The translations under genes and the position numbers were made by a program. A DNA stretch of 64,000 nt from an uncultured Brachyspira sp. (lineage in GTDB: Bacteria > Spirochaetota > JAAYUW01), in the NCBI GenBank assembly GCA_964581895.1, contig CAZOPR010000002.1, positions 254,185-318,184 of the forward strand, given 5' to 3'. This document shows positions 1 through 64,000 of this stretch, in pieces; positions within the stretch are counted from its first letter, which is position 1; every line of letters begins with the position of its first letter. Under the pieces are notes generated by a model. That model did no database searches. It worked only from the letters and a program-made list of their open reading frames with translations, and had not been told where the DNA came from.

Positions 1-1115
1 CCACTTTTTTACCTCTATTGTTTTTGTTTTTTACGATTTATATAAATATTTCGCATATTAAAGATGTAAAAATTTTATCTGAAAATCATTTGCAAATTAT
101 TTTTGGTGAATTTTCTGATATTATAATTAATAGAACAAAATCTGACCTTCCTGCTTTTTTTAAGCAATTGAATATATTTTACAAAAAATATCCTGCTTTA
201 TTTAACTATTATTCATCGGCAGATACACTTATTATGTATATAACATTTGTTTCAAGTATGATATCTTCAATAATCTATATTATTACTTTCATTAATTTTA
301 ATACTATATCTATCATAAACCCTATTCAAAGATTAGTTGCAAATATGGAAAAAACAGCCAACCATGATTTTTCAGCTTTTACATATGTTGAATCAACAGA
401 TGAGATAGGTCAGATGGTCGTTAGTTTTAATAAGATGCTTATTGGATTAAATGAAAAAGAGAAAATAAAAGATCTATTTGGTCAATATTTAACTAAAGAG
501 ATATCTGATAAAATACTTACAAATCAGATTAATGTAAATGGAGAATTTTTTGATTCTACTATATTATTTTCTGATATAAGAGATTTTACTAAACTTACAC
601 AGGATATTTCTCCAGTCGAAGTTATCTCTTTTTTAAATGAATATTTTAATGAGATGATTGAAGTTGCAGTCAAATACGATGGGATCATAGATAAATTTAT
701 AGGTGATGGTATGTTGGTTGTTTTTGGTATACCATTTCAAACAAATGATCATGCTACAAAAGCCTTGCTATCATCTATTGAAATGCAAAAAGCCTTATTT
801 AAGATCAATCAGAAAAGACAAAGTGAGGGTAAAATTCCTATTAGAATAGGCATAGGGCTTCACTCTGGAACGGTGTTAGCTGGAAATATTGGGAATAAAA
901 GGAAATTGCAGTACACAGTTATTGGAGATACTGTAAATGTAGCTTCAAGAATAGAAAATTTAAATAAGCAGTTTTCAACTTCGATTTTGCTAAGTGAAGA
1001 TACCTATAAAAGATTGGATATAAATCTATTTAGTAAAGAAAATTTTTGTTTTCATGAAAATGTTGAAATAAGAGGTAAAAAAGAAAAACTCAACTTATAT
1101 TCATATCAATCGTAA
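1..1115 (+). CDS. Class III adenylate/guanylate cyclase with N-terminal membrane/sensor and HAMP-like region; 5' partial (frame open to window start, listed start 18 is a TTG)
   Basis: Cyclase homology-domain motifs FSDIRDFTKL, IGDGMLVVFG, GLHSGTVLAGNIG, GDTVNVASR; hydrophobic segment upstream; no stop between position 3 and 18 in frame. Confidence 0.75.
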   Translation, partial: TFLPLLFLFFTIYINISHIKDVKILSENHLQIIFGEFSDIIINRTKSDLPAFFKQLNIFYKKYPALFNYYSSADTLIMYITFVSSMISSIIYIITFINFNTISIINPIQRLVANMEKTANHDFSAFTYVESTDEIGQMVVSFNKMLIGLNEKEKIKDLFGQYLTKEISDKILTNQINVNGEFFDSTILFSDIRDFTKLTQDISPVEVISFLNEYFNEMIEVAVKYDGIIDKFIGDGMLVVFGIPFQTNDHATKALLSSIEMQKALFKINQKRQSEGKIPIRIGIGLHSGTVLAGNIGNKRKLQYTVIGDTVNVASRIENLNKQFSTSILLSEDTYKRLDINLFSKENFCFHENVEIRGKKEKLNLYSYQS

Positions 1116-2290
1116 AGCTCATTGATTAGTGCAATATATTCTTTAGTCAGAGGGACATTTCTTCTTTTCATTATTTTTTCAATATTTTTAATAAGCGATG
1201 AATAATCATAGTGTTTTTCTTCTCCCCACATTGCATGAGCAACTGCTTTACTTTTAGGATTTTCAAACAAAATAGTACATTCACCAATTATTGTTCCGCA
1301 ATTTATCATAAGTCCTATTGAACATTTGACATGATCTCCAAAAAGCGAACCCATCTTTATTTGACCGCTGTCTATGTTATTGTTTCTGTATATGAACTTT
1401 ATATTTGAATAGTTGTTTTTTAAGTCTGAAGTTGTTGTCATGGCTCCAATATTTACCCATTCTCCCAAATAAGAATGTCCTAAAAAACCAGTATGATGTT
1501 TATTTGAAAAGTCGCTTATAATAGAGGCTTCTATTTCACCAGAGATTCTGCAATTAGAACCTATGGTAACATTATCATGAATATATCCCCTATCTACTAT
1601 GGTCTGAGGTCCTATATAACAACTTCCTCTTACTTCTGTAAATGCATTGATTTGAGCTTCTTTGTCAATTATAATAATGCCATCTAACGGCTCTATTGAA
1701 GTCAAAGGATGAACTTTAGCTTTTGGGTGGATGAAAAGATTATTCCCTTTATGCTTAAATTCCTTTATTCTCCCTGCAATAAATAGAACCTTATCCTGCT
1801 CAATATAACTTTTCTGATTAGATATAATATCAAAAAGATATTTTATAGAAGGAGCTTTTTGGACATCATTACATAATCCAAGAATTTCATAATCAAGTGA
1901 ATGCTCGTATAAGTTTTTTGGATTAATCTTTGCTAATAATTTTTTATTTGTACGTATAGCAAGAATCTCCTTATTTTCATCACATAATGCACAGTTTTCT
2001 TTCAGGCTTGATAAAGAGAGAAAATCAATTAATCTACTATTTATAAAAAGGACATCTTCGGAGTAATCATAAACAGGATTATCTATATTATTTTTTAATA
2101 AAAAATAGGAAAGCTGATTCTTCCTTGCTATGAATGATACTGAATCTATTTTATCTTTTAATATATATTTTAGATTAAATGCTTTCTGATAGATTTTGGT
2201 AAAGCCGGCATAAAGGTCAAATGCAGGATGGAAAGTTGAAAGGGGATGCAGTAAAGAGTTATAATAATCTTCAAATAAGACAATATTCAT
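1106..2290 (-). CDS. Hexapeptide-repeat (left-handed beta-helix) protein, putative sugar-nucleotide transferase-like
   Basis: C-terminal hexapeptide-like repeats (VTIGSNCRISGEIE, WVNIGAMTTTSD); ATG at 2290 has AGGAG 5 nt upstream and is preferred over the GTG at 2296 in the ORF track. Confidence 0.45.
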   Translation of the reverse strand: MNIVLFEDYYNSLLHPLSTFHPAFDLYAGFTKIYQKAFNLKYILKDKIDSVSFIARKNQLSYFLLKNNIDNPVYDYSEDVLFINSRLIDFLSLSSLKENCALCDENKEILAIRTNKKLLAKINPKNLYEHSLDYEILGLCNDVQKAPSIKYLFDIISNQKSYIEQDKVLFIAGRIKEFKHKGNNLFIHPKAKVHPLTSIEPLDGIIIIDKEAQINAFTEVRGSCYIGPQTIVDRGYIHDNVTIGSNCRISGEIEASIISDFSNKHHTGFLGHSYLGEWVNIGAMTTTSDLKNNYSNIKFIYRNNNIDSGQIKMGSLFGDHVKCSIGLMINCGTIIGECTILFENPKSKAVAHAMWGEEKHYDYSSLIKNIEKIMKRRNVPLTKEYIALINELYD

Positions 2291-2397
2291 ATGCACTCCT
2301 TCAAAAAAGATTTTTTACAAAATATCTTTACAATAAATTTTAAACCAAAAAATTTTAATAAAATCTATTTTTCAATTTAATTGTATTTTTTTTGTTT

Positions 2398-4029
2398 TTA
2401 AAAGACTTTCTCACCTTTAAAAAATGTGTTTAGTACTTTTATATCAAGTAGCTGTTCATTGTTTTCAATATGAAAAATATCTTTATTTAATACAATAAAA
2501 TCAGAAGAAAAACCTTCGGTTAAAATTCCACAATTTTCAAACTGACTATACTTATGGGCAAAAGTTGTATAAGCCTTAACAGCATCATAGCTTGAGATAG
2601 CCTCATTTTGATTGAGTGTTTTACCTTTTGATAGTTTAAAACCAGAATGCGTTATTGCACAATAGATACCATAAAAAGGATTTAATGGTGCTACTGGATA
2701 ATCGGTTGAGAAAGAAGGGAAGATATTGTTTTTAATTAAAGAATTGAATCTATAAAGTAGATTTGTTCTATTTTTTAAGTATTTTGTTGCCGAAGCTATA
2801 TCCTGGTCGATATGGACAGGTTGCATTACAATCTGAGTTTTCAAATATTTTAGTTTTTGAATAGCTTCATCAGTTAAAGTCTGTGCATGTTCCATTCTAA
2901 GAGGAATCTTTGGGTCAAGATTTCTTGCAAATTCAAAAAGATTTGAAATATCTAATGTTGCTCTATCACCAATAGCGTGAATGCTAAGTCCTATCTGGTT
3001 TTTTATGGCTTTTTCAGAAAGATAGATTAACTTTTCCATTTCGATATTTGCTTTTCCTATATTATTAGTATCATCGTAAGGCAAAATCATTAAGCCAGTC
3101 TGACTTCCAAGTGAACCATCATATAATATTTTTAAGCCACCTATTTTAAGCTGGTCACTTCCCATGCCAGTCGAAAGGCCTAAAGAGATAAAGTTATCAA
3201 GGGCATCTTCTGGAATCGAGATTAAACAACGGATTGAAATTGTATCTATTGGCATTTTCTGTAGATATCTAAAAGGTGAATCTGAATAAAGGCTTGAGCA
3301 ATCTGTAATTGCTGTTATTCCATTTTGATTAAAAATTTTTACAACCTTTTTTATATTTTCGAGAATCTGTTCATCATCAATCTTGTATTTGATAGATAGA
3401 GAATTTGAAATATATCTCATGGTGTTTTCACAGAAAATACCAGAGATTTTGCCATCTTTATCTTTTTTTATCCCATCAAAATATTGTTTTTCATCTATAT
3501 TTATCTTTTTTAAAAGATTTTTATCCGGGTTTTCTACATCTAAAATTTTCATAGCATATTCATTTAACCAGACAGAATGATAATCCTTAGAAAAGAGGAT
3601 AATTGGGATCTTATCAAAAGAAGTAAGATCTTTAAAAGAAGGATCATCTGATTTATCTACCCAGTTGTTCTTATCCCAGCCTCCTCCAATAATCCAATTG
3701 TTTGAATTTGAGTTTATAGTGCTAAAATAGAATTCTTTAATTTTATCTATCACCTGCTTAAAAGATCTTGCAAAACTTAAATCAATATCATTTAAATGTA
3801 CGACAGGATACATAAAATGCACATGAGAATCACAAAAAGAAGGGATGCAGCAGTAACCTTCAAGATCATAAGTATTTATTTCATATCCTTTTCTTTGAAA
3901 TCTTTTTAGCGGGATCTGTTCATCTGAGGTAAAAACTATTTTACCATCTATGGCAAGCATATATGAAAAAGAATCATTTTCTGATAGTAAAGAGTAAAAT
4001 TTCCCATTTTTAAAATATTGTATCTTCAT
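2398..4029 (-). CDS. Amidohydrolase-family metal-dependent hydrolase
   Basis: N-terminal metal-binding HxH signature (CDSHVHFMYP) in a 543-aa protein; ATG start. Confidence 0.55.
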   Translation of the reverse strand: MKIQYFKNGKFYSLLSENDSFSYMLAIDGKIVFTSDEQIPLKRFQRKGYEINTYDLEGYCCIPSFCDSHVHFMYPVVHLNDIDLSFARSFKQVIDKIKEFYFSTINSNSNNWIIGGGWDKNNWVDKSDDPSFKDLTSFDKIPIILFSKDYHSVWLNEYAMKILDVENPDKNLLKKINIDEKQYFDGIKKDKDGKISGIFCENTMRYISNSLSIKYKIDDEQILENIKKVVKIFNQNGITAITDCSSLYSDSPFRYLQKMPIDTISIRCLISIPEDALDNFISLGLSTGMGSDQLKIGGLKILYDGSLGSQTGLMILPYDDTNNIGKANIEMEKLIYLSEKAIKNQIGLSIHAIGDRATLDISNLFEFARNLDPKIPLRMEHAQTLTDEAIQKLKYLKTQIVMQPVHIDQDIASATKYLKNRTNLLYRFNSLIKNNIFPSFSTDYPVAPLNPFYGIYCAITHSGFKLSKGKTLNQNEAISSYDAVKAYTTFAHKYSQFENCGILTEGFSSDFIVLNKDIFHIENNEQLLDIKVLNTFFKGEKVF

Positions 4030-4142
4030 GAAAATACCCTAAAAAATTTCTTTAAAAAATTTTGCATTAAAGATTGATAATGTCAAATTATAGGAGGTTA
4101 TAATAAATAAAAAAATGTCGAAAAAAATAAGAGGAGGGATTT

Positions 4143-5621
4143 TTGAAAGTTAAAAAATCATTAATTTTAATTATTTTTTGTTTTTCAATCTTCTTTATTT
4201 CTCAATCTATTTACACAAAAGTTTTTTATGAAGGTTCACAAAATTTATGGGGAAATGTATATAAAGAATATAACTTAGATAAAGTTAGTTATAGGAATAT
4301 GATATCTTATAAAATAAAAGAAAATGAAAAGGAATTTGACGAAACGACAGATTTGATAATACATTTTAATGAACAAAAAAAGGATGATTTTAGGATTATT
4401 GGCAATTATAGAATATCCGAGGCTCAATACATCCCTAACATTGATAATAAAGTATATGGGTTAGCCTCAGCAAACTTTTCACTTTCACATCACAGGATAA
4501 AATTACTTGCTGAAAAAGGTTCGCTTTTATATCCTGGTTCAAAGATAGATAATTTTACGATTTCTTTTTGGGTTTATCCTCAATCAAGTTATGAAGGGAA
4601 TGAACTTTTTTCTTATTATAGTCCAGCATACAACAAGAGTACAGATAAAATAGAATTTACCGGATTCAAAGCTTATTTGGTCGATAATATAGTTTATATA
4701 AAATTTGATAATATCTTCTTTATTAAAGGTATCCCTGTCAGTTTCGTCATAAATACTGGAGTTGAATTGGACATAGTAAAATGGCAGCATATCGCATTTA
4801 CATACAATAAGTATAATGGTAAATTTATCTGTTATAAAAACAATCACAAAACTGGAATATTTTATTTTACTGATTCTGGAAATGAAAAAGGAACAGTACT
4901 TGAAGGTATAATCCCAGAAGAACTAAGGACTTATCTTATAATCGGGCAAAGTTTTTTTGGAAATATAGATGAATTTATCCTAGAAAAAAAAGTAGAAGAT
5001 GAATTTGATCTGACACAGTATAAGCAAGAAGGCGGGTACCTTCTTTCTAAAGTGATAGATTTGAATTATTATTCTTCTAAGATATTAAAATTTGAAACTA
5101 AAAGTATTTGTGAAAACAAAACCTCAATAGTTGTTTATTATAGAATAATGGAAGATTTTTATGATGAAGAAGATCAGGCAATTCCATGGAAAATTTACGA
5201 CGAAAATAGTAAAATGACAGGTAGATACCTGCAATGGAAGATATTTTTTTATCCTTCTTATGAAGGTAAATTCACTCCACAACTACTCGATTTTATAATA
5301 ACAATTCTACCAAATTATCCACCTGCACCTCCAAACAACTTGAACTACAATCTTTTACCTAACTCACAGGTTGAGATTTTCTGGAATAAAAATATAGAAT
5401 CAGATGTTATAGGTTATTATGTATATTATGGGACAAAAAGTAAGCAGTATCTATGTAATGATGCAGTAGAAGGACAATCGCCAATTTTTACTGAAAAAAA
5501 TTCAATAATAATAACACTTAAACCAGCCACAGAGTATTTTGTCGCCGTAAAAGCTGTTGATAATGCTTATTATCCTCAGAAATCAGATTTTTCAAATGAA
5601 ATTGTCTTTCGAACAAAGTAA
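4143..5621 (+). CDS. Secreted protein with lectin/LamG-like region and C-terminal fibronectin type III-like domain
   Basis: N-terminal signal peptide; C-terminal FN3-like segment (PPAPPNNLNYN...YYVYYGT...TEYFVAVKAVDN); listed start is TTG, an in-frame ATG exists at 4116. Confidence 0.4.
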   Translation: MKVKKSLILIIFCFSIFFISQSIYTKVFYEGSQNLWGNVYKEYNLDKVSYRNMISYKIKENEKEFDETTDLIIHFNEQKKDDFRIIGNYRISEAQYIPNIDNKVYGLASANFSLSHHRIKLLAEKGSLLYPGSKIDNFTISFWVYPQSSYEGNELFSYYSPAYNKSTDKIEFTGFKAYLVDNIVYIKFDNIFFIKGIPVSFVINTGVELDIVKWQHIAFTYNKYNGKFICYKNNHKTGIFYFTDSGNEKGTVLEGIIPEELRTYLIIGQSFFGNIDEFILEKKVEDEFDLTQYKQEGGYLLSKVIDLNYYSSKILKFETKSICENKTSIVVYYRIMEDFYDEEDQAIPWKIYDENSKMTGRYLQWKIFFYPSYEGKFTPQLLDFIITILPNYPPAPPNNLNYNLLPNSQVEIFWNKNIESDVIGYYVYYGTKSKQYLCNDAVEGQSPIFTEKNSIIITLKPATEYFVAVKAVDNAYYPQKSDFSNEIVFRTK

Positions 5622-5745
5622 TTTTTATTCATTTATTTTTTAGTTGTAAAAACTTACCATTTATACATGTAAAAAAATTGTAAAAAGTTATATTTACTGG
5701 TATAGAAATCTTTTTAAAAAATACTATAATAATAGTAGTAGGTGC

Positions 5746-5800
5746 AAAAATTAAAAAATGTATAATATTTGAAGCGATAAGTGAGAAGAAAAAAAAATAG
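5746..5800. repeat. Direct repeat copy 1 (55 bp) upstream of the MNT-HEPN pair; contains TGTATAAT -10-like element
   Basis: aaaaattaaaaaatgtataatatttgaagcgataagtGagaagaaaaaaaaatag; identical to 6531-6585 except one base. Confidence 0.85.
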
Positions 5801-5823
5801 TATAAAAATAATTAAGGTAAAAT

Positions 5824-6135
5824 ATGGAAAAAGTAATTAAAATTATTAAAGATGAAATCGAAAAATGTGATTTAAAAGTTTTAAAAATAATATTATTTGG
5901 TTCAAGATCTAGAGGTGATTTCAGAGATGATAGCGATTGGGACTTCCTTATTATAATAAATAAGAATTTAGATAGATCCAAAAAATGGGATTTGATAATA
6001 AAAATAAAAAGAAGATTATCTTCTTTAAAAATTCCTAATGATATTATAATAAACTCCTTTGAAGAGTTTGAAGAGAGAAAAGATAATGTAGGTTATATTA
6101 CATATTATGCATTTAGAGAAGGCATATCTTTATGA
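5824..6135 (+). CDS. Minimal nucleotidyltransferase (MNT-type, antitoxin-like)
   Basis: Pol-beta superfamily NTase motif ILFGSRSRGDFRDDSDWDFLII (GS...DxD); 103 aa; stop overlaps next start (ATGA). Confidence 0.75.
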   Translation: MEKVIKIIKDEIEKCDLKVLKIILFGSRSRGDFRDDSDWDFLIIINKNLDRSKKWDLIIKIKRRLSSLKIPNDIIINSFEEFEERKDNVGYITYYAFREGISL

Positions 6136-6539
6136 ATGAACAAAGAGTTGAGCAGTGGATTATTCTTGCTGAAGGAGACTTAAAAACAGCAGAAGATGAA
6201 CTATCTATGTCAGAACCATTTACTAATTCAATTTGTTTTCATGCTCAGCAATTAGTTGAAAAATACTTGAAAGCATATCTAACCTTTTATGGAAAACCTT
6301 TTAGAAAAACTCATGACCTTACAGAGTTAATCAATGAATGCATTGAATTTAATAAAGACTTTCAGAACTTATTTGAATTAGATGTTGATAAATTAACACA
6401 ATATTCTATAGATTCGAGATACCCTGATGATTTTTATATTCCATCATTAGATGAAGCAAAAGAAGCTATAAATTTAGCTAAAGAAGCTAAGACTTTCATC
6501 ATTAAAAAATTTGAGGATAATGGATATAGAAAAAATTAA
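6132..6539 (+). CDS. HEPN domain protein (toxin-like partner of MNT)
   Basis: 135-aa helical protein directly coupled to MNT gene; R-x-x-H (FRKTHDL) and SRYPDD segments typical of HEPN partners. Confidence 0.65.
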   Translation: MNEQRVEQWIILAEGDLKTAEDELSMSEPFTNSICFHAQQLVEKYLKAYLTFYGKPFRKTHDLTELINECIEFNKDFQNLFELDVDKLTQYSIDSRYPDDFYIPSLDEAKEAINLAKEAKTFIIKKFEDNGYRKN

Positions 6540-6585
6540 AAAATGTATAATATTTGAAGCGATAAGTAAGAAGAAAAAAAAATAG
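6531..6585. repeat. Direct repeat copy 2 (55 bp) overlapping the HEPN stop and immediately upstream of folD
   Basis: Same sequence as 5746-5800 with a single G/A difference. Confidence 0.85.
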
Positions 6586-6598
6586 AAGGAAAGAATTT

Positions 6599-7426
6599 AT
6601 GATTGAGCTAAATGGAAACCCAGTTAAAAAGGATATTGAAGAAAAGTTATTGGAAATTATTAATAAGATAAATAGAAAAAAAGTAATAACAATTTTAGAA
6701 AATACTTATGATCCTTCAGCACAAACTTATGCAAAGGCAAAAAAAAAGCTTTTTGATAAATACAGTATTCCTTACAATACTATCCCTGTTTTACAAAACT
6801 ACGGTGAAAATGAAATAATAAATATTATAACTACATTAAATAAAGATGAGAAAGTTGCTGGTATATTTTTGGAACTTCCACTTCCAAATAATATCGATTC
6901 AAAAAAGATTGTAGATTATATAGAATACGAAAAAGATGTTGAAGGAGTTACAACAAAAGCTCTTGGCAAGCTTTTTTCAGGAGATGAAACAATAGTAGCC
7001 CCGACTGCTATGAGTATTATTAAGATTCTTGAATATTATAAAATACCAATCGCAAAAGCAGATGTCGTTGTAATAAATAGAAGTATGATCATAGGCAAAC
7101 CTTTAATTGCTCTTTTACTTAATAGAAATGCAACAGTAACTGTTTGTCATACTAAAACAGTTGATATCGATTCTCATATAGCGAGGGCTGATATTGTTGT
7201 AAGTGGAGTCGCAAAACCTCATTTTTTCGAAGGCAAAAGACTAAAAAAAAATTGTGTCATTATGGATGCATCTATAAATTTTGAAGGCGAAAAAATAGTT
7301 GGTGATTTTGATCCCTATCTTTTTCAAAATAGAGATGATATAAAATATACACCAACACCCAAAGGAGTTGGTGTTGTTACAAACTCTGTACTTCTTGAAA
7401 ATTGCGTTAAGCTACTTTTAAAATAA
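6599..7426 (+). CDS. folD: Bifunctional methylenetetrahydrofolate dehydrogenase/cyclohydrolase
   Basis: ELPLP, KDVEG, VVINRSMIIGKPLIALLLNRNATVTVCHTKT motifs; RBS GAAGGAAAG upstream of ATG. Confidence 0.9.
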   Translation: MIELNGNPVKKDIEEKLLEIINKINRKKVITILENTYDPSAQTYAKAKKKLFDKYSIPYNTIPVLQNYGENEIINIITTLNKDEKVAGIFLELPLPNNIDSKKIVDYIEYEKDVEGVTTKALGKLFSGDETIVAPTAMSIIKILEYYKIPIAKADVVVINRSMIIGKPLIALLLNRNATVTVCHTKTVDIDSHIARADIVVSGVAKPHFFEGKRLKKNCVIMDASINFEGEKIVGDFDPYLFQNRDDIKYTPTPKGVGVVTNSVLLENCVKLLLK

Positions 7427-7457
7427 AATACTTGAAATAAAATATTTGAAATAAAAA

Positions 7458-8483
7458 ATGAGAGATTCACTGTTAAAAATATTCAATCTTGAAGAAAAGA
7501 AAAGCTATGCGATTATTGGAAACTCAAAAAATGCTGGGAAGACAACTGTATTAAATAAAATTGTAAAAGATATTTCAGATATAAATAAAAAATCAGCAGT
7601 TTCATCTATCGGCTGGGATGGCGAGGCTATCGATAGAGTTTATAAGACTGAGAAACCTGCTGTAATTATTCCAAGGGGATCTTTTGTCGCAACTTGTAAA
7701 GAACTTTTACCAATAAATTCATCACTTTTTAAGATTTATGAAGATAGCAAAATAGAAACAATACTTGGTTCAATCTATATAGTTGAAGCATTAAGTAGCA
7801 TGAAAGTAGAAATTGTTGGTCCAAGGGACTTAAAATCAACTAAAAGCCTTATAGATAAACTAAAAAAATACTGCGATTACATATTACTTGATGGAGCATT
7901 AAATAGAAGTACAAGTGCTTCTTCTATGATTACAGATGGTTTTATCCTTTCCATCTTATATAGCGGAAAAGAAAGTATATCAGAATTTGAAAAAAATATA
8001 AAATTGTTTTATGAAAAGTATAATAATTTTGAAATAATAGATAAAAAAGTTTTGAATATAGATTCATCAGAGTTAATAACTAAAAATTTTGTTGCAATTG
8101 GAAGAGATAAAGAAATAATATTTATGGATTTTCAAAATCCGATACAAAACGAAGAAAAACTATTAAAAGTTGAAAATAAAGCAGATTGGATATATCTTCC
8201 AGGAGCCCTTACAGATATTACAGTAGAAAAATTGTCAAATTTTTTTGTAGATATATCCATAATTATAGATGATTGGACTAAAAACTTCTTATCTCAAAGA
8301 ATTTTAACGATATTAAAAAATAGAAATTGCAAGATTTATTATCTATTTAATTCAAAACTTGTTGGAGTTACTATTTCGACATTTTCATATTCAAATTTTA
8401 TTAAATCACTACCTGATCAGTTAATTTCTATCGTAAAATCGATATTTAAAAATTATCCTGTTGTCGACCTTTTTTATAATTGA
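7458..8483 (+). CDS. Hypothetical protein with P-loop (Walker A-like) N-terminus
   Basis: GNSKNAGKTT near N-terminus; no further family recognised. Confidence 0.3.
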   Translation: MRDSLLKIFNLEEKKSYAIIGNSKNAGKTTVLNKIVKDISDINKKSAVSSIGWDGEAIDRVYKTEKPAVIIPRGSFVATCKELLPINSSLFKIYEDSKIETILGSIYIVEALSSMKVEIVGPRDLKSTKSLIDKLKKYCDYILLDGALNRSTSASSMITDGFILSILYSGKESISEFEKNIKLFYEKYNNFEIIDKKVLNIDSSELITKNFVAIGRDKEIIFMDFQNPIQNEEKLLKVENKADWIYLPGALTDITVEKLSNFFVDISIIIDDWTKNFLSQRILTILKNRNCKIYYLFNSKLVGVTISTFSYSNFIKSLPDQLISIVKSIFKNYPVVDLFYN

Positions 8484-8594
8484 TAAATTAAACTTTCATG
8501 TTATTTTTGCTCAATTCTTAAATTAGAATTATTTATTAATAAAAATTAAATATCATGTAAAATTATATATTAAGGGAAAGTAAGGAGAATTTTC

Positions 8595-9479
8595 ATGTCA
8601 TCTAAAAAAATTACTCAGGATAAAAGATTTTTGAATGAGATAAAATCTTACCTTATTATCGCTTTAGGAATGTTTATAAATTCTATTGGCTGGGCAGTAT
8701 TTTTAATCCCTTCAAAAATGGTTGGAGGCGGAGTTAGTGGTATATCTGCCTTACTATTTTATGGGTTTAAGATACCTGTTGGTTTAAGTATAATTGTTAT
8801 AAATGGGTTTCTTGTATTTTTAGGGATGAAGATTATCGGTTCATCTTTTGGTATAAAAACAGTATTTGGCATAATCTCTCTATCAATTTTTATCACAATA
8901 ATTCAAAAATTCATAAAAGGTCCAGTTATTTCAGATACACTTTTATCCTCAATCATTGGTGGAATATTTCTTGGAGGTGGCATTGGTATTGCATTTACTT
9001 CAGGAGGTTCTTCTGGTGGAACAGATATAATAGCTATGATTATAAATAAATTCTGGGATTTGGCTCCTGGTAAAGTTATATTTTTCTTAGATGTCATAAT
9101 AATAGCTTGCTCATACTTTTTAGTTCATTCAATAGAAAGGATAATTTATGGATATGTTACAATGGCTGTTACCGCATATACAATAGATCTGGTTCTTGAA
9201 GGAAGTAAACAATCTGTTCAATTATTAGTTGTTACAAAAGCATCTGATGCTATAGCAAATAGGATAACAAATCAGATAAAAAGAGGTGTCACCTTGATTT
9301 CTGGCAAAGGATGGTATACAAAGCAAACTACAGATATTTTATTGATATTGGTAAGAAAATATGAACTTCAGGATTGCCTCTCAATAATAAAACAGGAAGA
9401 CCCGCAGAGCTTTATATCTGTTTCATCAGTTATGGGTGTATATGGTAAAGGCTTTGATCAGATAAAAAAAGGTCTATAA
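8595..9479 (+). CDS. YitT-family membrane protein (DUF161/DUF2179-like)
   Basis: Multi-TM N-terminal region with Gly-rich segments (GGGVSGISALLFY, GGSSGGTDIIAM) and soluble C-terminal domain; AAGGAG RBS. Confidence 0.6.
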   Translation: MSSKKITQDKRFLNEIKSYLIIALGMFINSIGWAVFLIPSKMVGGGVSGISALLFYGFKIPVGLSIIVINGFLVFLGMKIIGSSFGIKTVFGIISLSIFITIIQKFIKGPVISDTLLSSIIGGIFLGGGIGIAFTSGGSSGGTDIIAMIINKFWDLAPGKVIFFLDVIIIACSYFLVHSIERIIYGYVTMAVTAYTIDLVLEGSKQSVQLLVVTKASDAIANRITNQIKRGVTLISGKGWYTKQTTDILLILVRKYELQDCLSIIKQEDPQSFISVSSVMGVYGKGFDQIKKGL

Positions 9480-9609
9480 ATCAGGATTTATTAAAATTAA
9501 AAATTTATTAAAATTAAGTAATTCACTATTGAAAGAATTTTTAAAGGTAATATTATATGAGTAATTAACAAAAATATTGAAAAGTAGTTTTAAAATGGAG
9601 GTTTTTCAT

Positions 9610-10050
9610 ATGAGTATATGGCTTGTTTGGTTACTTATTGCCATTGTCATGTTTATTATTGAAATATTTACCCCTGGTTTCTTTTCGGCTTGTCTTGGTA
9701 TTGCAGCTGCAATAAATGCTATTTTAATACTTATTTTCCCAAATCTTTCAACTATTTTGCAAATTGTAATCTTTTCTATTTTATCTATTCTTAGCTTTGT
9801 GACTATAAGACCTTTTGCCTTAAAGTACCTTTATAAAAGATCGAATAATATAGCTACAAATGCCGACGGTCTTATAGGCAAAAGAGGTAAGATCATTAAA
9901 CCGATAACTCCATCAAACTATGGTTCTTTGAAGATTTATAGTGATGAATTGATGGCTCTTTCTGAAGATGGCACCCCTATCGAAGAAGGTAGCGAAGTTG
10001 AAATTGTTAAACTTGATGGAATAAAAGTGATAGTTAGAAAGGTGAACTAA
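9610..10050 (+). CDS. NfeD-family membrane protein (partner of SPFH protein)
   Basis: Two TM helices then OB-fold-like C-terminus; directly upstream of SPFH gene; ATG 9610 preceded by GGAGG (track start 9577 is TTG). Confidence 0.6.
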   Translation: MSIWLVWLLIAIVMFIIEIFTPGFFSACLGIAAAINAILILIFPNLSTILQIVIFSILSILSFVTIRPFALKYLYKRSNNIATNADGLIGKRGKIIKPITPSNYGSLKIYSDELMALSEDGTPIEEGSEVEIVKLDGIKVIVRKVN

Positions 10051-10146
10051 CTATTAAAGTTAATTGAATAATAAAAAAATTAAATAATATAGTATAAAAA
10101 TATGACATTATAGTAAAAAAATATAGCATAAAAAAATGGAGGTTTT

Positions 10147-11130
10147 ATGGGAACTTTGATTTATGTTTTACTTGTAGTTCTAATTCTTTTTATCCTTATC
10201 ATGCTAATTAAAGGTATAAGAGTAATACCACAAGCATCTGCTATGATTATTGAAAGACTTGGAAGATACCACAAAACATTAAAATCTGGCTTAAATATTA
10301 TAATTCCAATAATTGATAAACCAAGGACAATAGATGTAATATACACAAAAAAGATGGCTGATGGTAGAGTTTATCAATACTCTAAAACCATGGATAGGCT
10401 GGACTTAAGAGAGACTGTATACGATTTTCCAAGACAAAATGTTATAACAAGAGATAATGTTGTCATTGAAATTGATGCAATAATCTATTACCAGATAATG
10501 GATCCTATTAAAGCAACATATGAAATTGCAAACTATCCTGATGCCATAGAAAAACTTACCAAAACAACACTTAGAAATGTCATTGGTGAAATGGATTTAG
10601 ATGAAACTTTAAGTTCAAGAGATAAGATAAACAATAAGTTAAGGATAATTCTTGATGAAGCAACAGATAAATGGGGTATAAAGATTAATAGAGTTGAGAT
10701 ACAGGATATTAATCCACCTAAAGATATAAAAGATGCTATGGAAAAGCAGATGAGGGCAGAGCGTGATAGAAGAGCCATAATCCTTTCTGCTGAAGGTGAT
10801 AAGCAGGCAGCAATTTTACAATCGGAAGGTGTAAAACAATCTGCTATAAATAGAGCCGATGGTGAAAAGCAAGCAAGAATTTTACAGGCTGAAGGTGAAG
10901 CTCAAGCTAAAGTAAGAATAGCTGAAGCTGAAGCCACTGCTATTAAAACAATTGCTTCAGCAATTTCATCTACAAAAACTGATCCAGGCACATATTTAAT
11001 AGCATTAAAATATATTGATGCATTTAAGGAAATAGCAGCAGGAAAAGATACAAAAACCGTATTTATGCCATTTGAAGCGACTTCTGTTCTTTCTTCCATT
11101 GGCACAATTAAAGAGATTTTCAAACAATAG
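10147..11130 (+). CDS. SPFH/band-7 (stomatin/prohibitin-like) protein
   Basis: N-terminal TM, band-7 core (VITRDNVVIEIDAIIYYQI), Ala/Glu-rich coiled-coil tail; GGAGG RBS. Confidence 0.8.
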   Translation: MGTLIYVLLVVLILFILIMLIKGIRVIPQASAMIIERLGRYHKTLKSGLNIIIPIIDKPRTIDVIYTKKMADGRVYQYSKTMDRLDLRETVYDFPRQNVITRDNVVIEIDAIIYYQIMDPIKATYEIANYPDAIEKLTKTTLRNVIGEMDLDETLSSRDKINNKLRIILDEATDKWGIKINRVEIQDINPPKDIKDAMEKQMRAERDRRAIILSAEGDKQAAILQSEGVKQSAINRADGEKQARILQAEGEAQAKVRIAEAEATAIKTIASAISSTKTDPGTYLIALKYIDAFKEIAAGKDTKTVFMPFEATSVLSSIGTIKEIFKQ

Positions 11131-11178
11131 TTGAATCAGACAATTAAAAAAAAGTAATAAATAAAAAAGTAAAAAAAT

Positions 11179-12570
11179 TTAAACTGAATCTTCTTGATTT
11201 GATTCAATTAATTTTTTTATAAGGTTTGGCTCATCTATTGCAAGGATTTCTTTTTCTTTTGAGTAAGTAACTTTTCCTAAAATTTTAGGAATTGGTTTAA
11301 CATATTTACATCTTGTATAGATTACTGAAGCTTTGCCGGCATTTTTCCCTTTAGAAAAGTGTATTGCAAATGTTGAGGCGATTTTTATATCATCATTTGT
11401 CAAATTTTCATCCAATAAAATGATAAAAGGTCCTTGATAATCTCTAACATGAAACCACCAGAAATTTCCCTTCCCAAATTTTTTTAATATCTCATTATTC
11501 CCGATTGATGATTTTCCAAAAACAAGTTTTTTACCATTTTCTAAAGTAATAATATTATACAAAGAACTTTTTTCTTTTTTTATTTGTTGATTTAATTTTC
11601 CTTCTTTTATTTCATCTTCTTTAGATAAAATCTTGTATGGGTTAATTTCATTATTTTCTACTTTTTTCTTATTTTCATTTAGTATCTCAATCTTTTTATT
11701 AAGTTCTTCAATCTGGCTCTTAAAGTTATTTATGAATTGCGTAAGTTGTTCTTTTTTCCTTAATTGTTTTTTGTAAAGTTCATAAAAATACTGCGCATTT
11801 TCCACTGCAGTTTTATTTTCAATATATTTTATCTTTAGTTTTTCTTTTATCTTGTTTATATCATTTAAGTTTTGTAAGATAAGATCAGCTGTTTCTTTAT
11901 AAGAAAAAGGATTTACATTTTCTAATTCTTCAACTAAACTTTCAAGATATTGATTTTTTTTAATCAATTCATTTCTTATTAAAGTTATTTCACTTTCAAT
12001 CTTTTCTATACTTATTTTTTTTAAATAAAAATTGGTGATTTTTTCTGTAAAAGTGATTTGTGGATTTAAGTTAAATTCTTCTCTTATTGAGAACTCTTTT
12101 TGAGTTTTGCTTCCAAGCCCAATATATTTATTTCCTTCTTTTTCAATTCTTTTTTCTCCAGATCTATTATGAAGTACAGAAAGTATATTGTTTTCATTAT
12201 TTATTAAAAAAATATTTCCATTTTTACCAAGAAGTTCTGCAATTATTTTGAAATTATCAAAAACAAAATATAAAATTCTATCATTTTTTTCAGAATAAAA
12301 ATCCTTTACAGTAAGACCATCTAAATATTTTCTTGCAACCATTGTGAAATGATATGGATTTTTAGGTGCCTTATGCCAAAAATTTCCAGTTCCTAAAAAT
12401 GTATTTTTAGGGTCAATAAAAATTATGATAGATAAGTCTTTATTTTGTTTTCTAAACTCAATCGTTAAAGCATTTTTTGAATATTGGGTTATCTTTTTAC
12501 AATTAGAGCCAATTATGAAATCTTTAAGTTCTGATACTATCTTTTCGAGTTCTGCATAATTTATTGACAT
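11179..12570 (-). CDS. NFACT-family protein (FbpA/RqcH-like)
   Basis: NFACT-N-like N-terminus, long coiled-coil middle, C-terminal NFACT-R/DUF814-like segment (GNFWWFHVRDYQGPFIIL). Confidence 0.5.
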   Translation of the reverse strand: MSINYAELEKIVSELKDFIIGSNCKKITQYSKNALTIEFRKQNKDLSIIIFIDPKNTFLGTGNFWHKAPKNPYHFTMVARKYLDGLTVKDFYSEKNDRILYFVFDNFKIIAELLGKNGNIFLINNENNILSVLHNRSGEKRIEKEGNKYIGLGSKTQKEFSIREEFNLNPQITFTEKITNFYLKKISIEKIESEITLIRNELIKKNQYLESLVEELENVNPFSYKETADLILQNLNDINKIKEKLKIKYIENKTAVENAQYFYELYKKQLRKKEQLTQFINNFKSQIEELNKKIEILNENKKKVENNEINPYKILSKEDEIKEGKLNQQIKKEKSSLYNIITLENGKKLVFGKSSIGNNEILKKFGKGNFWWFHVRDYQGPFIILLDENLTNDDIKIASTFAIHFSKGKNAGKASVIYTRCKYVKPIPKILGKVTYSKEKEILAIDEPNLIKKLIESNQEDSV

Positions 12571-12579
12571 AATGTTTTT

Positions 12580-13326
12580 CTAATTCTGGATTATTATTGG
12601 AGATACTGTGCTTTCTATCGATTTTATCTTATTGATAAGTGCAATTGCATCTTTTTTATCAGTAAATTTTCCACTTCTAATCCTATAATAATATTTACCA
12701 TCTATTTCAGTTATGACAATATAACATGGAATACCTGCTTTTTCAAGTTTGTTTTTAAGAGATATTGCTTTATCAAAATCTGTAAATGAGGCTATCTGAA
12801 TTACATAAGTAATACTTGATGTTTTACTATTTGCAGTCTTGCTACTGCTACTTTTAATTGTCTGAGAAGTTGCATTTGCCTTTTCTGATTCAGTTTTGAT
12901 TTCATTTTTTGTATTGGAAGAACTGACATTACTATTTTGAGAAGATGTGCCGCTTGAAGATAGAGCTGTTATTGAAGGATTTGTCAATATTTGGAATGAA
13001 CTATTCTCGCTATTCTGGCTATTTTGAATTGTATTATCTGATTCAGTACTATCTATTTGAGTGTTATCTATATTTTGCTGGTTTTCAGTACTTAAAACTA
13101 AATTTTGATTATCTTGTTCTTGACTTTGAAATTGAGATTTCTTATCGGTTTCATTTGAAAAGTTTATCTTATTATTTTGAAAATATGAAATAACTATATA
13201 AGCGCTAATTGCAACAGATAAAAGTAAAATAAATACTATCGCAATAATTTTTAGTGTTTGCAGGCTATTATCAGAATTGTTTCTTTTCATTCTTTCATTA
13301 TTTTCAAAATTTTCATTTTTATCCAT
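12580..13326 (-). CDS. SPOR-domain protein with N-terminal TM and S/T/N/Q-rich linker
   Basis: C-terminal SPOR-like segment YVIQIASFTDFDKAISLKNKLEKAGIPCYI...YYRIRSGKF. Confidence 0.6.
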   Translation of the reverse strand: MDKNENFENNERMKRNNSDNSLQTLKIIAIVFILLLSVAISAYIVISYFQNNKINFSNETDKKSQFQSQEQDNQNLVLSTENQQNIDNTQIDSTESDNTIQNSQNSENSSFQILTNPSITALSSSGTSSQNSNVSSSNTKNEIKTESEKANATSQTIKSSSSKTANSKTSSITYVIQIASFTDFDKAISLKNKLEKAGIPCYIVITEIDGKYYYRIRSGKFTDKKDAIALINKIKSIESTVSPIIIQN

Positions 13327-13427
13327 TAGATTGCCTTATCTAAGATTTTTATAAATAATATTTTTGATTTTATATATTATAATTTCGGTCAATTTTAAAA
13401 ATTATCAAAAAGATGACTATTTCAAAA

Positions 13428-14159
13428 TCAAACTATCTTATGCTTTTTATAAGAAAAAAAATCTTCTTCTATAAGATTTAACTCCTGCAAAACTATTTTT
13501 CTTTTATTTGTTGCAAGAACAAAATCATCTAAACTATGTGAGTCTGAGCCAAAAGTAAAAAGAAAACCATTTTTGTTTTTATAAATCTCGATAAGTTTTT
13601 TCCAGAACTTAAAAGAGATTTCTTTATATGATGAAAGGAAATTTTCAATATTAATTTCTAGGGAAATCCTGTTTTTTATTATAATATCTAAAATTTTTTC
13701 AATATAGAAAAAAGAGTTTTGCTCAAAATTATCAAAAAAAGATTCGGCAAAATTTGAATATCTTAATGGAAAGTCGATATGTGCTATAGAATCAATTCTA
13801 TCTAAATCTTTACTTTCTGAAAGTAATTTGTAAAAATTTATATAATAATCTATAGGCGTTTTTGAATTTTGATGAAAAGAGCATAAAATAAAATCAAGTT
13901 CATTATATATCTTTATATTTAAATTGGAAATCTTATTTATCTCTATCTCAATTCCAGCAAACACATTTATTTGCTTACCTATATTAAACTTTTTTATATT
14001 TTGAAGGTAATTACTTAAAAATTCATCTGATTCTAAAATCATATCATGTTCTGTAAAACAAAGAGAGCTATAGCCAGAGTTGTTAGCAAAAACAACATAT
14101 TTTTCAATAGGAGTGGAACTATCGAAAGAAAAATTTGAGTGAATGTGAAAATCGTTCAT
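13428..14159 (-). CDS. PHP-family metal-dependent phosphoesterase (HisJ-like)
   Basis: N-terminal MNDFHIHSNFSFDSS and downstream FTEHD motif typical of PHP domain. Confidence 0.5.
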   Translation of the reverse strand: MNDFHIHSNFSFDSSTPIEKYVVFANNSGYSSLCFTEHDMILESDEFLSNYLQNIKKFNIGKQINVFAGIEIEINKISNLNIKIYNELDFILCSFHQNSKTPIDYYINFYKLLSESKDLDRIDSIAHIDFPLRYSNFAESFFDNFEQNSFFYIEKILDIIIKNRISLEINIENFLSSYKEISFKFWKKLIEIYKNKNGFLFTFGSDSHSLDDFVLATNKRKIVLQELNLIEEDFFSYKKHKIV

Positions 14160-14343
14160 ATTATCCTAATTTGTTCTTTTTTTAAGTTAACCATTTTTAT
14201 AAATTTCGTAAATTTATAAAAATACAAAGACTCAAACTTAAAATTTAGCTAAATTTATAAAAATACTTGCCAATAGAAAATTTATGATTAAAATAAGTAA
14301 AAGTTATAAAAGATAACTTCATTTTAATAATTTGGAGGATATT

Positions 14344-15411
14344 ATGGGAAATCTTCATGATATTTATGATGAACAGCAAACTGGCGACAAAATCAGAGTT
14401 GTCCAGTGGGGAACAGGTGCTATGGGAAGTGGGATGGTTAAAATGATGCTCCATAAAAAAGATATCGAGCTTGTTGGAGTCATCTCTAAAAGAGCAGCAG
14501 CAGCTGGTTTTAAGGATATCGGTGAATTCCTTAACATTGGAAAAATAGGGGTTCCTGTTTACTCAGATCCAGAAGATATTATTACTGCTGAAAAATGTGA
14601 TGTTGTCATTCATGCTACAAAATCTTTTGTTAAAGATGTTTTTGATGATTTGAAATTTATAGCAGAAAGAGGTGTCGATTGTATTACCATTGCCGAAGAG
14701 ATGGCATATGCCTGGCAGCAGCAGCCAGAACTTGCAGAAAAGCTTGATGAAATTGCAAGCGAAAATTCAACAGTTATCCTTGGCACTGGTATTAATCCTG
14801 GTTTCGTTTTAGATAGTCTTATAGTTATGCTTACAGGAGCATGCATAAAGGTTGATAGGATTGAAGCAAGTAGAATAAATGACCTTTCTCCTTTTGGAAA
14901 AACAGTTATGGAAACTCAGGGTGTTGGAACAACTGTTGAACAGTTTAATGATGGCATAAAAAAAGGAACTATAGTTGGACATATTGGATTTCCTGAATCT
15001 ATAAGAATGATTGCAGATGCTCTTGGTTGGGAGATTACAAGAATTGAACAGACAAGAGAACCTATTGTCTCAAAGGTTTATCGAGAAACCCCTGTTGTTA
15101 AAGTTCAGCCAGGCATGGTTGCAGGTTGCAAACATATCGGTATAGGATACGATGCAAAAGGGAATGAAAAAATAAAATTGATTCACCCTCAACAGATTCA
15201 TCCACATCTTGAAGGTGTTGAAACTGGCGATTATATAAATATATATGGCGATCCAGAAATCCATTTTGCAAACAAACCAGAAATTCCTGGTGGAAAAGGG
15301 ACCATTGCAACAACTGTAAATATGATACCTGCTGTTTATTATAGTGAAAGATCTGGACTTTTATCGATGCTTGATTTTGAAATTCCAAGATCTATACCTG
15401 ATAAAGATTAA
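14344..15411 (+). CDS. DapB-like NAD(P)-dependent amine dehydrogenase family (2,4-diaminopentanoate dehydrogenase-like)
   Basis: N-terminal Rossmann motif VVQWGTGAMG; ATG 14344 preceded by GGAGGA (track start 14332 is TTG); visibly GC-richer than flanks. Confidence 0.5.
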   Translation: MGNLHDIYDEQQTGDKIRVVQWGTGAMGSGMVKMMLHKKDIELVGVISKRAAAAGFKDIGEFLNIGKIGVPVYSDPEDIITAEKCDVVIHATKSFVKDVFDDLKFIAERGVDCITIAEEMAYAWQQQPELAEKLDEIASENSTVILGTGINPGFVLDSLIVMLTGACIKVDRIEASRINDLSPFGKTVMETQGVGTTVEQFNDGIKKGTIVGHIGFPESIRMIADALGWEITRIEQTREPIVSKVYRETPVVKVQPGMVAGCKHIGIGYDAKGNEKIKLIHPQQIHPHLEGVETGDYINIYGDPEIHFANKPEIPGGKGTIATTVNMIPAVYYSERSGLLSMLDFEIPRSIPDKD

Positions 15412-15582
15412 TTTTTATAGCTGTTTTATTTTTGAAACTATTTTAATTTTTTAACTTTTTAAATTTTAAAATTAAAATTGGAGTTAAAATTATAATTAAA
15501 ATAGTTGATTCAATTAAGCAGACTAAACAAATAAGTAGATTAATGTAAAACTTAAATTTTTGATATCTTGAAAAAATATTTG

Positions 15583-15622
15583 GGGGCTTTTCTTATTGAA
15601 ATAGGGAAAGTCCCTTTTTTTT
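15583..15622 (+). terminator. Possible hairpin plus T8 run between amine dehydrogenase gene and GNAT gene
   Basis: ggggcttt...aaagtccc stem (one G-U pair) followed by tttttttt. Confidence 0.3.
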
Positions 15623-15663
15623 AAGATGTTGATATAAAAAAATTTTGAAATATAATAATAACA

Positions 15664-16188
15664 ATGCAGAAAAAAAAAGAATCATTAATGAATTTAGCCA
15701 ATGAAATAGATGTTTTACATCTTCCAAATTTTTTATTAAAAAGATTAAAGGTATTAAATGCCTCTGAAAAGGATTTAGAACCAATACAAAACTTAGAATC
15801 TATTATTTTTGAAAATCCATGGCATATGTTTGATTTTACATTTTTTTATTCTGTCTGTTCATTTAAAGTCGTGAAAATCAAAGATTTTATTGTTGGTTAT
15901 ACGATATTCAGGTTTGAGAGAGATTATAAAAACAAAAAGAAGATCTGCCATCTTTTGAAAATAGGTGTTCATCCTGAATTTCAGCATATGGGAGTCGGAT
16001 CAATTCTTATTAAAGATATGATTTACAATATGAGAAAAAATAAAACAAAAATAGTTTATCTTGAAGTTAGAGAAGGAAATAAAAATGCAATTTCATTCTA
16101 TGAAAAAAAAGGATTTTTTAAAGGAAAACTTGTTGAAAACTATTATGAGAATCAAGAATCAGCTTATATGATGATAAAGATTTTTTAA
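15664..16188 (+). CDS. GNAT N-acetyltransferase, RimI-like
   Basis: Acetyl-CoA binding motif HLLKIGVHPEFQHMGVGSILI and FYEKKGF. Confidence 0.7.
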   Translation: MQKKKESLMNLANEIDVLHLPNFLLKRLKVLNASEKDLEPIQNLESIIFENPWHMFDFTFFYSVCSFKVVKIKDFIVGYTIFRFERDYKNKKKICHLLKIGVHPEFQHMGVGSILIKDMIYNMRKNKTKIVYLEVREGNKNAISFYEKKGFFKGKLVENYYENQESAYMMIKIF

Positions 16189-16200
16189 AAGGATCTGGTA

Positions 16201-16869
16201 ATGAAAAAAAATCATTTTATTTTATTTAGTCTAATCCTTGTTTTTTTATCTTTAATTTTTATATCTTCTATCATGGTTTATGCCCAAACTGGGCTTTTTC
16301 CTTCGCTACCTTCTATATCTTTTGGAGCTGATTACGGCTCTTTGATGCAAGAAGAAGATGATGAAGAATGGCAGGAGTACACAATAACCAAATTATATGC
16401 CAAGATAACCCAAGAAATATACAATGGGATTTTTTATATAGCAGAAGGTTATTATGCAACTTATGATTTTACTAATAATGATCTTGATAAAAATGTTTGG
16501 GCTCTATACAATTATATAAGGATAAAAACCTTTCCTTCATTTATAATAAATCTTGTAGTAGGGTTTAAATCTACTGATTATTTATCTACCCATCCAGATT
16601 ATTCATTTTTCAAATTTGGAGCAAACATAAAATATCGCTTTGCAAAATATTCATATTTTTACATAAGCTATGCTTATTACAATAGAGATGCAACAACTGA
16701 TTATAACCTTCATTATCTATATCTAAGCCTTAATATGCCAATCTGGCTTTTTAACTTTTCCTTTTATGCAAAATTCGACTATAAAGTATATACAAGCTTG
16801 AATACAAATTTTAAGTTTATGATTGGATTTGATTTAACTTTTGATTTAAATTATCTGGTAACTGAGTAA
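16201..16869 (+). CDS. Secreted Tyr-rich protein, possible small outer-membrane beta-barrel
   Basis: Signal peptide; alternating aromatic/hydrophilic pattern. Confidence 0.3.
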   Translation: MKKNHFILFSLILVFLSLIFISSIMVYAQTGLFPSLPSISFGADYGSLMQEEDDEEWQEYTITKLYAKITQEIYNGIFYIAEGYYATYDFTNNDLDKNVWALYNYIRIKTFPSFIINLVVGFKSTDYLSTHPDYSFFKFGANIKYRFAKYSYFYISYAYYNRDATTDYNLHYLYLSLNMPIWLFNFSFYAKFDYKVYTSLNTNFKFMIGFDLTFDLNYLVTE

Positions 16870-17543
16870 AAAATTACATATCCCTTAATTCTTACATAAA
16901 TTATAGAACTTGAGAACCTATATTGTGGCATTTCAACAAGATTGAAATATCCATTTATTTCAAAAATATAATTGTTTCCATAACTTTTTATTACTGCATT
17001 TATTATGCAATCTTTAACTGCTTCAAAAAGAACATCTTCTGTTATGCGATCTATTGAGTTGATTTTATCAAAAAAAGAAAAACTTGCTTCGCCTTGAATC
17101 AAATTCCCATTGACCTCTGTAACTCTTTTAACTTTATTTCTAATATAGTCGGTGATTGTAATTAAAGATGTTTTGGAAATATAGTAACCATTTTCTGATG
17201 AAATAGAATAAGGGATTAAATCATATTTAATAAATTCTTTTTTGAACTCTGTAGAAACTTCAAACCCTTTCGACCTTAAACTTCTTCTATGAGTAAAAGA
17301 AATCCCATTTAAAAGAAGATTTGCAATAATTTGCTGGTTTTCCTCTATTTTTTTCTCTATTTCTTCATTTGTATAAGTCTTATTTGCCTTGTCTGAAAAG
17401 AAAGAAAGGTATTGGTTAGGATTAATAAAATAGCCTGTAACAGGAATTTTATCAAGTTTATCTATTTGAAAAATATTAAAACTAAAAAAAATTGAAAAAA
17501 GCATTAAAGAAAAAAATAAAAAAATGCAAATTTTAATTTTCAT
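16851..17543 (-). CDS. Hypothetical secreted protein
   Basis: N-terminal signal peptide; no recognised domain. Confidence 0.3.
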   Translation of the reverse strand: MKIKICIFLFFSLMLFSIFFSFNIFQIDKLDKIPVTGYFINPNQYLSFFSDKANKTYTNEEIEKKIEENQQIIANLLLNGISFTHRRSLRSKGFEVSTEFKKEFIKYDLIPYSISSENGYYISKTSLITITDYIRNKVKRVTEVNGNLIQGEASFSFFDKINSIDRITEDVLFEAVKDCIINAVIKSYGNNYIFEINGYFNLVEMPQYRFSSSIIYVRIKGYVIFYSVTR

Positions 17544-17592
17544 ATGTTTATAACTTATTTTAATTTTAATTTTTTTTTTAATTTTAATTTTT

Positions 17593-18000
17593 TTAATGTT
17601 TGGAAAATTTCATTATTTTCATTTTACCATCTACTTTTTTAAATCTCCACCAAGGAGTATCTTCAATGACTCCATCTTTTCGTATAAACTGAAATTTCAT
17701 TGCAATCTCATCATTATCAAATTTTTCAACTGCTAATACCTTTATTCCTTTAATTTTTTTAAAGGTATCAACTACTACATTGAATTGCTCACTATCTTTA
17801 TTGGATGCAATGTCTTTTGCGTAATTTGAAAAGGATTCAAGTGCAGCGCCAGTTAAAAGATTCTGATATATTTTTTCGAATTTTGCTGATTTTGAATAAG
17901 ATATATATTTATTTATTACGCTGACACATTGTTGTTCTTCAGAGCAGGAAAAAAAGATAAAAAGAAAAAGAATCGCAAAAATTATTGAAAATTTTTTCAT
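17593..18000 (-). CDS. Hypothetical lipoprotein
   Basis: Signal peptide with lipobox-like FFSC. Confidence 0.35.
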   Translation of the reverse strand: MKKFSIIFAILFLFIFFSCSEEQQCVSVINKYISYSKSAKFEKIYQNLLTGAALESFSNYAKDIASNKDSEQFNVVVDTFKKIKGIKVLAVEKFDNDEIAMKFQFIRKDGVIEDTPWWRFKKVDGKMKIMKFSKH

Positions 18001-18036
18001 AATAATCCTAAAATCATTTGTTTTAATGATTATCGA

Positions 18037-18918
18037 TTATGTATTAGAATTTTTAATCTTAAATTTTAAGTAAGATTTCAAACCAGATAAAACAGCATTT
18101 TCATCAATAATTATTTCAATATTTTCAAGTTTATCTTTTATAAGTTCATATATTAAATGACTATCTCCACCAGTTAAAATTATTTTAGGTCTAATCACTT
18201 TTTCCTTATAATTCTTTTCGATTTTATTTATAAAAAGATCGTAAGAATGAATAATAAAGCCGGTGAATAAATTGTATATTCCAGATAAAATCGAATCTTT
18301 TGTTGAAAAGCCAAAAAGCTCATTTTTAATTTTATTTATATTTTCTTTTTCAGAAATATCTTTAGACTTTATAAGAGGCAATTGCCTGGTTTTATAGAAT
18401 AAAGATTTAACTGAAAGGTTTATACCAGATGCTATACAACCACCTTCATATTTTGATTTATGCATCGTATCTATTGTTAGTGCCGTTCCACTATCTATTG
18501 CAAATATTGTATCTTTTGGGTATTTTTCAAAGATGTAGTATAAAATTGATAATCTATCATCTCCGTAAGAAGTTATCGGGTCATAGAAAAATTGAAAACT
18601 TATATTTTTATTTTCATTAAATTTATCGATGCTATTAGTTTTATCAATATAGTTTGTTCTATCAAAATATTTAACTCTATCAAAAAAAATATCTTTTTTT
18701 AAAATTGTTTTTACTTTTTTTATTAAATCATCTGTTTCTTTTCCTCTAACTGATGAATAGACAAGATATTTAATCTGGTATCTTTTTTGGGTATTTTTTA
18801 TATAATTGATAAGAGAATCGGTTTTTTTAAATGATTTAATACTTACAAAAAAATCAGTTTCTAACTGTGTAAGTCCAACTTTAATTCTTGAGTTGCCAAT
18901 ATCTAAAAGCATTAACAT
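18037..18918 (-). CDS. coaX: Type III pantothenate kinase
   Basis: N-terminal MLMLLDIGNSRIKVGL and C-terminal LTGGDS motifs of the acetate/sugar kinase-fold CoaX family. Confidence 0.7.
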   Translation of the reverse strand: MLMLLDIGNSRIKVGLTQLETDFFVSIKSFKKTDSLINYIKNTQKRYQIKYLVYSSVRGKETDDLIKKVKTILKKDIFFDRVKYFDRTNYIDKTNSIDKFNENKNISFQFFYDPITSYGDDRLSILYYIFEKYPKDTIFAIDSGTALTIDTMHKSKYEGGCIASGINLSVKSLFYKTRQLPLIKSKDISEKENINKIKNELFGFSTKDSILSGIYNLFTGFIIHSYDLFINKIEKNYKEKVIRPKIILTGGDSHLIYELIKDKLENIEIIIDENAVLSGLKSYLKFKIKNSNT

Positions 18919-18937
18919 GATATTTCCCTTTGATTAA

Positions 18938-20098
18938 TCATCTTAAAATAATTATTTCTGGTTCTGGAACAAATCCAAAATTTTTATATATTTTTTCCTG
19001 GACGAATTGTACTAAATAAAAGACATCAGAAGCCTTGGCTTTGCCAGTGTTTATAATTATATTCCCATGATAAGGAGCTATTTGTGCATCATTATGCCTA
19101 AATCCTTTTAATCCAAGTTTATCCACAAGAGCACCTGTTGCTGTTCCAAATTGATAGTTGTTCTTAAAAACTGAACCACAACTTGGATAAATAAAATGAT
19201 TTTTAGATATTCTATAATCCTCTATTTTTTCAATCTGCTTAAAGGTTTTTTCACTTAAAAGATTAAAGCTTTTTCCAAGATTTTTTTTGATGTATTTTAA
19301 GCCATAAATTTTGTAAAATTTTTTTAAGTCAGATTCATTTTTAATGGTTTTAAGGGCTAAGTTTTTTTGTTCTATAAAGATTTTTTGCATTTCGTCTGAA
19401 TTTAGTTTTTTAGTTAAATATTTTTCAAGTTTAACATTATTTGGCGAATCAATTTTATTTTCATCTTTAAAATTTTTTGGGAAAGAATTTTTTTTAAAAT
19501 TATCTTTTGAAAAAAAATCTTTAAAAAAGTTTTCTTTATTAAATGAATCTTTATCGATAATTACCTGTAATATTATCCAGTTTTTCTTTTGGAAAATGGA
19601 TGATTTATATGAAAATTCTGCATTTTTACCTTCTATTTCAGAAATCTTAAGGTTTTCAAGGTCAAGATAAATTATTTTGGATAAAAATGGCCCAAGATCA
19701 AAGCTATCATATCTGACATTTATATAAGTAGCTGCTCCAATAGTTCCTGGAAGAAGATAAAGGAAAGAAAGATTATCTTGTAATAAAAAGATTGAAGATA
19801 AAAATGGAAGAAGCGATATTGGAAAACCAGAAGAAAGAGAAAGCTTTTCATTATAATATTCAAAATCTACTAAATTTCTCAGACTAATAAAAAAATAATT
19901 ATCATCTACTTTATCTGGAAATAAGATATTTGCTCCTGAACCAAAAAATATAGGTTTTAAGCTTTTTTTCTGGCAGAAATCTATGGCTTCAAATATTTGT
20001 TCAGTATTTTTCGGTAATGCAAAAAATCTTGCTAAACCACCAATTTTAAAAGTGCTGAAATTGGAAAGTAAAAATTTTTCGTAAATTTTTAAATTCAT
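18938..20098 (-). CDS. murB: UDP-N-acetylenolpyruvoylglucosamine reductase with low-complexity central insertion
   Basis: N-terminal FAD-binding region (FKIGG...FFGSGANILF) and C-terminal SCGSVFKNN...GLKGFRHNDAQIAPYHGNIIINTG. Confidence 0.75.
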   Translation of the reverse strand: MNLKIYEKFLLSNFSTFKIGGLARFFALPKNTEQIFEAIDFCQKKSLKPIFFGSGANILFPDKVDDNYFFISLRNLVDFEYYNEKLSLSSGFPISLLPFLSSIFLLQDNLSFLYLLPGTIGAATYINVRYDSFDLGPFLSKIIYLDLENLKISEIEGKNAEFSYKSSIFQKKNWIILQVIIDKDSFNKENFFKDFFSKDNFKKNSFPKNFKDENKIDSPNNVKLEKYLTKKLNSDEMQKIFIEQKNLALKTIKNESDLKKFYKIYGLKYIKKNLGKSFNLLSEKTFKQIEKIEDYRISKNHFIYPSCGSVFKNNYQFGTATGALVDKLGLKGFRHNDAQIAPYHGNIIINTGKAKASDVFYLVQFVQEKIYKNFGFVPEPEIIILR

Positions 20099-20177
20099 AA
20101 AGTTAATTTATCCGAAATTATAATAAGGAATAAAAAATTTTTCTTAAAATTAGGTAGAATTTTTAATTTGTAAAGAA

Positions 20178-21236
20178 ATGACAGCAAAACAGATAAGAAC
20201 AATTTTCCTTCTTTTGCTTATATTAATACTTTTTGTCCTTGTTTTTCTTATTTTCAAGCCTTTTTTAAATATAATTTTATGGGCAACCTTTTTAACATTA
20301 ATAATAAATCCTTTATATAGTAAGATTATAAAAAATGTTGCATTTTTATCCAGATCTTCTTTTTTACAAAAGCTTGTAGCAGCTATTTTTTCTTTATTGA
20401 TTATCCTTATAATAGTAATACCGATTTTTTATTTTGTCTATAAATTGTATTTTGAGTTCAAACAGTTTTCAGTATGGATAGATAATTTTATCAAAAATGA
20501 AAATATAATTTCATTTGATAAATTCAATAAGCTTGTGGAACAAATAATTTATAAGGTTTCAGGAATTTCTGTAAAATTTAATATAGTTACTGAATTGACC
20601 AAAATCATAAAGACGCAAAGTTTTGAAATCACTCCAATATTGACTTCAACTATATCTAAAATATTAAATAGCATAGTTGGATTGTTTTTTTTGATAATAA
20701 CGATTTATTTTATGCTTACAGATGGAGAAGTTCTTATCAAATATTTTAAAGATATAATACCAGTAGAAAGTAATTATATCGATAATTTTAGCAGTAAATT
20801 TTATGAGGTGATGAATATAATAATAAAAGGATATTTTATAATAGGCATCTATCAATCTGTAGTCTTTTTTTTGATTTTAATAATATTTAAGTATCCAAAC
20901 CCTTTTCTTTTTTCATTTATGACTTTTATTGCTTCTTTTATTCCTATGCTTGGAGCTACAATTGTATGGTTACCAATAACTTTTATTATTATTGTTACAC
21001 AGGGGGTAACTAAAGGTATTTTATTTGGACTATTATCTGGATTTTTTGTATCAACAGTTGATAATTTTATAAGACCTAAAATTATTTCAAGTAAGATTAA
21101 AATTCACCCACTTCTTTTATTTTTTTCCATTATTGGTGGTATAATTGCCTTCGGATATAATGGTATATTATTAGGTCCTTTATTTTTGGCATTACTTTAT
21201 AGTTCTTTAGAAATAGTCAAATATCAAGAAAATTAG
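20178..21236 (+). CDS. AI-2E family transporter (PerM/UPF0118)
   Basis: Multi-TM protein with characteristic C-terminal GILLGPLFLALL. Confidence 0.65.
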   Translation: MTAKQIRTIFLLLLILILFVLVFLIFKPFLNIILWATFLTLIINPLYSKIIKNVAFLSRSSFLQKLVAAIFSLLIILIIVIPIFYFVYKLYFEFKQFSVWIDNFIKNENIISFDKFNKLVEQIIYKVSGISVKFNIVTELTKIIKTQSFEITPILTSTISKILNSIVGLFFLIITIYFMLTDGEVLIKYFKDIIPVESNYIDNFSSKFYEVMNIIIKGYFIIGIYQSVVFFLILIIFKYPNPFLFSFMTFIASFIPMLGATIVWLPITFIIIVTQGVTKGILFGLLSGFFVSTVDNFIRPKIISSKIKIHPLLLFFSIIGGIIAFGYNGILLGPLFLALLYSSLEIVKYQEN

Positions 21237-21376
21237 ATTATTAAAAAATAAAATTTAATAAGGTTTTAAGCATGGTCTTTTATTTGACCATAATTTAGAT
21301 TATTAAAAATTTTGACATAAGTAAAAATTGGGTGAAATTTTGGTTTTTTATCATATAATAATTATGAGGTAATGTA

Positions 21377-22462
21377 ATGCTTCAAGAAGAGATTTTAACT
21401 TTAAGGAAGTCTGTTTCTATTGGCACTTCAAGTAGATCAGGTGGTTCTGGAATTTTTATTATATTTATTGTAATAGTTGGTGTTCTAATTTTTTTGTTTT
21501 TTTATCTTAGAAATAAAGGGTATTTTTCAAGCTTTTTCAAAACTAAAAGCAAAGAACATAAAATGTTTGAGGAAGCAGCAATTGTAAGAGGTATCCCAAA
21601 GGATACAATTGATGCGATTTTGACAGTAATTGATTTTGTGCCAATAAAATCACCAGTTTTACTTTTTGCTTCAAAGCAGAATTTTGAAACTTTTCTTATA
21701 AAAGCTCTTTCAATATTGAAAAGCAAAGATAAAAATTTAACAAATACAGATTTAACAATGACTAAAAATAAACTATATTCATTACTCTCAAATCTTGATA
21801 ACTATTTTAAAGACTTAAAAAAACAGGTTACATCACGAGAACTAAATGTTGGAAAAAGAGTAAGAATATATATAAATGAACTTGGTTATTTTTTTACAGA
21901 AGTTATAGCTTCTCTTGATAAGGGTTTTGTCGTTAAAAAACCTAAAATTGAAATAGAACCAAAAAGCTGGAAATTGCCAGTTACAGTATATTTTTGGCGA
22001 GAAAATGATGCAGGTTATTCATTTGAATCATATATAGAAGATGAAGTAAATGAGACAACTATCCAAGGATTATTGATAAAACATTCAGATATTTTATTAA
22101 GATACCAAAAAAGAAGATATCTTAGAAAAGAATGCAGGTTTTATGCAACTTACTCTCTGGTAGAGATCGAAATAGATTCATATGGTAAGAAAAATATAAA
22201 GGTCATTCCACCCGAATATGACGGAACTGTTTTTGATATAGGTGGTGGTGGGTTTGCCATTGAAGTTGTTACAAAAATTGCAGTAAAAAAATTGATTAAA
22301 GTTTCTATTTTCATTGGAAGGCAAAATATTAAAGCGATAGCTGAAATTGTAAGATATGAAAAAGTTGGAAATAAATACTATATGCATACAAGGTTTGTTA
22401 AAATTTCGCCATCTGATCAAAACATCATATATGAATTTGTTTATTCAAAAATAATAAAATAG
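21377..22462 (+). CDS. Membrane-anchored PilZ-like domain protein (candidate c-di-GMP receptor)
   Basis: N-terminal TM; C-terminal RxxxR (QKRRYLRKE) followed by DIGGGGFAIE resembling the DxSxxG PilZ motif. Confidence 0.45.
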   Translation: MLQEEILTLRKSVSIGTSSRSGGSGIFIIFIVIVGVLIFLFFYLRNKGYFSSFFKTKSKEHKMFEEAAIVRGIPKDTIDAILTVIDFVPIKSPVLLFASKQNFETFLIKALSILKSKDKNLTNTDLTMTKNKLYSLLSNLDNYFKDLKKQVTSRELNVGKRVRIYINELGYFFTEVIASLDKGFVVKKPKIEIEPKSWKLPVTVYFWRENDAGYSFESYIEDEVNETTIQGLLIKHSDILLRYQKRRYLRKECRFYATYSLVEIEIDSYGKKNIKVIPPEYDGTVFDIGGGGFAIEVVTKIAVKKLIKVSIFIGRQNIKAIAEIVRYEKVGNKYYMHTRFVKISPSDQNIIYEFVYSKIIK

Positions 22463-22489
22463 ACAATCAAATAAAAAATAGGTTGAAAG

Positions 22490-24127
22490 ATGGACAAAAA
22501 AGTAAAAATTTTATACATTGAAGATAATCAATATAATTTACTGCTTGTAAAAAAGATACTTGAAGCTAATAATTTTAGTTTTTTTGAGGCAAAAACAGGG
22601 CTGGAAGGCATAGAGAAAGCCAAAGAAATTCAACCAGATCTTATTTTAATGGATATTAATCTACCAGATCTTTCTGGACTTGATGTTACAACAAAGATCA
22701 GGACTATTCCAAATTTTGAAAAAGTTAAGATTGTTGCAATTACTGCAGAAGTTGGAGAGGGTGGAAGAGAAAAGGCTCTGGCTGCTGGTTGTGATGGTTT
22801 TATACCAAAACCTATAGATTCGACATTCTTAAAACAGATAAATGATTTTATAAGTGGTAAAAATGAAAGACTTGAAAGAGATATTGAGGTTAAATATTTA
22901 AGACAGTATTCCAGGGAACTTATAGATAAACTTCTTGTTAAATATGAAGAACTCGAAAAATCAAATAAAGAACTTGAAAACACTTTGAAGATAATTCAAG
23001 AAGTCAATCAGAAGCTTATTTTATTAAATAAAATGGAAGAGAATTTTGTTGCGATTTCATCTCATGAACTTAGAACTCCAGTTGTTGTTGTAAAAGGTTT
23101 TATTGATTTAATTGCAGACGGTGCTTTTGGTGATTTAAACCCTAAACTTTCTGAAATAATAAAAGTACTTCAGATTAATATTAATAGGTTGATAAAGACA
23201 ATTGAAGATATTACAAATTTTGCGAACTTAAAAGATGGCATTTCTTCAACGACATTGACAGAGGTTGATATTGTTGAATTTTTAAAAGCAATATTTAATG
23301 AATATGCAACTAAGTTTGCAGAAAGAAAATTATCATATAGTTTTGAATCTCATGTAGCAAATCCTATGGTGGCTATTGAAACAACATTATTTTCACAGGC
23401 TATTAATAATCTTATATCGAATGCTATTAAATATACTGCCGATCTTGGCTCTATTACTTTAGGGATTGTAGAAGAAGTTACACAATATAAAATCTATGTT
23501 AGAGATACAGGGATTGGTATAGAAAAACAATATCTTGAAAGGGTTTTTGATAAATTTTTTACTATTCAGGATTCTTCCCACTATTTTTCTGGTGAATATG
23601 AGTTTATGGCTGGGGGTAAAGGACTTGGCCTTTCTATAGTTAAAAACATAGCAAGAATTCATCAAGGAAACACCTGGGCAGAAAGTGAAGGCAAAAATAA
23701 AGGATCAACATTCTATTTTACAATTCCAAAAGATTTGAAAAAAAGGTTACAGGAAAAATCAAATGTTATCAGTTCAGAGAAGAAAATATATGTAATAGGC
23801 TGGAAAGATGCCTTAGATTATATAAATTGCGATTTATATGATGTAGAAATAATGTCTGTATCAGATTTTGTCTTAAAATGTGATGCATTGCCAACATCCT
23901 CTATCATAATAATATATATCGCTGATTCTTCAGAAGAGATAATATATGATATTGTTGGGAGAATAAAAACAAATGATAAGCTAAAAATGGTTCCTATAAT
24001 TGCGATAGATAAATCACTCAATACCCATATGAAAGCAAAGCTTTATACTTTAGGGGTAGAAGAGTATCTTACTGAACCTATAGATAAGGAAAGATTTAAT
24101 TCGGCTTTTCAGATTTTTTCTGTTTGA
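22490..24127 (+). CDS. Response-regulator receiver / histidine kinase hybrid with C-terminal receiver-like extension
   Basis: REC (ILYIED...LILMDINLPDLSG...KP), HisKA H-box ISSHELRTP, HATPase GGKGLGLSIVKNIA. Confidence 0.8.
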   Translation: MDKKVKILYIEDNQYNLLLVKKILEANNFSFFEAKTGLEGIEKAKEIQPDLILMDINLPDLSGLDVTTKIRTIPNFEKVKIVAITAEVGEGGREKALAAGCDGFIPKPIDSTFLKQINDFISGKNERLERDIEVKYLRQYSRELIDKLLVKYEELEKSNKELENTLKIIQEVNQKLILLNKMEENFVAISSHELRTPVVVVKGFIDLIADGAFGDLNPKLSEIIKVLQININRLIKTIEDITNFANLKDGISSTTLTEVDIVEFLKAIFNEYATKFAERKLSYSFESHVANPMVAIETTLFSQAINNLISNAIKYTADLGSITLGIVEEVTQYKIYVRDTGIGIEKQYLERVFDKFFTIQDSSHYFSGEYEFMAGGKGLGLSIVKNIARIHQGNTWAESEGKNKGSTFYFTIPKDLKKRLQEKSNVISSEKKIYVIGWKDALDYINCDLYDVEIMSVSDFVLKCDALPTSSIIIIYIADSSEEIIYDIVGRIKTNDKLKMVPIIAIDKSLNTHMKAKLYTLGVEEYLTEPIDKERFNSAFQIFSV

Positions 24128-24134
24128 AAATAAG

Positions 24135-25130
24135 TTACAATGTCTGAAAAACATGAAATTCTTTTTTTAGTTCTAATAGATCTTCTATTGTCAATATCTT
24201 CAATATTTTTTCTTTAATTTTATTTGCAAAAGGGATTTTTTTTGAAAGAGTAAAAAGAATTTTTCTGCTTTCAACTATCGAACTTCTTAAAAATTTTGAA
24301 TATCTATCTTCATTTTTATTTTTATTATTTTTAGCTGAATAAAAGTCAAGATAGATCAAAAGGTTATCAATATAATCAATACAATTGTTGATTTTTTGAA
24401 TTTTATCAGTCACAAAAAATTTACCTGTTCTTAAAAAGTCATTTATCTGCTTAAAAATTGAAGGATCCGATAGTGCTGCTCTTCCTATCATTATTCCACT
24501 ACATTCATATTTATCTAAAACTTCTTTTGCAAAATAAGGATCACTTATATCTCCGTTAAGTATTATTTTAGTCTTATAGTTTTTTATAAAATCTGCATAT
24601 TGATACAAAGCCTTCCCTGAAAAAAGCATTTGAGCTGTCCTCATATGGATAGTTATAAAAGCTAATTTTGCATCTTTTATAGAATCAAGAATTTCCACAA
24701 TCTGTGGCTTTGTAAAACCTAATCTTATTTTTACACTAACCTTATATGGGAATCTATTTGAAATCTCATATATTTTTTTTGAGAATCTATCGATATCTTT
24801 AAGCCAAAAAGAGCCTCCGCCAGCCTTTATAACCTTTTTTGCAGGGCATCCAGAGTTTATATCTATATTATCACAAAATTTTAATGCTATTTCACCAGCT
24901 TTTATAAAATCATCATCTACAGAGCCAAAAAGTTGAATGGTAAATTTATAATCTATATTTAAAAATGGTAGTTCAAAATCTTCTTTAAAAAATATTTCTC
25001 TAACATGAATCATTTCTGAAAATATTCGTGATGCACCAAATTTTGAAAATAATCTTCTTAATGGCCAATTGGTATATCCAGCAATAGGAGCAGAGATAAT
25101 ATTTTCATATTTATTGTTAGATAAAATCAT
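24135..25130 (-). CDS. tRNA-dihydrouridine synthase (Dus family)
   Basis: SAPIAGYTNWPLRRL...SEM N-terminus, NSGCPAKKV catalytic Cys region, TIHMRT. Confidence 0.75.
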   Translation of the reverse strand: MILSNNKYENIISAPIAGYTNWPLRRLFSKFGASRIFSEMIHVREIFFKEDFELPFLNIDYKFTIQLFGSVDDDFIKAGEIALKFCDNIDINSGCPAKKVIKAGGGSFWLKDIDRFSKKIYEISNRFPYKVSVKIRLGFTKPQIVEILDSIKDAKLAFITIHMRTAQMLFSGKALYQYADFIKNYKTKIILNGDISDPYFAKEVLDKYECSGIMIGRAALSDPSIFKQINDFLRTGKFFVTDKIQKINNCIDYIDNLLIYLDFYSAKNNKNKNEDRYSKFLRSSIVESRKILFTLSKKIPFANKIKEKILKILTIEDLLELKKEFHVFQTL

Positions 25131-26011
25131 AAGTTATATGCTTTCTCAAAATTTCTATTAATTAATTGGGTAAAAGCACTTAAATCTATTTTTAGTAAAT
25201 TTGCCATAAATTTATAGGTTTCTATTATATACCATGGCATATTATCTTTCCCTCTATATGGAATAGGTGCTAAAAATGGCGAATCTGTTTCGACAAGTAG
25301 CTTTTCCTCTGGTAAAATAACTAAAGATTCTCTTAAAAACTCCATTTTTTTGTAGGCAACATTTCCAGCAAATGAAAAATAGCAGTTATCGAAAGTTTCC
25401 AAAATCTTTTCCGCTACTTTTTTATCACCACTAAAGCAGTGAAATATAATCTGCTTTTTTAAGTTAAAATTTCTTAAAATATCAATGGCATCATCAAATG
25501 CATCTCTTATATGTAACATAACTGGTAGTTGAACAAGATTTGAAAGATTGAGCTGGTTTTCAAAAGAAGCTATCTGCTCTTTTTTATCAAAAAATTTATG
25601 AAAATAATCAAGACCAATTTCTCCAATAGCAATAATTTTTTTTTCTTTTATATAATCATTTAAATTTTTATCATTAAAGGAAATTGAATTAAAAAATCTT
25701 AATAACTTTTCAAAAGAAAAATTTTCTTCGCAAAGGTCATTTGGAGAAGCTCCGAAAGTAAAATAGATTTTTGGGATTTTTTTTTCAAATTCTTTGTCAT
25801 AAATAATACTTAAAAATTTCGGGAAATAATCATTAAAATCTTTTAATGAAGCACTAACCTGGACAATTTTTGAAATTTGAAATGAAGTTGCATTTTGCAA
25901 AATATTATTTATATTTATATAAGAACTATTGATTAGGTCTATATGGCAATGCGAGTCTATATACATATTTATATTTTCCTGCTGTAAGGTATTGTAAAAA
26001 TAAAATTTCAT
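25127..26011 (-). CDS. TatD-family metal-dependent hydrolase
   Basis: N-terminal MYIDSHCHIDL; ATGA overlap with downstream gene. Confidence 0.8.
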   Translation of the reverse strand: MKFYFYNTLQQENINMYIDSHCHIDLINSSYININNILQNATSFQISKIVQVSASLKDFNDYFPKFLSIIYDKEFEKKIPKIYFTFGASPNDLCEENFSFEKLLRFFNSISFNDKNLNDYIKEKKIIAIGEIGLDYFHKFFDKKEQIASFENQLNLSNLVQLPVMLHIRDAFDDAIDILRNFNLKKQIIFHCFSGDKKVAEKILETFDNCYFSFAGNVAYKKMEFLRESLVILPEEKLLVETDSPFLAPIPYRGKDNMPWYIIETYKFMANLLKIDLSAFTQLINRNFEKAYNL

Positions 26012-26431
26012 AAAAAAATATTAAAATAGTAGGTAAAACTTATATTTATTTTATCAAAAGTAAAGGAGGATTATTTTATAAAGATTATTTTTTATAATTA
26101 TTATTTTTAGGAAAAAGATTATTTTAGAAAAAAGTTTAAAAAAATAATTTTTTATGTATTTTTAGTTGCATATTCTATAAAAATATTTTACTGTTAATCT
26201 GGTTTTTGTTTTATTTTTTTATGGCAATAAAAGGTTTTTATGATTTTAAGAATTAAAATTTTAAAAATATGTTAAAAATAAAGGAATATAAGGTAGAAAT
26301 TTAAATAATGAAAGCTAAAAGTAAAATTTTATAAAGAAACTTAAAATAAAAAAATAAAAAATATAAGTAAGATATTGTAGATAAAAGTTTATTTAAGAAA
26401 AGAGAAGGCAAATTTAAAATAAGGAAATAGA

Positions 26432-27415
26432 ATGAAAAGTTTTAAGAACTGGGAAAAAAGACTTGCAAGTTCTTTTGAAAAATTTGTTAGAAGAATTTTT
26501 GAGTTTATTTCAACCAAGTGGAAACAATTTATAAAGAAAGGGAATGAAAAAGTAACCCTTATGCTTATACCACATAACCAGAAGAAGATATTCAATGTGC
26601 ATATGTCTATTTTTTCAATAGCTTTTTTTATAATTACTATCTCCTTATTGTTTATAGTTTTCTTTATTTCTATTTCCACCCTATCTTCAACTGTCGACCA
26701 GCTTTCTCACTTTAAACTTCAATATATGAAATATAGGGCAAATTATGATGATATGATTAATCAGATAAACGAAATTTATAATAAGATTGTTGAAGCAAAA
26801 GCAGAAAGTACCAAATTAGCATATTTTTTCCTTGGCCAAAAAAACTGGAATCAAGGTGGGATAGGCGGACCAGATATTGAAAAAGATAAAGTTGCTGACC
26901 CATATGAACAACTTTCTGTTATAAAAGAAGAAACCGAACTTTTTTATATGCTTTTTAAGGAATATAACAGTAGACAACCTTTTTTAAAAGATTTAGCTCA
27001 AACATTGCCTTCAAGGTGGCCATTTGTTGATGGAAGTGGTTCTATAACATCTGGATTTGGTTTTAGAAGACATCCTGTACTTGGAGGAGTAATGTTTCAT
27101 ACTGGTGTTGATATAGCATCCTTTCCAGGTGCTTTGATTTGTGCGACAGCAGATGGTGTTGTCAAATTTTCTGGCTGGCGAGAAGGTTATGGTATCGCAA
27201 TAGTTATAGAGCATCCAAGAGGATTTGAGACACTTTATGGGCATCTTATGATGTCTTTAGTAAGACCAGGAGAAGTTGTGAAAAAAGGACAATCTATTGC
27301 TAAAGAAGGTTCTACAGGTCAGGTAACAGGTCCTCATTTGCATTATGAAGTCAGAATGAATGGGCAATTTATTAATCCAGAGTATTTCTTGCATCTATAC
27401 TTTGATTTATTTTAG
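26432..27415 (+). CDS. M23-family metallopeptidase (LytM-like) with N-terminal TM
   Basis: HTGVDIA...GYG..IVIEH...TLYGHL...GSTGQVTGPHLHYEV. Confidence 0.85.
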   Translation: MKSFKNWEKRLASSFEKFVRRIFEFISTKWKQFIKKGNEKVTLMLIPHNQKKIFNVHMSIFSIAFFIITISLLFIVFFISISTLSSTVDQLSHFKLQYMKYRANYDDMINQINEIYNKIVEAKAESTKLAYFFLGQKNWNQGGIGGPDIEKDKVADPYEQLSVIKEETELFYMLFKEYNSRQPFLKDLAQTLPSRWPFVDGSGSITSGFGFRRHPVLGGVMFHTGVDIASFPGALICATADGVVKFSGWREGYGIAIVIEHPRGFETLYGHLMMSLVRPGEVVKKGQSIAKEGSTGQVTGPHLHYEVRMNGQFINPEYFLHLYFDLF

Positions 27416-27551
27416 TTTATTATTTTTCATAGATAGTAAATTATAGGAAATTTATGATAAAGTTTAGTAATATTTAATTTATATAATAAAAAGGTTAAAA
27501 TTAAAAAGTAAAATTTTTCTTATAGGTGAAAAAATAGTAAGGAGTAGGAAA

Positions 27552-27896
27552 ATGGCTGTAATCGAAAGCGGGACTATCGTTTCTAATATAATTTCAGAAA
27601 GCACAAAACTAAAAGGTGATTTTGAACTTGATAATGTTTTAAGAATAGATGGAGAATTTTCTGGAAATATTAAGTCATCATCGAAGGTTTTAATAGGTGA
27701 AAAAGGAAAAGCTTTTTGCAATATAGAAGCAGATGCCATAGAAATTGGCGGAATATGGGAAGGAAATGCAAAAGCAAAAAGCTTGATAAAAGTGTATTCT
27801 ACAGGTAATGTTAAAGGTTCAATCGAATCTCCCAAGATTATAATAGAAGAAGGAGTTATATTAAACGGTACTGTAAAAGTTTTGAAATCAAAATAA
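27552..27896 (+). CDS. Bactofilin (polymer-forming cytoskeletal protein)
   Basis: 114-aa beta-helical repeat pattern with Gly at regular spacing; GGAG RBS; adjacent to M23 peptidase. Confidence 0.65.
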   Translation: MAVIESGTIVSNIISESTKLKGDFELDNVLRIDGEFSGNIKSSSKVLIGEKGKAFCNIEADAIEIGGIWEGNAKAKSLIKVYSTGNVKGSIESPKIIIEEGVILNGTVKVLKSK

Positions 27897-27945
27897 TTTC
27901 TTTAAAAAGCAGTCTTTGATTAATAATCTTTTATGAAAAATTTTT

Positions 27946-28683
27946 ATGAAAAATTCCAAAAATGGCTTATTTGTAGTTTTTGAAGGTGTAGATAAATCTG
28001 GAAAGACGACTCAATTGAATCTTGTTAAAGAGCAGTTTATAAAAGATGGTCATAAAAACATAGTCATTACTTTTGAACCTGGCGATTCAGTTATAGGAGA
28101 TAAAATAAGACCAATTCTATTAAATGCTAATCTGCATCTTACTAATTTAACAGAATTTTTTTTATTTATTTCAGATAGATTGGAACATACAGTTCAATTT
28201 ATAAATAAAAAACTTGATGAAGGTAGTATCCTAATTGTCGATAGATTTCACTTTTCTACTTTTGCATATCAAGTTTTTCCTGCAATTTATAGAATCAAGA
28301 AAAAAGAATATAAAGATTTTAATGAGTTAAAAAGTTTGAAAACCTTAATAAAAATGGATAAAATATTTGGGGATTTTCTTTTTTCTCTAATAGAGCCAGA
28401 TCTTATTTTTTACTTTTATAATGATAAATATTTTTTAGATAAAAAAATTGGTCATAAATTCAAGTTAGAACAGCAAGATAGATTTGAATCAAGGGGAGAT
28501 GGCTTTTTAAAAAAGGTTATGGTTGGATATGAGAAAAGTTTTTACTATTACAAAAACTTTAAGAAAAAGGTTAGTAGGGTTTCTTTTTCTAACGGTATAG
28601 ATAAAAATAAAAACTTTATTTATAAAAAAATTTATGAATCTCTTGAAGATAAAAATTTAGGGAAAAAAACAAAGTGGAGTTGA
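27946..28683 (+). CDS. tmk: Thymidylate kinase with C-terminal extension
   Basis: P-loop FVVFEGVDKSGKTTQ and DRF motif. Confidence 0.8.
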   Translation: MKNSKNGLFVVFEGVDKSGKTTQLNLVKEQFIKDGHKNIVITFEPGDSVIGDKIRPILLNANLHLTNLTEFFLFISDRLEHTVQFINKKLDEGSILIVDRFHFSTFAYQVFPAIYRIKKKEYKDFNELKSLKTLIKMDKIFGDFLFSLIEPDLIFYFYNDKYFLDKKIGHKFKLEQQDRFESRGDGFLKKVMVGYEKSFYYYKNFKKKVSRVSFSNGIDKNKNFIYKKIYESLEDKNLGKKTKWS

Positions 28684-28687
28684 AATT

Positions 28688-29161
28688 TTGATACCTTCAA
28701 TATACAATATCATTCAGAAGTTTTCAGGAAAAGACCAGAAAAAAAGTGGGAAACTTGAAAGAACAGGTAGCTTAAAAAAAGAGGAGAAAAGTTTTGAACA
28801 GATTCTATTTGAAAAAAGGATAGAAGATATTGTTATTGAATATGAAAACCAGCCACCTGAAAATCTTACCTCCATGATAAATGAAGCTGGGAGAAGATAT
28901 AAAAATTCAAGAAACCAGCAAGATTTAATAAACTATAAAGAATTTCTTGCTTCTTTTATAGTATTGATAGAAAGGAAAGCCTATAAAATAAAGATAATAG
29001 ATAAAAAAAAGGATCTTCTTTCAGAAGATGAACTTGATTATATTATAATAGAGATAGAAAAAAGACTTGTTGCACTTATGGAAAGCTTTTTATCTTCACA
29101 AAGAGAGATTTTTTCATTGATAGACGAGATAGAAGGGTTAATTTTTAAGATAATGGTTTAA
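28688..29161 (+). CDS. Hypothetical protein between tmk and PSP1/RicT-like gene (TTG start)
   Basis: Position corresponds to where YaaR-like or holB genes sit in other bacteria; no motif confirmed. Confidence 0.3.
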   Translation: MIPSIYNIIQKFSGKDQKKSGKLERTGSLKKEEKSFEQILFEKRIEDIVIEYENQPPENLTSMINEAGRRYKNSRNQQDLINYKEFLASFIVLIERKAYKIKIIDKKKDLLSEDELDYIIIEIEKRLVALMESFLSSQREIFSLIDEIEGLIFKIMV

Positions 29162-29273
29162 GCTCGAAAAAGAACAAAAAAAAAGAACTAAAAGAAGAAA
29201 TAAAAAAAATTAAGTAAAGAAATAAAAAAAGATATAAAAAAAAGAAAAAAAAGAAATAAAAATAAGGAATTTT

Positions 29274-30305
29274 ATGTATCTTTATAGATGTAGATTATTA
29301 TATTCAAAAGCGATAATGGATTTCTATTCAAATAGTTTTTTTCAAATTTCACCACAATCTATCGTTAAAGTTGAGACAAAGCACGGGGTTGATCTTGCAA
29401 TATATTTAAATAAATTTGTAAATATTGATGATAAGGATTTTGATGAGATAATAAAATATCAGGCAACATCAGTTGAAGAAAATGTTGAAAGCATAGAAAA
29501 CACACAGGATTTTATCGATGAAGTTTCCGATGAACAGATAATTAACCAGCAGATTATTCAAAATTATACAAATTTAGCAAACAACGAAAAAGTAAGTAGA
29601 AAAAAACAGGTTAAAATAGAAGGGAAATTTTTATCTGCTGCAAGTCCTGATGACTTAAAAATATATAGAGAAAATGAGGTAAAGGCAGAAGAAGCGTTCA
29701 ATGTTTTTAAGCAGGAGATAAAAGAATGCAATCTTGAACACGAGATGAAACCTGTTGGAGTCCATTATTTTCTGGATGGTATGAAAATTCTATTTGATTT
29801 TGTTGCAGATCATAGGATTGACTTTAGAGAACTTGTTAAAAAACTTGCCGCAAGATATAGGAAAAGAATAGAACTTCATCAGATTGGAGTTAGAGATGAA
29901 GCGAGGATGATAGACGGGCTTTTTATTTGTGGGCAGCAGCTATGTTGCAGACGTTTTTTGCAACAACTAACACCAATTTCTATAAAGATGGCAGAGGTTC
30001 AAAATGCTCCTTTAAATACAATGAAAATTTCTGGTTATTGCGGAAGGCTGCTTTGCTGCCTTTCATATGAATCAGACCAATATGAAGAGGCAAAAGAGAA
30101 TCTTCCAGAACTTGGGTCAACAGTTATTTATAATAATGAAAAATATACTGTTTCTGAAGTTAATGTGATCAGGCAATATTTGAAAATAAAGAAAAAAGAA
30201 AGTATGGAATTTGTTTTGCTTAAAAATGAGCCTCTTACCTATGAAAAAGATAACGATGGAAATATAATAATTACAAAATATGAGCTTTATAATATGGCGA
30301 AATAA
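29274..30305 (+). CDS. PSP1 C-terminal domain protein (RicT/YaaT-like)
   Basis: Conserved Cys cluster ICGQQLCCRRF ... GYCGRLLCCLSYE; AAGGAA RBS. Confidence 0.6.
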   Translation: MYLYRCRLLYSKAIMDFYSNSFFQISPQSIVKVETKHGVDLAIYLNKFVNIDDKDFDEIIKYQATSVEENVESIENTQDFIDEVSDEQIINQQIIQNYTNLANNEKVSRKKQVKIEGKFLSAASPDDLKIYRENEVKAEEAFNVFKQEIKECNLEHEMKPVGVHYFLDGMKILFDFVADHRIDFRELVKKLAARYRKRIELHQIGVRDEARMIDGLFICGQQLCCRRFLQQLTPISIKMAEVQNAPLNTMKISGYCGRLLCCLSYESDQYEEAKENLPELGSTVIYNNEKYTVSEVNVIRQYLKIKKKESMEFVLLKNEPLTYEKDNDGNIIITKYELYNMAK

Positions 30306-30535
30306 AATAATATGGCGAAATAAAAAAAATAAAAAGATAAAATAAAGAAAATACAAAGAAGATAAAAAAAATTCAATAAAAGTTAAAAAGAAAAAATAAA
30401 AAGAAAAAGTAAAAGAGAATAAAAAGAGAATAAAAAGAAAAAATAAAAAGAGAATAAAAAGAGAAAATAAAGCGAAAATAAAAAAATATTATAAAGATAA
30501 AATAGAATTAATAACCTTAAATAATAAAATCTATC
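30306..30535 (+). repeat. A/G-only low-complexity spacer with internal gagaataaaaa-type repeats
   Basis: About 230 bp almost devoid of C/T on + strand. Confidence 0.7.
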
Positions 30536-31459
30536 TTAAAACTTATAACTTAAATTCATCCCCAAATATAATCTACTGATCTCTGAAATATCTGTGATAT
30601 TATCCGAATAAAAAGAATAGATTAAAACTCCAAATGCTGGTTCAAGTTTGAAATGGTCTAAAGTAAAGATAAGATTTGCTTTTGCATAAATATATTGATG
30701 AATATAAGTTAAAGAAGATACTGTTTTTAAGTCATTGTAAGAGTAACCTAATGCTAAAACAAAACCAAATGCAGTAATTGTTGGAACATATTTTATAATC
30801 AAAGCAAGGTCGTAGGTATTTAATTTGCTGTAATTTATAGATGTAGATGTTGTATCGAAGTTATAAAGAATTGAATCATATTTGAATGCAAGACCTATGG
30901 AAAGCTGATAGATATAAAATCCTATTTCAGTATTTATATCGTATTTTTCAAATGTATCAGATTTTGGAAGTTCAACTAAAGATGAAAAGATTGGCTGAAT
31001 ATATATAGGGTTGTTTATAGAGAGAAAAAAGAAAAGAAGCGGATAAAAATCCAGCAAAATAGAAGTGAAATTTTCAAAATAAGTAAATATATTATCAAAT
31101 GAATCTGAAACTTCAACCTTAAATCTTTCTTCAAAAGTTAAAAAATCTTTAATATATGAAAAACCTAATGAAAAGCTATTTGGTTGCTTAAAATTATAGG
31201 TGTTTCTTTCAAAGAAAAAGGATAAAGAAAGATTTTGGTTAAGATTTATTGAAAAAGATAAAATTGCATTATAGAAGGTATTATTTTTGATAGAAGTAAA
31301 GGAGTTTGAATACTGAAAAGGTAAAAAGCCATAGTCAAAACCAAGGGTAATCTGCTGGGCGAAGATAATATTTGGGAAAATTGTTAAGAAAAAAAGACAA
31401 GTTATTAAAATATTTAAAAGAAAAATTTTTTTATATCTTTTGGTAAATTTTATTTTCAT
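30536..31459 (-). CDS. Putative outer-membrane beta-barrel protein
   Basis: Signal peptide from ATG 31459 (AGGAG 8 nt upstream; track start 31483 adds 8 aa), Tyr/Phe-rich, C-terminal YKF. Confidence 0.4.
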   Translation of the reverse strand: MKIKFTKRYKKIFLLNILITCLFFLTIFPNIIFAQQITLGFDYGFLPFQYSNSFTSIKNNTFYNAILSFSINLNQNLSLSFFFERNTYNFKQPNSFSLGFSYIKDFLTFEERFKVEVSDSFDNIFTYFENFTSILLDFYPLLFFFLSINNPIYIQPIFSSLVELPKSDTFEKYDINTEIGFYIYQLSIGLAFKYDSILYNFDTTSTSINYSKLNTYDLALIIKYVPTITAFGFVLALGYSYNDLKTVSSLTYIHQYIYAKANLIFTLDHFKLEPAFGVLIYSFYSDNITDISEISRLYLGMNLSYKF

Positions 31460-31665
31460 ATAAAATACTCCTGCTTTATCCATTTTATTTCAATTAATAT
31501 ATAGCCTAAAAAAAATAAAATAGCAAAATAAAAAAAATTAAATTGTTAAATTATATAAAAAAAATTTAAAAAAATATGAAAAATCACTTGACAATGAGAA
31601 AAAAGATATTATTTGTATAGTAAGCACGTTATGTGCAGAAAACAAAAAAATCGGAGGAAATTTCT

Positions 31666-32706
31666 ATGAAGAAAATTTTACTAGTTATCGCTCTTATTCT
31701 TCTTATCGCTCTCCCTCTTTTTGCTCAGGAAGTTACAGTTGAAGATTTAAACAAAAGATTAACCAAACTCGAAATGTGGAAGTTTGGTGGTCTTTACATT
31801 AACTGGATGTATGTAAGTATACCAAATTCTGGTTTTCAGTGGGGATTTTTCTATGTCCCAACAGATGGTGATGGAATGCAACTTTCTTACATTCTTCCAA
31901 GATTTACAGCTCAATACAAAAATGGTAACTTTGTTGCTTTTTTCAGATTGAGCGCTGGTAAAGACGACGGCACTTTCCCTGCAGTTGCTTGGGATAGATG
32001 GTATGTTCAGTACAATCTTGGTTTTATGACATTACAAGTTGGTAAATTCACAGTTGGTGATACAATTCAACCTGAAATGTTCTACACATTCTGGTCTTCT
32101 GGTGCTAATATAAAAGATTGGGGTTCAAATGGAGATAATGGTTTTGGACTTCATATCCCAGTTGGTCCTGCTACAATCCATTTAGTTATTCCTTCAAATT
32201 TAAGCTGGGCTACTGGTGCTGAAGCTATCAATATTCATGCGTATGTTGACGGTTCTGTTGCTGATATGCTTAATTTCATAGTTGGTATGGATTATGATAT
32301 GAATGTTGCTACAGCAATATGGGCTGGTTTTTCAGTTACTCCAATGGAAATTTTAACAATTGGTGCTAACTTTGCTATGAATATGCCAGAAGGCGGCACT
32401 TCAGATTGGGAACTTTTATGGAATATTGCAGTTACTCCAACTGAAGATATCGCTATTTACAATGAAGGTGCTTATAGAGCAGGTTTAAGTTATTTACAAA
32501 CAGCTATTTGTGTATATTACACAAGCTTATATTTAAAAGCTGCTTTAGAAATGGATCTTACAACAAGCGATATGACAATTGGTGCTGAAGTTGGTTATGA
32601 TTTGACATTCGGAAGACTTTATTTCACACCAGCTTTCTATTTAACTCTCCCACCAACTGGCGATGCTGATTATGGTTTAAAACTTTTATTCTTGGCTATT
32701 TTCTAG
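31666..32706 (+). CDS. Porin-like outer-membrane protein, likely highly expressed
   Basis: ATG 31666 preceded by GGAGGA (track start 31633 is GTG); signal peptide ending FAQEV; C-terminal LAIF; biased codon usage; strong terminator downstream. Confidence 0.45.
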   Translation: MKKILLVIALILLIALPLFAQEVTVEDLNKRLTKLEMWKFGGLYINWMYVSIPNSGFQWGFFYVPTDGDGMQLSYILPRFTAQYKNGNFVAFFRLSAGKDDGTFPAVAWDRWYVQYNLGFMTLQVGKFTVGDTIQPEMFYTFWSSGANIKDWGSNGDNGFGLHIPVGPATIHLVIPSNLSWATGAEAINIHAYVDGSVADMLNFIVGMDYDMNVATAIWAGFSVTPMEILTIGANFAMNMPEGGTSDWELLWNIAVTPTEDIAIYNEGAYRAGLSYLQTAICVYYTSLYLKAALEMDLTTSDMTIGAEVGYDLTFGRLYFTPAFYLTLPPTGDADYGLKLLFLAIF

Positions 32707-32736
32707 TTTTTTAATAATTGATATAATCTAAAAATT

Positions 32737-32768
32737 GGGTGAAAAGCTTGGCTTTTCACCCTTTTTTT
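32737..32768 (+). terminator. Rho-independent terminator
   Basis: Perfect 10-bp stem gggtgaaaag / cttttcaccc with 5-nt loop followed by T7. Confidence 0.65.
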
Positions 32769-32817
32769 ATTATTGAAAAAAAAAGAAAATAGATAATATT
32801 AAAAAAAAGGAATTTTT

Positions 32818-33408
32818 ATGAAAAAATTTTATTTTATATTTTTTGTTTTTATATTCATAATTTTAATTTCGTGTAATACTACAAATAGTTTTGTAAAGAC
32901 AAGTTGGGTAGAAAGACTAAATCAAAAAGTTATAGTTGAAAATGATTATTGTTATGCTGAATGTAGCTTTGTAGATAAAGAGGCAATGACAAAAAATATT
33001 GCATCAGAGGGGATGAATCCTTTTATCTATAGGGACCCAATAATTACAAAACAGGAATCTATATTATTTTCTCTTCTTATTATACCAAAGGTAAATTTTG
33101 AAATATATGCCCAAGAGGTTTACATTAAAACTGAAGCAGCTAGTTATCCAATACTTTTTAGTGAATATATTCTTGATCAAAATATGTATGAAAGTGAAAT
33201 TGATTCTGTAACAAAAAAGATGAAAGACTTTGTTAATAAATACTTTCTTTCAAAAAAAGAGATATATAAAAATGGTGAAAGAAAAGTTAGATTTTTATAT
33301 TCTATTGTAAATCTAGATTATAAAGGTGCTATGGTTAGGATACCTATTCATATAAATCAGGATAAAATTTCTGTATTAAATTTTATTTTCCCAGAAATAA
33401 AAAGATAA
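32818..33408 (+). CDS. Hypothetical lipoprotein
   Basis: Signal peptide with lipobox-like LISC. Confidence 0.35.
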   Translation: MKKFYFIFFVFIFIILISCNTTNSFVKTSWVERLNQKVIVENDYCYAECSFVDKEAMTKNIASEGMNPFIYRDPIITKQESILFSLLIIPKVNFEIYAQEVYIKTEAASYPILFSEYILDQNMYESEIDSVTKKMKDFVNKYFLSKKEIYKNGERKVRFLYSIVNLDYKGAMVRIPIHINQDKISVLNFIFPEIKR

Positions 33409-33527
33409 AATAAAAAAATAAAGTATAAAAGATAAAGACAATAGATAAAAAAATATTAAAAAAAAGCAAATAAAAATAAAATAAAAGTAAAAAAAATATA
33501 ACTAAGATAAAATAAAAACAAAAAAAT

Positions 33528-33839
33528 ATGCAAAAGGATAAAATCTTAAAGCGAATTGTAACTGAATGTTTCTGGGACTATGATATTGATGAAAATTATT
33601 TATCCAATGCTATAAAAAATGGTGGCTTAACCGAAAAAAGAAAAATAGCTGAAAAAATAATACTAAATATGAGACAACCTGTAGATGGGCTACTTCTATT
33701 TTCAAAGGAAGATTTAGCTAAAATATTTGAATCTTTTAATGAAAAAATCAGGAAAAAAGAAAAAGTATTACTTTTGGAAAATTGTCTTTTAGGAAAAAAT
33801 AATAAAATAGAAAAATATGAATGGAAAAAGTTGGGATAA
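33528..33839 (+). CDS. Small hypothetical protein, candidate partner of AbiEii-like NTase
   Basis: 103 aa; overlaps next gene by 23 nt in a different frame. Confidence 0.3.
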   Translation: MQKDKILKRIVTECFWDYDIDENYLSNAIKNGGLTEKRKIAEKIILNMRQPVDGLLLFSKEDLAKIFESFNEKIRKKEKVLLLENCLLGKNNKIEKYEWKKLG

Positions 33840-34476
33840 GATTTATCAACTTCAAGATAGATTATTAGATATCATTTTTTCAATAGATAATAGTTTTTAT
33901 CTTACTGGTGGAACAGCTCTACATAGATTTTATTATAATTTAAGAGTTTCTTACGATCTTGATTTTTTCTCTTCTTCAACTGAGACTTTTTATGATGAAA
34001 TAGTAAATATTTTACAAAAACTTTTAGATGAAAAAATAGAATATAAAATTATTTCGAAAGTAAAAGATTTTAGTCGTATTTTAATTGAAGATGATCTTCA
34101 AATTGATTTTGTAAATGATAGAGTTTATAGATATGGGAAAAGTAATATAATAAATAGGTTTAGAATAGATAATATCGAAAACATATTATCAAATAAGGTT
34201 TGTGCAATAATAGATAGAGACGAAGAAAAGGATTTTTTCGATTTATTTGCTATTGCAAAAAATCATTCATTTAATTGGGAAAATATTTTTAATATATGCA
34301 ATAAGAAACAGATTGTTGAAAAAGAAGTTTTTGTAGAAAGGATAAAAAGTTTTCCCCTAATATGGCTTGAAAAAATAAGATTGATACAACCTTTTGAAAT
34401 CCATAAAAGTGATATTGAAAAACTGATTGAAGATTCTATTTATGGTAAAGATAATTCGCTAATTATGAAAAAATAA
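33817..34476 (+). CDS. AbiEii/DUF1814-like nucleotidyltransferase (toxin-like)
   Basis: N-terminal motif LTGGTALHRFYYNLRVSYDLDFF (GGTAL ... RxSxDxD). Confidence 0.5.
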   Translation: MNGKSWDKIYQLQDRLLDIIFSIDNSFYLTGGTALHRFYYNLRVSYDLDFFSSSTETFYDEIVNILQKLLDEKIEYKIISKVKDFSRILIEDDLQIDFVNDRVYRYGKSNIINRFRIDNIENILSNKVCAIIDRDEEKDFFDLFAIAKNHSFNWENIFNICNKKQIVEKEVFVERIKSFPLIWLEKIRLIQPFEIHKSDIEKLIEDSIYGKDNSLIMKK

Positions 34477-34479
34477 GAT

Positions 34480-34534
34480 AAATTCAATATAAATTCAATA
34501 TAAATTCATTTTTTCTTCATAATTTCTTCATAAT
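34480..34534. repeat. Two short tandem duplications upstream of efflux operon
   Basis: aaattcaatat x2 (+ partial) and ttcttcataat x2. Confidence 0.7.
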
Positions 34535-34619
34535 TTAAGTTATAGCTTGAATTGCAAAAATATTTTAATTTAATAATATCAAATTTGTTTATGAAAGAAG
34601 ATTCTTAAAAGAAGTTTTT

Positions 34620-35927
34620 ATGAAGAAAAAAATTATTTTTATTTTAACTATATTTTTAGTTTTCATATTTTACTCACAAAATTCATTGCAGGTTTACGAT
34701 TTTGAGCAAATAAAAAATATTTCAGTTGAAAATAATCTTACATTAAAAAATTATGAAAATCAGATGAATCTTGCAAAGCTTTCTTATGATCAAGCTGTTG
34801 CAAATCTTTATCTTCCATCTATTTCAGTAAGTAGCTCGACAAATATCCCTTTTGACCCGACAAAAAGTTTATCATCCTCAGTTAACTTAAATATTTCAAA
34901 ATCAATATTTAATGGTTTTGCTCTTAGGAAAGTAAAGGATTTAGCTTATCTTAATTATCAATATAAAAAAAGTCTTTATGAAAATCAGATACTTCAAACA
35001 AAGTATCTTGCCTTCAAGTATTATTATCAATATCTAAGCAAAATTTTACAGGAAAAATTGTACTTTGAAATTTTAAGGATTAATGAAAAAAGGCTTAAAG
35101 AATACAAGGTAAAATACGATTTAGGTCTTATTACTGAACTTGATTTTACATCACTTGCCCTTACTTTTTCAAAGGTTCAAGTTTCTTATGAAAATGCTAA
35201 AAATGATATGGAACTTTCCTACCTTCAGTTGAAAAATTTTGCAAATATAGAAGGTGATTTTGAAATAATAGAGCAAAAATCAATAGATAAAATTGATTTT
35301 TCTCTTTTATTTGAAAATGAAAAGTTAGATTTAAGTAACTTAAAAGCAGTCAACCTTTTAGGTTCTGCTAAAAAATATGATGCAAACTACTTAAATTCAC
35401 TTTACCAATATTATCAATCAGAAGTAAACCTTAAATATTATTTGGCATCACTTTTCCCATCACTTTCATCAGCCTTTGGGATATCTTATTCTGGCTTGAT
35501 TAAGGATAATAGTTTAAATTTTAACGACCCTTCACTTTCTTTTTCACTTTCAATCTCTTTGGATTTAGACTCACTTTTTGGCTTTTCATCTAAAGGGATC
35601 GAGAAAAAAGTCTTAAAACAGGAGTATGAAAATGCAAAACTAAACCTTTTGAAAGCCGAAAATGATCTTCTTTTATCTCTTGAAACATCTTTTTCAAACC
35701 TGATTTTAAGCCAGAAAAACAAGGAAAATGCGGAAAATACATATAATTATGCATCAAAAGGTTATAATCTTGCTATTGATGCCTTTAACCTTGGTCAAAT
35801 TTCAGCATCAAGCTTCGCCTCCTGGGAAGAGGAGTATGTAAATGCGAAGATAACTTTGTACTCTGCAATTCTTTCATATGTGTTAAATGTCAAATCAATC
35901 GAACTTATGACTGGAAACTTTGAATAA
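34620..35927 (+). CDS. TolC-like outer membrane efflux protein
   Basis: Signal peptide; two-repeat coiled-coil/beta architecture; first gene of adaptor/ABC cluster. Confidence 0.6.
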   Translation: MKKKIIFILTIFLVFIFYSQNSLQVYDFEQIKNISVENNLTLKNYENQMNLAKLSYDQAVANLYLPSISVSSSTNIPFDPTKSLSSSVNLNISKSIFNGFALRKVKDLAYLNYQYKKSLYENQILQTKYLAFKYYYQYLSKILQEKLYFEILRINEKRLKEYKVKYDLGLITELDFTSLALTFSKVQVSYENAKNDMELSYLQLKNFANIEGDFEIIEQKSIDKIDFSLLFENEKLDLSNLKAVNLLGSAKKYDANYLNSLYQYYQSEVNLKYYLASLFPSLSSAFGISYSGLIKDNSLNFNDPSLSFSLSISLDLDSLFGFSSKGIEKKVLKQEYENAKLNLLKAENDLLLSLETSFSNLILSQKNKENAENTYNYASKGYNLAIDAFNLGQISASSFASWEEEYVNAKITLYSAILSYVLNVKSIELMTGNFE

Positions 35928-35952
35928 AACTTAAAATTTCTAAGAGGTAAAG

Positions 35953-37266
35953 ATGAAGAAAAAAATAAATAAAATACTTTTCATTCTCCTTTTAATAATT
36001 ATCATTGCTGCTATTAGTTTTTACTTTATTTATAAAAATAAGGTCGCAGCAAAAAAAAATATTGTTTTCACCACTGCTATAATCCAAAGTGGTAGCATCA
36101 CAAGTTCTGTAAGTGCATCTGGAAAGATAGAGCCAATCGATTCCTATCCTGTAATGGCTTCAATATCTGGTAAAATAGATAAGGTTCTTGTTGATTATAA
36201 TTCAAAAGTCAAAAAAGGGCAGATTTTAGCCATAATAAAACAGGATGATTATTTGTTTGCCTTGAAGCAGGCTCAGCTTAGTTACGATGAAGCAACTATA
36301 ACTTTATCAAATAAAGAGATGGATTATAATAATAATCTTGAACTTTATAAAAAAGGTTTTTTGACTTCTGCTGCACTAAAAGAATCTGAAAATAGTTATA
36401 AACTTGCACAGATAGCAGTTGAATCGGCTAAGGTTTCGCTTGAAAAGGCTAAAACAAATCTTGAAAATACATTATTAAAATCTCCAATAGATGGCTTCAT
36501 ACTTGAAAAAAATGTTGACGAAGGGGATTTTATAAGCACAAATATTTCTCAATCTGAACTTTTTGTAGTCTGTTCAGATCTTTCAAGACTGAAAATAACG
36601 GCAAATGTTGATGAATCAGATATTAGTCTTATAAAGGAAGGCCAAAAAGTCCAATTTACAGTTTTGGCTTATGATACAATGAGTTTTACAGGAGAAGTAA
36701 AACAGATAAGATTAAATTCAAATGAAAGCTCAAATGTTGTGACTTACACAGTTATAATAGAGACAAAAAATATAGATAATAAGCTACTTCCAGGGATGAC
36801 AGCTTCTATAGAATTTGTAAATCAACCAAGCGAGGGAGCATTTTTGGTTCCTCAAACATCAATATCACTAAAAGGTTTGGCGTTGCTTAAGAATATTGGA
36901 CCTTATACTGTTAATATCCCAAAAAATCAAGGGGTTAATCCTTCACAAAATCAAAATCCTTCACAAAATCAAAATCTTTTTAAAACACAAAATCCTTCTC
37001 AAAATCAAAATCCTACTCAAAATTTTAACAAAAGTTCTGATTCAAACCAACTTCAAAACAAGAATATAAAGATACTATGGGTTATAGATGAGACAAAAAA
37101 GATTGTATATCCAATTCCAGTAAAAACAGGAAATACAGATGGGAAAATGATTGAGGTCTTTTCTCCACTTTTGAAAGAAGGGATGAAAATAATTTCAAGC
37201 CTTATGACTAAAAATAAAACCAATAACCAGAACAATAATTTTGGCATGCCTCCAATTCGATTTTAG
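35953..37266 (+). CDS. Periplasmic adaptor (membrane fusion, HlyD/MacA-like) with C-terminal N/P/S/Q repeat
   Basis: N-terminal TM, coiled-coil hairpin, beta-barrel region; NPSQNQ tandem repeats near C-terminus. Confidence 0.7.
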   Translation: MKKKINKILFILLLIIIIAAISFYFIYKNKVAAKKNIVFTTAIIQSGSITSSVSASGKIEPIDSYPVMASISGKIDKVLVDYNSKVKKGQILAIIKQDDYLFALKQAQLSYDEATITLSNKEMDYNNNLELYKKGFLTSAALKESENSYKLAQIAVESAKVSLEKAKTNLENTLLKSPIDGFILEKNVDEGDFISTNISQSELFVVCSDLSRLKITANVDESDISLIKEGQKVQFTVLAYDTMSFTGEVKQIRLNSNESSNVVTYTVIIETKNIDNKLLPGMTASIEFVNQPSEGAFLVPQTSISLKGLALLKNIGPYTVNIPKNQGVNPSQNQNPSQNQNLFKTQNPSQNQNPTQNFNKSSDSNQLQNKNIKILWVIDETKKIVYPIPVKTGNTDGKMIEVFSPLLKEGMKIISSLMTKNKTNNQNNNFGMPPIRF

Positions 37267-37420
37267 GATTTTGGTTAATGTGATTTAATACTGAATTTAA
37301 TTTTTGATTTTGTAATTAATAAAGTTGTTATTTTTTTTGTTATTTGATTAAAATTAAATTTAATAAATTCTGTAATTTTTGCTTTAGGTAAAATTTTAGT
37401 ATAAAAATATAGGAAAATTG

Positions 37421-38143
37421 ATGGAAAATTCAAATAGTACTTTAATAGAAGTTATTGATTTAACAAAGATTTATGGTGTTGGTGATTCAAAAGTCATCGC
37501 ACTTGATGGAATAAACTTAAAAATATTTACTGGAGATTTTATCGCAATAATTGGTGCATCTGGTTCTGGTAAAAGCACATTTATGAATATTTTGGGAACA
37601 CTTGATATACCAACCTCAGGTAAATATCTATTTGAAAACATTAATGTTGAAAAGATGGATGATGATGAAAGAAGCTATATTAGATCGAAACATATAGGTT
37701 TTGTTTTTCAAAGTTTTAATCTTGTAAAGACATTAAATGCTGTCGAAAATGTTGAACTTCCTTTATTTTATATGAAAGATGAAAAGAAGGGAAATTTCAA
37801 TAAAAAAAGAGCTTTGATAAGAGAAAAAGCCATATCTATATTAAAAGATGTTGGACTTAGCAATAGGATTTATCATAGGACTAACCAGCTTTCAGGAGGT
37901 CAACAGCAGAGAATAGCGATAGCAAGGGCTCTTATAAATGACCCAGACCTTATTTTGGCTGATGAACCAACTGGAAATCTTGATTCAAAAACAAGTCTTG
38001 AGATTATGGAAATTTTTATCAATCTGCATAAAAATGGGAAAACTATTGTTCTTGTAACTCATGAACATGATATAGCCGCTTTTGCTAAAAAAATTGTTGA
38101 ATTTAAAGATGGGAAAATTATCGATATAAGAGAAAATATATGA
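37421..38143 (+). CDS. ABC transporter ATP-binding protein (MacB/LolD-like)
   Basis: Walker A GASGSGKST, signature LSGGQQQRIAIARAL, Walker B ILADEPTGNLD; ATG 37421 (track start 37418 is TTG). Confidence 0.85.
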   Translation: MENSNSTLIEVIDLTKIYGVGDSKVIALDGINLKIFTGDFIAIIGASGSGKSTFMNILGTLDIPTSGKYLFENINVEKMDDDERSYIRSKHIGFVFQSFNLVKTLNAVENVELPLFYMKDEKKGNFNKKRALIREKAISILKDVGLSNRIYHRTNQLSGGQQQRIAIARALINDPDLILADEPTGNLDSKTSLEIMEIFINLHKNGKTIVLVTHEHDIAAFAKKIVEFKDGKIIDIRENI

Positions 38144-39357
38144 GATTAGAAATTTTATTAAATTTTTCAGTTCGAAGTCTTTTACATAGCAAGCTTAGAA
38201 CATTTTTAACTATGCTTGGTATAATTATCGGTCTTGCTGCAATTGTAGTAATGGTAGCGATAGGACAAGGTGTTTCAAAACAGGTGCATGATCAGATCGC
38301 ATCTTTTGGGAACAACCTTTTAACTGTAATGCCAGCGCCACCTTCAAGTTCTGGAGCAAGGCAATCCACAAGCTCGGGTGTAAGATTAACGGAAGAGGAT
38401 TATTTAGCTATTAAACAAAGATCAAATTATTTAAAAGCTGTTTCTCCCTTAGTTCAAACAAGAGCTCAGGTTATAACATCTGGAGGGAACTGGAATACCA
38501 TGGTATATGGTGGAAGTACGGATTATCTTTCAATAAGAGACTGGCCTATTGAAAGTGGCAGAAATTTCACAAATGCCGAGGAAAAAGCAAAAGCAAAAGT
38601 TTGCATTATAGGAAAAACAATAGCAGAAGAGCTATTTGATGGAACAGATCCAGTAGGTTCTGAAATAAGAGTTGCAAGATTAAACCTGAAAATAATTGGG
38701 GTATTAAAGGAGAAAGGGACAAATTCTTTTGGGATGGATCAGGATGATTTAATAATAGTTCCTTATACAACATTACTCTATAGGTTAAGTAGGTTTAGAT
38801 ACATTCAACAGATACTTTGCTCTGCGATAAGTGAAGATCAGATAGATATTGCACAACAGGAAATTGAGCAGATAATGAGAGCCTCACATAGATTGGAGGA
38901 AGGAGAGGAAAATAATTTTAGAATATCAAATCAAGCCGATGTTCTTGAAGCATCTATGAATACCACAAGAACTTTGACGCTATTTTTAGCTATAGTTGCT
39001 GGGATTTCCCTTCTAGTAGGAGGCATCGGCATTATGAACATAATGCTTGTAAGTGTTGTTGAAAGGACAAAGGAGATAGGACTGCGAAGGGCAATAGGAG
39101 CAAAAAAAGTTGATATCCAGCAGCAATTTTTGATAGAAGCTCTTATCTTATGTTTGCTTGGAGGTATCATCGGAATATTCTTGGGTGTAGTAATTGTATT
39201 TTTATTGAAATTTGTTTCTACATTATCATTAGTGATTTCAGTAAATTCTATAATAATAGGTTTTGTTGTTTCTTTTGCAGTAGGTGTTTTTTTTGGGTAT
39301 TATCCTGCAAAAAAGGCTTCGGATATGAACCCTATAGATGCATTAAGATATGAATAA
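38140..39357 (+). CDS. ABC transporter permease (FtsX/MacB-type)
   Basis: N-terminal TM, large periplasmic domain, C-terminal 3 TM helices; ATGA overlap with ATPase gene. Confidence 0.8.
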   Translation: MRLEILLNFSVRSLLHSKLRTFLTMLGIIIGLAAIVVMVAIGQGVSKQVHDQIASFGNNLLTVMPAPPSSSGARQSTSSGVRLTEEDYLAIKQRSNYLKAVSPLVQTRAQVITSGGNWNTMVYGGSTDYLSIRDWPIESGRNFTNAEEKAKAKVCIIGKTIAEELFDGTDPVGSEIRVARLNLKIIGVLKEKGTNSFGMDQDDLIIVPYTTLLYRLSRFRYIQQILCSAISEDQIDIAQQEIEQIMRASHRLEEGEENNFRISNQADVLEASMNTTRTLTLFLAIVAGISLLVGGIGIMNIMLVSVVERTKEIGLRRAIGAKKVDIQQQFLIEALILCLLGGIIGIFLGVVIVFLLKFVSTLSLVISVNSIIIGFVVSFAVGVFFGYYPAKKASDMNPIDALRYE

Positions 39358-39439
39358 AATTTTATATTAAATAAAAGATAAAATTAGATAAAAGAAATAT
39401 TAAATAAAAGAAAATATTAGATAAAAGCTAAGAGTAGGT

Positions 39440-40264
39440 ATGGAAAAAATAAAATTTGCATTTTTGTTTTTCATTTTAGTTTTACCTTTATCTTTATTCT
39501 TTAATTTTGGGGCAAAAAATTTTTCAGATAATTTAATTTATGAAAGAAAAGTATATTTTTCAATCCAGTCATTTCAAAATGATAAGGCTTTTGAAAGGTA
39601 TTTAGGATTTTTGAAAAACAACAAGATAAGTGGAATAACATTTTATGGACTTCATAAAAAACTTGAGGTTAGTCCATCGGTAATTTTCGCAAAATTGAAA
39701 AATGAGATACCAGAAATTCAGATATTTATAGCAGGAGACAACTTTGATTTTTTCAATACTTTAAATGAAGATAAGAACTTGATGCAATATGTAGATGGAT
39801 TTCATATTGAGTATGAATACTGGAATTATTACAAATATAAGAAAAAAGATAGAAACGATGCTTTCAATTATTTTATAGAAGAATCAAAAAAAATTAAAAT
39901 TCTTACCAATGAAAATAAGAAAAAATTTGAAGCATATTTTGGATGGTTTAACGATGAAGAAGCAAAAAGTTTTTTACCTTTTTTTGATTCTATTTTACTT
40001 CATTCATACACGAATCAGATACAAAAAACAGGGCAATATATATTTGAAAGATTGTTGACTTTAAGTAAAATAGACTCCCAAATCCCCTGGTTTATACTAT
40101 GCTCAGCAGAAAAAGATTTTATGGAACAAACCTTAAAAGAGTACGGCCTATTTAATTTAGAAAAATTGATTCTTGAAAATATAAAACCAAGCTTTGATTA
40201 TTTAAAAAATTTTAAAGGATTTTACTGGTTTACTGGTGAGCTAGTCGAAAAAGCAATAAGATAG
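39440..40264 (+). CDS. Hypothetical secreted protein
   Basis: Signal peptide; no recognised domain. Confidence 0.3.
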   Translation: MEKIKFAFLFFILVLPLSLFFNFGAKNFSDNLIYERKVYFSIQSFQNDKAFERYLGFLKNNKISGITFYGLHKKLEVSPSVIFAKLKNEIPEIQIFIAGDNFDFFNTLNEDKNLMQYVDGFHIEYEYWNYYKYKKKDRNDAFNYFIEESKKIKILTNENKKKFEAYFGWFNDEEAKSFLPFFDSILLHSYTNQIQKTGQYIFERLLTLSKIDSQIPWFILCSAEKDFMEQTLKEYGLFNLEKLILENIKPSFDYLKNFKGFYWFTGELVEKAIR

Positions 40265-40333
40265 AATTATCTCCTGAAAAAGGAACTCATATTTCAAAGG
40301 TTTATATACAGTCGAAAAAACAATAAGATAGAA

Positions 40334-43075
40334 TTATCTTGTCTTAAATCCTTTCCTTTTCATCATTCCCCAGGAGCTTTTGCCTATAAGGTTATTGAAA
40401 TATGCTACTAATCTAAGAATATTCATTAACTGTCGATATCCGAAATTTTCAACAAGTCCAATAAGTATTAAAATTATATCTTCATACCAGGCAAAATATA
40501 TTACATTTTTTTCAGAAATTGCTAACGATAGGATAGATAAAACAATCCCAAGCAAGATGCTTGTCAAAAAAAGAAATAAAAATAAAGGTAAGGTAAAAAT
40601 CCCTAAAAATATTGCTAAGATAGAAAAGAAAAGTCCCATAACCTCATAAAAAGGTCCAAGAGTTTCAAAGATAAGATAATAAGGAAGGGCTACTACGCCA
40701 ACTCTGCCATAATTTTTATTAAAAATCATCTTTCTATGATATAAAAGGATTTCAATAAGTCCTCTTTGCCACCTATCTCTTTGTTTTTTAAGTATCTTAA
40801 AAGATTCTGGAACTTCAGTCCAGCAAGTGGCATTTATCGAATAGTTAACTGCTTTTTCCTCTTTATTTTCCAACGCATATCTTCTTAGTCTAACTATAAG
40901 TTCCATATCCTCGCCAACAGTATTTTGTCTGGCAGAAGTTCGAAATGTCATATATCCACCGATTTTTTGAACTGCTTTTCTTTCAAATACTCCAAAAGCA
41001 CCAGAAATAATGAGTAAAGATTTTATAAAAGCCCAGCCAAGTCTTCCAGTAAAATATGCCCTTAGGTATTCCATTGTTTGAAATTTTGCAAGTAGATTCT
41101 TGCCTATCCCTATTTTGATCAGTGAACCATTTTCAACTTCACAGCCATTTACTGGCATTATTTTTCCACCAGTTGCAATAATTTTTTCATCACTTTCTAT
41201 GATTGGTGAAATGGCATATAAAAGTGCATCCTGTTCTAAAAGACTATCCGCATCTATGCCACATATATACTCACCATTTGCTAAATTTATACCAGCATTT
41301 AATGAATCTGCTTTTCCACCATTCAATTTGTCAATGACAAAAAGATTTGAATGTAACCTGCTTTTATACACACCAATTATTGACGCTGTGCTTATATGTT
41401 GAGGCATAATTTTAAATGGAATTCTTTCAAGTTCAAAATTTTCTTTTAACACATTCAAAGTATTATCTGGTGATCCATCATTTACAACAATTACTTCGAA
41501 ACTCGGGTATTTAAGTGCAAGCAGGCTTCGAACATTTTGCACAATAGTTGCTTCTTCTCTAAAAGCAGGGACTATAACTGAAATTGAAGGTAAAACCCCT
41601 TTTTGGAAATAATTTAAGTATGAAATAGAATATTTTAGTTTATTTTGTCTTGATATTTCAAGATTTGCAAAAAATAAAAAAAGAATAGATATTGAATTTA
41701 ATGTTAAAGCATAGTATCCAAAAAACTTTATGTAAAAAACTATAAAAGATTTTAACCAGGGTAAAAATGGGAACAAACTTTCTTTTTTAATTAAACAAAA
41801 TATCAAAATTGGTGCTAAAAATAATGCTGCTGCAAGAGCAATAAGGAAAGGTCTATCCTTTTTAGAAGCTTCTGGTGCTTTTTGAGCTTCAACTTTTTTC
41901 TTTGGTGGGAAATTGTGTCTTTGGCATATTTCATCGTTAAGTGAAAAGGTAAATTCTTCAAATATTTTAATCCTTTTTTCATAATCAGGTTTCTTAAAAT
42001 TAACAATATCAAGAACCTGAACAATTTTTAATATTAAGATCTCCTCTATCTTTTTATCTTCATTACTATTTAAGTATGAGACTATGTTGTAGATTAACCC
42101 ATTTTTGATACAATACTCTAATAAATCATTTACCTTTTCATTCAAAAACCAATCTTTTATATCTAAAAAATAATATAGATAACTTTCAAGGATAAAAGCT
42201 AATTTATCTTTAATAGAAGTTTCACCTGTCTTAAAAAAAATTTCTATCAATTTATCCTTAAATTCATCGTTATTTTTAGTTGCATTTTCTAAAGCAGCCA
42301 AAGCATATTGTTCATTTTCTGGTTCACCCAAAAATTGCAAAATTCTATGGAAATTATCAACATTTTGAACCCTACCAAGAGCTTTAATGGCAAATTCTCT
42401 TATTTCATTATTTTTATGCCTTAAAAAAAATTGTGAATTAAGCATTGATGGAACAATATGATAGATAACACTTGCAGCCTCGGAAGAAAGATCCTTATCT
42501 TCTGACATTAATGATTCAACAAGTATTTTTTCAAGTGATGAAGATGGGAAATATATACATAGTCTAATCCCTATAATTGTTTCAGCCTTATTGTATGGAT
42601 ATCTTGAGGAAATAATATTGGCTGTAATATCAGGATATTCCTGTAAGATTGCAATATATTGAGTAAATCTACTTATGTTCCCACTTTCATACTCTTTAGC
42701 TGCACTATCCAGGATTAAAGGTATCAAATCGTAACTTTGAGAAAAAAGAAGGGATTCACAGATCTTAAATCTTATCGAACTGGACTTTTCAACTACTAAA
42801 AAACCAGAAAGAATCTGTACACCTTCAAAACCATAAAATCTCAAAGAAAATGCAGCATTTGCTCTTTTGATTTTGCTTTTTGACTTTATCTGATGGACAA
42901 GCTTCTTAAAAAGTCTCGATTTTTTTTGAGTGTAAAATTCTATATTTTTTAATTCTATAGGTAAAACTATTCTTTCACTGCATATATTTAAGGCTGTAAT
43001 TAAAAGAGATTCTGGGAATTTATTGAAGATATTTTTTTCTTTTTTTCTTAAAACTCTGTATATTTGTTTCGTCAA
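40334..43075 (-). CDS. Family-2 processive glycosyltransferase with N-terminal HEAT-like repeat region (polysaccharide synthase-like)
   Basis: GT2 motifs VIVPAFREE, VVNDGSPDNT, GIDADS, QRDRWQRG (QxxRW); TM segments flank the catalytic domain; TTG first codon immediately follows an in-frame TAA. Confidence 0.7.
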   Translation of the reverse strand: MTKQIYRVLRKKEKNIFNKFPESLLITALNICSERIVLPIELKNIEFYTQKKSRLFKKLVHQIKSKSKIKRANAAFSLRFYGFEGVQILSGFLVVEKSSSIRFKICESLLFSQSYDLIPLILDSAAKEYESGNISRFTQYIAILQEYPDITANIISSRYPYNKAETIIGIRLCIYFPSSSLEKILVESLMSEDKDLSSEAASVIYHIVPSMLNSQFFLRHKNNEIREFAIKALGRVQNVDNFHRILQFLGEPENEQYALAALENATKNNDEFKDKLIEIFFKTGETSIKDKLAFILESYLYYFLDIKDWFLNEKVNDLLEYCIKNGLIYNIVSYLNSNEDKKIEEILILKIVQVLDIVNFKKPDYEKRIKIFEEFTFSLNDEICQRHNFPPKKKVEAQKAPEASKKDRPFLIALAAALFLAPILIFCLIKKESLFPFLPWLKSFIVFYIKFFGYYALTLNSISILFLFFANLEISRQNKLKYSISYLNYFQKGVLPSISVIVPAFREEATIVQNVRSLLALKYPSFEVIVVNDGSPDNTLNVLKENFELERIPFKIMPQHISTASIIGVYKSRLHSNLFVIDKLNGGKADSLNAGINLANGEYICGIDADSLLEQDALLYAISPIIESDEKIIATGGKIMPVNGCEVENGSLIKIGIGKNLLAKFQTMEYLRAYFTGRLGWAFIKSLLIISGAFGVFERKAVQKIGGYMTFRTSARQNTVGEDMELIVRLRRYALENKEEKAVNYSINATCWTEVPESFKILKKQRDRWQRGLIEILLYHRKMIFNKNYGRVGVVALPYYLIFETLGPFYEVMGLFFSILAIFLGIFTLPLFLFLFLTSILLGIVLSILSLAISEKNVIYFAWYEDIILILIGLVENFGYRQLMNILRLVAYFNNLIGKSSWGMMKRKGFKTR

Positions 43076-43280
43076 TTATTATAATTTCATCTTCTTTTGG
43101 CTCTTTATTTACATATTCATATGCAATATTAGCTATTTTTTTTACAAGAATATTGATTGTTTTAGTTTTTCTCTTTTCTTTATATTTAATATAGAAAAGG
43201 GATAAAATAGATAAAATAATGAGAAAGCTAATAAAATATATTGAAATAAATAATATATTTAGCGAATTAAATATTTTCAT
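43020..43280 (-). CDS. Small membrane ORF, possibly the true N-terminus of the GT2 synthase separated by a frame break in an A7-G-A7 tract
   Basis: N-terminal TM helix; 56-nt overlap with GT2 ORF in +1 frame across 43032-43046. Confidence 0.35.
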   Translation of the reverse strand: MKIFNSLNILFISIYFISFLIILSILSLFYIKYKEKRKTKTINILVKKIANIAYEYVNKEPKEDEIIIIDETNIQSFKKKRKKYLQ

Positions 43281-43287
43281 ATTTTTC

Positions 43288-44235
43288 TTAAATACTTGAA
43301 CTTATAAAAATTCTTATAATTGAGAGAAGTTCATTTATAAAATATGGCTTTTTTATGAAATAATTTATCCCTAATAAAGATGCTGTTTTAAGTAGATCAT
43401 CATTTTTTTGGGTGCTTAATATTATCAAAGGGATATTTATATCCTCTTCTAAAAGTTTTTGTCTTAAATCAAAGCCTCCATATCCAGGGGCTGCAAGTTC
43501 GGAAATAATGCATATTGGATGAGAACTTTTTAATTTTTCGTAGGCAAGTTTACCATCTCTAAACCAGACACAATTTATCTTGTTTTGTCTTAAAATATCT
43601 ATAACTATAGCTGCATTAAAAGGATCTGGTTCGACAAGGAAAATTTCAGGAGTTTCATAAATTTCTGAAGCATTTGCCAATATTACCTTCGAGTTTGTAT
43701 CAGGTTTTTGTTCTGAAAACAAGTTATTAAATTTACTTAAAAAATGTTCCCTAATCGACTTCCCTTCTTCAATATTTAATAGACAATTTTGAACTGAAAA
43801 AATATAAATATTTGATTCTAAAAAAGAAGATAAAATAGATTGATTTAATTCATAAATAAAAAGATTAGATTTTGCCTTTATTTCAGATATAGAGTCTGCA
43901 AATGAAAATAATATAATACCACTATTATAAAAAAAAATTGGAGAAAAAGGGATTAGTGTATTAAAAATTATTGTATTAAGCTCATTTTTTATTTCATTAA
44001 CATTAATTTTATGATCTGTTTTGTTTACTAAAAAGATATACAAAAGATATACATCTATTTCATATTCATCAATCAGTCGAATAAGATGCTCTAAAAAATT
44101 GAAATTATCTAAAAAAGTAAGAAATTTATTTTTATCATTTACTAAAAATTTTTTATCAAGTTCATATTTTATGATATTTTCTTTCAATCTTTGATTTTCT
44201 TTTTCAAGTTGAAAAATATTTTTTTGTTTTCTCAT
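43288..44235 (-). CDS. Receiver-like domain protein with Glu at the phospho-acceptor position and N-terminal coiled coil
   Basis: C-terminal REC-like layout IFLVEPDP ... ICIISELAAPGYGGFDL ... PLIILST ... FIKKP. Confidence 0.5.
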   Translation of the reverse strand: MRKQKNIFQLEKENQRLKENIIKYELDKKFLVNDKNKFLTFLDNFNFLEHLIRLIDEYEIDVYLLYIFLVNKTDHKINVNEIKNELNTIIFNTLIPFSPIFFYNSGIILFSFADSISEIKAKSNLFIYELNQSILSSFLESNIYIFSVQNCLLNIEEGKSIREHFLSKFNNLFSEQKPDTNSKVILANASEIYETPEIFLVEPDPFNAAIVIDILRQNKINCVWFRDGKLAYEKLKSSHPICIISELAAPGYGGFDLRQKLLEEDINIPLIILSTQKNDDLLKTASLLGINYFIKKPYFINELLSIIRIFISSSI

Positions 44236-44375
44236 AATTACGACATTTTCTAAGATTTTCGGTTTTTATATTAATCTTTTAATTTTATCGCTACTTAATA
44301 TTGGTAGCTCATGAAACTTTAAGTAAAATATAAAAAATATAAATTTTAATGTAAGATATATTTTAATCTTTTTAG

Positions 44376-45098
44376 CTATAATTTTACAACTAAGGCAAAA
44401 CCAATATCCAAAAATCCAGCTTTATTGAAAAAATAAGGTTGAAAATAAGCGCCAACTGAAAAAATCGGGAAATTGAATTTAATACCAATTAAACAGGACA
44501 AATTAAAAAGGCTTTGCTCTATAGCAAAACTTACCCCTAAATCCATTCCAAAAATCTGAAAGAAAGCAAGATAAGATTTCATCCATAGTGCATAGGAGAT
44601 ACCTTTACCAGTTTCGTAACCGATAGCAGAATTTACAAAAAAGTTATAACCATTTGGGAAATTATAAATCGAGTAAATATAGCTAATAGAAGAGAAAAAA
44701 TCAGGGCTAAATTTCAGTATTTGTCTGAAGGCGAGATACCATTCATTTTTCTCAAAGTTGACACTTAATAAAATTTCATGCCTATCTATTTTATCTGTAA
44801 AATAAAAACCATACATAAAGTCGATATACCAACTTTTAGGGAAGATAAATGTCCCACCAAGCATTATTTTATAACCAGTATCACTTTCATAATAATATGA
44901 ATAACCAAAAAGAGCAGATAAAGCAAAAAAATTCGAGATTGGAAAAGATAAAGATTGATTTAATCTTCATTGAGAAAGGTTAGAATCATCTAAGCTCATA
45001 TCAAATTCAGTTGAAATCCAGATTTTTGGGGAAGCAAAAAGTGGAAGACTAAAAAAACATAGTACGATAAATAATATAAATAATTTTCTATTTTTCAT
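44376..45098 (-). pseudogene. Outer-membrane beta-barrel-like gene interrupted by in-frame TGA (minus-strand codon at 44967-44969)
   Basis: Signal peptide ORF MKNRKLFILFIVLCFFSLPLFASP... is in the same frame as the 162-aa ORF starting at 44864; single TGA between them. Confidence 0.45.
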
Positions 45099-45223
45099 AG
45101 CAAGAATATAATAAAAATAAGCTTATTTGTCAACTTTAGAAGTTTAAAAACTTTATTAATTCTTCATTAAAGTTTTTAACAGTAAAAGTCAAAATTTATC
45201 TTATTTGTTTCATTTATAGATTT

Positions 45224-45260
45224 AATAAAAAACCAAGCCTGTCAAGATAACAGGCTTGGT
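45224..45260 (-). terminator. Rho-independent terminator downstream of tRNA-Pro
   Basis: 9-10 bp stem ccaagcctg / caggcttgg with 9-nt loop, followed on the minus strand by T6. Confidence 0.55.
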
Positions 45261-45286
45261 AAAAGGAGGTAAATTATGAAAAAAAG

Positions 45287-45359
45287 TCGGAAAGAGGAGA
45301 TTTGAACTCCTGACCCCATGGTCCCGAACCATGTGCGCTACCATCTGCGCTACTTTCCG
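45287..45359 (-). tRNA. tRNA-Pro (anticodon CGG)
   Basis: 73-nt cloverleaf: acceptor CGGAAAG/CTTTCCG, D-arm GCGC-AGATGGTA-GCGC, anticodon arm CATGG-TTCGGGA-CCATG, T-arm AGGAG-TTCAAAT-CTCCT; CCA not encoded. Confidence 0.85.
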
Positions 45360-45568
45360 ATAAAAGCTGAGATTAAAAAGAAAATTACAAAAGAAAATTA
45401 CAAAATAAAATAAAAATTACAAGTTAACCGTTTTTATTTATTAGACTAGATTTTTGCTTAAAAATTACATTTTATTAATAAAAAATTGTCTTTTAAAAAA
45501 TTTTTGAATTAACTTTTCATAAAATAGATTTTACATTAAAATAAATCTTATTAAAGTCGCTATTTTTT

Positions 45569-47545
45569 TTATTTTTTTGTTAGTAGTTTTATCTTATCTC
45601 GAAGCACTGCTGCTTCCTCAAATTCCCACTTTTTAGCAGCTTCCATCATTTGATTTGTCAAAATTTTAATCAATTTTTCTTTTTCTTTTGGATTTAATAT
45701 ATTGTATTTTTTTATCAAAAGATCATAGGCAAGACTTGCGCCTTCTTCTTTTGCCTTTTCCTCTCTTTCGATAAATGTTTTAACCTCTTTTTTTATACTG
45801 GCAGGCACTATATTGTTCTTTTCATTGAACTGGATTTGTATCTGTCGCCTTTTTCTTGTAAGCTCTATAGCCTGCTTCATCGAATCTGAGATTTCATCGG
45901 CATACATTATTATCGTTCCATTGACATTTCTCGCCGCCCTACCCATCATCTGTATTAAAGATTTTTCTGAACGTAAAAACCCGACTTTATCTGCATCTAA
46001 TATTGCGACAAGAGTAACTTCGGGTAGATCCAACCCTTCCCTTAAAAGGTTGATACCAACCAGTATTTTATATTCACCTTTTCTAAATCTGGTAATGATA
46101 TCTATTCTATCGAGAGAGTCAATTTCTGAGTGAAGATAGGCAGCAGGGTATCTTTGCTTTTCAAGATAATCAGCCAGGTCTTCAGCATTTTTTTTGGTTA
46201 AAACAAGTGCCAAAATCCTTTCATCATTAGCAAGTCTTTTATCTATTTCAGCTATTAAATCCTTAACCTGGTTTTCTGCTGGGCGAACAATTATTTCAGG
46301 GTCTAAAAGTCCTGTTGGCCTTATCCATTGTTCGACAACAACACTTGAACTTGTTTCATATTCAGAAGGTGTTGCACTTACAAATAAGACCTTGTTAAAA
46401 TATTTTTCTACTTCTTCAAAACGAAGTGGTCTATGGTCATAGGCAGAAGGAAGTCGAAAACCATAATCGATAAGCGCTTTCTTTCGCGATAGATCTCCAC
46501 CATACATGGCATGAAGTTGAGGAATTGTAACATGTGATTCATCGATAACTATAAGAAAATCTTTTGGGAAGTAGTCAAGCAAAGTTGCAGGCGGTTGCCC
46601 TGGGAGCCTTCCACTAAAATGTCTGCTATAATTTTCAATCCCTTTTACAAAGCCTACCTCATTTATCATCTCTATATCATAAGAGGTTCTTGATAAAAGT
46701 CTTTCTGCTTCAAGGTTTTTCCCCATTTCTTTAAGCTGCCTATATCTATCATTAAGTTCATTTTCTATGGAAATTAGTGCTCTTTTTCTTTCGTCAAGGT
46801 TTGTGACAAAATGCTTTGCCGGATAGATGGTGAATTGTTCTACTTCTGAAATCAAATCTGTAGTAACCGAATGAATAAGCAAAAGCTTTTCGATATTATC
46901 TTGAAAAAATATAATTCTTAAAGCATGCTCGGTATAAGCAGGGAAGATATCTACAATATCCCCTTTGATTCTAAATTTTCCAGGGGTAAATTCTATATCA
47001 GATCTTTCATAAAATATTGCGACAAGAAGCGAGGTAAGCTGTTCTATAGGCATTTGTTCATTTACCTTTAATGGTATTCTCTGATTTTTATATTCATCAG
47101 GATTTCCTATACCATAGATACAGCTTACCGTAGCCACTACTATTACATCATTTCTTGATAAAAGTGCTTCTGTCGCTTTGAGTCGGAGTCGCTCAATCTC
47201 TTCGTTTATATCGGAGTCCTTTTCTATATAGAGATCTCTTGTTGGTAAATATGCTTCTGGTTGATAATAATCAAAGTAAGATACAAAATATTCAACTGCA
47301 TTTTCAGGAAAAAAAGAGTGAAGTTCGCTATAAAGTTGACCAGCTAAAGTTTTGTTATGAGATATCACAAGAGTTGGAAGTTGAAGTTTTTCAATGATAT
47401 GAGCAACCGTAAATGTTTTGCCAGAGCCAGTTACCCCGTGCAAAGTAACTCTTTGTTTACCACTTTTAAAAGCTAAAGTTATCCTTTCTATTGCTTGTGG
47501 CTGATCTCCCGCTGGTGAAAAATTTGAATGAATCTTAAATCTCAT
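45569..47545 (-). CDS. uvrB: Excinuclease ABC subunit B
   Basis: Walker A GVTGSGKTFT, helicase motifs, C-terminal UvrB/UvrC interaction region EEAAVLRDKIKLL. Confidence 0.95.
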   Translation of the reverse strand: MRFKIHSNFSPAGDQPQAIERITLAFKSGKQRVTLHGVTGSGKTFTVAHIIEKLQLPTLVISHNKTLAGQLYSELHSFFPENAVEYFVSYFDYYQPEAYLPTRDLYIEKDSDINEEIERLRLKATEALLSRNDVIVVATVSCIYGIGNPDEYKNQRIPLKVNEQMPIEQLTSLLVAIFYERSDIEFTPGKFRIKGDIVDIFPAYTEHALRIIFFQDNIEKLLLIHSVTTDLISEVEQFTIYPAKHFVTNLDERKRALISIENELNDRYRQLKEMGKNLEAERLLSRTSYDIEMINEVGFVKGIENYSRHFSGRLPGQPPATLLDYFPKDFLIVIDESHVTIPQLHAMYGGDLSRKKALIDYGFRLPSAYDHRPLRFEEVEKYFNKVLFVSATPSEYETSSSVVVEQWIRPTGLLDPEIIVRPAENQVKDLIAEIDKRLANDERILALVLTKKNAEDLADYLEKQRYPAAYLHSEIDSLDRIDIITRFRKGEYKILVGINLLREGLDLPEVTLVAILDADKVGFLRSEKSLIQMMGRAARNVNGTIIMYADEISDSMKQAIELTRKRRQIQIQFNEKNNIVPASIKKEVKTFIEREEKAKEEGASLAYDLLIKKYNILNPKEKEKLIKILTNQMMEAAKKWEFEEAAVLRDKIKLLTKK

Positions 47546-47579
47546 ATTTACCCTTTTTCTTTAATAAAAAATAACCTTT

Positions 47580-47680
47580 AATAAAATATAATTTTTATTA
47601 AAATATAATCTTTATTAAAATATAATCTTTATTAAAATATAATCTTTATTAAAATATAATCTTTATTAAAAAATATTTTA
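47580..47680. repeat. Tandem 17-bp repeat (attaaaatataatcttt), 4 exact plus 2 degenerate copies, in the uvrB upstream region
   Basis: Exact copies at 47597-47613, 47614-47630, 47631-47647, 47648-47664; each contains tataat. Confidence 0.85.
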
Positions 47681-47714
47681 AGTACTAAATTTAAATAATT
47701 TATTAAAAACTTGA

Positions 47715-48887
47715 TCATTCAAAAATCAACTCGACATTTCCCATATTTACATCAAGATTAACTTTCAATAAATTTTTTTCATCAATTTTATTTTGATCAG
47801 AATTTAGCTCAAAATCACTAGAAAAGCTGTGAGTCTGTCCTTGATATCTTATTTTAACACTTGCAGCATTTGTTTTTGATTTAACAAAAAAGTTGGGGCA
47901 GTTTTTCACCTGGAAAATAGAATTCGTCATATTTGATTTGTAATTAAAAGATGAAGGAAAATTTGTAAAGTTTTCAGATATTATTGTATAATTTCCAGCG
48001 TTTTCTTTAATGCCGATAGTTGAAGAGATATCTAACTTTTTTGCATTCAAAACAGAATTTGAGGCATTAAAGTCAAAAGATAAATTTTCTGTTTTTAGTA
48101 GGTTTGTAGAAATTTCTGATTTTGAAGCATTTAACTTATAAGAAAATGAGTTTTTTGCAATAATTTGCTCACTTTCAAACGAATTTTCTGATGCAGAAAA
48201 ATTCAGCTGAATCTGGTTTGAAGTTAAATTTAATATTTTTTCGCTAATATCGCTTGCATTAGCATCCATTTCAAAAAGATTTGAAATATCAATCTTTTCT
48301 GATGCAATCTGAATATTTGATGCATTTGACTCAAATTTTAGGTTTGAATACTTCGTTGGAAGAATAATAAATGCAAAAAGATACATTTCATCATCAAAAT
48401 TATAGTCTTTTTTTGAAAGATTTTCTAAAATTTCAAGTTTATCAGAAGTAAAAATAACTGGATTATCAATCCCCGATATTTTGGTGTAAAATTTATAAGA
48501 AATTTTTGGTTTTTCTTTATCTGAAAAGATTAAAACAGCCTTTGTCAGGTTAAGTGTAAGATTAAAATCTTTAATAACATTTTCAAGGCTTAGCTCATTT
48601 TTTTCTGATATAGGAAAACTTGTTGAGCTTTTAATAAAAGAATCTGCCTCCTGGAAAAACTGATCTTCGATAGCATTTAAGTTATTTAAATCATTTAAAT
48701 TAACTTGGAAGCTTGCAGCATTCTTAAAATTATCAATATTATGGTAAAAAGGTCTGATACTATGAGGAATGAACTTAAAACCAGTATCTTTACTATCTAA
48801 ATATGCCTTTGCAACAAAAAGTAAGACAAGACCAATAATTAAAATGACAGCAAGGAATATCCCTAAAATTCTTGTGCTATTTTTCAT
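47715..48887 (-). CDS. Membrane-anchored protein with repetitive Asn/Ser-rich beta-strand-like C-terminal repeats
   Basis: N-terminal TM; repeated units such as NASNIQIASEKIDIS, ANASDISEKILNLTS, DFNASNSVLNAKKLDIS; ATG 48887 has GGAG upstream (track start 48899). Confidence 0.35.
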   Translation of the reverse strand: MKNSTRILGIFLAVILIIGLVLLFVAKAYLDSKDTGFKFIPHSIRPFYHNIDNFKNAASFQVNLNDLNNLNAIEDQFFQEADSFIKSSTSFPISEKNELSLENVIKDFNLTLNLTKAVLIFSDKEKPKISYKFYTKISGIDNPVIFTSDKLEILENLSKKDYNFDDEMYLFAFIILPTKYSNLKFESNASNIQIASEKIDISNLFEMDANASDISEKILNLTSNQIQLNFSASENSFESEQIIAKNSFSYKLNASKSEISTNLLKTENLSFDFNASNSVLNAKKLDISSTIGIKENAGNYTIISENFTNFPSSFNYKSNMTNSIFQVKNCPNFFVKSKTNAASVKIRYQGQTHSFSSDFELNSDQNKIDEKNLLKVNLDVNMGNVELIFE

Positions 48888-49015
48888 TTTCATCTCCATT
48901 TAATTTTATTCTTAACTTTTTATTATCAATTTTTTTCATAAAATTTTTGATATTATCATTTTTTTATAGAATGTTCAATATTATCAATTTTTTTCATCGT
49001 CAATACTGTTAATTT

Positions 49016-49420
49016 TTAATTTTTTTCTTTATTTAATTTTTCATTTTCAATACTGTTATTTTTCAAATTTTCTTCATTTATAAAGCTTATAAGTTCATCA
49101 ACTGTAATACTTAAAATCTTCATTTTCTTTATAATATCTGGTATCTCATTTTTAATGAATTCTTCTTTTTTTATTTTTAATATTTTGTTATATGAATCTT
49201 TACTTAAAAAATAACCTATTCCTCTTTTATTATAAATAACGCCCAGATCCAGACATTCACTAAATGCTTTGGCTACGGTGTTTGGGTTTACTTCAAGATC
49301 AAATGCAAGTTCTCTAATAGATGGGATTCTTTCTTCTTCTTTCCATTTTTTTTGCAAGATTAAATCGAAGATCAATTCTATGATCTGTAAATAAATAGGT
49401 TTTGTTTCATCAAATCTCAT
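49016..49420 (-). CDS. GntR-family transcriptional regulator
   Basis: Winged-HTH segment RIPSIRELAFDLEVNPNTVAKAF. Confidence 0.7.
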   Translation of the reverse strand: MRFDETKPIYLQIIELIFDLILQKKWKEEERIPSIRELAFDLEVNPNTVAKAFSECLDLGVIYNKRGIGYFLSKDSYNKILKIKKEEFIKNEIPDIIKKMKILSITVDELISFINEENLKNNSIENEKLNKEKN

Positions 49421-49423
49421 TAA

Positions 49424-50236
49424 TTATTCTCCTTTTACATCATACTCTACTATTCTTAAATATGTCAGAAAATAGAAGAAGAAAGAAAGAAGGAATTTTA
49501 TAATTTCGCCAAGTAAAGTGTAATTTATCTCTTTTAATCCTAATCTTGATAGAGTATCTGAAAGATTGAGTGAAAATTGCATTGACATATTATTAAAGAA
49601 TAGCAAAAATACTGATGTATATATCAAAAAAAAGGCGAAGAATATTGCAAGTATAGTTAATATTGTGAGTAGAAAACTATTTTTTTTGAAATATGTCGAA
49701 CCAAGCATAAAGATAGAAGTGATAAAAAAGTATGAAGAAATTATTTTATAGTTAAAAAGAGATAATATCGCATCTAATGGATAAGTTCTTCGCAAAAAAG
49801 CAAAAATAAAAATATTATTAACTAAGAAAGCGATGATAGTAAATAATATACTTAAAAGAAGATAAAAGAAAAAATAGTAAAGCCAGATACTCAAAAATTT
49901 TTCAAAGATTGTTACTGGAACCATAAAAAATTGTGTTGCTTTTTCTTCCTGATGAAGATGCTTAAAACTATTTGAAGCCATAATGCAACCAATAAATAAA
50001 GAAATTATTAGATAAAAATTAAGGTTGATAGAATTAGTTATCATTATAGAACTGGCAATAAAAATCTTTTTAATAAAAATAGTAAATAAAATACCAAAGA
50101 TAAAAATTAAGTTTACAACTAAAGGCGCTATAAAAATTTGTTTACCATATAAATTAAAATCAAGTTTCAATAAAGATAGAAAATTCTTAGTTTTCGAATT
50201 TTCGTAAATTCTAAGTTTTTTATCTATTTCTGTCAT
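49424..50236 (-). CDS. Multi-pass membrane protein, probable ABC-2 type permease
   Basis: Six predicted hydrophobic segments; sits between ABC ATPase and GntR regulator. Confidence 0.4.
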   Translation of the reverse strand: MTEIDKKLRIYENSKTKNFLSLLKLDFNLYGKQIFIAPLVVNLIFIFGILFTIFIKKIFIASSIMITNSINLNFYLIISLFIGCIMASNSFKHLHQEEKATQFFMVPVTIFEKFLSIWLYYFFFYLLLSILFTIIAFLVNNIFIFAFLRRTYPLDAILSLFNYKIISSYFFITSIFMLGSTYFKKNSFLLTILTILAIFFAFFLIYTSVFLLFFNNMSMQFSLNLSDTLSRLGLKEINYTLLGEIIKFLLSFFFYFLTYLRIVEYDVKGE

Positions 50237-50253
50237 TTTTTACTCCTATTGTA

Positions 50254-50460
50254 ATGTTATTTTTTCCTTTTTTCGTTTTTATTTTTTATTTTTATATTTT
50301 TATATTTTTTACTTTTCTTTATATTTTTTACTTTATTTTTATTTATTTCTTTTCTATTCTTTTTTTACTTTTTGCTTTTTTATTTTCTTTTTTTAATTTT
50401 TTTTATTTTTTGCTTTTATATTTTTTGTTTATTTTGTTTTTATTATTTCAGTTTGACTGA
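50254..50460 (-). repeat. Polypurine (A/G-only on minus strand) spacer between ABC ATPase and permease genes
   Basis: About 200 bp of T/C-only sequence on + strand. Confidence 0.7.
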
Positions 50461-51275
50461 TTAAAAATAGTCGGATTTGATATAGCAGCATTGAAGAAAA
50501 ATTCTAAATCTACTACCTCATTATTATTTTTTCTATTAAGAAGGTAGATTTTGCCAGTTGCTGACTGCTCAAAATATATAATATTTTCCTGATCATTTTG
50601 TTGATTTGATTCAGTAGCAATAGAATAATTTTGAGTAATATAGTCTAAAGAGTTATTAAAAATGATCTTGCCTTCGTGAAGTATTATAATTTTATCAAAA
50701 AGCTGAGACAGATCTCTTACCTGGTGTGTAGATATTATAAAAATTTGATTTTCAGTTAAACTTTCAGCTATTTTTTTTCTTACAGAAGTCTTTGAAGGGA
50801 TATCAAGACCATTTGTTGGTTCATCTAAAAGCATTATTTTAGCAAATGTTGAAAGGCCAAATGCAAGGTAAAACTTTTTCTTCTGACCAAATGAAAGAGA
50901 GATCAGGTTTTTATCAAGAGGGATTTCAAATTCTTTGCAGGTTTTGAAAAAGTATTCTTCATCAAAATTTGGGTAAAATTCACTGTAAAGTTTATAAAAT
51001 TTTTCACCATTGAAAGATGGCAAGTAAAAATTTTCAGGGAAAAAGAAGATATCTTTCAGCATTTCTGGATCTCTTTTTATAGATTTTTTACCCATAACTT
51101 CGATTTCGCCATTATTTAAATGAAGTAGTCCTGTTATACATTTTAATAATGTCGTTTTCCCTGCACCGTTTTTACCTAAGAGTCCATAGATATGTCCTTG
51201 CTCAAAATTTGCATAAAGATTATTGAAAAGCAGGTTTTTTGAATAACCAAAGACAAGATTTTTACATTCAATCAT
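50448..51275 (-). CDS. ABC transporter ATP-binding protein
   Basis: Walker A GKNGAGKTT, signature LSFGQKKK, Walker B MLLDEPTNGLD; AAGGAG 5 nt upstream of ATG 51275. Confidence 0.85.
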   Translation of the reverse strand: MIECKNLVFGYSKNLLFNNLYANFEQGHIYGLLGKNGAGKTTLLKCITGLLHLNNGEIEVMGKKSIKRDPEMLKDIFFFPENFYLPSFNGEKFYKLYSEFYPNFDEEYFFKTCKEFEIPLDKNLISLSFGQKKKFYLAFGLSTFAKIMLLDEPTNGLDIPSKTSVRKKIAESLTENQIFIISTHQVRDLSQLFDKIIILHEGKIIFNNSLDYITQNYSIATESNQQNDQENIIYFEQSATGKIYLLNRKNNNEVVDLEFFFNAAISNPTIFNQSN

Positions 51276-51478
51276 CATATCTCCTTAATATTAATATTTT
51301 AGTGCATTACATCACTAATACACCAAATAAATAATACAATAATTTCAAAAGTCAACTATTTTTAAATTTATTTTGAAAATTTAATTAAAAAATATATTCT
51401 TAAAAAATTAATTTTTCAAAAATTTCTTTTTGAAAAATTAATTTTTGAAAAAAGATTAAAAAAAAGTATTTTATTTAT

Positions 51479-53197
51479 ATGAAACGAAAATATGGTTTTC
51501 TATTAATCTTAATAATTTTTATAACTCTGTTTCTTTCTTTTCAAAATGAAGATAATGAAGAAAGGATAATTTCAGATTCACAGCTTTTAATAAAAGAAGG
51601 GAATTATTCAAAGGCTTTGACTATTTTACTTGCTGAATTTAATAAGAATAATAAATCCTATAAAATTCCAGAAAAAATTGCCTCAATCTTTTTTTCTCAG
51701 CAAGTTTATGACCTCGCATTGAAGTATTATAAGATTGCCTACGAAAATGGATTGAAAAATGTAGAGATTTTAGAAAAAATTGGTGAATCTTATGCATATG
51801 TAAATGACAATAAAAAAGCTATTGAATACTTAAAAGCTGCATTTTTACAGGGGAATTCAGACCCATATTATCTTTATTCATTAATATGGGTTTTATTAAA
51901 AGAGAAAAAATTTAGTGAAGCATATAGTTTACTTGAATTTGGCAACTCGATGTATCCAAATCTTTCATATTTTATTGGTGCAAGAGCATTATACTATGCA
52001 AATACTTTTGATATTGAAAACGCAAGAAAAGATTATGAAAAAGTTCTGATTTTGACTGCATCTTACTCTCCAATCTATTTTTATAATTGGGGAGTCATGG
52101 AATATCAGCTTAGAAATTTTGCTAAGGCACAAGCTTTATTTTCTGAAGCTGCAAATTTTTCAGGTTTTGGAGAGGCTTTTTTAGCTTTAGGGGAGTTAAA
52201 TCTAAGTAAAGCAGAGATAGATCTGGCTGAAAAGTATTTTCTTAGGGGGAAACCACTATTAAAATCTCCATTTATTCTGTATGATTTGATCTACCTTTAC
52301 AGCATAAAAGGAGAAAAAGATAAACTTTTATCAGTATATAAAAGCATTATTAAATTTCCAAATAAATGGTGGATATATCAGTACAATTTGAACCTTTATG
52401 AACAGATGATGAATTTTTATGAGTTAGAATCTTTTTACTATAAAAATCTTGCCCAGCTCGAAAAGAAAAGTTTTTATCAAAATTTTTCAGCAAGATTGAA
52501 ATCTTTTTTTAATATTTTAAATTACAGGATTTTAGGTTTCGTTTCAAGTCTTAGATTAAGATATTTCGCCATTATTCATCTTATGAGTATAGATAAAAAG
52601 CTCGAATCTTTGAATTACTATCAGATTTCAAGAAAGGCATTATCTAGCTTTCCATTTATAAACAAAAAATTGATTTTAACTGAAAAATCAATTTATGAGA
52701 AGGTCAATTCAAAAGATAGTCATATATATGATCTTTATCTTGCGCAAATTTTAAAATCAAAAATAAAAAAAGAAAAATTAATAGATCAGTTTTTATTAAA
52801 AGCCGATTACCATTATGAAAGATTAGATATACTTAATGCACTTGAGATAAAGGCAAAATTAAATAGAAAAAATATTGAAAAATATATTGAAATTATAGGA
52901 AAAATTTATGAAATTCTTCCTTATTACTTCAATAGCAGCGATTTGAAAATTCCTATTGATATTCAATTTGATGGCAAAAAAGAAAATATAAAATTAATCA
53001 AAAGTTATTTTAAGGCTAAAGGAATTATTATAAATAAAGATTCAAACTTGAAACTAAATGTAAGTTGTGGAGATACTTTTAACTTTGTTCTTGAATATAA
53101 AGGAAGTTCAAGTTTTTTCTCTTTGACTAAAGAGGATATAAGTTACGATAGAGTTTCAATTTATGCAAATCTACTATCAATCTTAAGAAATAATTAA
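51479..53197 (+). CDS. TPR-repeat protein with N-terminal signal/anchor
   Basis: Multiple 34-residue TPR-like units (ALKYYKIAYENG, AIEYLKAAFLQG). Confidence 0.5.
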   Translation: MKRKYGFLLILIIFITLFLSFQNEDNEERIISDSQLLIKEGNYSKALTILLAEFNKNNKSYKIPEKIASIFFSQQVYDLALKYYKIAYENGLKNVEILEKIGESYAYVNDNKKAIEYLKAAFLQGNSDPYYLYSLIWVLLKEKKFSEAYSLLEFGNSMYPNLSYFIGARALYYANTFDIENARKDYEKVLILTASYSPIYFYNWGVMEYQLRNFAKAQALFSEAANFSGFGEAFLALGELNLSKAEIDLAEKYFLRGKPLLKSPFILYDLIYLYSIKGEKDKLLSVYKSIIKFPNKWWIYQYNLNLYEQMMNFYELESFYYKNLAQLEKKSFYQNFSARLKSFFNILNYRILGFVSSLRLRYFAIIHLMSIDKKLESLNYYQISRKALSSFPFINKKLILTEKSIYEKVNSKDSHIYDLYLAQILKSKIKKEKLIDQFLLKADYHYERLDILNALEIKAKLNRKNIEKYIEIIGKIYEILPYYFNSSDLKIPIDIQFDGKKENIKLIKSYFKAKGIIINKDSNLKLNVSCGDTFNFVLEYKGSSSFFSLTKEDISYDRVSIYANLLSILRNN

Positions 53198-53267
53198 TAA
53201 TAAAAAGTTAAATTTATAAAAAAAATAATTTTATAAGATAATTATGAGCTACTCTTTTCTAGTGTTA

Positions 53268-55097
53268 TCACTCTTGCTCTTCATCTATTTCAAGTTTTAA
53301 TCCAGAAAGATCGGTTTTTTCAAGTCTATAGATAAAAGCCTTGATAAAGTAATAAGCCTTTGTAAAAATATATATTATTGGCTTACCATTAAGTTTCTTT
53401 ACCCCATGAAGTTTTTCATCTATAAATAATTTTTCATCTGGATTGTCAATAATATGAAACTTTTTATCTGTATAATCTTTTATTACTTTCATAGTTAGAA
53501 TAAGAAATGATTGTAATATTTCTATAAGTTTATTTCTTATGGAAACTGAAAGTTTTATCAACTCTTCCTTATCGGTTTTAAAAGTTTCATCATAGAAAGT
53601 TTGTTCAGCTTTTATTTTTGTTTTTAAGGATAACTCAGCATAAGATTCAAAATCTTGATATAAAAGATTGAGAGAGTTTAAGACATTGTTTAAGTCCGAT
53701 TTGACATCTATTTTTTTATGCTCTTCATAATCAATTTTATATCCAACTTCTTTTAATGTCATAAAAGTTGTATATTGTTCATTTAGTTCTTTATAAAAAA
53801 TATAAGTTAAAGTCATTTTGTCGTTGACATTAAGTCTTTGTAGTATTCCATCACTTTGAATTATATCCTCTTTGAATTTATTAAAGGCATTTTGAATTTC
53901 ATCCATAAATTCAAAACCTTTTTTTACATCATCTGGTATTTTTGCTACCTCTTTATTCTCTATATCCTGTTCAATCATTTCCTTTTTGTCTTTATTCTTT
54001 TTCATCATTTCAGCTAATGCTTTTTCTTCCTCATTTTTCTCCTTTTGAAAATAGTAACCTATTGAATCAGTCTTATCAAGATTAAGATATTCTTTAATAT
54101 GAGGAGAATTAAAAGAGATATATTTACCAATATTTCTGCAAAAAAGTATATGAAATTTTTCATAAGCAGTTGTTATTAAAAAGGAAATATCATTAATAAG
54201 CTCCTGCTCTGGAATATTAAGCCTATAATATTGCAAATAAATATTTCTTGCGGTTAAAAGTGAAATTTCAAAAACACCTGAATGTTCCTTTATAAAAAGA
54301 AGTTTTTTAAAATAAAAGGAAAATTTTTCAAATTCAGTCTCATCTAATATTGCAGAAAAATTTTCAAAGGATTTTTCATAAAAATTAGAAAGATAATCAT
54401 CATCAGCAAGATTTAAAAATTGATGAAGAATGTCATAGTGCAAAGGGGACAATTTACCTAAAGTATCTCTTATTTTTTTCTTTATGATAGGATTATTAAA
54501 GCAACCTCTAATAAAATAACCAAGTTTTGATATTAAAGAAGCAAAGTGAGGGAAAAAATTCACTAAAAAGTCCTGATGAAGTTTAGAAATCTTGAAAGAC
54601 AAAACCTTGAAAAAGTATCCATTAAAAATAAAAAGAATTCTATCTGTTATAGAAAGAGACAAAATTCTAATATTTTTTGAATTATCTTTAATTTCTTCAT
54701 TTTGACTTTTCTCAATTATTTTTTCTTTTTTTTCAAATCTAGATTCACTTGATTTATTTAATTGATCAACCTTTTGGATTATTTTTTTTTCAGTATCTAG
54801 TTTTTTTTCAATTTTTTTAAAATTTTTAAATGATTCTTCTTTATTTTTATAATAACTTGGACTTTCTACTCTTTTTCTTTTTCTTTGACCTTCAATAATA
54901 TCTGAATTTACATTACTTTGATTGTTTCTTTGAAAAATACCATAACTTGTTTTAGAATTTTTATCTAAAAGAGAAAAATCTACTTTCCCACCTGCTTTTT
55001 TAAGTTTTTCAAGCATCTCTTTTCTTGCTTTTTCATCAAGTTGATCCACCCCAAGTCTCTGTCTCAAATCGTGGTACTTATCATTTTTATAAGACAT
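53268..55097 (-). CDS. Hypothetical protein, Lys/Glu-rich N-terminus, downstream of cmk
   Basis: 609-aa ORF, ATG start 5 nt after cmk stop; no recognised motif. Confidence 0.3.
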   Translation of the reverse strand: MSYKNDKYHDLRQRLGVDQLDEKARKEMLEKLKKAGGKVDFSLLDKNSKTSYGIFQRNNQSNVNSDIIEGQRKRKRVESPSYYKNKEESFKNFKKIEKKLDTEKKIIQKVDQLNKSSESRFEKKEKIIEKSQNEEIKDNSKNIRILSLSITDRILFIFNGYFFKVLSFKISKLHQDFLVNFFPHFASLISKLGYFIRGCFNNPIIKKKIRDTLGKLSPLHYDILHQFLNLADDDYLSNFYEKSFENFSAILDETEFEKFSFYFKKLLFIKEHSGVFEISLLTARNIYLQYYRLNIPEQELINDISFLITTAYEKFHILFCRNIGKYISFNSPHIKEYLNLDKTDSIGYYFQKEKNEEEKALAEMMKKNKDKKEMIEQDIENKEVAKIPDDVKKGFEFMDEIQNAFNKFKEDIIQSDGILQRLNVNDKMTLTYIFYKELNEQYTTFMTLKEVGYKIDYEEHKKIDVKSDLNNVLNSLNLLYQDFESYAELSLKTKIKAEQTFYDETFKTDKEELIKLSVSIRNKLIEILQSFLILTMKVIKDYTDKKFHIIDNPDEKLFIDEKLHGVKKLNGKPIIYIFTKAYYFIKAFIYRLEKTDLSGLKLEIDEEQE

Positions 55098-55102
55098 TAT
55101 TT

Positions 55103-55750
55103 TTAATTTTCCCTTTTTATAATTTTAATAATTTTTTCCAACACCTCTTCTATTTTAAGACTTGTTGTGTCAATTTCAATAGCATCTTCTGCTTTTTTTA
55201 AAGGATTTTCTTTCCTTGTAGAATCATATTTATCTCTTCTTATTATATCTTCAATAATATACTCTAAACTTTTGTCATTTCCTTCTTGAGCCTTTCTTCT
55301 TCTTGCTCTTTCTTTGATATCTGCGACTAAAAAAAATTTAAAATCAGCATCTGGGAAGACATTTGTTCCTATATCTCTGCCTTCTAATATCGAATTTTGC
55401 TTTCTACCAATCTTTCGCTGAAGATCTACAAGATATTTTCTAACATCTGAAAGCGAAGAGACATAAGAAACTTCTTTAGTTACCTCTTCACTTCTAATCT
55501 TTTCACTTACATCAGAATTATTTAAAAAAATCTTTTCATCTTCAATTTCAATGCCTATCTTCGGCAAAATCTCTCTTATTTTGGTTTCATCGTTTTTTAC
55601 TGTTTCTAAAAGTTTTTCATTTAATAAATATAAAGTAACAGCTCTGTACATCGCCCCGGTATTGATGTATAAAAAGTTTAATCTTTTAGCTAAAAGACTT
55701 GCAATAGTGCTTTTTCCACTTCCGGCAGGTCCATCAATAGCTATTATCAT
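55103..55750 (-). CDS. cmk: Cytidylate kinase
   Basis: IIAIDGPAGSGKSTIASLLA P-loop; ATG 55750 has GAGG 6 nt upstream (track start 55780 would overlap upstream gene). Confidence 0.85.
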   Translation of the reverse strand: MIIAIDGPAGSGKSTIASLLAKRLNFLYINTGAMYRAVTLYLLNEKLLETVKNDETKIREILPKIGIEIEDEKIFLNNSDVSEKIRSEEVTKEVSYVSSLSDVRKYLVDLQRKIGRKQNSILEGRDIGTNVFPDADFKFFLVADIKERARRRKAQEGNDKSLEYIIEDIIRRDKYDSTRKENPLKKAEDAIEIDTTSLKIEEVLEKIIKIIKREN

Positions 55751-56489
55751 AGTCATCCTCGATAGATTTTTTGATTTCATATCTATTAGGTTTTTTTTTG
55801 GTACTTAAAATAAGTGGTTCTATTAAAGAAAGTGGAACTATCTTTTTTTCCCCTGGTTTTAAGTTTCCGATTTTTAAGGGACCTATTCGAACTCTTAAAA
55901 GACGAGCTATAGGTTGTTTGAAAGTAGCAAAAACATTTCTTATTTCTCTATTTTTGCCTTCTTTCAGGACAATTTTAGCAACAGTATCTTTTATTAAATC
56001 AAAACTTTCAGCTTTATAAAACTCACCATCCAGTGTTATACCTTTTTTAAAATTTGATATTAACTCTTTTTTTATTGGTTGGTATGAAAAAACAAGGTAC
56101 TCTTTTTCAATCTGATAGGAAGGATGTGTTAGAATATTAATAATATCTGTATTGTTTGTTACAATTAAGATTCCTTCAGAAAAATAGTCCAACCTTCCAG
56201 CAATTTTTAAGTTTCCTCTATTTTCAAAAAATTCTTTTATCCCTTTCTGATCATTTTGGTCATAAAAAGAAGAAAGATATCCAGATGGTTTATAAAAAAC
56301 ATAACAGATTTGCTCTTTCGTCGGTTTTATGATTCTGCCATTAACAACGACTTTATCTTTTTCTTTTACATCATAGTAAGGGATCGTTACAACTGTTTCA
56401 TTAACTTTTACCCTTCCATCTTTTATTAGTTGTTCAGCTTTTCTTCTTGAAATAGATGAAAAGTTTGAAATATACTTTTGTAATCTCAA
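55734..56489 (-). CDS. Pseudouridine synthase, RsuA/RluB family
   Basis: S4-like N-terminus RLQKYISNF...RRKAEQLIKDGRVKVN and catalytic AGRLD; TTG 56489 with GGAG upstream. Confidence 0.75.
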   Translation of the reverse strand: MRLQKYISNFSSISRRKAEQLIKDGRVKVNETVVTIPYYDVKEKDKVVVNGRIIKPTKEQICYVFYKPSGYLSSFYDQNDQKGIKEFFENRGNLKIAGRLDYFSEGILIVTNNTDIINILTHPSYQIEKEYLVFSYQPIKKELISNFKKGITLDGEFYKAESFDLIKDTVAKIVLKEGKNREIRNVFATFKQPIARLLRVRIGPLKIGNLKPGEKKIVPLSLIEPLILSTKKKPNRYEIKKSIEDDYDNSY

Positions 56490-56490
56490 T

Positions 56491-57051
56491 TTAATCTCCA
56501 AAAAATTTAATATTTGAAAGTAATTCCTCTGGTTTTGGAAGTTGATCTAAGGAACTTAACTTAAAAAGTTGCAAAAACTTCGTAGTTGTACCATACAAAG
56601 AAGGTTTTCCAGGGATATCTTTTTTCCCTTTTACTTCAATTAATTCTAATTCTAAAAGCTTTTTTAATGAATAGGTGGAATCAAGCCCTCTAATAGAATC
56701 AATTTCTGTTTTGGTTATAGGTTGTTTAAAGGCTATTATCGAAATAACCTCTTTCAAAGAATCAGATAGCCTAAATTTGTCTTCCTTTATTTTATGTATC
56801 TTAACAAAAACATCTTTTATCTTCGGATTCACAATATAAAAGAAGGTATCTTCCTTCTGCTGGATAAGTATACCTCTATCAAGATACATAAATTCCTTTT
56901 TAAGCTCAAGAAGAAGTTGCAAAGTAGTATCTTGGTCAATTTCTAACATTTTAGAAATTTCTGATATTGATACTGGTTTGCCTTCATAAAAAAGAATTGT
57001 CTCTATTAATTGAAGATAAAGTTTTTTTTGCTCATCTGTCAATAACATCAT
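56491..57051 (-). CDS. scpB: Segregation and condensation protein B
   Basis: Tandem winged-helix segments ending KPSLYGTTTKFLQLF. Confidence 0.8.
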   Translation of the reverse strand: MMLLTDEQKKLYLQLIETILFYEGKPVSISEISKMLEIDQDTTLQLLLELKKEFMYLDRGILIQQKEDTFFYIVNPKIKDVFVKIHKIKEDKFRLSDSLKEVISIIAFKQPITKTEIDSIRGLDSTYSLKKLLELELIEVKGKKDIPGKPSLYGTTTKFLQLFKLSSLDQLPKPEELLSNIKFFGD

Positions 57052-57062
57052 AAAAAGGTACT

Positions 57063-57788
57063 CTACCGCTTTATTTTTGAAATCTTTATATCTGAAAAAT
57101 GGTCAATCTGAGAAATAATAACATATTTACTTTTTACAAGTTCCAAAATTGCAAGGAAAAGGCAGATAAATTCTATTCTACTACTGTACAACATACTTAT
57201 ATTTGAAAATAACAGAAAATCATTTTGATTCAATAATTCTTTTATTTTTTTTATCATTTCATCTACAGTTATTGAAGATCTTGCTATAATAAAATCTTTC
57301 TGTTTTGGCAGTTTTGAGATTAGAGCCTCAAAGTGTTTAAATAGATCAATAATTGAAATACTTTCCCATTTATCATCTTCACCTTTAAATATTTCTGAAG
57401 GATTTTTGTTAAATAATGGTATGATATTTTTTTCTTCATCATTGTATATTTTTTCAAATGCGTCTTTTAATGATTTATATTCAAGTATTTTTTCTGCAAA
57501 TTCATTATTAAAATAGCCATTTTCATCTTCAAAGAAAGAGGAAGGTTCATCATCCTTATTTATAATATTTCTTGATTTTATATTGATAAGTTCAGAAATA
57601 ATTGATATAAAACTTGATACATCTTCAATGGGATATTGATTTAACTTTTTCAAATATTCAGAAAATTGTTGTATTAAAAAAATAATGGGAATCTGGTAAA
57701 TCTCTATTTTCTTTTCTTTGACCAAAAAAAGTAAGAGATCTAAAGGACCTTCAAAAATATCATCAATTATATATACTATTTTTTCCAT
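57063..57788 (-). CDS. scpA: Segregation and condensation protein A
   Basis: N-terminal FEGPLDLLLFLV motif; immediately upstream of scpB. Confidence 0.8.
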   Translation of the reverse strand: MEKIVYIIDDIFEGPLDLLLFLVKEKKIEIYQIPIIFLIQQFSEYLKKLNQYPIEDVSSFISIISELINIKSRNIINKDDEPSSFFEDENGYFNNEFAEKILEYKSLKDAFEKIYNDEEKNIIPLFNKNPSEIFKGEDDKWESISIIDLFKHFEALISKLPKQKDFIIARSSITVDEMIKKIKELLNQNDFLLFSNISMLYSSRIEFICLFLAILELVKSKYVIISQIDHFSDIKISKIKR

Positions 57789-57876
57789 CTAAATAGAATG
57801 AAAAACTAAAAAAAGAAGGTGTCAACTTAATTTAATCTAAGGTAAAGTTTAAGTTTTGCAACACTTAATTTAACCA

Positions 57877-57955
57877 AAATATTTAATCCTGATATTTAAT
57901 TTTAATATTTAATTCAAACATTTAATTCAAATATTTAAATCTAATATCTAACCTT
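57877..57955. repeat. Phased degenerate ~13-bp repeats (atatttaattc-like) in the scpA upstream region
   Basis: aaatatttaatcc / tgatatttaatt / ttaatatttaattc / aaacatttaattc / aaatatttaaatc. Confidence 0.6.
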
Positions 57956-60860
57956 AATTAATAAAAGATTCTATAAGCATTTGTAAAAGTTTTCTATAAG
58001 TATAAGGCTTACCTATTATAGTTTTATTTTTTGAAATAATAGCGTTATCTTCATCAAAGATGATGTGAGGAATTGCTTCGAATTTATCACTTGACTTTTG
58101 AAAGTTATTTTTATCTATAATCAAAAATGAGATTTCCTTTTCAAAATCTAATGATTTCGGGAAATTAAAATCTAAAAGATTTAAACTCAATCTTTTATTT
58201 TTGTCAAAGTCAAATATATTAAATTTAATTTTAATATAATTAAGGAAGGAAACTATTTTTTCTTTTAATAATTTATCCTCTAAATAAATCGAGATATTCA
58301 TTTTTTCCTTATCTTTAAGATTATTAAGTTTCATAAATTTATCAAGGTATTTTAATATTTCCTTATCTATCTGGCTTGGCAAATTATCTTTGTTTAATAA
58401 AGAACTATTTTTATATGGGATTTCAAAATTGAAAATTGTCCCAAAACCTTTACTACTTTTAACTGTTATTCTTCCTTCAAGAAGTTCCACAAGGTTTTTT
58501 GCTATAGAAAGTCCAAGACCAGTTCCTCCATATTTTTGGTAAATCTCTTTATTTGCTTGCTTAAAAGGTTTAAAAATATTAGGGATATCATTTTCAGAAA
58601 TCCCAATTCCACTATCTTCAACTTGAAATATCAATTGTTTTTCATTTTTATCATTTGAATAATACTTAGAAATAAATAGTTTTATAAAACCTTTTGAAGT
58701 AAATTTCAAAGAATTACTTATTAGATTCATAGTAATTTGCTTTATCTTTATCTCATCAGAAACAAAAATATCTTCCACATTAGAATCTACAATCGAAGAA
58801 AAATTTAATCCTTTTTCTTTAGCTAATAGATAATAATATTCTTCGATTTCATCTGCAAAATTTCTTATTGAAAAAGGTTTTAATATTAATTCTATGCTAT
58901 TTGATTCAATTCTATAAAAATCAAGGATGTGATTTACTAACTCCAGGGTCTGTTCTGAGTTTTTCTTAAGAGTTAATGCGATTGACTCCAAAGGTTTGTC
59001 TTTTAATTTTTCAGTCAATAATGAAGATATCCCAGTAGAAGCAGTTAACATATTTTTTAGCTCATGACCTAAAAATGCAAGAAAGTTTGATTTATCTTCA
59101 TTTGCTTCGGTTGCTGATTTTTCGGCTTTTTCAATTTCTTTTATATTTTTCAAAAGTTGATTTTCAAGATTCTTTTGACTTGAAATATCTAAAACTATAA
59201 CTATTAATTTATTTTCAAACTTTTTACCATAGAAAGATAAAACTTTGCTTTCACCGCTTTTATATTTCAATTGGATTATATTTTTAGCAAAATTATTTTT
59301 CTTAAGCCTTAGATAAAATCTTTTCATTTTTCTTTGAGAATTTTTATCAAAATAGGATAGGAATAAATCTCTTGTCATTTTTTTATTAATTGGGATATCG
59401 ATCAAGTTTTTAATATATTTTGAAAAAGTAACTTGACCGCTAAAAAGATCTTCTGTCCAGAAAGATAGATCTATTGTTTGTTGGATTAATTCAAGATTAT
59501 TTGAATATTCCTTTATCTTTGATTCCTCATTGATTTTATCAATCAAATCATATAAAAAGTAAGAAAAGATGGAAAGTGTTTTCTTCTGGTTTTTAGATAA
59601 ACCAAAGTATTTTACATAATCCAGAACATCTTGATTGAAATAATCAAATATATCTTCCTTTTCATTTATTAAAAGAAGAACTGCCTTAGTCTCTTTCTTA
59701 TGGATTACAGGGAAAATTATTATTTCATAATTGGAATCAATAGAAGAAATATCATTAAAAAATATATCTATTATTTTTTCATCTTTTTTATTTATTGTTA
59801 AATATTTTTCTTTGATAAATTTTTCTTTTATTTCGTAATCTATATCTTTTAATTTTATTTTATCTTTGAAGATCTTATTTCTTTTTATAGTTGAATAATA
59901 TGAAATTAAGATAATTTTATTTTTGTTTTCAAAATCCTTGAAATAAAAGGCTATTGAAATCAGATTTAGGTTTTCACAGATTGATTTTAATGAACTTTTT
60001 AAGGTTTTTTCAATGGAAAATGTCTCTAAAAGATTGTACATCGATTCTTCAATAGATTTTGAAAGATAGAGGTTGGATTTTTGTTCTAAAATTTTTAGAT
60101 GATTGGAAGTTATATCTTTTGAAATTCCAATTATACCAATAGTTTTACCGGAATCAGATAGAATCGGACTTTTTATTGTATTAAAGCATAATATATCATC
60201 TTTAAAATTATTTTTTGGATTTTTAAATTTTTTCCAATGTACCTCTGATATTGTTAGATTCTGAGCAAGAACATATTGATCACTTTTAATGTAATCTTTT
60301 GCCTCCTTTGGTTCAAATATGTCAAAATCTGTTTTATTGACTATATCTTCTTTTGAAATACCGAATAGATTTTCAAAATGCTTATTTATTATTATGTACT
60401 TTTTATTTTGATCTTTTATAAAAATAGGGTCAGTTATTAAGTTCAATAATGAGTAAAAATAATTGGTATGAATATCAAAAATATCTATCAGTTCATTGAT
60501 TTCCCCATAACTTCTTAAAAAAACCAGGATATAATCAATATTATTTTCTTTATCATTAATATAATGCATTTCTATTTGAAATTCCTTAGTATAATTTGAT
60601 TTTGAATATAACAATTTGGTTTTTACTTTGCTTGTATAATATTTTACTTCTTTAAGAGTTTTAATCGCTTTTTTGATCTCTTCTTCTTTTTCAAAGATAT
60701 TAAAAAAGTATTCTAGATTATTTAAATTTTTTGCAAAAGTATTTTTTGCAGTACTATTCATTAAAAATATCTGCCCTTCTAATGAAAGAATAATTATACC
60801 ATATGGAGCTTTATTAAAAAAGGGGGTATTAGAAATCTTAAAATAAAGATTTTTATCCAT
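57954..60860 (-). CDS. Multi-domain sensor histidine kinase (PAS-like regions, HisKA, HATPase_c, C-terminal receiver-like tail)
   Basis: H-box LAFLGHELKNMLTA, G-box GGTGLGLSIAKNL; no obvious TM segments. Confidence 0.8.
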   Translation of the reverse strand: MDKNLYFKISNTPFFNKAPYGIIILSLEGQIFLMNSTAKNTFAKNLNNLEYFFNIFEKEEEIKKAIKTLKEVKYYTSKVKTKLLYSKSNYTKEFQIEMHYINDKENNIDYILVFLRSYGEINELIDIFDIHTNYFYSLLNLITDPIFIKDQNKKYIIINKHFENLFGISKEDIVNKTDFDIFEPKEAKDYIKSDQYVLAQNLTISEVHWKKFKNPKNNFKDDILCFNTIKSPILSDSGKTIGIIGISKDITSNHLKILEQKSNLYLSKSIEESMYNLLETFSIEKTLKSSLKSICENLNLISIAFYFKDFENKNKIILISYYSTIKRNKIFKDKIKLKDIDYEIKEKFIKEKYLTINKKDEKIIDIFFNDISSIDSNYEIIIFPVIHKKETKAVLLLINEKEDIFDYFNQDVLDYVKYFGLSKNQKKTLSIFSYFLYDLIDKINEESKIKEYSNNLELIQQTIDLSFWTEDLFSGQVTFSKYIKNLIDIPINKKMTRDLFLSYFDKNSQRKMKRFYLRLKKNNFAKNIIQLKYKSGESKVLSFYGKKFENKLIVIVLDISSQKNLENQLLKNIKEIEKAEKSATEANEDKSNFLAFLGHELKNMLTASTGISSLLTEKLKDKPLESIALTLKKNSEQTLELVNHILDFYRIESNSIELILKPFSIRNFADEIEEYYYLLAKEKGLNFSSIVDSNVEDIFVSDEIKIKQITMNLISNSLKFTSKGFIKLFISKYYSNDKNEKQLIFQVEDSGIGISENDIPNIFKPFKQANKEIYQKYGGTGLGLSIAKNLVELLEGRITVKSSKGFGTIFNFEIPYKNSSLLNKDNLPSQIDKEILKYLDKFMKLNNLKDKEKMNISIYLEDKLLKEKIVSFLNYIKIKFNIFDFDKNKRLSLNLLDFNFPKSLDFEKEISFLIIDKNNFQKSSDKFEAIPHIIFDEDNAIISKNKTIIGKPYTYRKLLQMLIESFIN

Positions 60861-61022
60861 AAACTTTTATGCTCTTGTTTAATAATATTATAATGCATAA
60901 ATTTAAATATGAAAAGTCAGATTTTTAATTTTATTTTTTTGTGCTATAATAAATTCAAGACATAAATTTAAAGTATATTTTATTTAATTAAAATTAAATT
61001 TATCGAAAAATAAGAGGTTTTT

Positions 61023-63188
61023 GTGCAAAAGATACAAAGTCTAACTGAGTTAGATGGAGTTATAACATCATTACCAAGAGGTGGTTATTTAGTTAACACT
61101 TCTGTTGGATATATACAATTTGGTTCGCCTCCTGAGACATTAAAAGATACAATATTTTTACCTTTAGGTGTCCCAAAAATATTTATTTTACCTATGGAGC
61201 ATTTTGATCCAAAACAAGGAATGAGTGTTGCAGAGATAGAATTCCCAATATATTATAACTTTTTCTTAAAAAAATCTAAAACAAAGATTTATGTAAGCAG
61301 TGACCATATTAAAAACATGGAAATTGTTTTGAATGAAGCTGTTTTTGGACCGAAAGATGTAGATGTAAAAGATGAAGTAGTGATGACTGAAAATGCTTAT
61401 GTTCCAGACTTAAAATCCGAGATGGAATTTTTTAGAAACAATAGATCACTTGAAGACATGGTTGAACTTTTACCTTTGGAACAGACAATAGAGATCCAAA
61501 ATGTTGCTATAAAAAGAATTGATGATGGCTCATTTGAAGTATTTGATAATGGCAAACATCTTGTAAATGTTCCAGCTAAAATAAAATTTTCTGCAATTTA
61601 CGATTTAGGTGCGGTATTAAAAGAGCCATTTCATCCCCCTATTTTCGGTATAACCTGTCTTGGCCCTTCTCATGGCTTCGACCCTTACCAAAACACATCT
61701 GGATTTATTATATGGATAAATAAAGGTGGTATAATGGTAGATCCGCCAGCAAATTCTACTTTATGGCTTAAAGACTCAAATGTAAATCCAAAACTTATAG
61801 ATTCGGTTATATTGACTCATTGCCATGCTGACCATGATTCTGGTACATTTCAAAAGATATTGGAAGAAACAAGGATTACCATATATACAACACCTACTAT
61901 CATGGCAAGTTTTATTAGAAAATACTCTGCTCTTACCAGAATTTCTCCAAATAAGCTTAAAGAGATGTTTAATTTTTTCCCAGTTAAGATGAATCAGCAA
62001 TATAACATTAATGGGGCAATATTCTCTTTTTTCTATACACTTCATTCAATTCCAACAATAGGATTTCAATTTAATTATCGAAATAAAACTTTCATTTATT
62101 CTTCAGATCACTTAAATGAACCTAATATAATAAAAGGATTATATGAAAAAGGTATAATCAATGAAAAAAGATATAAAACTCTTGTAAATTTTCCTTGGGA
62201 TAAAGATATAATATATCATGAAGCTGGAATACCACCTTTACATACACCGATAAGTTATCTAAATTCTCTTCCGGTTGAGATTCAAAAGAAAATAACAGTG
62301 TATCATATTGCTGAGAAAGATTTTCCAAAAGAGACTCATTTAAAATTGGCAAAGTTTGGGATAGGAGAAACTTTTTATCCAGATATTGAAAAGCATAAGT
62401 TTGAAGAAGCATATCAGATACTTGATGTATTTAGCAGGATAGATATTTTTAAAGATTTACCATTTGAGAGGGTTAAAGATTTATTATTAATCGTTAAAAA
62501 GGTAAATTTCAAAAAAGGGGATTGTATAATCAAAAAAAATAGTGACCCAGACTATTTTTATGTTATAGTGTCAGGCAATGTCTCAATTTCTGGATTAAAG
62601 GATAACAATATCAAGGATAAGATCTATACTACATTTGAATATTTTGGAGAAGCTGCAATATTGAATAATGAAAAAAGAAAAGCAGATGTTGTCGCTCTAA
62701 ATTCAGTTGAAGCCTATGCTATAGATAAAACTTCCTTTTTAAAACTTATCCAGGACACACCAATTGAAATAAAAATGCGACAAGTTGCCAAAGTTAGAGA
62801 TGAACTATCCTGGAAAGTCATAAAAGCGAATGAGTTTTTCAAAGATCTTTCCTCTTCTCAGATAACTCAGATTGAAGGGATGAGCAAGATAAAAGAGATA
62901 AAAAAAGGGCAAATTATTTTTTCAAAAAAAGAATATCAAAAAAGCATATATTTACTTATTGAAGGAGTTGTGAAAACCGAAGATGGTAGGATAATAGAAA
63001 ATATGGGAGATTTCATAGGTGCAATATGCAACTTATATGAAGATAAACCAATAGATACAGATTATATAGCTAAAACAAAGTTAAAAGTCTATGAAATTGC
63101 AGCTGAAAAAATCAAAGGATTTTTAATAGAAAATCCAGGCATAACAATGAATATACTTTTTTCCAAATCAGATAAATGTAACACTTAA
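61023..63188 (+). CDS. Metallo-beta-lactamase-fold hydrolase fused to two cNMP-binding domains (candidate cyclic-nucleotide phosphodiesterase)
   Basis: HxHxDH motif ILTHCHADHDSG; two CAP-family cNMP-binding segments (FGEAAILNNEKRKADVVA and a second degenerate copy); GTG start. Confidence 0.65.
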   Translation: MQKIQSLTELDGVITSLPRGGYLVNTSVGYIQFGSPPETLKDTIFLPLGVPKIFILPMEHFDPKQGMSVAEIEFPIYYNFFLKKSKTKIYVSSDHIKNMEIVLNEAVFGPKDVDVKDEVVMTENAYVPDLKSEMEFFRNNRSLEDMVELLPLEQTIEIQNVAIKRIDDGSFEVFDNGKHLVNVPAKIKFSAIYDLGAVLKEPFHPPIFGITCLGPSHGFDPYQNTSGFIIWINKGGIMVDPPANSTLWLKDSNVNPKLIDSVILTHCHADHDSGTFQKILEETRITIYTTPTIMASFIRKYSALTRISPNKLKEMFNFFPVKMNQQYNINGAIFSFFYTLHSIPTIGFQFNYRNKTFIYSSDHLNEPNIIKGLYEKGIINEKRYKTLVNFPWDKDIIYHEAGIPPLHTPISYLNSLPVEIQKKITVYHIAEKDFPKETHLKLAKFGIGETFYPDIEKHKFEEAYQILDVFSRIDIFKDLPFERVKDLLLIVKKVNFKKGDCIIKKNSDPDYFYVIVSGNVSISGLKDNNIKDKIYTTFEYFGEAAILNNEKRKADVVALNSVEAYAIDKTSFLKLIQDTPIEIKMRQVAKVRDELSWKVIKANEFFKDLSSSQITQIEGMSKIKEIKKGQIIFSKKEYQKSIYLLIEGVVKTEDGRIIENMGDFIGAICNLYEDKPIDTDYIAKTKLKVYEIAAEKIKGFLIENPGITMNILFSKSDKCNT

Positions 63189-64000
63189 ATAATTTGTCCA
63201 AACATTGCATCTATATTTACTTTACTTATCTTATTTCCCAGATCCTTTTCTATCAATAAGAATTTTTTAATTATTAAAAGTAAAATCATCCATTTATAAG
63301 TCGAAGCTCTTTTATTTTCATAAAAAACTCTATATAGTTTATTGTCATAATAAAATTCAAGAACTTCTTTATTTTGAACATTTATCCCTTCCATTTTAGA
63401 TATAGAAAATGAGTAAAGAAGTTTGTTTTCTTGCTTTGAATATATTTCAAAATATTCTTTTTTAAGTTTAATATAACCTTCCCCTAAGAATTTTGTTTTA
63501 TCATATCTATAACCTATATGTGCTTGTGCAATTTCAGGGTCTTGTAAAACTAGATGATCCTTTTCAATTTTTTTTGAAAATAAATCTTTAATAAGTTCAA
63601 ATGAATATTTAATCTGCCATCTATTCCACTTTGATACATTATTAAAATTGTTATCTATGTTTTCACCTTCAAACTGACCATATTCATTGTATTTTAAGTT
63701 TAAATTGCACTCTTGACATTTAACATAGTCGCCTTCGCTATAAATAGATAAAAGGCTTTTACAATTTGGGCAAATATACAATATCTGCTCTAAAAATTGA
63801 GCTAAATTTTCACCAACATACTTGTACTTAAATTTCTCTTCAAATTCATCATCTGAGTGTTTTAGCCATTTCGTAATTGCTTCATTTATCTGTTCAGAAG
63901 TCAAAGATAAGACTTCTTCCTTTTGTAATATTGTAGAAAACTCTATAGCTACTTTACCTTTTCTTTTCTTTTCAGCCCATCTTGGAAGAGAGAGATATGC
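63185..64000 (-). CDS. Zinc-ribbon protein, 5' partial (frame open to window end; listed start 63904 is TTG)
   Basis: CPNCKS...CQEC zinc-ribbon; no stop codon in frame from 63905 to 64000. Confidence 0.4.
   Translation of the reverse strand, partial: AYLSLPRWAEKKRKGKVAIEFSTILQKEEVLSLTSEQINEAITKWLKHSDDEFEEKFKYKYVGENLAQFLEQILYICPNCKSLLSIYSEGDYVKCQECNLNLKYNEYGQFEGENIDNNFNNVSKWNRWQIKYSFELIKDLFSKKIEKDHLVLQDPEIAQAHIGYRYDKTKFLGEGYIKLKKEYFEIYSKQENKLLYSFSISKMEGINVQNKEVLEFYYDNKLYRVFYENKRASTYKWMILLLIIKKFLLIEKDLGNKISKVNIDAMFGQII

Follow-up and report, generated by a model that had tools for sequence, protein, structure and literature searches.

A nucleotidyltransferase–HEPN gene pair flanked by a 55-nt direct repeat in the folD leader of an uncultured spirochaete: a possible insertion with long target duplication

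We analysed a 64,000-nt stretch of an uncultured spirochaete genome (contig CAZOPR010000002.1, positions 254,185 to 318,184 of the forward strand), referred to here as the window, in which a cassette of two small genes separates a gene for a secreted protein from folD. All of the features described below are on the plus strand. The upstream host gene (positions 4143 to 5621) encodes a secreted LamG/FN3-like protein (PF13385 and PF00041) and is the left neighbour of folD in relatives; P0143 and P0144 are near-identical variants of this protein. The downstream host gene is folD (6599 to 7426), which encodes the bifunctional methylene-THF dehydrogenase/cyclohydrolase (PF02882, 3e-41; PF00763, 7.5e-20). 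One copy of a 55-nt direct repeat (5746 to 5800) precedes the cassette and the other (6531 to 6585) precedes folD. The left copy is followed by a single, nonrepeated leader of 23 nt (5801 to 5823) in which we read a ribosome-binding site, TAAGGTAAAAT, ahead of the first ATG of the cassette. The right copy is followed by what reads as the folD ribosome-binding site and spacer, AAGGAAAGAATTT (6586 to 6598). An earlier reading of the sequence alone (the sequence-only reading) had placed the second copy directly upstream of folD, and indeed only 13 nt lie between the end of this copy and the folD ATG at 6599. The window contains no second cassette of this kind and no array of them.

The first cassette gene (5824 to 6135) encodes a minimal nucleotidyltransferase (MNT) of 103 amino acids, the predicted antitoxin. 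This protein matched PF18765 (5e-11) and PF01909 (7e-10) and contains the GS...DxD motif (G26-S27 and D38-W-D40); its scores for the two families were 43 and 39.7 bits against cut-offs of 26.9 and 21. It also matched PADLOC PDC-S09 (6.6e-12) and, weakly, the MntA antitoxins of PDB entries 5yep and 7ae2. The second gene (6132 to 6539) encodes a classical HEPN protein (HEPN-T) of 135 amino acids, the predicted toxin, which matched PF05168 (1.8e-26) with 93 bits against a gathering cut-off of 22 and whose nearest solved structures are 1wol and 1ufb. Pfam supports the identities that the sequence-only reading had assigned to the two proteins. The sequence-only reading had also stated that exactly two translationally coupled genes lie between the repeat copies. 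The two genes are as described, with the HEPN ATG (6132 to 6134) overlapping the MNT TGA (6133 to 6135) as ATGA. The boundary is not, because the first 9 nt of the right copy, AAA AAT TAA, belong to the HEPN gene as its last two codons and stop codon, and therefore the pair extends slightly into this copy. Among the fetched loci of 90 homologous HEPN genes, an MNT gene was directly upstream in 80. The nearest HEPN homologues share only ~71% identity and have gene neighbourhoods unrelated to this one, an argument for a foreign origin of the cassette. A compositional anomaly of the cassette was considered and rejected, as the G+C content is 0.26 in the insert and 0.28 in the flanks.

The pair resembles HepT/MntA systems in the order of its genes (MNT, then HEPN), the stop/start overlap, the GS...DxD motif and the structural matches of the MNT, which include MntA antitoxins. 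Unlike those systems, the HEPN protein matched only PF05168 and is not of the HepT/DUF86 type, it has no contiguous Rx4-6H motif, and the MNT scored 35.4 bits with the NCBIfam MntA model (NF047752), under the cut-off of 60. An alignment of 30 HEPN homologues showed that T60 and H61 are invariant, that R96-Y97-P98-[DE] is conserved, that R58 is often replaced by G, and that no histidine occurs 4 to 6 residues after R96. A conserved H61 that is N-terminal to an R96 motif in which the histidine is replaced is also seen in the AF0298-like group (Makarova 2009, PMC2701414; Anantharaman 2013, PMC3710099), and H61 together with R96 would constitute the predicted RNase site in place of a contiguous Rx4-6H motif. 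Modules consisting of HEPN-T (PF05168) and MNT proteins are predicted toxin-antitoxin systems of archaea and thermophiles (PMC2701414; PMC3710099). The present pair is like them in combining a strong PF05168 match with an MNT of PF01909/PF18765, and four loci with homologues of the HEPN gene (L020 to L023) are embedded in restriction-modification (R-M) operons, as was also noted for HEPN-T modules (PMC2701414; PMC3710099). Unlike those modules, the copy described here lies in the leader of a housekeeping gene and lacks an evident promoter. The pair is predicted to be a toxin-antitoxin or defence module in which, by analogy with HepT/MntA, the MNT would neutralise the HEPN protein. Curated models do not support a toxin-antitoxin function, as the MntA score is under its cut-off and neither NCBIfam nor PADLOC gave a match to the HEPN protein. 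To our knowledge, there is no experimental proof of toxicity for this HEPN-T subgroup.

The coordinates, the 55-bp length and the one-base difference that had been reported for the repeat proved to be exact. The two copies match at 54 of 55 positions, with G5783 versus A6568 as the sole mismatch, and gapless extension is blocked at both ends (C5745 versus A6530 and T5801 versus A6586). A search of the 64-kb window that allowed up to three mismatches identified only these two copies, with none in 100 dinucleotide shuffles, and the window contains no other repeat family related to the 55-mer. The left copy of another strain (L109) has an A at the mismatch site, as do the right copies; G5783 is the derived base, and the two copies were therefore probably identical at their origin. 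The right, folD-proximal copy also varies among strains, consisting of TGAATAAT with an extra T in L027 and having A8 instead of A9 in L028. One variant, GAAGATAAAA, is common to the L109 left copy and the L027 right copy. The predicted folding energy of the 55-mer is 0 to -0.1 kcal/mol on both strands (z 0.4), no better than that of shuffled sequences. Because the repeat does not fold, it is not attC-like, and an attC or other structured site was rejected. Rfam searches at the gathering score, and at E ≤ 1 between positions 5600 and 6650, likewise gave no sign of a riboswitch, an sRNA or part of a tRNA in either the repeat or the leader, and these candidates were rejected too. Scanning metagenome and viral contigs for an exact 23-mer gave 0 matches in a collection that evidently lacks this species, so that the scan has no bearing on the rest of the genome, and blastn of positions 5700 to 6620 against phage and plasmid collections gave no match.

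A promoter-like element had been proposed within the repeat. The string in question, TGTATAAT, is found in both copies and the TATAAT hexamer is perfect. The element is nevertheless weak, as this is a lone TATAAT with an abutting TG (rather than TGnTATAAT) and no -35 sequence, and our consensus scan did not call a promoter in either copy. Promoter-like calls in this AT-rich stretch were at chance level overall (8 found, 8.6 expected). The scan did call a single-copy site, TAGAAA-N16-TATAAT (5703 to 5730), upstream of and outside the repeat. This site is within the only intergenic stretch with significant similarity to the corresponding region of a relative, L025 (local score of 47, whereas 300 shuffles reached at most 42), and L025 has GTATAGAAATCTT...ATACTAGAAT there. 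Judging from this conservation, the 5703 to 5730 site is likely the native folD promoter and probably now drives expression of MNT, HEPN and folD. Since no terminator-like site was identified between positions 5500 and 6700, the cassette is likely cotranscribed with folD, and a single MNT-HEPN-folD transcript from the conserved site would be the most likely arrangement. The cassette itself has no evident promoter or terminator.

Three relatives retain the gene order amidohydrolase, LamG-FN3, folD, a gene for a 341-amino acid protein and YitT, with the LamG gene directly before folD: L025 (Exilispira sp. GCA_024653445.1), L001 and L002, whose folD sequences are 86, 78 and 69% identical, respectively. 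The next folD cluster in the protein database is at 86%, with none closer. The flanking genes are ~86% identical to those of L025, but the DNA from the LamG stop codon to the start of folD is left out of the blastn alignment. Thus, the adjacency of the secreted-protein gene and folD that the sequence-only reading had suggested looking for is present in all three relatives, and their conserved synteny without the cassette agrees with its view that the MNT-HEPN pair is an insertion. The cassette is carried by five of five independent samples of the species (the window, L010, L027/L028, L109 and Logan contigs L011/L012) at 99.4 to 100% identity. Because the three relatives are without the cassette and all five samples have it, we conclude that it is an insertion and not an assembly artefact. 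An artefact, such as an overlap at k = 55 or the collapse of a population variant, had to be considered since 55 is a common k value in de Bruijn graph assembly and the Logan contigs break at the repeat. However, the one-base difference between the copies is incompatible with an exact k-mer overlap, and independent JGI contigs cross the junctions: L010 runs from 19 nt of the LamG-side flank through the cassette and both copies, which have the G/A difference seen in the window, into folD, whereas L109 contains the end of the LamG gene, the left copy, MNT and HEPN. Moreover, at k = 31 the Logan contig L012 ends and L011 starts exactly k-1 = 30 nt into the 37-mer shared by the copies, as a true repeat predicts. 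We regard the artefact explanation as effectively refuted.

In agreement with the sequence-only reading, we found no recombinase gene nearby. No integrase, transposase or resolvase domain was identified among the window ORFs of at least 150 amino acids with a Pfam match (about a dozen ORFs of this size had no Pfam match), and the Logan gene calls around the site include no recombinase or transposase. The only tRNA gene in the window is at positions 45286 to 45359; neither a tRNA, a tmRNA nor another known att target was found at the insertion site, and no cognate integrase was identified among the ORFs with a Pfam match. Integron features were not found either: no tyrosine recombinase domain occurs among the window ORFs with a Pfam match, there is no attI, and in place of an array the window contains this single cassette. 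Microhomology was noted at the junctions, where ATAG occurs at the ends of both insert and repeat, but it yielded no consistent model.

To place the repeat in context, we surveyed homologous cassettes. Bracketing repeats were found for 13 of 61 homologous cassettes and for none of 99 neighbouring pseudo-cassette controls (p = 1.5e-6). In this small survey, the share with bracketing repeats was about one in five for homologous cassettes and about one in ten for solitary ones. In five further solitary members of this cassette family, the bracketing repeats are 32 to 71 nt long. The L099 cassette lies at the 3′ end of a tRNA-Ala gene, of which its 32-nt repeat takes in 13 nt, so that the repeat is demonstrably host DNA; the insert is 1.1 kb and contains no integrase gene. 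The repeat of the L106 cassette is part of a host ORF and is thus demonstrably host DNA as well, while that of the L100 cassette looks like the terminator hairpin of the upstream host gene.

We tentatively favour a model in which an MNT-HEPN module inserted into the folD leader of an ancestor of this Exilispira-like species with duplication of a 55-nt target. A horizontally acquired module without a linked mobility gene would have entered the 5′ leader of folD as 730 nt of DNA (5801 to 6530) consisting essentially of the two coupled ORFs and the 23-nt leader. Insertion, perhaps through staggered joining, would have duplicated 55 nt of local leader sequence, so that one copy of this presumed host target came to precede the cassette and the other came to provide the last two HEPN codons and the stop codon ahead of the folD ribosome-binding site. 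The near-identical repeat with no further copy in the window, the gene-order evidence from three relatives, the survey of homologous cassettes and the matching R-M precedent described below speak for this model. Several observations count against it. No genome with one copy of the 55-mer at an empty site was found. At the level of significance, the 55-mer is unlike the folD leaders of L025, L001 and L002: MAFFT and local alignments gave shuffle-level scores, the intergenic DNA being too diverged. In addition, the 785-nt period and the overlap with the 3′ end of HEPN are closer to the junctions of tandem arrays than to solitary cases, the G+C content of the insert is no different from that of its flanks, and the uniqueness of the 55-mer is established for only 64 kb of the genome.

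The strongest competing explanation, which we consider somewhat unlikely, is that the repeat arrived with the cassette. An 840-nt fragment (5746 to 6585) would have been cut from a donor tandem array with a 785-nt period, beginning inside the 3′ end of HEPN and carrying a 55-nt terminal redundancy, since array junctions (HEPN 3′ end, spacer and MNT 5′ start) are near-identical. Illegitimate recombination would then have joined this fragment between ...GGTGC and AAGGAAAG... without target duplication, and the empty-site junction, lacking the 55-mer, would have been ...GTAGGTGC|AAGGAAAGAATTTATG. Arrays of this sort exist: in L046, L102, L016 and L077, adjacent units are 90 to 100% identical over ~80 to 160 nt at the junction and ~55 to 60% identical inside. 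Array periods are 712 to 776 nt and those of solitary cassettes are 1010 to 1171 nt; the repeats of solitary cassettes are 47 to 254 nt away from genes, whereas that of the window overlaps the end of HEPN, so that both period and overlap with the HEPN stop fit an array better. An imported repeat also accounts for the left copy beginning with the same AAAAATTAA that ends HEPN, and the lack of significant similarity between the 55-mer and the relatives' folD leaders is as expected. On the other hand, the window is without an array or second cassette, and the conserved-junction arrays have very short spacers of ~0 to 20 nt, not the 69 nt seen here. When the 55-mer and leader were compared with the flanks of 84 homologous cassettes, the best score of 42 (L016) did not stand out from the empirical background, with unrelated windows reaching 41 and 38. 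In a qualitative comparison, the intergenic style of this genome is also recognisable in the 3′ half of the 55-mer, which is A/G-rich.

Two further explanations appear less probable still. The copies could be the attL and attR sites left by an integrase encoded elsewhere, or the cassette could be what remains of a larger, CIME-like integrated element from which the recombinase gene was deleted while the addictive pair survived. Direct repeats of tens of bp around foreign DNA are the normal outcome of integrase action, and the L099 repeat at the end of tRNA-Ala is a classical integrase signature. We nonetheless judge this quite improbable for the present locus, where neither a tRNA nor a tmRNA serves as target, the window ORFs with a Pfam match include no recombinase domain, and the 55-mer shows neither an inverted-repeat core nor any other structure. 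The insert consists of only two ORFs, one end being at most 23 nt from the MNT start and the other falling in the final HEPN codons, there is no trace of a larger decayed element, and the arrangement is the same in all sampled strains. Alternatively, the repeat could be unrelated to the insertion, either because the cassette landed by chance between pre-existing dispersed or tandem repeat copies or because of later gene conversion. Intergenic repeats that are A-rich, tandem or of low complexity are numerous in this genome, Furuta et al. (PMC2853133) include "chance insertions between repeated sequences" as a class, and the sharing of GAAGATAAAA by left and right copies of different strains hints at exchange between copies. 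Nevertheless, this is very improbable, as only two copies occur in 64 kb even with 3 mismatches and no related family exists there, the repeat boundaries coincide with the cassette ends, and a comparable bracket was seen at 0 of 242 control positions slid along the window.

Insertion with target duplication at this locus would find its closest precedent in "insertion with long target duplication" (Nobusato et al. 2000, Gene 259:99; Furuta, Abe & Kobayashi 2010, NAR, PMC2853133), a pattern that has until now been reported mostly for restriction-modification genes. In the 2010 study, such cases have a repeat of more than 30 bp, an insert of less than 20 kb, no mobility genes in or beside the insert, and absence from a related genome; the repeats often span the start or stop of a neighbouring gene and the target gene stays intact (PMC2853133). 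The present locus has an empty site, judged by gene order, in relatives, a 55-nt repeat matching at 54 of 55 positions, and an insert of 730 to 840 nt with two ORFs. It thus resembles those R-M units in being a small selfish or addictive unit with no mobility gene, near-identical repeats longer than 30 bp and absence from a related genome. Unlike them, its cargo is an MNT-HEPN pair and not an R-M system, and hence the DNA-cleaving activity invoked by those authors is absent. The key criterion of the R-M precedent is a single-copy target at the empty site; here the 55-mer compared with the diverged L025 leader, from a genome with ~86% identical genes, falls within the shuffle null, and because the intergenic DNA of the relatives is too diverged, a single-copy 55-mer cannot be displayed at the empty site.

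Integron attC cassettes, including the toxin-antitoxin cassettes of chromosomal superintegrons, are promoterless units of one or two genes with similar repeats of ~55 to 130 nt at their ends, and their ORF stop codon is often in the 3′ repeat; the locus resembles them in these respects. In contrast to attC sites, the 55-mer has no inverted-repeat or hairpin potential, no integron integrase was identified among the window ORFs with a Pfam match, and the window lacks attI and an array. Toxin-antitoxin modules in or between housekeeping operons are among the examples given by Fraikin et al. (2020, PMC7167474), namely relA-mazEF-mazG, dinB-yafNO-yafP and ccdO157 between folA and apaH. As in those cases, the site taken up by the pair is intergenic or intercistronic and is uninterrupted in relatives. 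Unlike the present pair, those modules are not reported with long flanking duplications in the portions of that review that we draw on (PMC7167474).

How toxin-antitoxin modules enter chromosomes is an acknowledged open question, the mechanisms being described as remaining "unelucidated" in that review (Fraikin et al. 2020, PMC7167474). The folD locus provides a clean, minimal example: the unit comprises two ORFs and no mobility gene, its junction scar is almost intact, and the adjoining gene belongs to an essential pathway. If the repeat was imported with the cassette, this would be an ordinary illegitimate insertion of little further interest. If instead the repeats are long target duplications, the pathway put forward for R-M units would extend to RNA-targeting addiction modules, and a host recombination or repair route would be indicated rather than a cargo-encoded one. 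A broader proposal, which we regard as unlikely at present, is that recombinase-independent, host-mediated long target duplication is how MNT-HEPN pairs, and possibly toxin-antitoxin modules at large, spread, moving as nothing more than two genes. Were such units to share a pathway with R-M units, that pathway could not require a cargo that cleaves DNA. The resulting repeats, tens of bp in length, would then allow gene conversion, excision or tandem amplification, and cassette arrays with near-identical junctions and diverged interiors would also be explained. For the organism itself, a foreign toxin-like pair within the folD transcription unit could couple expression of the pair to one-carbon metabolism.

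The sequence-only reading described a 55-nt direct repeat around two genes, and both copies were found, at 5746–5800 and 6531–6585. They read AAAAATTAAAAAATGTATAATATTTGAAGCGATAAGT[G/A]AGAAGAAAAAAAAATAG, the copies differing only at the G/A position. A search allowing up to three mismatches recovered just these two copies in the 64 kb, which has a G+C content of about 27%, and shuffled sequences contained none. The repeat brackets a minimal nucleotidyltransferase gene (MNT, 5824–6135, 103 aa; PF18765 and PF01909, with G26-S27 and D38-x-D40) and a gene for a classical HEPN protein (6132–6539, 135 aa; PF05168, 1.8e-26), and the MNT stop codon overlaps the HEPN start codon as ATGA. What the earlier description of this pair had missed is that the right copy opens 9 nt short of the end of HEPN, such that AAA AAT TAA in the repeat constitutes the final two codons and stop codon of this gene. 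As also described, the right copy directly precedes folD (6599–7426), which begins 13 nt downstream. A 341-aa gene without a significant Pfam match (7458–8483) lies directly 3′ of folD, keeps this place in each of the three related species, and is possibly part of a folD operon. Elsewhere in the window there is a 17-nt tandem repeat of about eight units (47558–47693), an 18-nt tandem repeat inside an HlyD-like ORF (36937–37023), and long A-rich (T-rich on the other strand) low-complexity intergenic tracts typical of this genome (29167–29268, 30318–30513 and 50239–50461).

Independent assemblies of the same species establish that the repeat arrangement is real. One JGI contig from a different sample (L010) contains the cassette, folD, 19 nt of the flank on the side of LamG (4143–5621, + strand) and both repeat copies, which show the G/A difference seen in the window. 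A second JGI contig (L109) runs from the 3′ end of LamG through the left copy and MNT to HEPN, and an ENA contig (L027) from partial MNT through HEPN, the right copy and folD into about 6 kb of downstream sequence. Two Logan contigs (k = 31) match the window at 100% identity, one stopping at 5775 and the other starting at 6538; both ends lie exactly 30 nt inside the 37-nt stretch that the copies share without a mismatch, as expected of a genuine repeat in a de Bruijn graph.

The strains also differ within the repeat. Because the left copy of L109 has an A at the G/A site, as do all right copies, G5783 is a later change and the two copies were probably identical at origin. The right copy reads TGAATAAT plus one additional T in L027, and it has A8 rather than A9 in L028, another contig of this species. 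The variant GAAGATAAAA, absent from both window copies, is common to the left copy of L109 and the right copy of L027, which hints at exchange between copies, although the hint is weak since the A-run is clearly unstable, as seen in L028. This A-run at the 3′ end of the repeat (window 6568–6585; also L027, L028 and L109) is hypervariable among near-identical strains, occurring as A9, A8, A-T-A8 and A-T-A4-G-A3, and it sits in the leader just 5′ of the folD or MNT ribosome-binding sites.

The source organism is an Exilispira-like spirochaete, and its locus was compared with those of three related species, L025 (Exilispira sp. GCA_024653445.1), L001 and L002. L025 is closest, with folD 86% and flanking DNA about 86% identical to the window; folD identity is 78% in L001 and 69% in L002. 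The gene order amidohydrolase (−), LamG-FN3 (+), folD (+), 341-aa gene, YitT and NfeD is kept in all three species. In each of them LamG is followed directly by folD without the cassette, with gaps of 249, approximately 185 and 36 nt, respectively, and the blastn alignment of L025 with the window breaks off at the LamG stop codon and restarts at the folD start. The claim that the cassette was inserted is thus well supported. Every sample of the window's own species contains the cassette at 99.4–100% identity, indicating a single gain before those strains diverged.

The nearest HEPN homologues share only about 71% identity and occur in unrelated locations. One follows an aminotransferase gene (L013), two tandem pairs lie between mlaD and a phosphoribosyltransferase gene (L016), and in four samples (L020–L023) a homologous pair separates the mod gene of a type III restriction-modification (R-M) system from its res gene. 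In the latter loci (e.g., L020:626–7529) the pair, whose HEPN is 67% identical to that of the window, is nested between N6/N4 methyltransferase and ResIII helicase genes in a type III-like operon, with start and stop codons overlapping or abutting on both sides and the layout conserved in all four.

A plausible, if tentative, origin of the repeat is target duplication, for which there is published precedent. The inserted DNA would be 5801–6530, made up of MNT, HEPN without its final codons and, in front of them, a 23-nt leader containing a ribosome-binding site, and 55 nt of the folD leader would have been duplicated at the joints. Insertion with long target duplication is a pattern described for R-M units, recognized by repeats over 30 bp, no mobility genes and an empty site in a relative; such repeats often span the start or stop of a neighbour, so that the neighbouring gene survives, and DNA breakage by the R-M enzymes was the suspected cause (PMC2853133). 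The 55-mer has no significant similarity to the folD leaders of L025, L001 or L002. We screened 80 metagenomic loci with HEPN homologues for repeats on both sides of the MNT-HEPN pair (ungapped score of at least 24). Such repeats were present in 13 of the 61 cassettes with sufficient flank. The controls yielded none, whether at 99 neighbouring pseudo-cassettes from these loci (13/61 vs 0/99, p = 1.5e-6), at 242 sliding positions across the remainder of the window or at 175 in the loci of the relatives. Six of the 13 are solitary. Besides the window, these are L059 (repeat of 43 nt), L099 (32 nt, 13 of them from the end of a tRNA-Ala gene), L100 (47 nt, a terminator-like hairpin that follows the upstream gene), L106 (35 nt, within an ORF of the host) and L108 (71 nt). 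The L099 and L106 repeats are demonstrably host DNA and that of L100 looks like the terminator of the upstream gene, which supports target duplication as a recurring process among these homologous cassettes. At L099:1230–2494 the insert is a 1.1-kb MNT-HEPN unit at the tRNA-Ala 3′ end with a 31/32 identical repeat, an integrase-type signature, yet it contains no integrase. Near-identical bracketing repeats of 35–93 nt occur in L059, L100, L106 and L108 and, within arrays, in L047 and L069; the L047 repeat, like that of L100, includes a terminator-like hairpin, in L069 each of two cassettes is followed by a copy of one coding-like 3′ gene fragment, and in L059 and L108 similarity runs past the core repeat, with indels.

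The other seven bracketed cassettes belong to tandem arrays, and it is also possible, though less likely, that the 55-mer was imported with the cassette from such an array. An 840-nt piece of an array with a 785-nt period would have exactly this terminal redundancy, starting inside a HEPN 3′ end. In its geometry the window also resembles the arrays more than the solitary cases: the left copy stops 23 nt ahead of the MNT ATG, the right copy begins 9 nt ahead of the HEPN stop, and the 785-nt period is near those of arrays (712–776 nt) and below those of the other solitary cassettes (1010–1171 nt). However, the 55-mer has no significant similarity to the flanks of homologous cassettes. In four of these arrays (L046:933–3080, L102:1632–3090, L016:3590–5141 and L077:1–1332), adjacent units are 90–100% identical over approximately 80–160 nt at the junction (HEPN 3′ end and MNT 5′ start) and only about 55–60% identical inside, a mosaic pointing to gene conversion or to an exchange of cassettes at the conserved ends. 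An integrase acting in trans or a decayed island seems improbable, and the remaining explanations have a small share. As noted previously, no recombinase is nearby: integrase, transposase and resolvase domains were absent from Pfam-matching window ORFs of at least 150 aa, about a dozen ORFs of this size giving no Pfam match, and from precomputed gene calls around the site. There is no tRNA at the site, the sole window tRNA being 39 kb away, and phage, plasmid and viral contigs did not match. Rfam families did not match 5600–6650 even at E ≤ 1. Neither strand of the 55-mer folds (0 to −0.1 kcal/mol), which rules out an attC-like site.

The proposal that the repeat carries a promoter-like element fared poorly. 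Although the 55-mer holds a perfect TATAAT, the TG abuts it rather than forming TGnTATAAT, both copies lack a −35 element, and a promoter scan made no call in either. Promoter-like matches occur at chance level in this AT-rich DNA (8 found vs 8.6 expected). The scan did call TAGAAA-N16-TATAAT at 5703–5730, upstream of the left copy. No other intergenic stretch shows significant conservation in L025, where this one reads GTATAGAAATCTT...ATACTAGAAT (local score of 47 vs a maximum of 42 in 300 shuffles), and no terminator-like site was found between LamG and folD. Strain differences in the folD-proximal copy argue against strong constraint on it. From this variation and the promoter evidence, we infer that the 55-mer is a transcribed leader and that MNT-HEPN-folD is read from the 5703–5730 site.

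The pair is one of the MNT and HEPN-T (PF05168) modules, predicted toxin-antitoxin systems abundant in archaea and thermophiles (PMC2701414, PMC3710099). Among 30 HEPN homologues, T60-H61 is invariant and R96-Y-P-[DE] is conserved, and the alignment has no histidine 4–6 residues past R96. This pattern fits a described subgroup whose RNase site may instead be built from a histidine on the N-terminal side of the motif (PMC3710099). Curated models do not place the pair in the type VII HepT/MntA family, which has been studied experimentally: MNT scored 35.4 with the MntA model (cut-off of 60), and HEPN had no NCBIfam or PADLOC match. MNT matches candidate system PDC-S09. MNT is predicted, by analogy with HepT/MntA systems (PMC7641770), to neutralise HEPN, perhaps through nucleotidylation. 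At 33817–34476, a homologue of AbiEii-type nucleotidyltransferase toxins (PF08843, 2e-13) is preceded by a 196-aa ORF without a Pfam match, with A-rich low-complexity DNA (33399–33544) in the gap between the ORFs; 32818–34476 may be a second toxin-antitoxin or abortive-infection module.

The locus adds a further example to two known kinds, MNT-HEPN modules and insertions that have long direct repeats at their ends. Its clean footprint bears on how toxin-antitoxin cassettes integrate, a question that a 2020 review presents as open (PMC7167474).

Follow-up and report, generated by a model that had tools for sequence, protein, structure and literature searches.

Adenine-rich tracts oriented with transcription in the intergenic spacers of an Exilispira-like spirochete are best explained as young repeat expansions

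Several spacers in an AT-rich bacterial chromosome, among them the one behind a PSP1/YaaT-like gene at 30306–30535, carry long and repetitive stretches that are strongly biased toward purines on the strand of the adjacent genes. Are such tracts targets of a regulator, the footprint of a strand-specific mutational process, or something more ordinary? We addressed the question within a window of 64,000 nucleotides, the whole stretch of DNA that was analysed, and by comparison with related genomes. The window is a segment of a bacterial chromosome with a GC content of 27%, and its host is an AT-rich, Exilispira-like spirochete; Exilispira is a genus known from hot springs, and among the publications listed for "Exilispira" in a literature search no title or abstract concerns its intergenic sequence. 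An earlier, sequence-only reading of this DNA had listed five intervals of interest, and all five turned out to be correctly placed and intergenic (Table 1). We found the tracts to be best explained as ordinary, fast-evolving and young A-rich repeat expansions and not as a conserved regulatory element.

Table 1. Positions, composition and repeat structure of the A-rich spacers, the surrounding genes and other repeats in the window. Base fractions refer to the plus strand unless marked as sense; TRF denotes tandem repeat calls (period x copies).
Feature	Position	Strand	Base composition	Core (score; A fraction)	Repeat units	Spacer length, window and relatives	Context
Small (AATTTT)n-type spacer	17544–17592	-	sense A.69				between two minus genes
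DUF327 gene	28688–29161	+					downstream of tmk, upstream of PSP1
A-rich spacer	29162–29273	+	A.71, T.13, G.12, C.04	29167–29262 (36;.79)	TRF 12 x8.2; units 12, 13, 22 nt	26 nt L002; 46 L003; 112 window; 316 L001/L004	intercistronic, DUF327 to PSP1
PSP1/YaaT-like gene	29274–30305	+					
Tandem duplication ATAATATGGCGAAATAAA	30289–30325	+			18 bp x2.1, TRF matches 100%		PSP1 stop codon and left edge of the next spacer
A-rich spacer	30306–30535	+	A.70, T.17, G.10, C.03	30318–30486 (46;.76), 169 nt	units 11 nt	1 nt L001/L004; 35 L002; 174 L003; 230 window	between PSP1 and the convergent 315-aa gene
315-aa gene	30536–31483	-					convergent with PSP1
Bidirectional hairpin terminator	32737–32761						
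196-aa gene	32818–33408						upstream of the next spacer
A-rich spacer	33409–33527	+	A.74, T.17, G.06, C.03	33395–33526 (33;.75)	TRF 11 x11.3 at 33395–33523; units 11 and about 20–31 nt		between the 196-aa gene and the AbiE-like pair
103-aa gene and AbiEii toxin-like gene (AbiE-like pair)	33528–34476						after the preceding spacer
A-rich spacer, clearly weaker	39358–39439	+	A.59, T.28, G.12, C.01		17/33-nt tandem repeat, ATATTAAATAAAAGAAA x3.8	29 nt L002; genes overlap in L003	between the FtsX/MacB permease gene and a 274-aa gene
Array without A-richness	39364–39427						intercistronic
Array without A-richness	47558–47675				17-mer x6.9	9–28 nt in relatives; 91 L008	intercistronic
270-aa membrane protein gene	49424–50236	-					gene order ABC ATPase, membrane protein, GntR
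A-rich spacer, strongest	50237–50447	-	A.14, T.75, G.03, C.08	50260–50448 (63; sense.78)	TRF 14 x11.7 and 19 x6.6 at 50268–50430; units 8, 14, 19 nt	45–59 nt L009, L010, L012; 115 L007; 193–212 window species	ABC ATPase to membrane protein
ABC ATPase gene	50448–51278	-					
Array without A-richness	57877–57951						intercistronic

By the PSP1/YaaT-like protein, the nearest species-representative genomes are L001, an Exilispira sp. MAG (69% amino acid identity), and L002, a MAG labelled "uncultured Brachyspira" (73%), both with conserved gene order. Further relatives (L003, L004, L007–L010, L012, and L014–L017) were taken from metagenome and assembly look-ups. The PSP1 proteins of L003 and L004 are 88% and 74% identical to that of the window, L004 being conspecific with L001, and the 270-aa membrane protein is 80% identical in L007/L008, 63% in L009, 55% in L010, and 50% in L012; L014–L017 are contigs of the window's own species from independent samples. 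We rejected an assembly artefact, as the tracts were found again in independent assemblies.

The tracts had been described as A/G-only and almost free of C and T, which does not fit their composition: T makes up 9–17% of the sequence, with one T every 6–10 nt, and what distinguishes the tracts is adenine. The four strong spacers are 70–75% A on the sense strand and 75–79% A within their cores; purines reach 80–83% in the A-rich tracts, and C is low. Most other spacers of the window have about.40–.50 A and.36–.45 T, with an AT skew near zero and only a few discrete outliers at or above 0.63, and the four strong spacers are thus a discrete outlier class. The transcripts had further been expected to carry long polypurine runs, and in the strict sense they do not: the longest purine run in the 30306 tract is 12 nt. 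Unbroken purine runs reach at most 12, 9, 9, and 21 nt in the strong tracts, and pyrimidine runs 15 nt; over the whole window no run of either kind exceeds 22 nt, and the permutation null has a mean of 16 and a maximum of 21. Runs of purines in the strict sense do not exceed the length allowed by chance.

The excess over base composition, on the other hand, was confirmed once expressed as adenine. We scored maximal A (or T) segments with +1 for a match and -2 for any other base and compared them with sequences simulated under Markov models of order 1, 3, and 5 of the window (100 runs each). No simulation exceeded a score of 23 and all four cores did (Table 1), so the excess of A is real; the spacer at 39358–39439 stayed under the A-segment threshold. 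Runs of at least 10 A numbered 0 of 174, with 12.9 expected. That A runs stop at 9 nt was considered as a tract-specific feature and rejected as such, since the limit on A/T homopolymers holds genome-wide and in all loci.

Every tract is a degenerate head-to-tail tandem array with a unit length of its own, and TRF matches within the arrays are 66–78%. The gagaataaaaa-like units seen by eye in the 30306 tract were recovered by TRF as a period of 11 nt with 14.8 copies and 72% matches at 30318–30484; the unit, AAATAAAAAGA, is the TRF consensus of two tracts. Each tract occupies the gap from the upstream stop codon to the ribosome-binding site of the following gene. The same genome contains intercistronic tandem arrays without A-richness at three further positions (Table 1), which indicates that the expansion of spacers is a general process and that A-richness is a property of the unit.

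The focal spacer separates two convergent genes and is, for that reason, A-rich only in the 3' region of PSP1; in the transcript of the 315-aa gene it would make the 3' region U-rich. Its left edge and the PSP1 stop codon are spanned by a perfect 18-bp tandem duplication, which is missing from L003 in the alignment of the orthologous spacer; the L003 spacer as a whole has.61 A and cannot be aligned to that of the window. The same-species contig L014 stops 3 nt past the PSP1 stop codon, at the start of this tract. On the other side of PSP1, the tract at 29162–29273 terminates at an AAGGA ribosome-binding site that precedes the ATG by 8 nt (...AAATAAGGAATTTT-ATG at 29274). Stop codon, ribosome-binding site, and ATG stay aligned across the genomes at this junction. 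The spacer between them is identical in the window and L014, and the 316-nt version of L001/L004 has.76 A. The 271-nt tract of L001 has units of 8 and 14 nt; one A8/A9 indel and two substitutions separate L001 from L004.

The strongest tract, at 50237–50447, has.75 A on the minus strand and stops about 25 nt ahead of an AGGAG ribosome-binding site (...AAAAAAGGAAAAAATAACATTACAATAGGAGTAAAAA-ATG at 50236, minus strand). Across its 211 nt, contigs of the same species with a 99%-identical flanking protein differ only by one 19-nt repeat-unit indel and one 1-nt indel; the 115-nt spacer of L007 at this junction is not A-rich. The tract at 33409–33527 is matched by only 3 nt at the junction in L004. 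With L003 it is 92% identical, about as conserved as the flanking coding sequence, and differs by a single 10-nt unit indel; this degree of conservation counts against the explanation favoured below.

At the three junctions examined, the lengths of orthologous spacers are unconserved, and no strong tract was found in about 110 kb of L002 and L006–L012. The length variation and the unit-sized indels argue that the tracts are young products of slippage or duplication rather than conserved elements. The gene pairs around the three co-directional tracts are down to 3–59 nt apart in relatives, and this tight linkage suggests that the pairs are probably co-transcribed.

The strand consistency noted from the sequence alone held up when counted. 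Among A/T-rich intergenic segments with a score of at least 12 between co-directional genes, in the window and non-duplicate loci of the relatives, 15 were sense-A and 1 was sense-T (P = 5e-4), or 13:1 once two orthologous duplicates were removed. In co-directional spacers of at least 30 nt, sense A exceeded T in 52 and T exceeded A in 18 (P = 6e-5), and A/T-rich segments inside coding sequence showed no sense bias (10 vs. 9). The long tracts alone represent about five independent events, one of them convergent, for which the strand rule is not statistically significant; its main support comes from the smaller segments and a general spacer bias. Ordinary leaders without a strong tract already have more A (.51–.52) than T (.31–.35) at positions -30 to -10, and the tracts accordingly look like amplified A-rich leader sequence. 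An A-rich initiation context has been described across bacteria and matches the leader bias seen here (PMC7043885). Within the plus-oriented left half of the window, all three co-directional spacers of minus genes have sense A>T. The spacer at 17544–17592 lies in a block of minus genes enclosed by plus genes and hints that polarity follows transcription and not the replichore, two effects that 64 kb cannot cleanly separate.

The sense RNA of the tracts shows neither structure nor promoter-like, terminator-like, Rfam, or (ARN)n signals. The predicted minimum free energy is 0 kcal/mol for each tract, compared with -11.6 to -25.9 kcal/mol for ordinary spacers of the same length. The scan of the window found no promoter-like hexamer pair inside any tract, and a single minus-strand match, at 30318–30289, straddles the left edge of the focal tract. 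Terminator-like sites with a GC-rich hairpin and a U run were likewise absent from the tracts; the same scan returned a clear textbook bidirectional terminator (Table 1). In a search with the Rfam 15 covariance models, no family matched a tract and only tRNA-Pro reached its gathering score; within 29000–33700, no match with E of 1 or less overlapped a tract. The tract cores have stop codons in all three frames, on which ground hidden coding was rejected, and contain zero or one YC dinucleotide. They have no ATG, GTG, or TTG, with 5.7 ± 2.1 in shuffles, and 67 of the 73 T residues have A as the next base. A binding site for the distal face of Hfq, (ARN)n, was also considered and rejected, the longest runs being 5–8 compared with shuffle means of 7.8–10.2.

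We consider it probable, with a confidence of roughly 60%, that the tracts are degenerate A-rich simple-sequence expansions, similar to micro- or minisatellites, of untranslated spacers. Short A-rich units of the ordinary A>T leader would have been tandemly amplified, presumably by slippage, and the amplification would have inflated spacers that are 1–60 nt long in relatives to 100–320 nt. The orientation, with A and not U in the mRNA, would be inherited from the seed unit. Purifying selection probably helps to keep it, as an A-rich insert may well be harmless to a transcript: it brings no structure, no U-run or hairpin terminator and no start codons, has stops in every frame and offers little C for Rho. 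The array at 47558–47675, which is not A-rich, has U4 runs in its sense RNA, and the proposed filter on orientation thus cannot be strict. The DUF327 to PSP1 spacer expanded in two separate lineages, that of the window and that of L001/L004, which could reflect selection or just a hotspot. Similarly, the depletion of start codons and the near-invariant step from T to A could result from selection on the RNA instead of the inheritance of units.

The main alternative, a functional role in the RNA, is possible but, in our judgement, unlikely. The tracts may be selected cis-acting elements, that is, A-rich, C-free, and unstructured leaders that would recruit ribosomes, via S1, as standby sites or as initiation enhancers, and that may also shield an untranslated operon segment from Rho or spurious initiation and tune the downstream cistron. 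Their ends just upstream of the AAGGA and AGGAG ribosome-binding sites, the lack of structure, start codons, and YC dinucleotides, the sense-A orientation, and the growth of the DUF327 to PSP1 spacer in two lineages are all consistent with this. A-rich upstream sequence promotes initiation in Escherichia coli and is enriched across bacteria (PMC7043885), and unstructured 5' tails serve as standby sites (PMC5934652). On the other hand, the same junctions lack a tract in L002, L007, L009, L010, and L012, and the genes are intact in close relatives; lengths vary 10-fold and sequences cannot be aligned between species; the known enhancer effect extends over about 15–20 nt compared with the 100–300 nt here; and the focal tract lies in a 3' convergent spacer without a downstream cistron. 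The earlier suggestion of a regulatory or RNA-binding-protein target predicts conservation and does not hold up, as the tracts are absent or of very different length in close relatives, match no Rfam family and show no enrichment of (ARN)n. A more speculative form of selection, to which we give still less credence, would make the tracts positively selected operon "insulators" or landing pads in a thermophile-related lineage, boosting or uncoupling downstream translation or recruiting an A-binding protein. Selection would then hold the composition while slippage turns over sequence and length, and this would account for the recurrent DUF327 to PSP1 expansion and the absent start codons.

Readings that place the cause in the DNA fare worse. 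Phased A-tract curvature or rigid poly(dA:dT), or sites for nucleoid proteins, UP-like function, or melting, would fit the frequent A5–A8 runs and the 11-nt period of the focal tract (z = 4.1 in autocorrelation), and periodic A-tracts are known from genomes (PMC4060949). Yet lag 11 is significant only at 30318–30486; the other tracts have peaks at 22/13, 20/11, and 8/14/18, so that weaker signals at 11 or 20–22 nt appear in two of them while periods of 8, 14, and 18–19 nt share no helical phase, and a common phasing was rejected on these grounds. The absence of a promoter-like hexamer pair inside any tract (the one match just straddles the edge of the focal tract), the lack of conservation at orthologous sites and a polarity that follows gene orientation, as a DNA element need not do, further make this reading quite improbable. 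Even less probable is strand-asymmetric mutation, coupled to replication or transcription, by which A (and G) would accumulate on the sense or leading strand and unconstrained spacers would drift to extreme A. From 26 to 40 kb, a region of plus-strand genes, GC and AT skews are positive; past 40 kb they turn negative, and the polarity of the tracts switches likewise. The coding sense strand is 53.8% purine. Its positive AT and GC skews arise at codon positions 1 and 2 and so reflect amino acid composition. A replication-associated skew, as the sequence-only reading had proposed, predicts A>T at four-fold degenerate sites. On the sense strand T instead exceeds A at these sites (AT skew -0.03 to -0.14) and C exceeds G, in plus and minus genes of both window halves (four of four groups), which largely refutes it. 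The near-zero AT skew of most spacers beside a few outliers, the unbiased A/T-rich segments in coding sequence and the construction of the tracts from repeat units also speak against it. It is hardly plausible that the tracts are remnants, whether of Lys/Glu-rich coding tails that have decayed, of genes that were deleted and left a scar, or of a dispersed mobile element. The PSP1 gene of L001 contains K/E/D-rich coding low complexity (10322–10413), two tracts share the AAATAAAAAGA consensus, and holB, flanked in Bacillus by the yaaR-like and yaaT genes, is absent here. Against this origin stand the stop codons in three of three frames, the relatives with 26–46-nt spacers that likewise have no gene there, the absence of terminal repeats and of target-site duplications around the tracts (the 18-bp repeat is a tandem one, confined to a single edge), and unit indels within the tracts, which indicate growth in situ. 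We regard H-DNA, or triplexes and triplex target sites on homopurine–homopyrimidine sequence, as the least credible reading of all: the purine content would suit it, and the interruption by T and the purine runs, which do not exceed the rest of the window or the null, effectively refute it.

If the tracts are A-rich repeat expansions, they matter mainly as a warning: a duplicated A-rich leader can give a very AT-rich genome striking low-complexity spacers with a strand bias, and these need not regulate anything. There are practical consequences as well. The tracts break short-read assemblies, as at the end of L014, and give rise, on the T-rich strand, to long ORFs that are spurious (L001 9627–10088; L004 1565–1924); being hypervariable, they could serve in metagenomes to type strains of the lineage. 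Should the rule on orientation hold across the whole genome, the tracts would form a small natural experiment on the low-complexity inserts tolerated by operon transcripts.

Among known systems, curved DNA with phased A-tracts resembles the tracts in the A5–A8 runs and the 11-nt repeat of the focal tract and differs in that no helical period is common to them and polarity follows transcription. Initiation enhancers, S1 leaders, and standby sites share the unstructured A-rich RNA immediately 5' of the ribosome-binding site, and ordinary leaders here are A>T as well. The known sites are about 15–20 nt long or defined single-stranded tails (PMC7043885; PMC5934652), whereas the tracts are 100–300 nt, dispensable in close relatives and, in one case, located in a 3' convergent spacer. 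A further comparison is suggested by the sense strand being the purine-rich one and by the nearest named relatives belonging to Exilispira. Purine loading of mRNA-synonymous strands (Szybalski's rule) was reportedly described by Lao and Forsdyke in 2000, and Paz et al. are said to have found polypurine tracts in the mRNAs of thermophiles in 2004. The resemblance is only superficial, as the excess here is of adenine only and confined to a few untranslated spacers instead of being genome-wide, four-fold sites are pyrimidine-skewed, and strict polypurine runs do not exceed chance. The closest match is with simple-sequence and minisatellite-like repeats that arise by slippage. The units of the tracts are unusually A-pure, their arrays heavily degenerate, and their polarity goes with the transcribed strand, a trait not general among such repeats; head-to-tail units, unit-sized indels, and unconserved orthologous length, three of three features compared, are nevertheless shared, together with the noncoding location and the break of an assembly at a tract.

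None of the codons ATG, GTG and TTG occurs in any frame of the four tract cores (29167-29262, 30318-30486, 33395-33526 and 50260-50448), where shuffled sequences lead us to expect 5.7 ± 2.1, and 67 of the 73 T's in these cores are followed by A. The absence of start codons and the T-to-A context may reflect selection against spurious starts, or may merely have been inherited with the repeat units. The limit on homopolymer length is genome-wide: across the window and all loci (~300 kb), we found no A or T run longer than 10 nt, although A+T content is 73% and local A content reaches 75-79%.

On the T-rich complement of the long tracts, stop codons are scarce and spurious ORFs of 119-153 aa appear (9627-10088 (-) in L001 and 1565-1924 (-) in L004, two relatives found via the PSP1-like protein), which a gene caller could annotate as genes. 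Two independent short-read contigs of the window's own species terminate at or inside tracts, L014 ending 3 nt past the PSP1 stop (6086-6089) and L017 starting (1-120) within the tract at 50.2 kb, so assembly is interrupted by these tracts. In the window, an 18-bp duplication at the PSP1 stop codon has produced a second ...NMAK-stop copy directly 3' of the gene's own.

Further features of the window (window coordinates)
Feature	Position	Setting	Details
18-bp tandem duplication	30289-30325	final codons and stop of the PSP1-like gene	perfect
Predicted intrinsic terminator	32737-32761		strong, bidirectional; 11-bp stem GGGTGAAAAGC/GCTTTTCACCC, A and T runs either side; fold z = -4.3
103-aa gene and AbiEii-family nucleotidyltransferase toxin gene	33528-34476		
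In-frame 18-nt tandem repeat	36937-37023	437-aa gene, 35953-37266	AATCCTTCTCAAAATCAA x4.8, 82% matches
13-nt repeat	45375-45416	directly upstream of tRNA-Pro(CGG) (45286-45359, -)	ATTACAAAAGAAA x3.2
17-nt tandem array	47558-47675	between uvrB (45569-47545, -) and next minus-strand gene	TCTTTATTAAAATATAA x6.9, 93% matches

The segment upstream of tRNA-Pro, with T on the sense strand, is the sole exception to the strand rule among A/T-rich intergenic segments between codirectional genes. The 17-nt array, whose units are well preserved, is an expanded spacer without A-richness; the uvrB-side junction that holds it measures 91 nt in L008 and 9-28 nt in L009, L010 and L012, all relatives found via the 270-aa membrane protein. 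At the convergent junction around 40265-40333, gene orientation changes from mostly plus to mostly minus, coinciding with the maximum of cumulative GC skew (~40 kb), and the order MacB/FtsX, 279-aa gene, glycosyltransferase is kept in L010 and L012. The skew peak may be terminus-like or a mere effect of gene orientation.

The predicted terminator indicates that canonical hairpin terminators are used in this lineage. The 103-aa gene and the AbiEii-family toxin gene, found in the window, L003 and L004 and missing at the syntenic position of L002 (L002, L003 and L004 being relatives found via the PSP1-like protein), adjoin an A-rich tract that is 92% conserved in comparison with L003, and form a pair resembling type IV toxin-antitoxin systems.

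Follow-up and report, generated by a model that had tools for sequence, protein, structure and literature searches.

A short DUF1814/AbiEii-class nucleotidyltransferase and a small helical WDY-motif protein form a widespread two-gene cassette of probable toxin-antitoxin type

The locus and its surroundings

The window, a 64,000-nucleotide stretch of contig CAZOPR010000002.1 (GenBank assembly GCA_964581895.1, from an uncultured Brachyspira sp. of the Spirochaetota), has a G+C content of 26.9%. It holds two overlapping genes on the same strand, a small one followed by a larger one, in the bicistronic order of AbiE operons (Table 1). We refer to the smaller product as the partner and to the larger as the toxin, names that anticipate the functions proposed below. 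Both open reading frames (ORFs), their lengths, and their 23-nt overlap are present as an earlier note on this DNA had described them. Relative to the partner, the toxin is read in frame +1, and the overlap implies that translation of the two genes is probably coupled. Neither is a chance ORF, since homologues of both occur in many phyla and the structure models of both reach a pLDDT of ~94.

Table 1. Features of the partner-toxin locus, in window coordinates
Feature	Position	Strand	Description or basis
Upstream intergenic spacer	33409..33527	.	A-rich: A 88, T 20, G 7, C 4 (74% A, 17% T)
Putative antitoxin (partner) gene, 103 aa	33528..33839	+	Small, basic, helical throughout; uncatalogued family with a conserved N-terminal C-x-W-D-Y motif
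F15-W16-D17-Y18-D19 codons	33570..33584	+	Motif common to both partner subfamilies (alignments A3 and A5)
Putative toxin gene, 219 aa	33817..34476	+	Short DUF1814/AbiEii/MenT-class nucleotidyltransferase
Overlap of partner gene end and toxin start codon, 23 nt	33817..33839	+	ORF coordinates
Motif I (G31-G32-T-A-L) through motif II (R43-V-S45-Y-D47-L-D49) codons	33907..33963	+	Conservation in alignment A4
D97-F-V-N-D101 acidic motif codons	34105..34119	+	D97, F98 and D101 invariant in A4
DUF1814-specific motif IV codons (N126-K127...R134-D135-E136-x-K138-D139-x-F141-D142)	34192..34242	+	Invariance in A4
Downstream intergenic spacer	34477..34619	.	Two tandem repeats of 11-nt units; promoter-like TTGCAA-16 nt-TAATAT element; conserved block

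The pair lies between two secreted-looking proteins without a Pfam match and an OEP (TolC-like)-HlyD-MacB-type ABC efflux operon, and the locus is not in a defence island. Close homologues carry the name of Exilispira, a spirochaete. Assemblies with toxins 99% and 73% identical to that of the window have the cassette at the same chromosomal site, so it is a stable resident of this Exilispira lineage; another Exilispira copy, 61% identical, is located elsewhere. The only Rfam match is a tRNA, far from the pair.

The DNA on either side of the pair had been singled out in the earlier note as an A/G-only spacer on one side and tandem repeats on the other. The upstream spacer is instead an A-rich A/T tract that includes 20 T and 4 C. 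Similar A-rich tracts occur at three other plus-strand intergenic sites elsewhere in the window, along with two T-rich tracts, and the spacer lacks conservation in L093/L094, the syntenic loci of the relative with the 73%-identical toxin. On the downstream side the repeats do exist, ATAAATTCAAT in 2.8 copies at 34478-34508 and TTTCTTCATAA in 2.3 copies at 34512-34536, each with 100% matches, and the repeat unit is found nowhere else in the window; like the spacer, however, they are not specific to the pair. They sit in a block that is conserved in the syntenic Exilispira loci (L091, L093, and L094) ahead of the efflux operon, and the whole spacer, with a promoter-like TTGCAA-16 nt-TAATAT element that was read by inspection and scores below the promoter-scan threshold, probably belongs to the OEP-HlyD-MacB operon and not to the cassette. 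The A-rich spacer and the tandem repeats are thus not part of the system, because similar A-rich tracts recur in the genome and the upstream one is not conserved in a syntenic relative, and because the block that holds the repeats is conserved and directly precedes the next operon. We rejected a role of the spacer or repeats as an operator, att site, or insertion scar, as the pair is not bracketed by any meaningful repeats, inverted or direct. No promoter-like match was found within the upstream spacer, matches across the whole region are no commoner than expected by chance, and a search for intrinsic terminators there was negative.

The toxin is a short DUF1814/AbiEii protein

The 219-aa protein is an ordinary short member of the known DUF1814/AbiEii/MenT superfamily. 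A profile search had been named beforehand as the check on which this identity should stand or fall, and it returned Pfam PF08843 (AbiEii) with a score of 51.2 bits, where the cut-off is 22.5 (E = 2.1e-13, residues 23-164), together with 19 matching AbiEii models in PADLOC. The signature string LTGGTALHRFYYNLRVSYDLDFF, from which the identity was first proposed, is present in the protein, with GGTAL at residues 31-35 and RVSYDLD at residues 43-49, which correspond to the pol-beta-type motifs I (hGG[ST]) and II (R-x-S-x-D-x-D). Relatives of ~220 aa and at least 50% identity number in the hundreds and are spread across many phyla, and at its N-terminus the window protein shares its start with the full-length homologues to which it aligns.

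Conservation was read from an alignment of 27 toxin sequences (A4), in which G31, G32, T33, R43, S45, D49, D97, F98, D101, N126, K127, R134, D135, E136, K138, D139, F141, and D142 are invariant and D47 is conserved in at least 90%. The window toxin carries every family-invariant catalytic position, S45 included. From the sequence, S45 is the predicted phospho-acceptor, and the aspartates D47 and D49 are predicted to bind metal. A conserved serine in this motif is expected for catalysis anyway, and alone is no proof of phospho-regulation. The spacing of the R-x-S-x-D-x-D motif equals that of R76, S78, K79, D80, and D82 in MenT3 (PMC11375011, PMC7450476; TglT S78A and D82A PDB entries), the equivalence of S45 and S78 being one of motif spacing and register, not of structural superposition. 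Further along the protein, DFVND (97-101) is likely the third nucleotidyltransferase (NTase) motif, and residues 126-142, NKVCAIIDRDEEKDFFD, form the motif IV region as defined in PMC3985639 and align to the NKLCA...R..ARDLFD stretch of JHP933.

The AF2 model of the toxin (pLDDT 93.7, pTM 0.89) leads to the same superfamily. Foldseek matches it to JHP933 (4o8s, E = 2.4e-10; 4ok0, TM 0.68, which is the maximum for JHP933), MenT4 (6y56, E = 3e-6), and TglT/MenT3 (6j7n, E = 3e-4). A sequence search of the PDB reaches only JHP933, with E = 1e-4 from the single sequence and 4e-10 from the profile. Identity is ~21% to JHP933 and 10-15% to MenT3 and MenT4.

The partner belongs to an uncatalogued family with a WDY motif

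The partner had been described as small, unrecognised, and without an obvious helix-turn-helix (HTH), and both the profile libraries and the structure model bear this out. No family in Pfam, NCBIfam, PADLOC, or PHROGs matches the 103-aa protein. Its model is an all-helical, compact domain of seven helices (pLDDT 94), for which a fold search of the PDB found no significant counterpart and no HTH fold, and a profile of the partner family found no sequence match in the PDB.

A word-indexed protein search with the partner returned only seven matches, all of the Exilispira type, and understates the size of the family, whose true extent came from an exhaustive profile search and from a locus-based approach anchored on the toxin. 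The homologues stand alone as proteins of about 100-125 aa, and those for which a name was seen are annotated as 'hypothetical protein'. They fall into two subfamilies. In the first (alignment A3), conservation reaches 90% or more at C14, W16, and D17; in the divergent one (A5), which is likewise without a match in Pfam or NCBIfam, the W and the D are invariant or nearly so. A comparison of the two by hhalign gives a probability of 96.6% and E = 5e-10, anchored on the WDY motif, and by this measure both subfamilies are homologous. The motif sits in the loop between helices 1 (H3-14) and 2 (H22-31) of the model. Because it is the sole element conserved across both subfamilies, the WDY loop would be the best candidate for a toxin-contact element.

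The two proteins differ in charge. The partner is basic (median pI about 9.1, net charge +3.5), though basicity is not universal in its family, and the toxin family is acidic (median pI about 5.4, net -6). A basic partner with an acidic toxin is the reverse of the textbook type II polarity.

Other identities for the partner were also considered. The Pfam family DUF6922 is matched without significance by only 3 of 48 family members, at best with E = 0.029, and by none of 7 divergent members, and DUF6922 is not mentioned in the literature searched. Two representative matches, P0129 and P0180, proved to be repeat-protein artefacts. In the profile libraries and the literature searched, we found no description of a WDY-type protein as the partner of a DUF1814 toxin.

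Linkage, distribution, and co-divergence

A scan with the toxin alignment across one genome per species (185,579 species genomes) recovered at least 493 relatives, and the best 80 of these at least 493, together with the window, make up the 81 loci that we analysed. They span at least 12 phyla. The taxa represented include Spirochaetota, Fermentibacterota-type MAGs, Campylobacterota, Desulfobacterota and Syntrophales, Calditrichota, and Delongbacteria; many Bacteroidota; Ignavibacteria, Kapabacteria, and Chlorobiota; Cloacimonadota and Neomarinimicrobiota; and CPR lineages (Collierbacteria, Shapirobacteria), with PVC-group and FCPU426 MAGs in addition.

The first partner-family HMM matches the ORF directly upstream of the toxin in 64 of 86 loci, and nearly all remaining loci have an upstream ORF of ~95-115 aa with an N-terminal WD[YV] motif, from which the divergent subfamily was built. 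With both HMMs, a partner ORF is recognised as the direct upstream neighbour of the toxin gene, in the same orientation, in 79 of 81 loci; the remaining two are truncated by a contig end. Linkage is therefore found in every assessable locus (79 of 79): the genes overlap by 13-71 nt in 77 and abut in 2, single overlap lengths being approximate since toxin starts were assigned automatically. No partner-toxin fusion occurs among these 79 loci.

Partner and toxin distances are strongly correlated (Pearson 0.84, Mantel p = 0.001), as expected of any two tightly linked genes. The partner diverges faster, with a p-distance of 0.73 against 0.58 for the toxin, and faster evolution of the antitoxin is usual. 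The surroundings of the pair are variable, a flanking homologue being common to only 84 of 3240 locus pairs (2.6%). In one genome, for example, the cassette adjoins Cas1-Cas2 and HicB-PIN genes, and on a conjugative Campylobacter coli plasmid it lies between TrbM and toprim genes. The plasmid-borne partner is a 110-aa 'hypothetical protein' (HMM E = 4.5e-11) that overlaps a 308-aa toxin. We rejected a phage origin of the cassette, as no relatives were found in viral contigs, phage genomes, or PHROGs; with regard to phage resistance by abortive infection, their absence there is neutral.

Two-gene linkage, variable flanks, and occurrence on a mobile element are the generic marks of a toxin-antitoxin (TA) cassette, and all three are found here. 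Given the strict linkage, the variable context, the co-divergence, and the plasmid occurrence, the pair has the properties of an autonomous, horizontally mobile cassette of TA type.

Comparison with known DUF1814 systems

Partners known for DUF1814 toxins are COG5340, COG4861, and MenA1 (PMC3985639, PMC7450476). The nearest solved relative of the window toxin, by sequence and by fold, is JHP933 of Helicobacter pylori (PDB 4O8S/4OK0), which is likewise a short DUF1814 protein behind an overlapping, unannotated small ORF (locus L088). The overlap of jhp0932 and jhp0933 was noted by Cai et al. as 'in a classic TA configuration' (PMC7450476); in the literature searched, the pair is known only for this likely TA configuration, and JHP933 is functionally uncharacterised. 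The JHP932-type partner, however, is a protein of 156-165 aa with GDWH...HPRA motifs and is unrelated to the window partner family. It also has no Pfam match. We rejected homology between the two, as both partner HMMs give negative bit scores against the JHP932-like 156-aa protein of L088 and against the Alcanivorax partner (L089).

The best functional analogy is offered by MenA1-MenT1 (Rv0078B-Rv0078A) of Mycobacterium tuberculosis, a Type VII system in which a short DUF1814 toxin follows a small upstream antitoxin without a DNA-binding domain. The phospho-acceptor lies in the active-site loop, at T39 in MenT1 and, by prediction, at S45 in the window toxin. MenA1 is a 68-aa, MazE-related protein that is predicted to be disordered (PMC7450476) and touches its toxin through a single extended helix (PMC11375011), whereas the 103-aa window partner is modelled as a compact domain of seven helices, without sequence or fold similarity to any PDB chain. 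We therefore do not regard the partner as a MenA1 homologue, the MenA1 complexes (8AN5) being in the PDB that gave no sequence or fold match. In addition, homologues of MenA1 are rare (21 found; PMC10435456), in contrast to the widespread family of the window partner.

AbiEi-AbiEii (COG5340-COG2253) and MenA3/MenA4-MenT3/MenT4, both of the COG5340-DUF1814 kind, share with the window pair the toxin superfamily and its motifs, and the upstream position of the antitoxin gene in a bicistron. The predicted toxicity (nucleotidylation of tRNA 3' ends) and the predicted control (induced auto-phosphorylation) would also be the same. They differ in the antitoxin: the window locus lacks AbiEi, a COG5340 protein of about 200 aa in which an N-terminal winged HTH precedes a C-terminal domain. 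An AbiEi/COG5340 identity of the partner was rejected, as no AbiEi model of Pfam or PADLOC matches it and its model has no HTH fold. The window toxin is also shorter, with 219 aa against 290-292 residues in the MenT3/TglT and MenT4 chains. Tools that demand both AbiEi and AbiEii would probably miss the window pair as an AbiE system. In the COG4861-COG4849 type (MenA2-MenT2), a DUF1814 toxin again follows a partner other than COG5340; COG4861 proteins, however, exceed their toxins in size and are predicted to regulate transcription (PMC3985639, PMC7450476), whereas the window partner is half the size of its toxin and has no regulator signature.

Proposed mechanism and alternatives

We propose, with a probability of roughly 0.6, that the pair is a mobile bicistronic cassette of the TA or abortive-infection (Abi) type, in which a MenT-like, tRNA-modifying toxin would be held in check by a directly binding antitoxin, possibly through auto-phosphorylation of Ser45. 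By homology, the toxin would block translation by adding nucleotides to the 3' acceptor ends of tRNA, as MenT1 and MenT3 do with pyrimidines (PMC7450476, PMC10435456). The upstream, translationally coupled gene would encode the cognate antitoxin, a role proposed by analogy, and the partner most likely binds the toxin directly. MenA1, MenA3, and, most recently described, AbiEi belong to three unrelated families, and each works by binding its toxin and causing it to auto-phosphorylate the equivalent active-site Ser or Thr (PMC11375011, bioRxiv 10.64898/2026.01.19.700257). Following this Type VII logic, the partner may push the active-site loop such that the invariant Ser45 is auto-phosphorylated and the enzyme is switched off; a plain occlusion of the active site would be the fallback.

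Such occlusion could also be the entire mechanism, with a stable complex of the type II kind blocking the active site or the tRNA surface of a toxin that stays unmodified. MenA1 and MenT1 form a stable inhibitory heterotrimer (PMC10435456, PMC11375011), partner and toxin carry net charges of opposite sign that would help to hold them in a tight electrostatic complex, and type II operons show the same gene order and overlap. However, the acceptor Ser is invariant in the toxin family, and steric and phosphorylation mechanisms can coexist. We consider purely steric neutralisation unlikely.

The charge polarity of the two proteins leaves room for a nucleic-acid-binding role of the partner. It might then not be an antitoxin, and instead serve as the RNA-recruiting half of a two-subunit enzyme or, in a regulator-enzyme pair, as a transcriptional autoregulator with a non-HTH DNA-binding fold, in a type IV-like or non-TA arrangement. 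Besides the basic partner (median pI about 9.1) and the acidic toxin (about 5.4), this reading can draw on the DNA-binding, autoregulatory nature of the AbiEi and COG4861 partners (PMC3985639) and on the stable residence of the Exilispira-lineage cassette at one chromosomal site beside housekeeping-type genes. On balance it seems improbable, and a direct-binding antitoxin stays our preferred role for the partner.

In HEPN-MNT modules, a small helical toxin is inactivated via nucleotidylation by a nucleotidyltransferase antitoxin. By analogy with these modules, the roles at the window locus could in principle be reversed, with the small protein as the toxin and the nucleotidyltransferase as its antitoxin (for HEPN-MNT modules, see PMC3632139). 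However, the partner has zero histidines in its 103 aa and so cannot hold the HEPN Rx4-6H motif, which led us to reject a HEPN identity, and no HEPN domain is among its fold matches. In addition, every DUF1814 protein characterised so far acts as the toxin and has its gene downstream of the antitoxin gene, the order also seen in the window (PMC11375011, PMC3985639, PMC7450476). A reversal of roles is thus very improbable.

That the two ORFs are one continuous gene split by a frameshift (through sequencing error or as a pseudogene), or that the small ORF is spurious, is a further alternative, the single gene having been raised in the earlier note, and the 23-nt overlap does lie in an A-rich, homopolymer-prone stretch; yet all 79 assessable loci keep two separate ORFs in different frames or abutting (overlap 0-71 nt, zero fusions), independent assemblies with toxins of 99% and 73% identity show the same arrangement, the partner homologues are free-standing, both proteins fold alone (pLDDT ~94), and the toxin N-terminus matches the start of full-length homologues. 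Given that the separate ORFs are conserved across many phyla, we reject this idea, which retains a negligible probability.

Implications

DUF1814 (AbiEii/MenT) toxins are among the most abundant effectors of defence and TA systems. The core of the original reading, an AbiEii-type nucleotidyltransferase with a small, unrecognised, non-HTH partner, is supported by profile and fold searches, and the partner family probably adds a new kind of antitoxin to those of this toxin class. To us the chances appear evenly balanced for the fuller claim that the WDY-motif helical protein represents an undescribed antitoxin family and fold, one more independent way of controlling DUF1814 toxins besides COG5340, COG4861, MenA1, and the JHP932 type, borne on a widespread cassette with at least 493 relatives.

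In the current model, unrelated antitoxins all force their toxins to phosphorylate themselves, and the WDY family offers an independent test of it. If auto-phosphorylation of Ser45 proves true, structurally unrelated proteins would have converged repeatedly on the same trick. If not, the combination of a basic partner with an acidic toxin may reveal another logic of control, such as tRNA competition or delivery. The partner also offers a new small fold to solve.

Many genomes, mostly from uncultured anaerobes and including Campylobacter plasmids, carry the cassette, and in these the toxin may look like an orphan AbiEii. Schemes that require a recognised AbiEi-type partner would probably miss the WDY cassette, an annotation gap that a profile of the partner family would close.

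Start of the toxin gene and its overlap with the partner

In most relatives, the toxin ATG lies inside the codons for a partner Glu-Trp pair (GA-ATG-G), which results in a 16-nt overlap, and the invariant W99 of the partner may therefore be partly a by-product of the overlapping toxin start codon. The window retains GAATGGAAAA at 33819-33828, with the ATG within it (33821) out of frame. In the Exilispira clade, the toxin starts 4 nt earlier (MNGK... rather than MEK...), giving a 23-nt overlap.

Charge and kinship of the partner families

Across the window cassette (33528-34476) and the alignments of the partner family (A3), its divergent subfamily (A5) and the toxins (A4), the median pI is ~9.1 for the partner and ~5.4 for the toxin, a charge polarity opposite to that of textbook type II pairs. 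Three of the 48 partner-family members in alignment A2 gave sub-threshold matches to Pfam DUF6922 (best E = 0.029), and a very distant relationship between the two families is possible; a literature search found no paper mentioning DUF6922. JHP933-clade DUF1814 toxins have JHP932-type partners, of which those in H. pylori and Alcanivorax share GDWH...HPRA motifs, and the H. pylori protein had no match in a Pfam scan. Because these proteins show no kinship with the window's partner, they are another, separate uncatalogued partner family.

Coordinates of features in the window and at loci of relatives (L-numbers)
Feature	Location	Strand	Remarks
Toxin start region	window 33817-33828
JHP932-type partner, H. 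pylori	L088 2061-2531		156 aa
JHP932-type partner, Alcanivorax	L089 2007-2504		165 aa
Cassette, Campylobacter coli plasmid NZ_OX442414.1	L090 2179-3400
ORF upstream of cassette	window 31633-32706		357 aa; hydrophobic signal-peptide-like N-terminus
ORF upstream of cassette	window 32818-33408		196 aa; hydrophobic signal-peptide-like N-terminus
tRNA gene	window 45287-45359	-	Rfam match
A-rich intergenic tract	window 29140-29294	+	at least 65% A
A-rich intergenic tract	window 30287-30541	+	at least 65% A
A-rich intergenic tract	window 31505-31609	+	at least 65% A
A-rich intergenic tract	window 33375-33567	+	at least 65% A
T-rich intergenic tract	window 50198-50483		at least 65% T
T-rich intergenic tract	window 59762-59870		at least 65% T

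Genomic settings of the cassette

In Candidatus Sabulitectum MAGs (L001/L002 1-2207), the cassette adjoins Cas1-Cas2 and a HicB-PIN pair, a defence/toxin-antitoxin island setting that the window cassette lacks. The Campylobacter coli plasmid is conjugative (MOBP/MPF_T), and its cassette has a transfer gene (TrbM) on one side and a gene with a toprim domain on the other. Its 308-aa toxin carries a ~90-residue Lys/Asn-rich C-terminal extension, which is absent from the window toxin.

Surroundings in the window

Downstream of the toxin gene, 34509-34580 holds a TTTCTTCATAA repeat (x2.3) and a promoter-like element (TTGCAA-16 nt-TAATAT); the OEP-HlyD-MacB efflux operon follows shortly after, at 34620-39357. 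Repeat and element are both kept in syntenic Exilispira loci (toxin identity 99% and 73%), and this stretch is probably the regulatory region of the operon. Neither ORF upstream of the cassette had a Pfam match; syntenic relatives have ORFs of 381-383 aa and 173-225 aa at these positions. The tRNA gene was the sole Rfam match in the whole window. Long intergenic stretches in which either A (counted on the + strand) or T makes up 65% or more recur across the window, and look like a genome-wide habit of this AT-rich organism rather than a feature tied to a single locus.

What the first reader, a model, noticed from the sequence alone, without database searches (positions are those of the whole stretch)
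40334..45098. Candidate receiver-regulated polysaccharide synthase module: beta-barrel, Glu-substituted receiver, HEAT-GT2 synthase
Four co-directional minus-strand genes sit within 7-140 bp of each other. They encode a signal-peptide beta-barrel-like protein (45098-44376), a protein whose C-terminal receiver fold has Glu where the phospho-acceptor Asp should be (ICIISELAAPG, with the Thr/Ser and Lys positions conserved), a small TM ORF, and a 913-aa protein joining an N-terminal HEAT-like repeat region to a processive GT2 domain with QRDRW. A Glu at the acceptor position is a classic phosphomimetic, which would make the regulator signal-independent. A HEAT-repeat N-terminus on a processive GT2 synthase is not an architecture I recognise from cellulose, PNAG, alginate or hyaluronan synthases. 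Together this looks like a minimal synthase-dependent exopolysaccharide system with an unusual regulatory input.
Basis: partly seen in the sequence, partly recalled or inferred. Interest (0 to 1): 0.75.

Follow-up and report, generated by a model that had tools for sequence, protein, structure and literature searches.

The report
Broken HEAT-domain polysaccharide synthase operon
This is a three-gene sugar-polymer export module of an Exilispira-like spirochete, whose membrane synthase pairs with a catalytically dead signalling protein; the pair occurs in many anaerobes but I found no description of it, and this copy carries two disabling mutations.

Summary
QRDRW is present, Pfam finds a receiver fold, and Glu sits at the phospho-acceptor position. 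The gene count and gene integrity are wrong.

- **One gene, not two.** The "small TM ORF" and the 913-aa ORF are a single 984-aa gene. It is split here by loss of one 8-bp unit of a (GAAAAAAA)x3 repeat.
- **Barrel gene interrupted.** It has TGG->TGA at codon 44, and the genome uses the standard code.
- **Lesions reproducible.** Both recur in a second assembly that is 99.98% identical.
- **The 315-aa protein** is a coiled coil, a degenerate GGDEF fold and a pseudo-receiver.

The synthase (TM helix, ARM/HEAT solenoid, PgaC/IcaA-like GT2) has relatives in 480 species genomes. A partner gene lies directly upstream in about 60 of 64 loci. That partner is usually ODP di-iron sensor + GGDEF without GG[DE]EF + receiver, with Glu at the acceptor in 70 of 77 receiver matches. 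Receiver-synthase fusions occur in both orientations.

So the Glu is an ancient family trait, not a local phosphomimetic mutation. Exilispira has a reduced form without ODP, plus a clade-specific putative outer-membrane barrel. Eight literature searches found no description.

Verdict: a new variant of synthase-dependent exopolysaccharide systems, probably inactive or phase-off in this strain.

The parts
45105..45133 (-). Promoter-like site TTGACA-17-TATATT (11 of 12 matches), directly upstream of the barrel gene ATG at 45098. Probable operon promoter.
   Evidence: consensus scan; sequence checked. This is a consensus match only, and function is inferred.
44376..45098 (-). Gene for a 240-aa secreted, putative outer-membrane beta-barrel protein. 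It is interrupted here by a nonsense codon. Only a 162-aa ORF without a signal peptide (44376-44864) remains open.
   Evidence: Intact orthologues of 240 and 241 aa exist in L001 and L008. The N-terminus is hydrophobic. One orthologue matches PF13505 OMP_b-brl weakly, E 7.6e-4. No PDB sequence match.
44967..44969 (-). In-frame TGA at codon 44 of the barrel gene. Relatives have TGG (Trp).
   Evidence: The genome uses the standard code. The same TGA is present in the independent contig L086.
43288..44235 (-). Intact 315-aa partner protein: N-terminal coiled coil, degenerate GGDEF-fold domain and C-terminal pseudo-receiver.
43666..44148 (-). Degenerate GGDEF-like (nucleotidyl-cyclase fold) domain, residues about 30-190. 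NSGII stands in place of GG[DE]EF, and there is no RxxD I-site.
43291..43650 (-). Pseudo-receiver (REC) domain, residues 196-315.
43498..43500 (-). Codon for Glu246, which occupies the phospho-acceptor position of the receiver fold.
   Evidence: Glu is found at this column in 70 of 77 receiver matches in the fetched loci; nearly all of these are the partner gene next to a HEAT-GT2 synthase.
43020..43280 (-). 5' fragment of the synthase gene. It encodes the N-terminal TM helix and a juxtamembrane helix, then runs out of frame after the repeat tract and stops at 43020.
   Evidence: It aligns with residues 1-83 of the 984-aa orthologues.
43032..43047 (-). (GAAAAAAA)x2 tract. The closest intact relative has x3, and loss of one 8-bp unit shifts the frame.
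   Evidence: The tract is identical in L086.
40334..43075 (-). 3' fragment of the synthase gene (the 913-aa ORF). It holds the ARM/HEAT solenoid, two TM helices, the GT2 catalytic domain and the C-terminal TM bundle.
41909..43021 (-). Cytoplasmic ARM/HEAT-like alpha-solenoid, residues about 19-389 of the 913-aa ORF.
   Evidence: The AF2 model of orthologue P0002 has pLDDT 80-90 over residues 90-460. Foldseek top hits are designed ARM proteins, alphaRep, importin-alpha and Kap121. Pfam HEAT_2 scores 25.6 bits here, below the 27.7 cutoff, but 46.9 and 39.3 bits in relatives P0056 and P0051.
40571..41581 (-). GT2 catalytic domain. Motifs: VNDGSPD (41465-41485), GIDADS (41243-41260), GEDME (40901-40915), QRDRW (40769-40783).
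39440..40264 (+). Convergent 274-aa gene with an N-terminal hydrophobic segment. It is kept next to the synthase in the Exilispira clade and may be an accessory factor. Its family is unknown.
   Evidence: Synteny in L001, L006, L008 and L086. No Pfam or PDB match. That it belongs to the module is inference only.

Best explanation
**What it is.** The region holds one operon of three genes, read from a near-consensus promoter at 45133-45105:
1. a small secreted protein, probably an outer-membrane beta-barrel that lets the polymer out;
2. a cytoplasmic adaptor made of a coiled coil, a catalytically dead GGDEF fold and a receiver fold with Glu in place of the phosphorylatable Asp;
3. a 984-aa inner-membrane synthase made of an N-terminal TM helix, a cytoplasmic ARM/HEAT solenoid and a PgaC/IcaA-like processive GT2 with its own TM channel.

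**Family context.** Genes 2 and 3 are the Exilispira version of a widespread, apparently undescribed two-gene module. In most lineages the adaptor also carries an N-terminal ODP di-iron (O2/Fe-sensing) domain.

**Proposed mechanism (inferred, not shown).**
- The synthase polymerises a UDP-sugar into a beta-linked homopolymer and translocates it. GlcNAc is most likely because PgaC/IcaA is the nearest family, but this is not established.
- Its activity is set by direct protein-protein contact between the adaptor and the cytoplasmic part of the synthase, most plausibly the HEAT solenoid.
- The adaptor can neither make c-di-GMP nor be phosphorylated on the canonical Asp. It therefore acts as a conformational relay. 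In most lineages the relay runs from the ODP sensor. In Exilispira it is constitutive or responds to an unknown ligand.

**State in this strain.** The module is disabled or switched off. An 8-bp repeat-unit deletion splits the synthase, and a TGG->TGA nonsense mutation truncates the barrel protein.
For: **Shown**
- Gene structure and both lesions. Both are reproduced in a second assembly.
- Intact 240/315/984-aa versions lie in the same order in L001 and L008.
- The other roughly ten genes shared with L001 have the same or nearly the same lengths. The damage is therefore confined to this module.
- The adaptor contains a GGDEF fold and a REC fold. Glu246, Ser274 and Lys296 are invariant.
- Family-wide, 480 loci encode a relative of the synthase. 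The partner lies directly upstream on the same strand in 60 of 64 loci with enough sequence, and 53 of those 60 partners carry ODP.
- Glu is at the acceptor in 70 of 77 receiver matches. None of 71 GGDEF domains has GG[DE]EF, and I saw no RxxD I-site motif in the alignment.
- The HEAT region is found almost only in proteins of GT2-synthase length.
- Physical coupling is supported by gene fusions. P0006 joins partner residues 79-310 to the synthase from about residue 24, replacing TM1. P0036 and P0051 carry a C-terminal receiver domain.
- The catalytic D, DxD, ED and QxxRW residues are invariant. PgaC_IcaA is the best family for all 18 relatives, at E 1e-34 to 1e-38.

**Inferred**
- The contact surface, the direction of regulation, the polymer, the export role of the barrel and the loss of function.
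Against: - No experiment or complex model supports REC-HEAT docking. Structure-prediction jobs were exhausted, so no multimer prediction was run.
- The polymer is unknown. Scores lie far below the PgaC/IcaA cutoff, and no deacetylase was seen among the genes examined near the module in this window.
- The beta-barrel assignment rests on a signal-peptide-like N-terminus and one weak Pfam match. In the L002 lineage the same gene lacks its signal-peptide region yet remains well conserved. That does not fit a simple porin role.
- Loss of function is not proven. The 913-aa fragment keeps every domain except TM1, and the P0006 lineage lacks TM1 naturally. A +1 ribosomal slip, or a one-base transcript deletion in the A7 run, would restore the frame (my reading of the sequence). 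TGA is a leaky stop.
- The two assemblies with identical lesions might derive from the same reads.
Confidence: 0.62

Rival explanations
1. Contingency (phase-variable) locus. The 8-bp repeat tract switches synthase expression on (3 units) and off (2 units) by slipped-strand mispairing. The strain sampled here is in the OFF phase rather than permanently inactivated.
For: The repeat unit is not a multiple of three. It lies inside the ORF, and the copy number differs between close relatives: x3 in L001, x2 in the window and L086. Surface polysaccharide genes are classic phase-variable targets (established knowledge).
Against: Only 2-3 units are present, whereas typical contingency tracts are longer. 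The more distant relative L008 has an imperfect tract. A second, non-reversible-looking lesion (a nonsense point mutation) sits in the same operon. Two assemblies show the same state. No read-level heterogeneity could be examined.
Confidence: 0.13
2. The operon is functional as it stands. The 913-aa TM1-less protein is translated from the TTG at 43075, or through frame restoration at the A7 runs. The 162-aa C-terminal barrel ORF, or a TGA read-through product, suffices.
For: The P0006 lineage has a natural synthase without TM1, seen on at least 10 contigs. The same lineage keeps only the 162-aa-equivalent part of the barrel gene, at 63% identity. The partner gene and the promoter-like site are intact.
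Against: The TTG lies 56 nt inside the upstream ORF, with no obvious well-spaced Shine-Dalgarno sequence (my reading). A barrel protein without a signal peptide cannot reach the outer membrane. The closest relatives, L001 and L008, keep full-length genes.
Confidence: 0.12
3. The adaptor is a nucleotide second-messenger receptor rather than a constitutive relay. It would bind c-di-GMP or GTP through the pseudo-receiver or the degenerate GGDEF domain, as PelD, YdaK, PssE, FimX and the Caulobacter pseudo-receivers do. This is a variant of the main mechanism, not an alternative identity.
For: Degenerate GGDEF domains and pseudo-receivers are known c-di-GMP or GTP sensors (PMC10333796 section 11; PMC8846402 Table 5). 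ODP-bearing relatives keep the N and GD residues that contact guanine in active cyclases (my reading of the alignment). The acidic pocket, the Ser and the Lys of the receiver are conserved.
Against: I saw no RxxD I-site motif in the alignment of family members. The Exilispira GGDEF-like domain has also lost the guanine-contacting residues. No c-di-GMP-binding motif was identified in the receiver. No binding test is possible with these tools.
Confidence: 0.2
4. The two lesions are sequencing or assembly artefacts, and the real genome carries an intact three-gene operon.
For: The window comes from metagenome-derived data. Homopolymer-rich A/T sequence is error-prone.
Against: Loss of a whole 8-bp unit and a G->A substitution are not typical homopolymer errors. 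Both recur in a separately assembled JGI contig that differs elsewhere by one mismatch and one gap. Neighbouring genes are intact.
Confidence: 0.07

Closest known systems
PgaABCD (E. coli) and IcaADBC (staphylococci) poly-beta-1,6-GlcNAc systems
   Same: Both use a membrane-embedded processive GT2 with D, DxD, ED and QxxRW motifs, and PgaC_IcaA is the best-scoring curated family. In the Gram-negative version an outer-membrane barrel lies in the same operon. Control is post-translational, acting on the synthase.
   Different: The score is about 120 bits against a cutoff of 422. No PgaD/IcaD small subunit is present, because the 86-aa ORF is the synthase's own N-terminus. No PgaB/IcaB deacetylase and no TPR-porin were seen. 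A 450-residue HEAT solenoid and an N-terminal TM helix are added. The regulator is a pseudo-GGDEF/pseudo-REC protein, not c-di-GMP bound at the PgaC-PgaD interface.
NfrB-NfrA-DgcJ of E. coli (PMC8669469)
   Same: Both have a GT2 exopolysaccharide synthase with an extra cytoplasmic regulatory domain. Each has a dedicated GGDEF-family partner acting locally by direct contact, and an outer-membrane component encoded alongside.
   Different: NfrB senses c-di-GMP through a C-terminal MshEN domain, and DgcJ is an active cyclase. Here the extra domain is an N-terminal HEAT solenoid and the GGDEF partner lacks the catalytic motif.
Degenerate-GGDEF receptors of exopolysaccharide machines: PelD (Pseudomonas), YdaK (Bacillus subtilis), PssE (Listeria; PMC4125290)
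   Same: Each is a catalytically inactive GGDEF-fold protein encoded next to, and controlling, a polysaccharide synthase.
   Different: Those proteins bind c-di-GMP at a retained RxxD I-site and are membrane-anchored. This family shows no I-site in my reading of the alignment, is soluble, and carries a C-terminal pseudo-receiver, usually with an N-terminal ODP sensor.
Pseudo-receivers: plant pseudo-response regulators with Glu at the acceptor (my knowledge), and the Caulobacter c-di-GMP-binding pseudo-receivers (PMC10333796)
   Same: All have a receiver fold that has lost the phosphorylatable Asp but keeps the rest of the switch residues. It is used as an interaction or ligand-binding module.
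   Different: The domain context differs (GGDEF-REC order, ODP sensor, synthase partner). No ligand or kinase relationship is known.
Treponema denticola ODP oxygen-binding di-iron protein of the chemotaxis system (cited in PMC7666581)
   Same: The same Pfam family, PF19583, forms the N-terminal domain of most partner proteins in this module.
   Different: In T. denticola ODP signals to a chemoreceptor. Here it is fused to pseudo-GGDEF and pseudo-REC beside a synthase. The Exilispira copy in this window has lost it.

Membership tests
PgaC/IcaA PNAG synthase (NCBIfam TIGR03937) | Whole-protein score at or above the curated cutoff of 422.3 bits | tested here: not met
   122.6 bits for the window protein. 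The scores are 117.1 bits for L001 and E down to 2.4e-38 across 18 relatives.
PgaC/IcaA PNAG synthase (NCBIfam TIGR03937) | Processive GT2 catalytic motifs: D, DxD, (T/G)ED, Q(R/Q)xRW | tested here: met
   VNDGSPD, GIDADS, GEDME and QRDRW are present and invariant in alignment A6.
PgaC/IcaA PNAG synthase (NCBIfam TIGR03937) | Small membrane co-subunit (PgaD/IcaD), a polysaccharide deacetylase (PgaB/IcaB) and, in Gram-negatives, a TPR-porin (PgaA) in the operon | tested here: not met
   The 86-aa TM ORF is the synthase N-terminus. No Polysacc_deac_1 or TPR hit was found among the six proteins of and around the module that were scanned. The barrel protein is only 240 aa.
Two-component response regulator receiver (Pfam PF00072) | Receiver fold and profile match | tested here: met
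Two-component response regulator receiver (Pfam PF00072) | Phospho-acceptor Asp at the end of beta3 | tested here: not met
   Glu246 is invariant in 9 orthologues and occupies this position in 70 of 77 family receiver matches.
Two-component response regulator receiver (Pfam PF00072) | Cognate histidine kinase | tested here: inconclusive
   No kinase was seen among the ORFs listed between 36 and 50 kb, nor in the conserved neighbourhood clusters. The rest of the genome was not available.
GGDEF diguanylate cyclase (Pfam PF00990) | GGDEF-domain fold | tested here: met
GGDEF diguanylate cyclase (Pfam PF00990) | GG[DE]EF active-site motif | tested here: not met
   0 of 71 partner proteins have it. 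The window protein has NSGII, and others have for example RGPSF, HGATF or QGFTF.
c-di-GMP I-site receptor (PelD/YdaK/PssE type) | RxxD motif five residues upstream of the GGDEF position | tested here: not met
   Reading the alignment by eye: PFSP in the window protein, and NDNH or ESNM in the relatives I checked.
HEAT/ARM repeat alpha-solenoid (Pfam PF13646 HEAT_2) | Profile match above cutoff, or a solenoid of paired helices | tested here: met
   The window protein scores 25.6 bits, just under the 27.7 cutoff. Relatives score 46.9 and 39.3 bits. The AF2 solenoid is confident, and Foldseek best hits are ARM/HEAT proteins at E 1.5e-4 and weaker.
Outer-membrane beta-barrel (Pfam PF13505 OMP_b-brl) | Signal peptide plus a beta-barrel profile or fold | tested here: inconclusive
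   The N-terminus is hydrophobic with an LFA|SP-like cleavage site. One of five orthologues matches PF13505 at E 7.6e-4.
Phase-variable contingency locus | Intragenic tandem repeat with a unit not divisible by three, copy number varying between close relatives, and heterogeneity within populations | tested here: inconclusive
   The unit length and the between-strain difference are met. There are only 2-3 copies, and population heterogeneity cannot be tested without reads.

The most novel reading that the evidence does not exclude
The window exposes a large, undescribed class of synthase-dependent exopolysaccharide systems found mainly in anaerobes: Spirochaetota, Bacillota, Thermotogota, Fibrobacterota and others. 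In this class an O2/iron-sensing ODP di-iron domain controls a PgaC-like synthase directly, without c-di-GMP and without phosphotransfer. The signal passes through a fossilised GGDEF-receiver pair that docks on a HEAT solenoid of the synthase. This would be an oxygen-triggered protective matrix switch. The Exilispira form is a stripped-down, sensor-less derivative.
Probability: 0.3. Interest if true: 0.78.

Novelty: new variant of a known kind. Interest (0 to 1): 0.58.

Why it matters
- Known bacterial synthase-dependent polysaccharide systems (cellulose, PNAG, alginate, Pel, Nfr) are switched on by c-di-GMP binding.
- Here the regulatory partner keeps the folds of a diguanylate cyclase and of a response regulator but has lost the chemistry of both, in nearly every member examined. 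It is also tied to a synthase that carries a large protein-interaction solenoid.
- If the partner works as proposed, it shows how signalling enzymes become pure adaptors. In the ODP-bearing majority it would also link oxygen or iron sensing to matrix production in anaerobes.
- For annotation: the 86-aa and 913-aa ORFs should be merged as one disrupted gene, and the barrel gene should be flagged as a pseudogene. The IMG name 'CheY-like chemotaxis protein' for the partner is misleading.

Tried and rejected
- **Alternative genetic code** (TGA = Trp or Gly) as the reason for the in-frame TGA. Rejected: TGA ends 12 of 47 ORFs, and all 97 Trp codons are TGG.
- **The 86-aa ORF as a PgaD/IcaD-like small subunit.** Rejected: it aligns with the N-terminus of the 984-aa orthologues.
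- **Romboutsia mixed-linkage glucan synthase RiGT2** as a characterised relative. Rejected: it is a 637-aa BcsA-like enzyme with a PilZ domain.
- **Profile search of the 5.8-billion-protein index with the synthase alignment.** It gave almost nothing new, because only 8000 word-sharing candidates were scored.
- **PDB sequence searches.** Those for the synthase found only generic GT2 N-terminal matches, and those for the barrel and the 274-aa neighbour found nothing.
- **Pfam and NCBIfam** on the barrel, the 274-aa protein and the roughly 1055-aa conserved neighbour of distant loci gave no informative family.
- **The full-length AF2 model.** It is poor for the GT2 and TM part (pLDDT below 50) because the alignment has only 7 sequences, so I drew no structural conclusion about the channel.
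- **Rfam.** It found no riboswitch, only tRNA-Pro.
- **Literature.** Eight full-text searches found no paper on this architecture. The library lacks most subscription journals, so absence is not proof.

Full report
**Organism and setting**

The window has about 27% G+C. The closest named homologues of the genes in question come from Exilispira sp. metagenome-assembled genomes, so the source is an Exilispira-like spirochete. The region lies between uvrB (45569-47545) with a tRNA-Pro and its terminator (45286-45359 and 45232-45260) and a convergent MacAB/OEP-type efflux operon (34620-39357).

**Checking the observation**

Two things were missed.

- **Nonsense codon in the barrel gene.** The frame 45098-44376 has a TGA at codon 44 (44967-44969). 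The 92%-identical relative L001 has TGG there and encodes an intact 240-aa protein. The genome uses the standard code: 12 of 47 long ORFs end in TGA, and all 97 Trp codons in them are TGG. This is a genuine nonsense codon. The surviving 162-aa ORF lacks the signal peptide.
- **One synthase gene, split.** The 86-aa 'small TM ORF' and the 913-aa ORF overlap by 56 nt. Together they match single proteins of 984-985 aa in relatives. The DNA alignment shows the cause. L001 has GAAAAAAA three times, whereas the window has it twice at 43032-43047, which shifts the frame.

A JGI metagenome contig (L086) was assembled separately. It differs from the window by one mismatch and one gap in 10 kb and carries both lesions. 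The other genes shared with L001 have matching or nearly matching lengths, and the window as a whole is densely filled with long ORFs. The locus is therefore three genes, and two of them are broken.

**The partner protein (43288-44235)**

- Pfam finds a receiver domain at residues 198-307.
- In nine orthologues the acceptor position is always Glu. The beta1 acidic residues (E-P-D), Ser274 and Lys296-Pro297 are invariant.
- An AF2 model (mean pLDDT 73, and 80-90 for residues 10-170) shows a long N-terminal helix. A beta-alpha-alpha-beta-beta-alpha-beta domain follows, and then the receiver.
- The protein is therefore a coiled coil, a GGDEF-like domain and a receiver-like domain. NSGII stands where GG[DE]EF should be, and PFSP where the RxxD I-site would be.

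**The synthase**

- The reconstructed protein starts with a TM helix, followed by a confidently modelled alpha-solenoid of about 370 residues. The model was built on the 87%-identical intact orthologue P0002.
- The best structural matches of the solenoid are designed armadillo proteins, alphaRep, importin-alpha and Kap121.
- Two TM helices, a GT2 domain and a C-terminal TM bundle follow. The GT2/TM part of the model is unreliable because the alignment was shallow.
- The catalytic D, DxD, ED and QxxRW residues are invariant across 18 diverse relatives.
- PgaC_IcaA is the best curated family for all 18, but at about 120-130 bits against a cutoff of 422.
- Sequence search of the PDB matches only the generic GT2 nucleotide-binding part.
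- This is a distinct clade of PgaC/IcaA/NodC-like processive synthases. The polymer cannot be named from these data.

**Relatives elsewhere**

- **Spread.** A scan of one genome per species found 480 loci that encode a relative of the synthase. The 80 best come from Spirochaetota, Bacillota (Acetobacterium, Clostridium, Heliophilum, Veillonellaceae, Pelotomaculum), Thermotogota, Fibrobacterota and others.
- **HEAT region.** Searching 1.84 billion representative proteins with the HEAT region alone gave 67 clusters. Nearly all are 930-1020 aa, so this solenoid occurs essentially only on this synthase.
- **Adjacent partner.** In 60 of 64 loci with enough upstream sequence, the gene directly upstream on the same strand matches the Exilispira receiver profile. 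One of the remaining four has the partner fused to the synthase, and in two more a receiver match near the synthase start escaped my distance filter.
- **Partner architecture.** These partners are about 670 aa. Pfam assigns ODP (PF19583, a di-iron beta-lactamase-fold family), GGDEF and Response_reg. 53 of the 60 carry ODP.
- **Glu at the acceptor.** Across the 77 receiver matches, the acceptor column is Glu in 70, the T87 position is Ser in 72, and the K109 position is Lys in 71. The single Asp belongs to an unrelated response regulator on the opposite strand.
- **Dead cyclase.** None of 71 GGDEF domains contains GG[DE]EF, and I saw no RxxD motif at the I-site position in the alignment.
- **Fusions.** In P0006, partner residues 79-310 are joined to the synthase from about residue 24, so the first TM helix is replaced. 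P0036 and P0051 carry a receiver domain at the synthase C-terminus.
- **A third component.** A protein of about 1055 aa with an N-terminal TM segment and no Pfam match lies next to the synthase in 36 loci. It is fused to the synthase C-terminus in P0056, P0058 and Heliophilum. It is absent from the Exilispira clade.
- **Exilispira-specific genes.** That clade has the small barrel gene and a conserved 274-aa secreted protein of unknown family.

**How it most likely works**

The following is shown:
- the domain composition;
- the loss of the cyclase motif and of the acceptor Asp;
- the near-obligate adjacency of partner and synthase;
- the fusions.

The following is inferred. The partner controls the synthase by direct contact, most plausibly with the HEAT solenoid, because that solenoid is the family-specific cytoplasmic addition. 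The partner can neither synthesise c-di-GMP nor accept a phosphoryl group on the canonical residue, so it should act as a conformational relay. In most lineages the input would be the ODP domain. A member of that family is an O2/Fe sensor in Treponema denticola chemotaxis (cited in PMC7666581). Most carriers appear from their names to be anaerobes (my knowledge), which suggests oxygen-triggered matrix synthesis.

The Exilispira partner has lost ODP, and its GGDEF-like domain is the most eroded. It may be constitutive or may respond to something else. That is an inference. The trait is ancient, not local.

Nucleotide binding by the pseudo-receiver or the GGDEF-like domain remains possible. Pseudo-receivers and degenerate GGDEF domains do this in other systems (PMC10333796; PMC8846402).

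**State of the operon in this strain**

A near-consensus promoter precedes the barrel gene, and the partner gene is intact. The synthase is split and the barrel protein is truncated. The simplest reading is recent inactivation.

Three caveats apply:
1. The 913-aa fragment retains everything except TM1, and the P0006 lineage lacks TM1 naturally.
2. A +1 slip, or a one-base transcript deletion in the first A7 run, would restore the frame with a three-residue loss (my reading).
3. The tract length differs between close relatives, so phase variation cannot be excluded, although two or three units is few.

**Comparison with known systems, and novelty**

- The nearest enzyme family is PgaC/IcaA, but the membership tests fail: the score is too low, there is no PgaD/IcaD and there is no deacetylase.
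- The nearest regulatory logic is NfrB-DgcJ (PMC8669469) and the degenerate-GGDEF receptors PelD, YdaK and PssE. Those depend on c-di-GMP and an I-site, which I did not find here.
- Eight literature searches found no description of the HEAT-GT2 plus ODP/pseudo-GGDEF/pseudo-REC pair. A 2022 census of sensors in c-di-GMP networks does not use the term ODP or list an ODP-type di-iron sensor in its oxygen/redox sensor table. The library is incomplete, so this is absence of evidence only.
- I class the finding as a new variant of a known kind of system. The copy in this window is a reduced and damaged example of it.

Noticed in passing
window 45286-45359 and 45232-45260 (minus strand): A tRNA-Pro(CGG) gene is followed by a strong terminator-like hairpin (13 pairs, then a T-run). 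It separates uvrB from the polysaccharide operon and marks the operon's upstream boundary.
   Followed up: partly
window 34620-39357 (plus strand): A MacAB-type efflux operon: OEP 435 aa, membrane-fusion protein 437 aa, ABC ATPase 241 aa and MacB-type permease 405 aa. It is syntenic with the module in all Exilispira-clade loci. The membrane-fusion protein contains a Q/N/P-rich low-complexity insert (NPSQNQNPSQNQN...). In the near-identical contig L086 the permease gene is called at 381 aa instead of 405, and the single gap between the two assemblies may account for this.
   Followed up: no
window 39440-40264 (plus strand): A 274-aa protein with an N-terminal hydrophobic segment and a strongly conserved HIEYEYWNYYKYKKKDRNDAF stretch. 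It is convergent with the synthase and kept there throughout the Exilispira clade. It has no Pfam, NCBIfam or PDB match, and could be an accessory enzyme of the module.
   Followed up: partly
L042 10151-13324, L016 10127-13342, L039 2433-5690; fused in P0056, P0058 and L015 7764-11900: A protein of about 1055 aa with an N-terminal TM segment and no Pfam match lies next to the HEAT-GT2 synthase in 36 of 82 loci. In some genomes it is fused to the synthase C-terminus. It is a third conserved, uncharacterised component of the wider system and is absent from Exilispira.
   Followed up: partly
L002 6650-8100 (also L003-L005): This concerns the lineage at 57% identity. The barrel gene has lost its signal-peptide region, yet the 162-aa remainder is 63% identical to L001. 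The coiled-coil start of the partner is a separate 52-aa ORF. The rest of the partner is fused in frame to the synthase (P0006, 1185 aa, on at least 10 contigs). It is unclear whether this is a functional rearrangement or a decaying locus.
   Followed up: partly
L007 and L008 (records DYJT01000037.1 and CAYVTU010000001.1): Two MAGs are labelled Brachyspira murdochii and 'uncultured Brachyspira sp.'. They carry this locus in full synteny, with 65-78% protein identity to the Exilispira sequences. This suggests the taxonomic labels of these bins are doubtful.
   Followed up: no
L025 4388-5089, L010 12072-13859, P0016: Genes near the synthase hint at the polymer, but differ between lineages. Acetobacterium-type loci have a GH16 hydrolase upstream. 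Some spirochete loci have a weak polysaccharide-deacetylase match. A distant GT2 relative (26% identity) is fused to a deacetylase and GH18. No consistent picture of the sugar emerges.
   Followed up: partly
window 47715-50236 (minus strand): A GntR-family regulator (134 aa) lies next to a 270-aa multi-TM protein and a 394-aa secreted or anchored protein with no family match. The arrangement is conserved in L001 and L008 upstream of uvrB.
   Followed up: no
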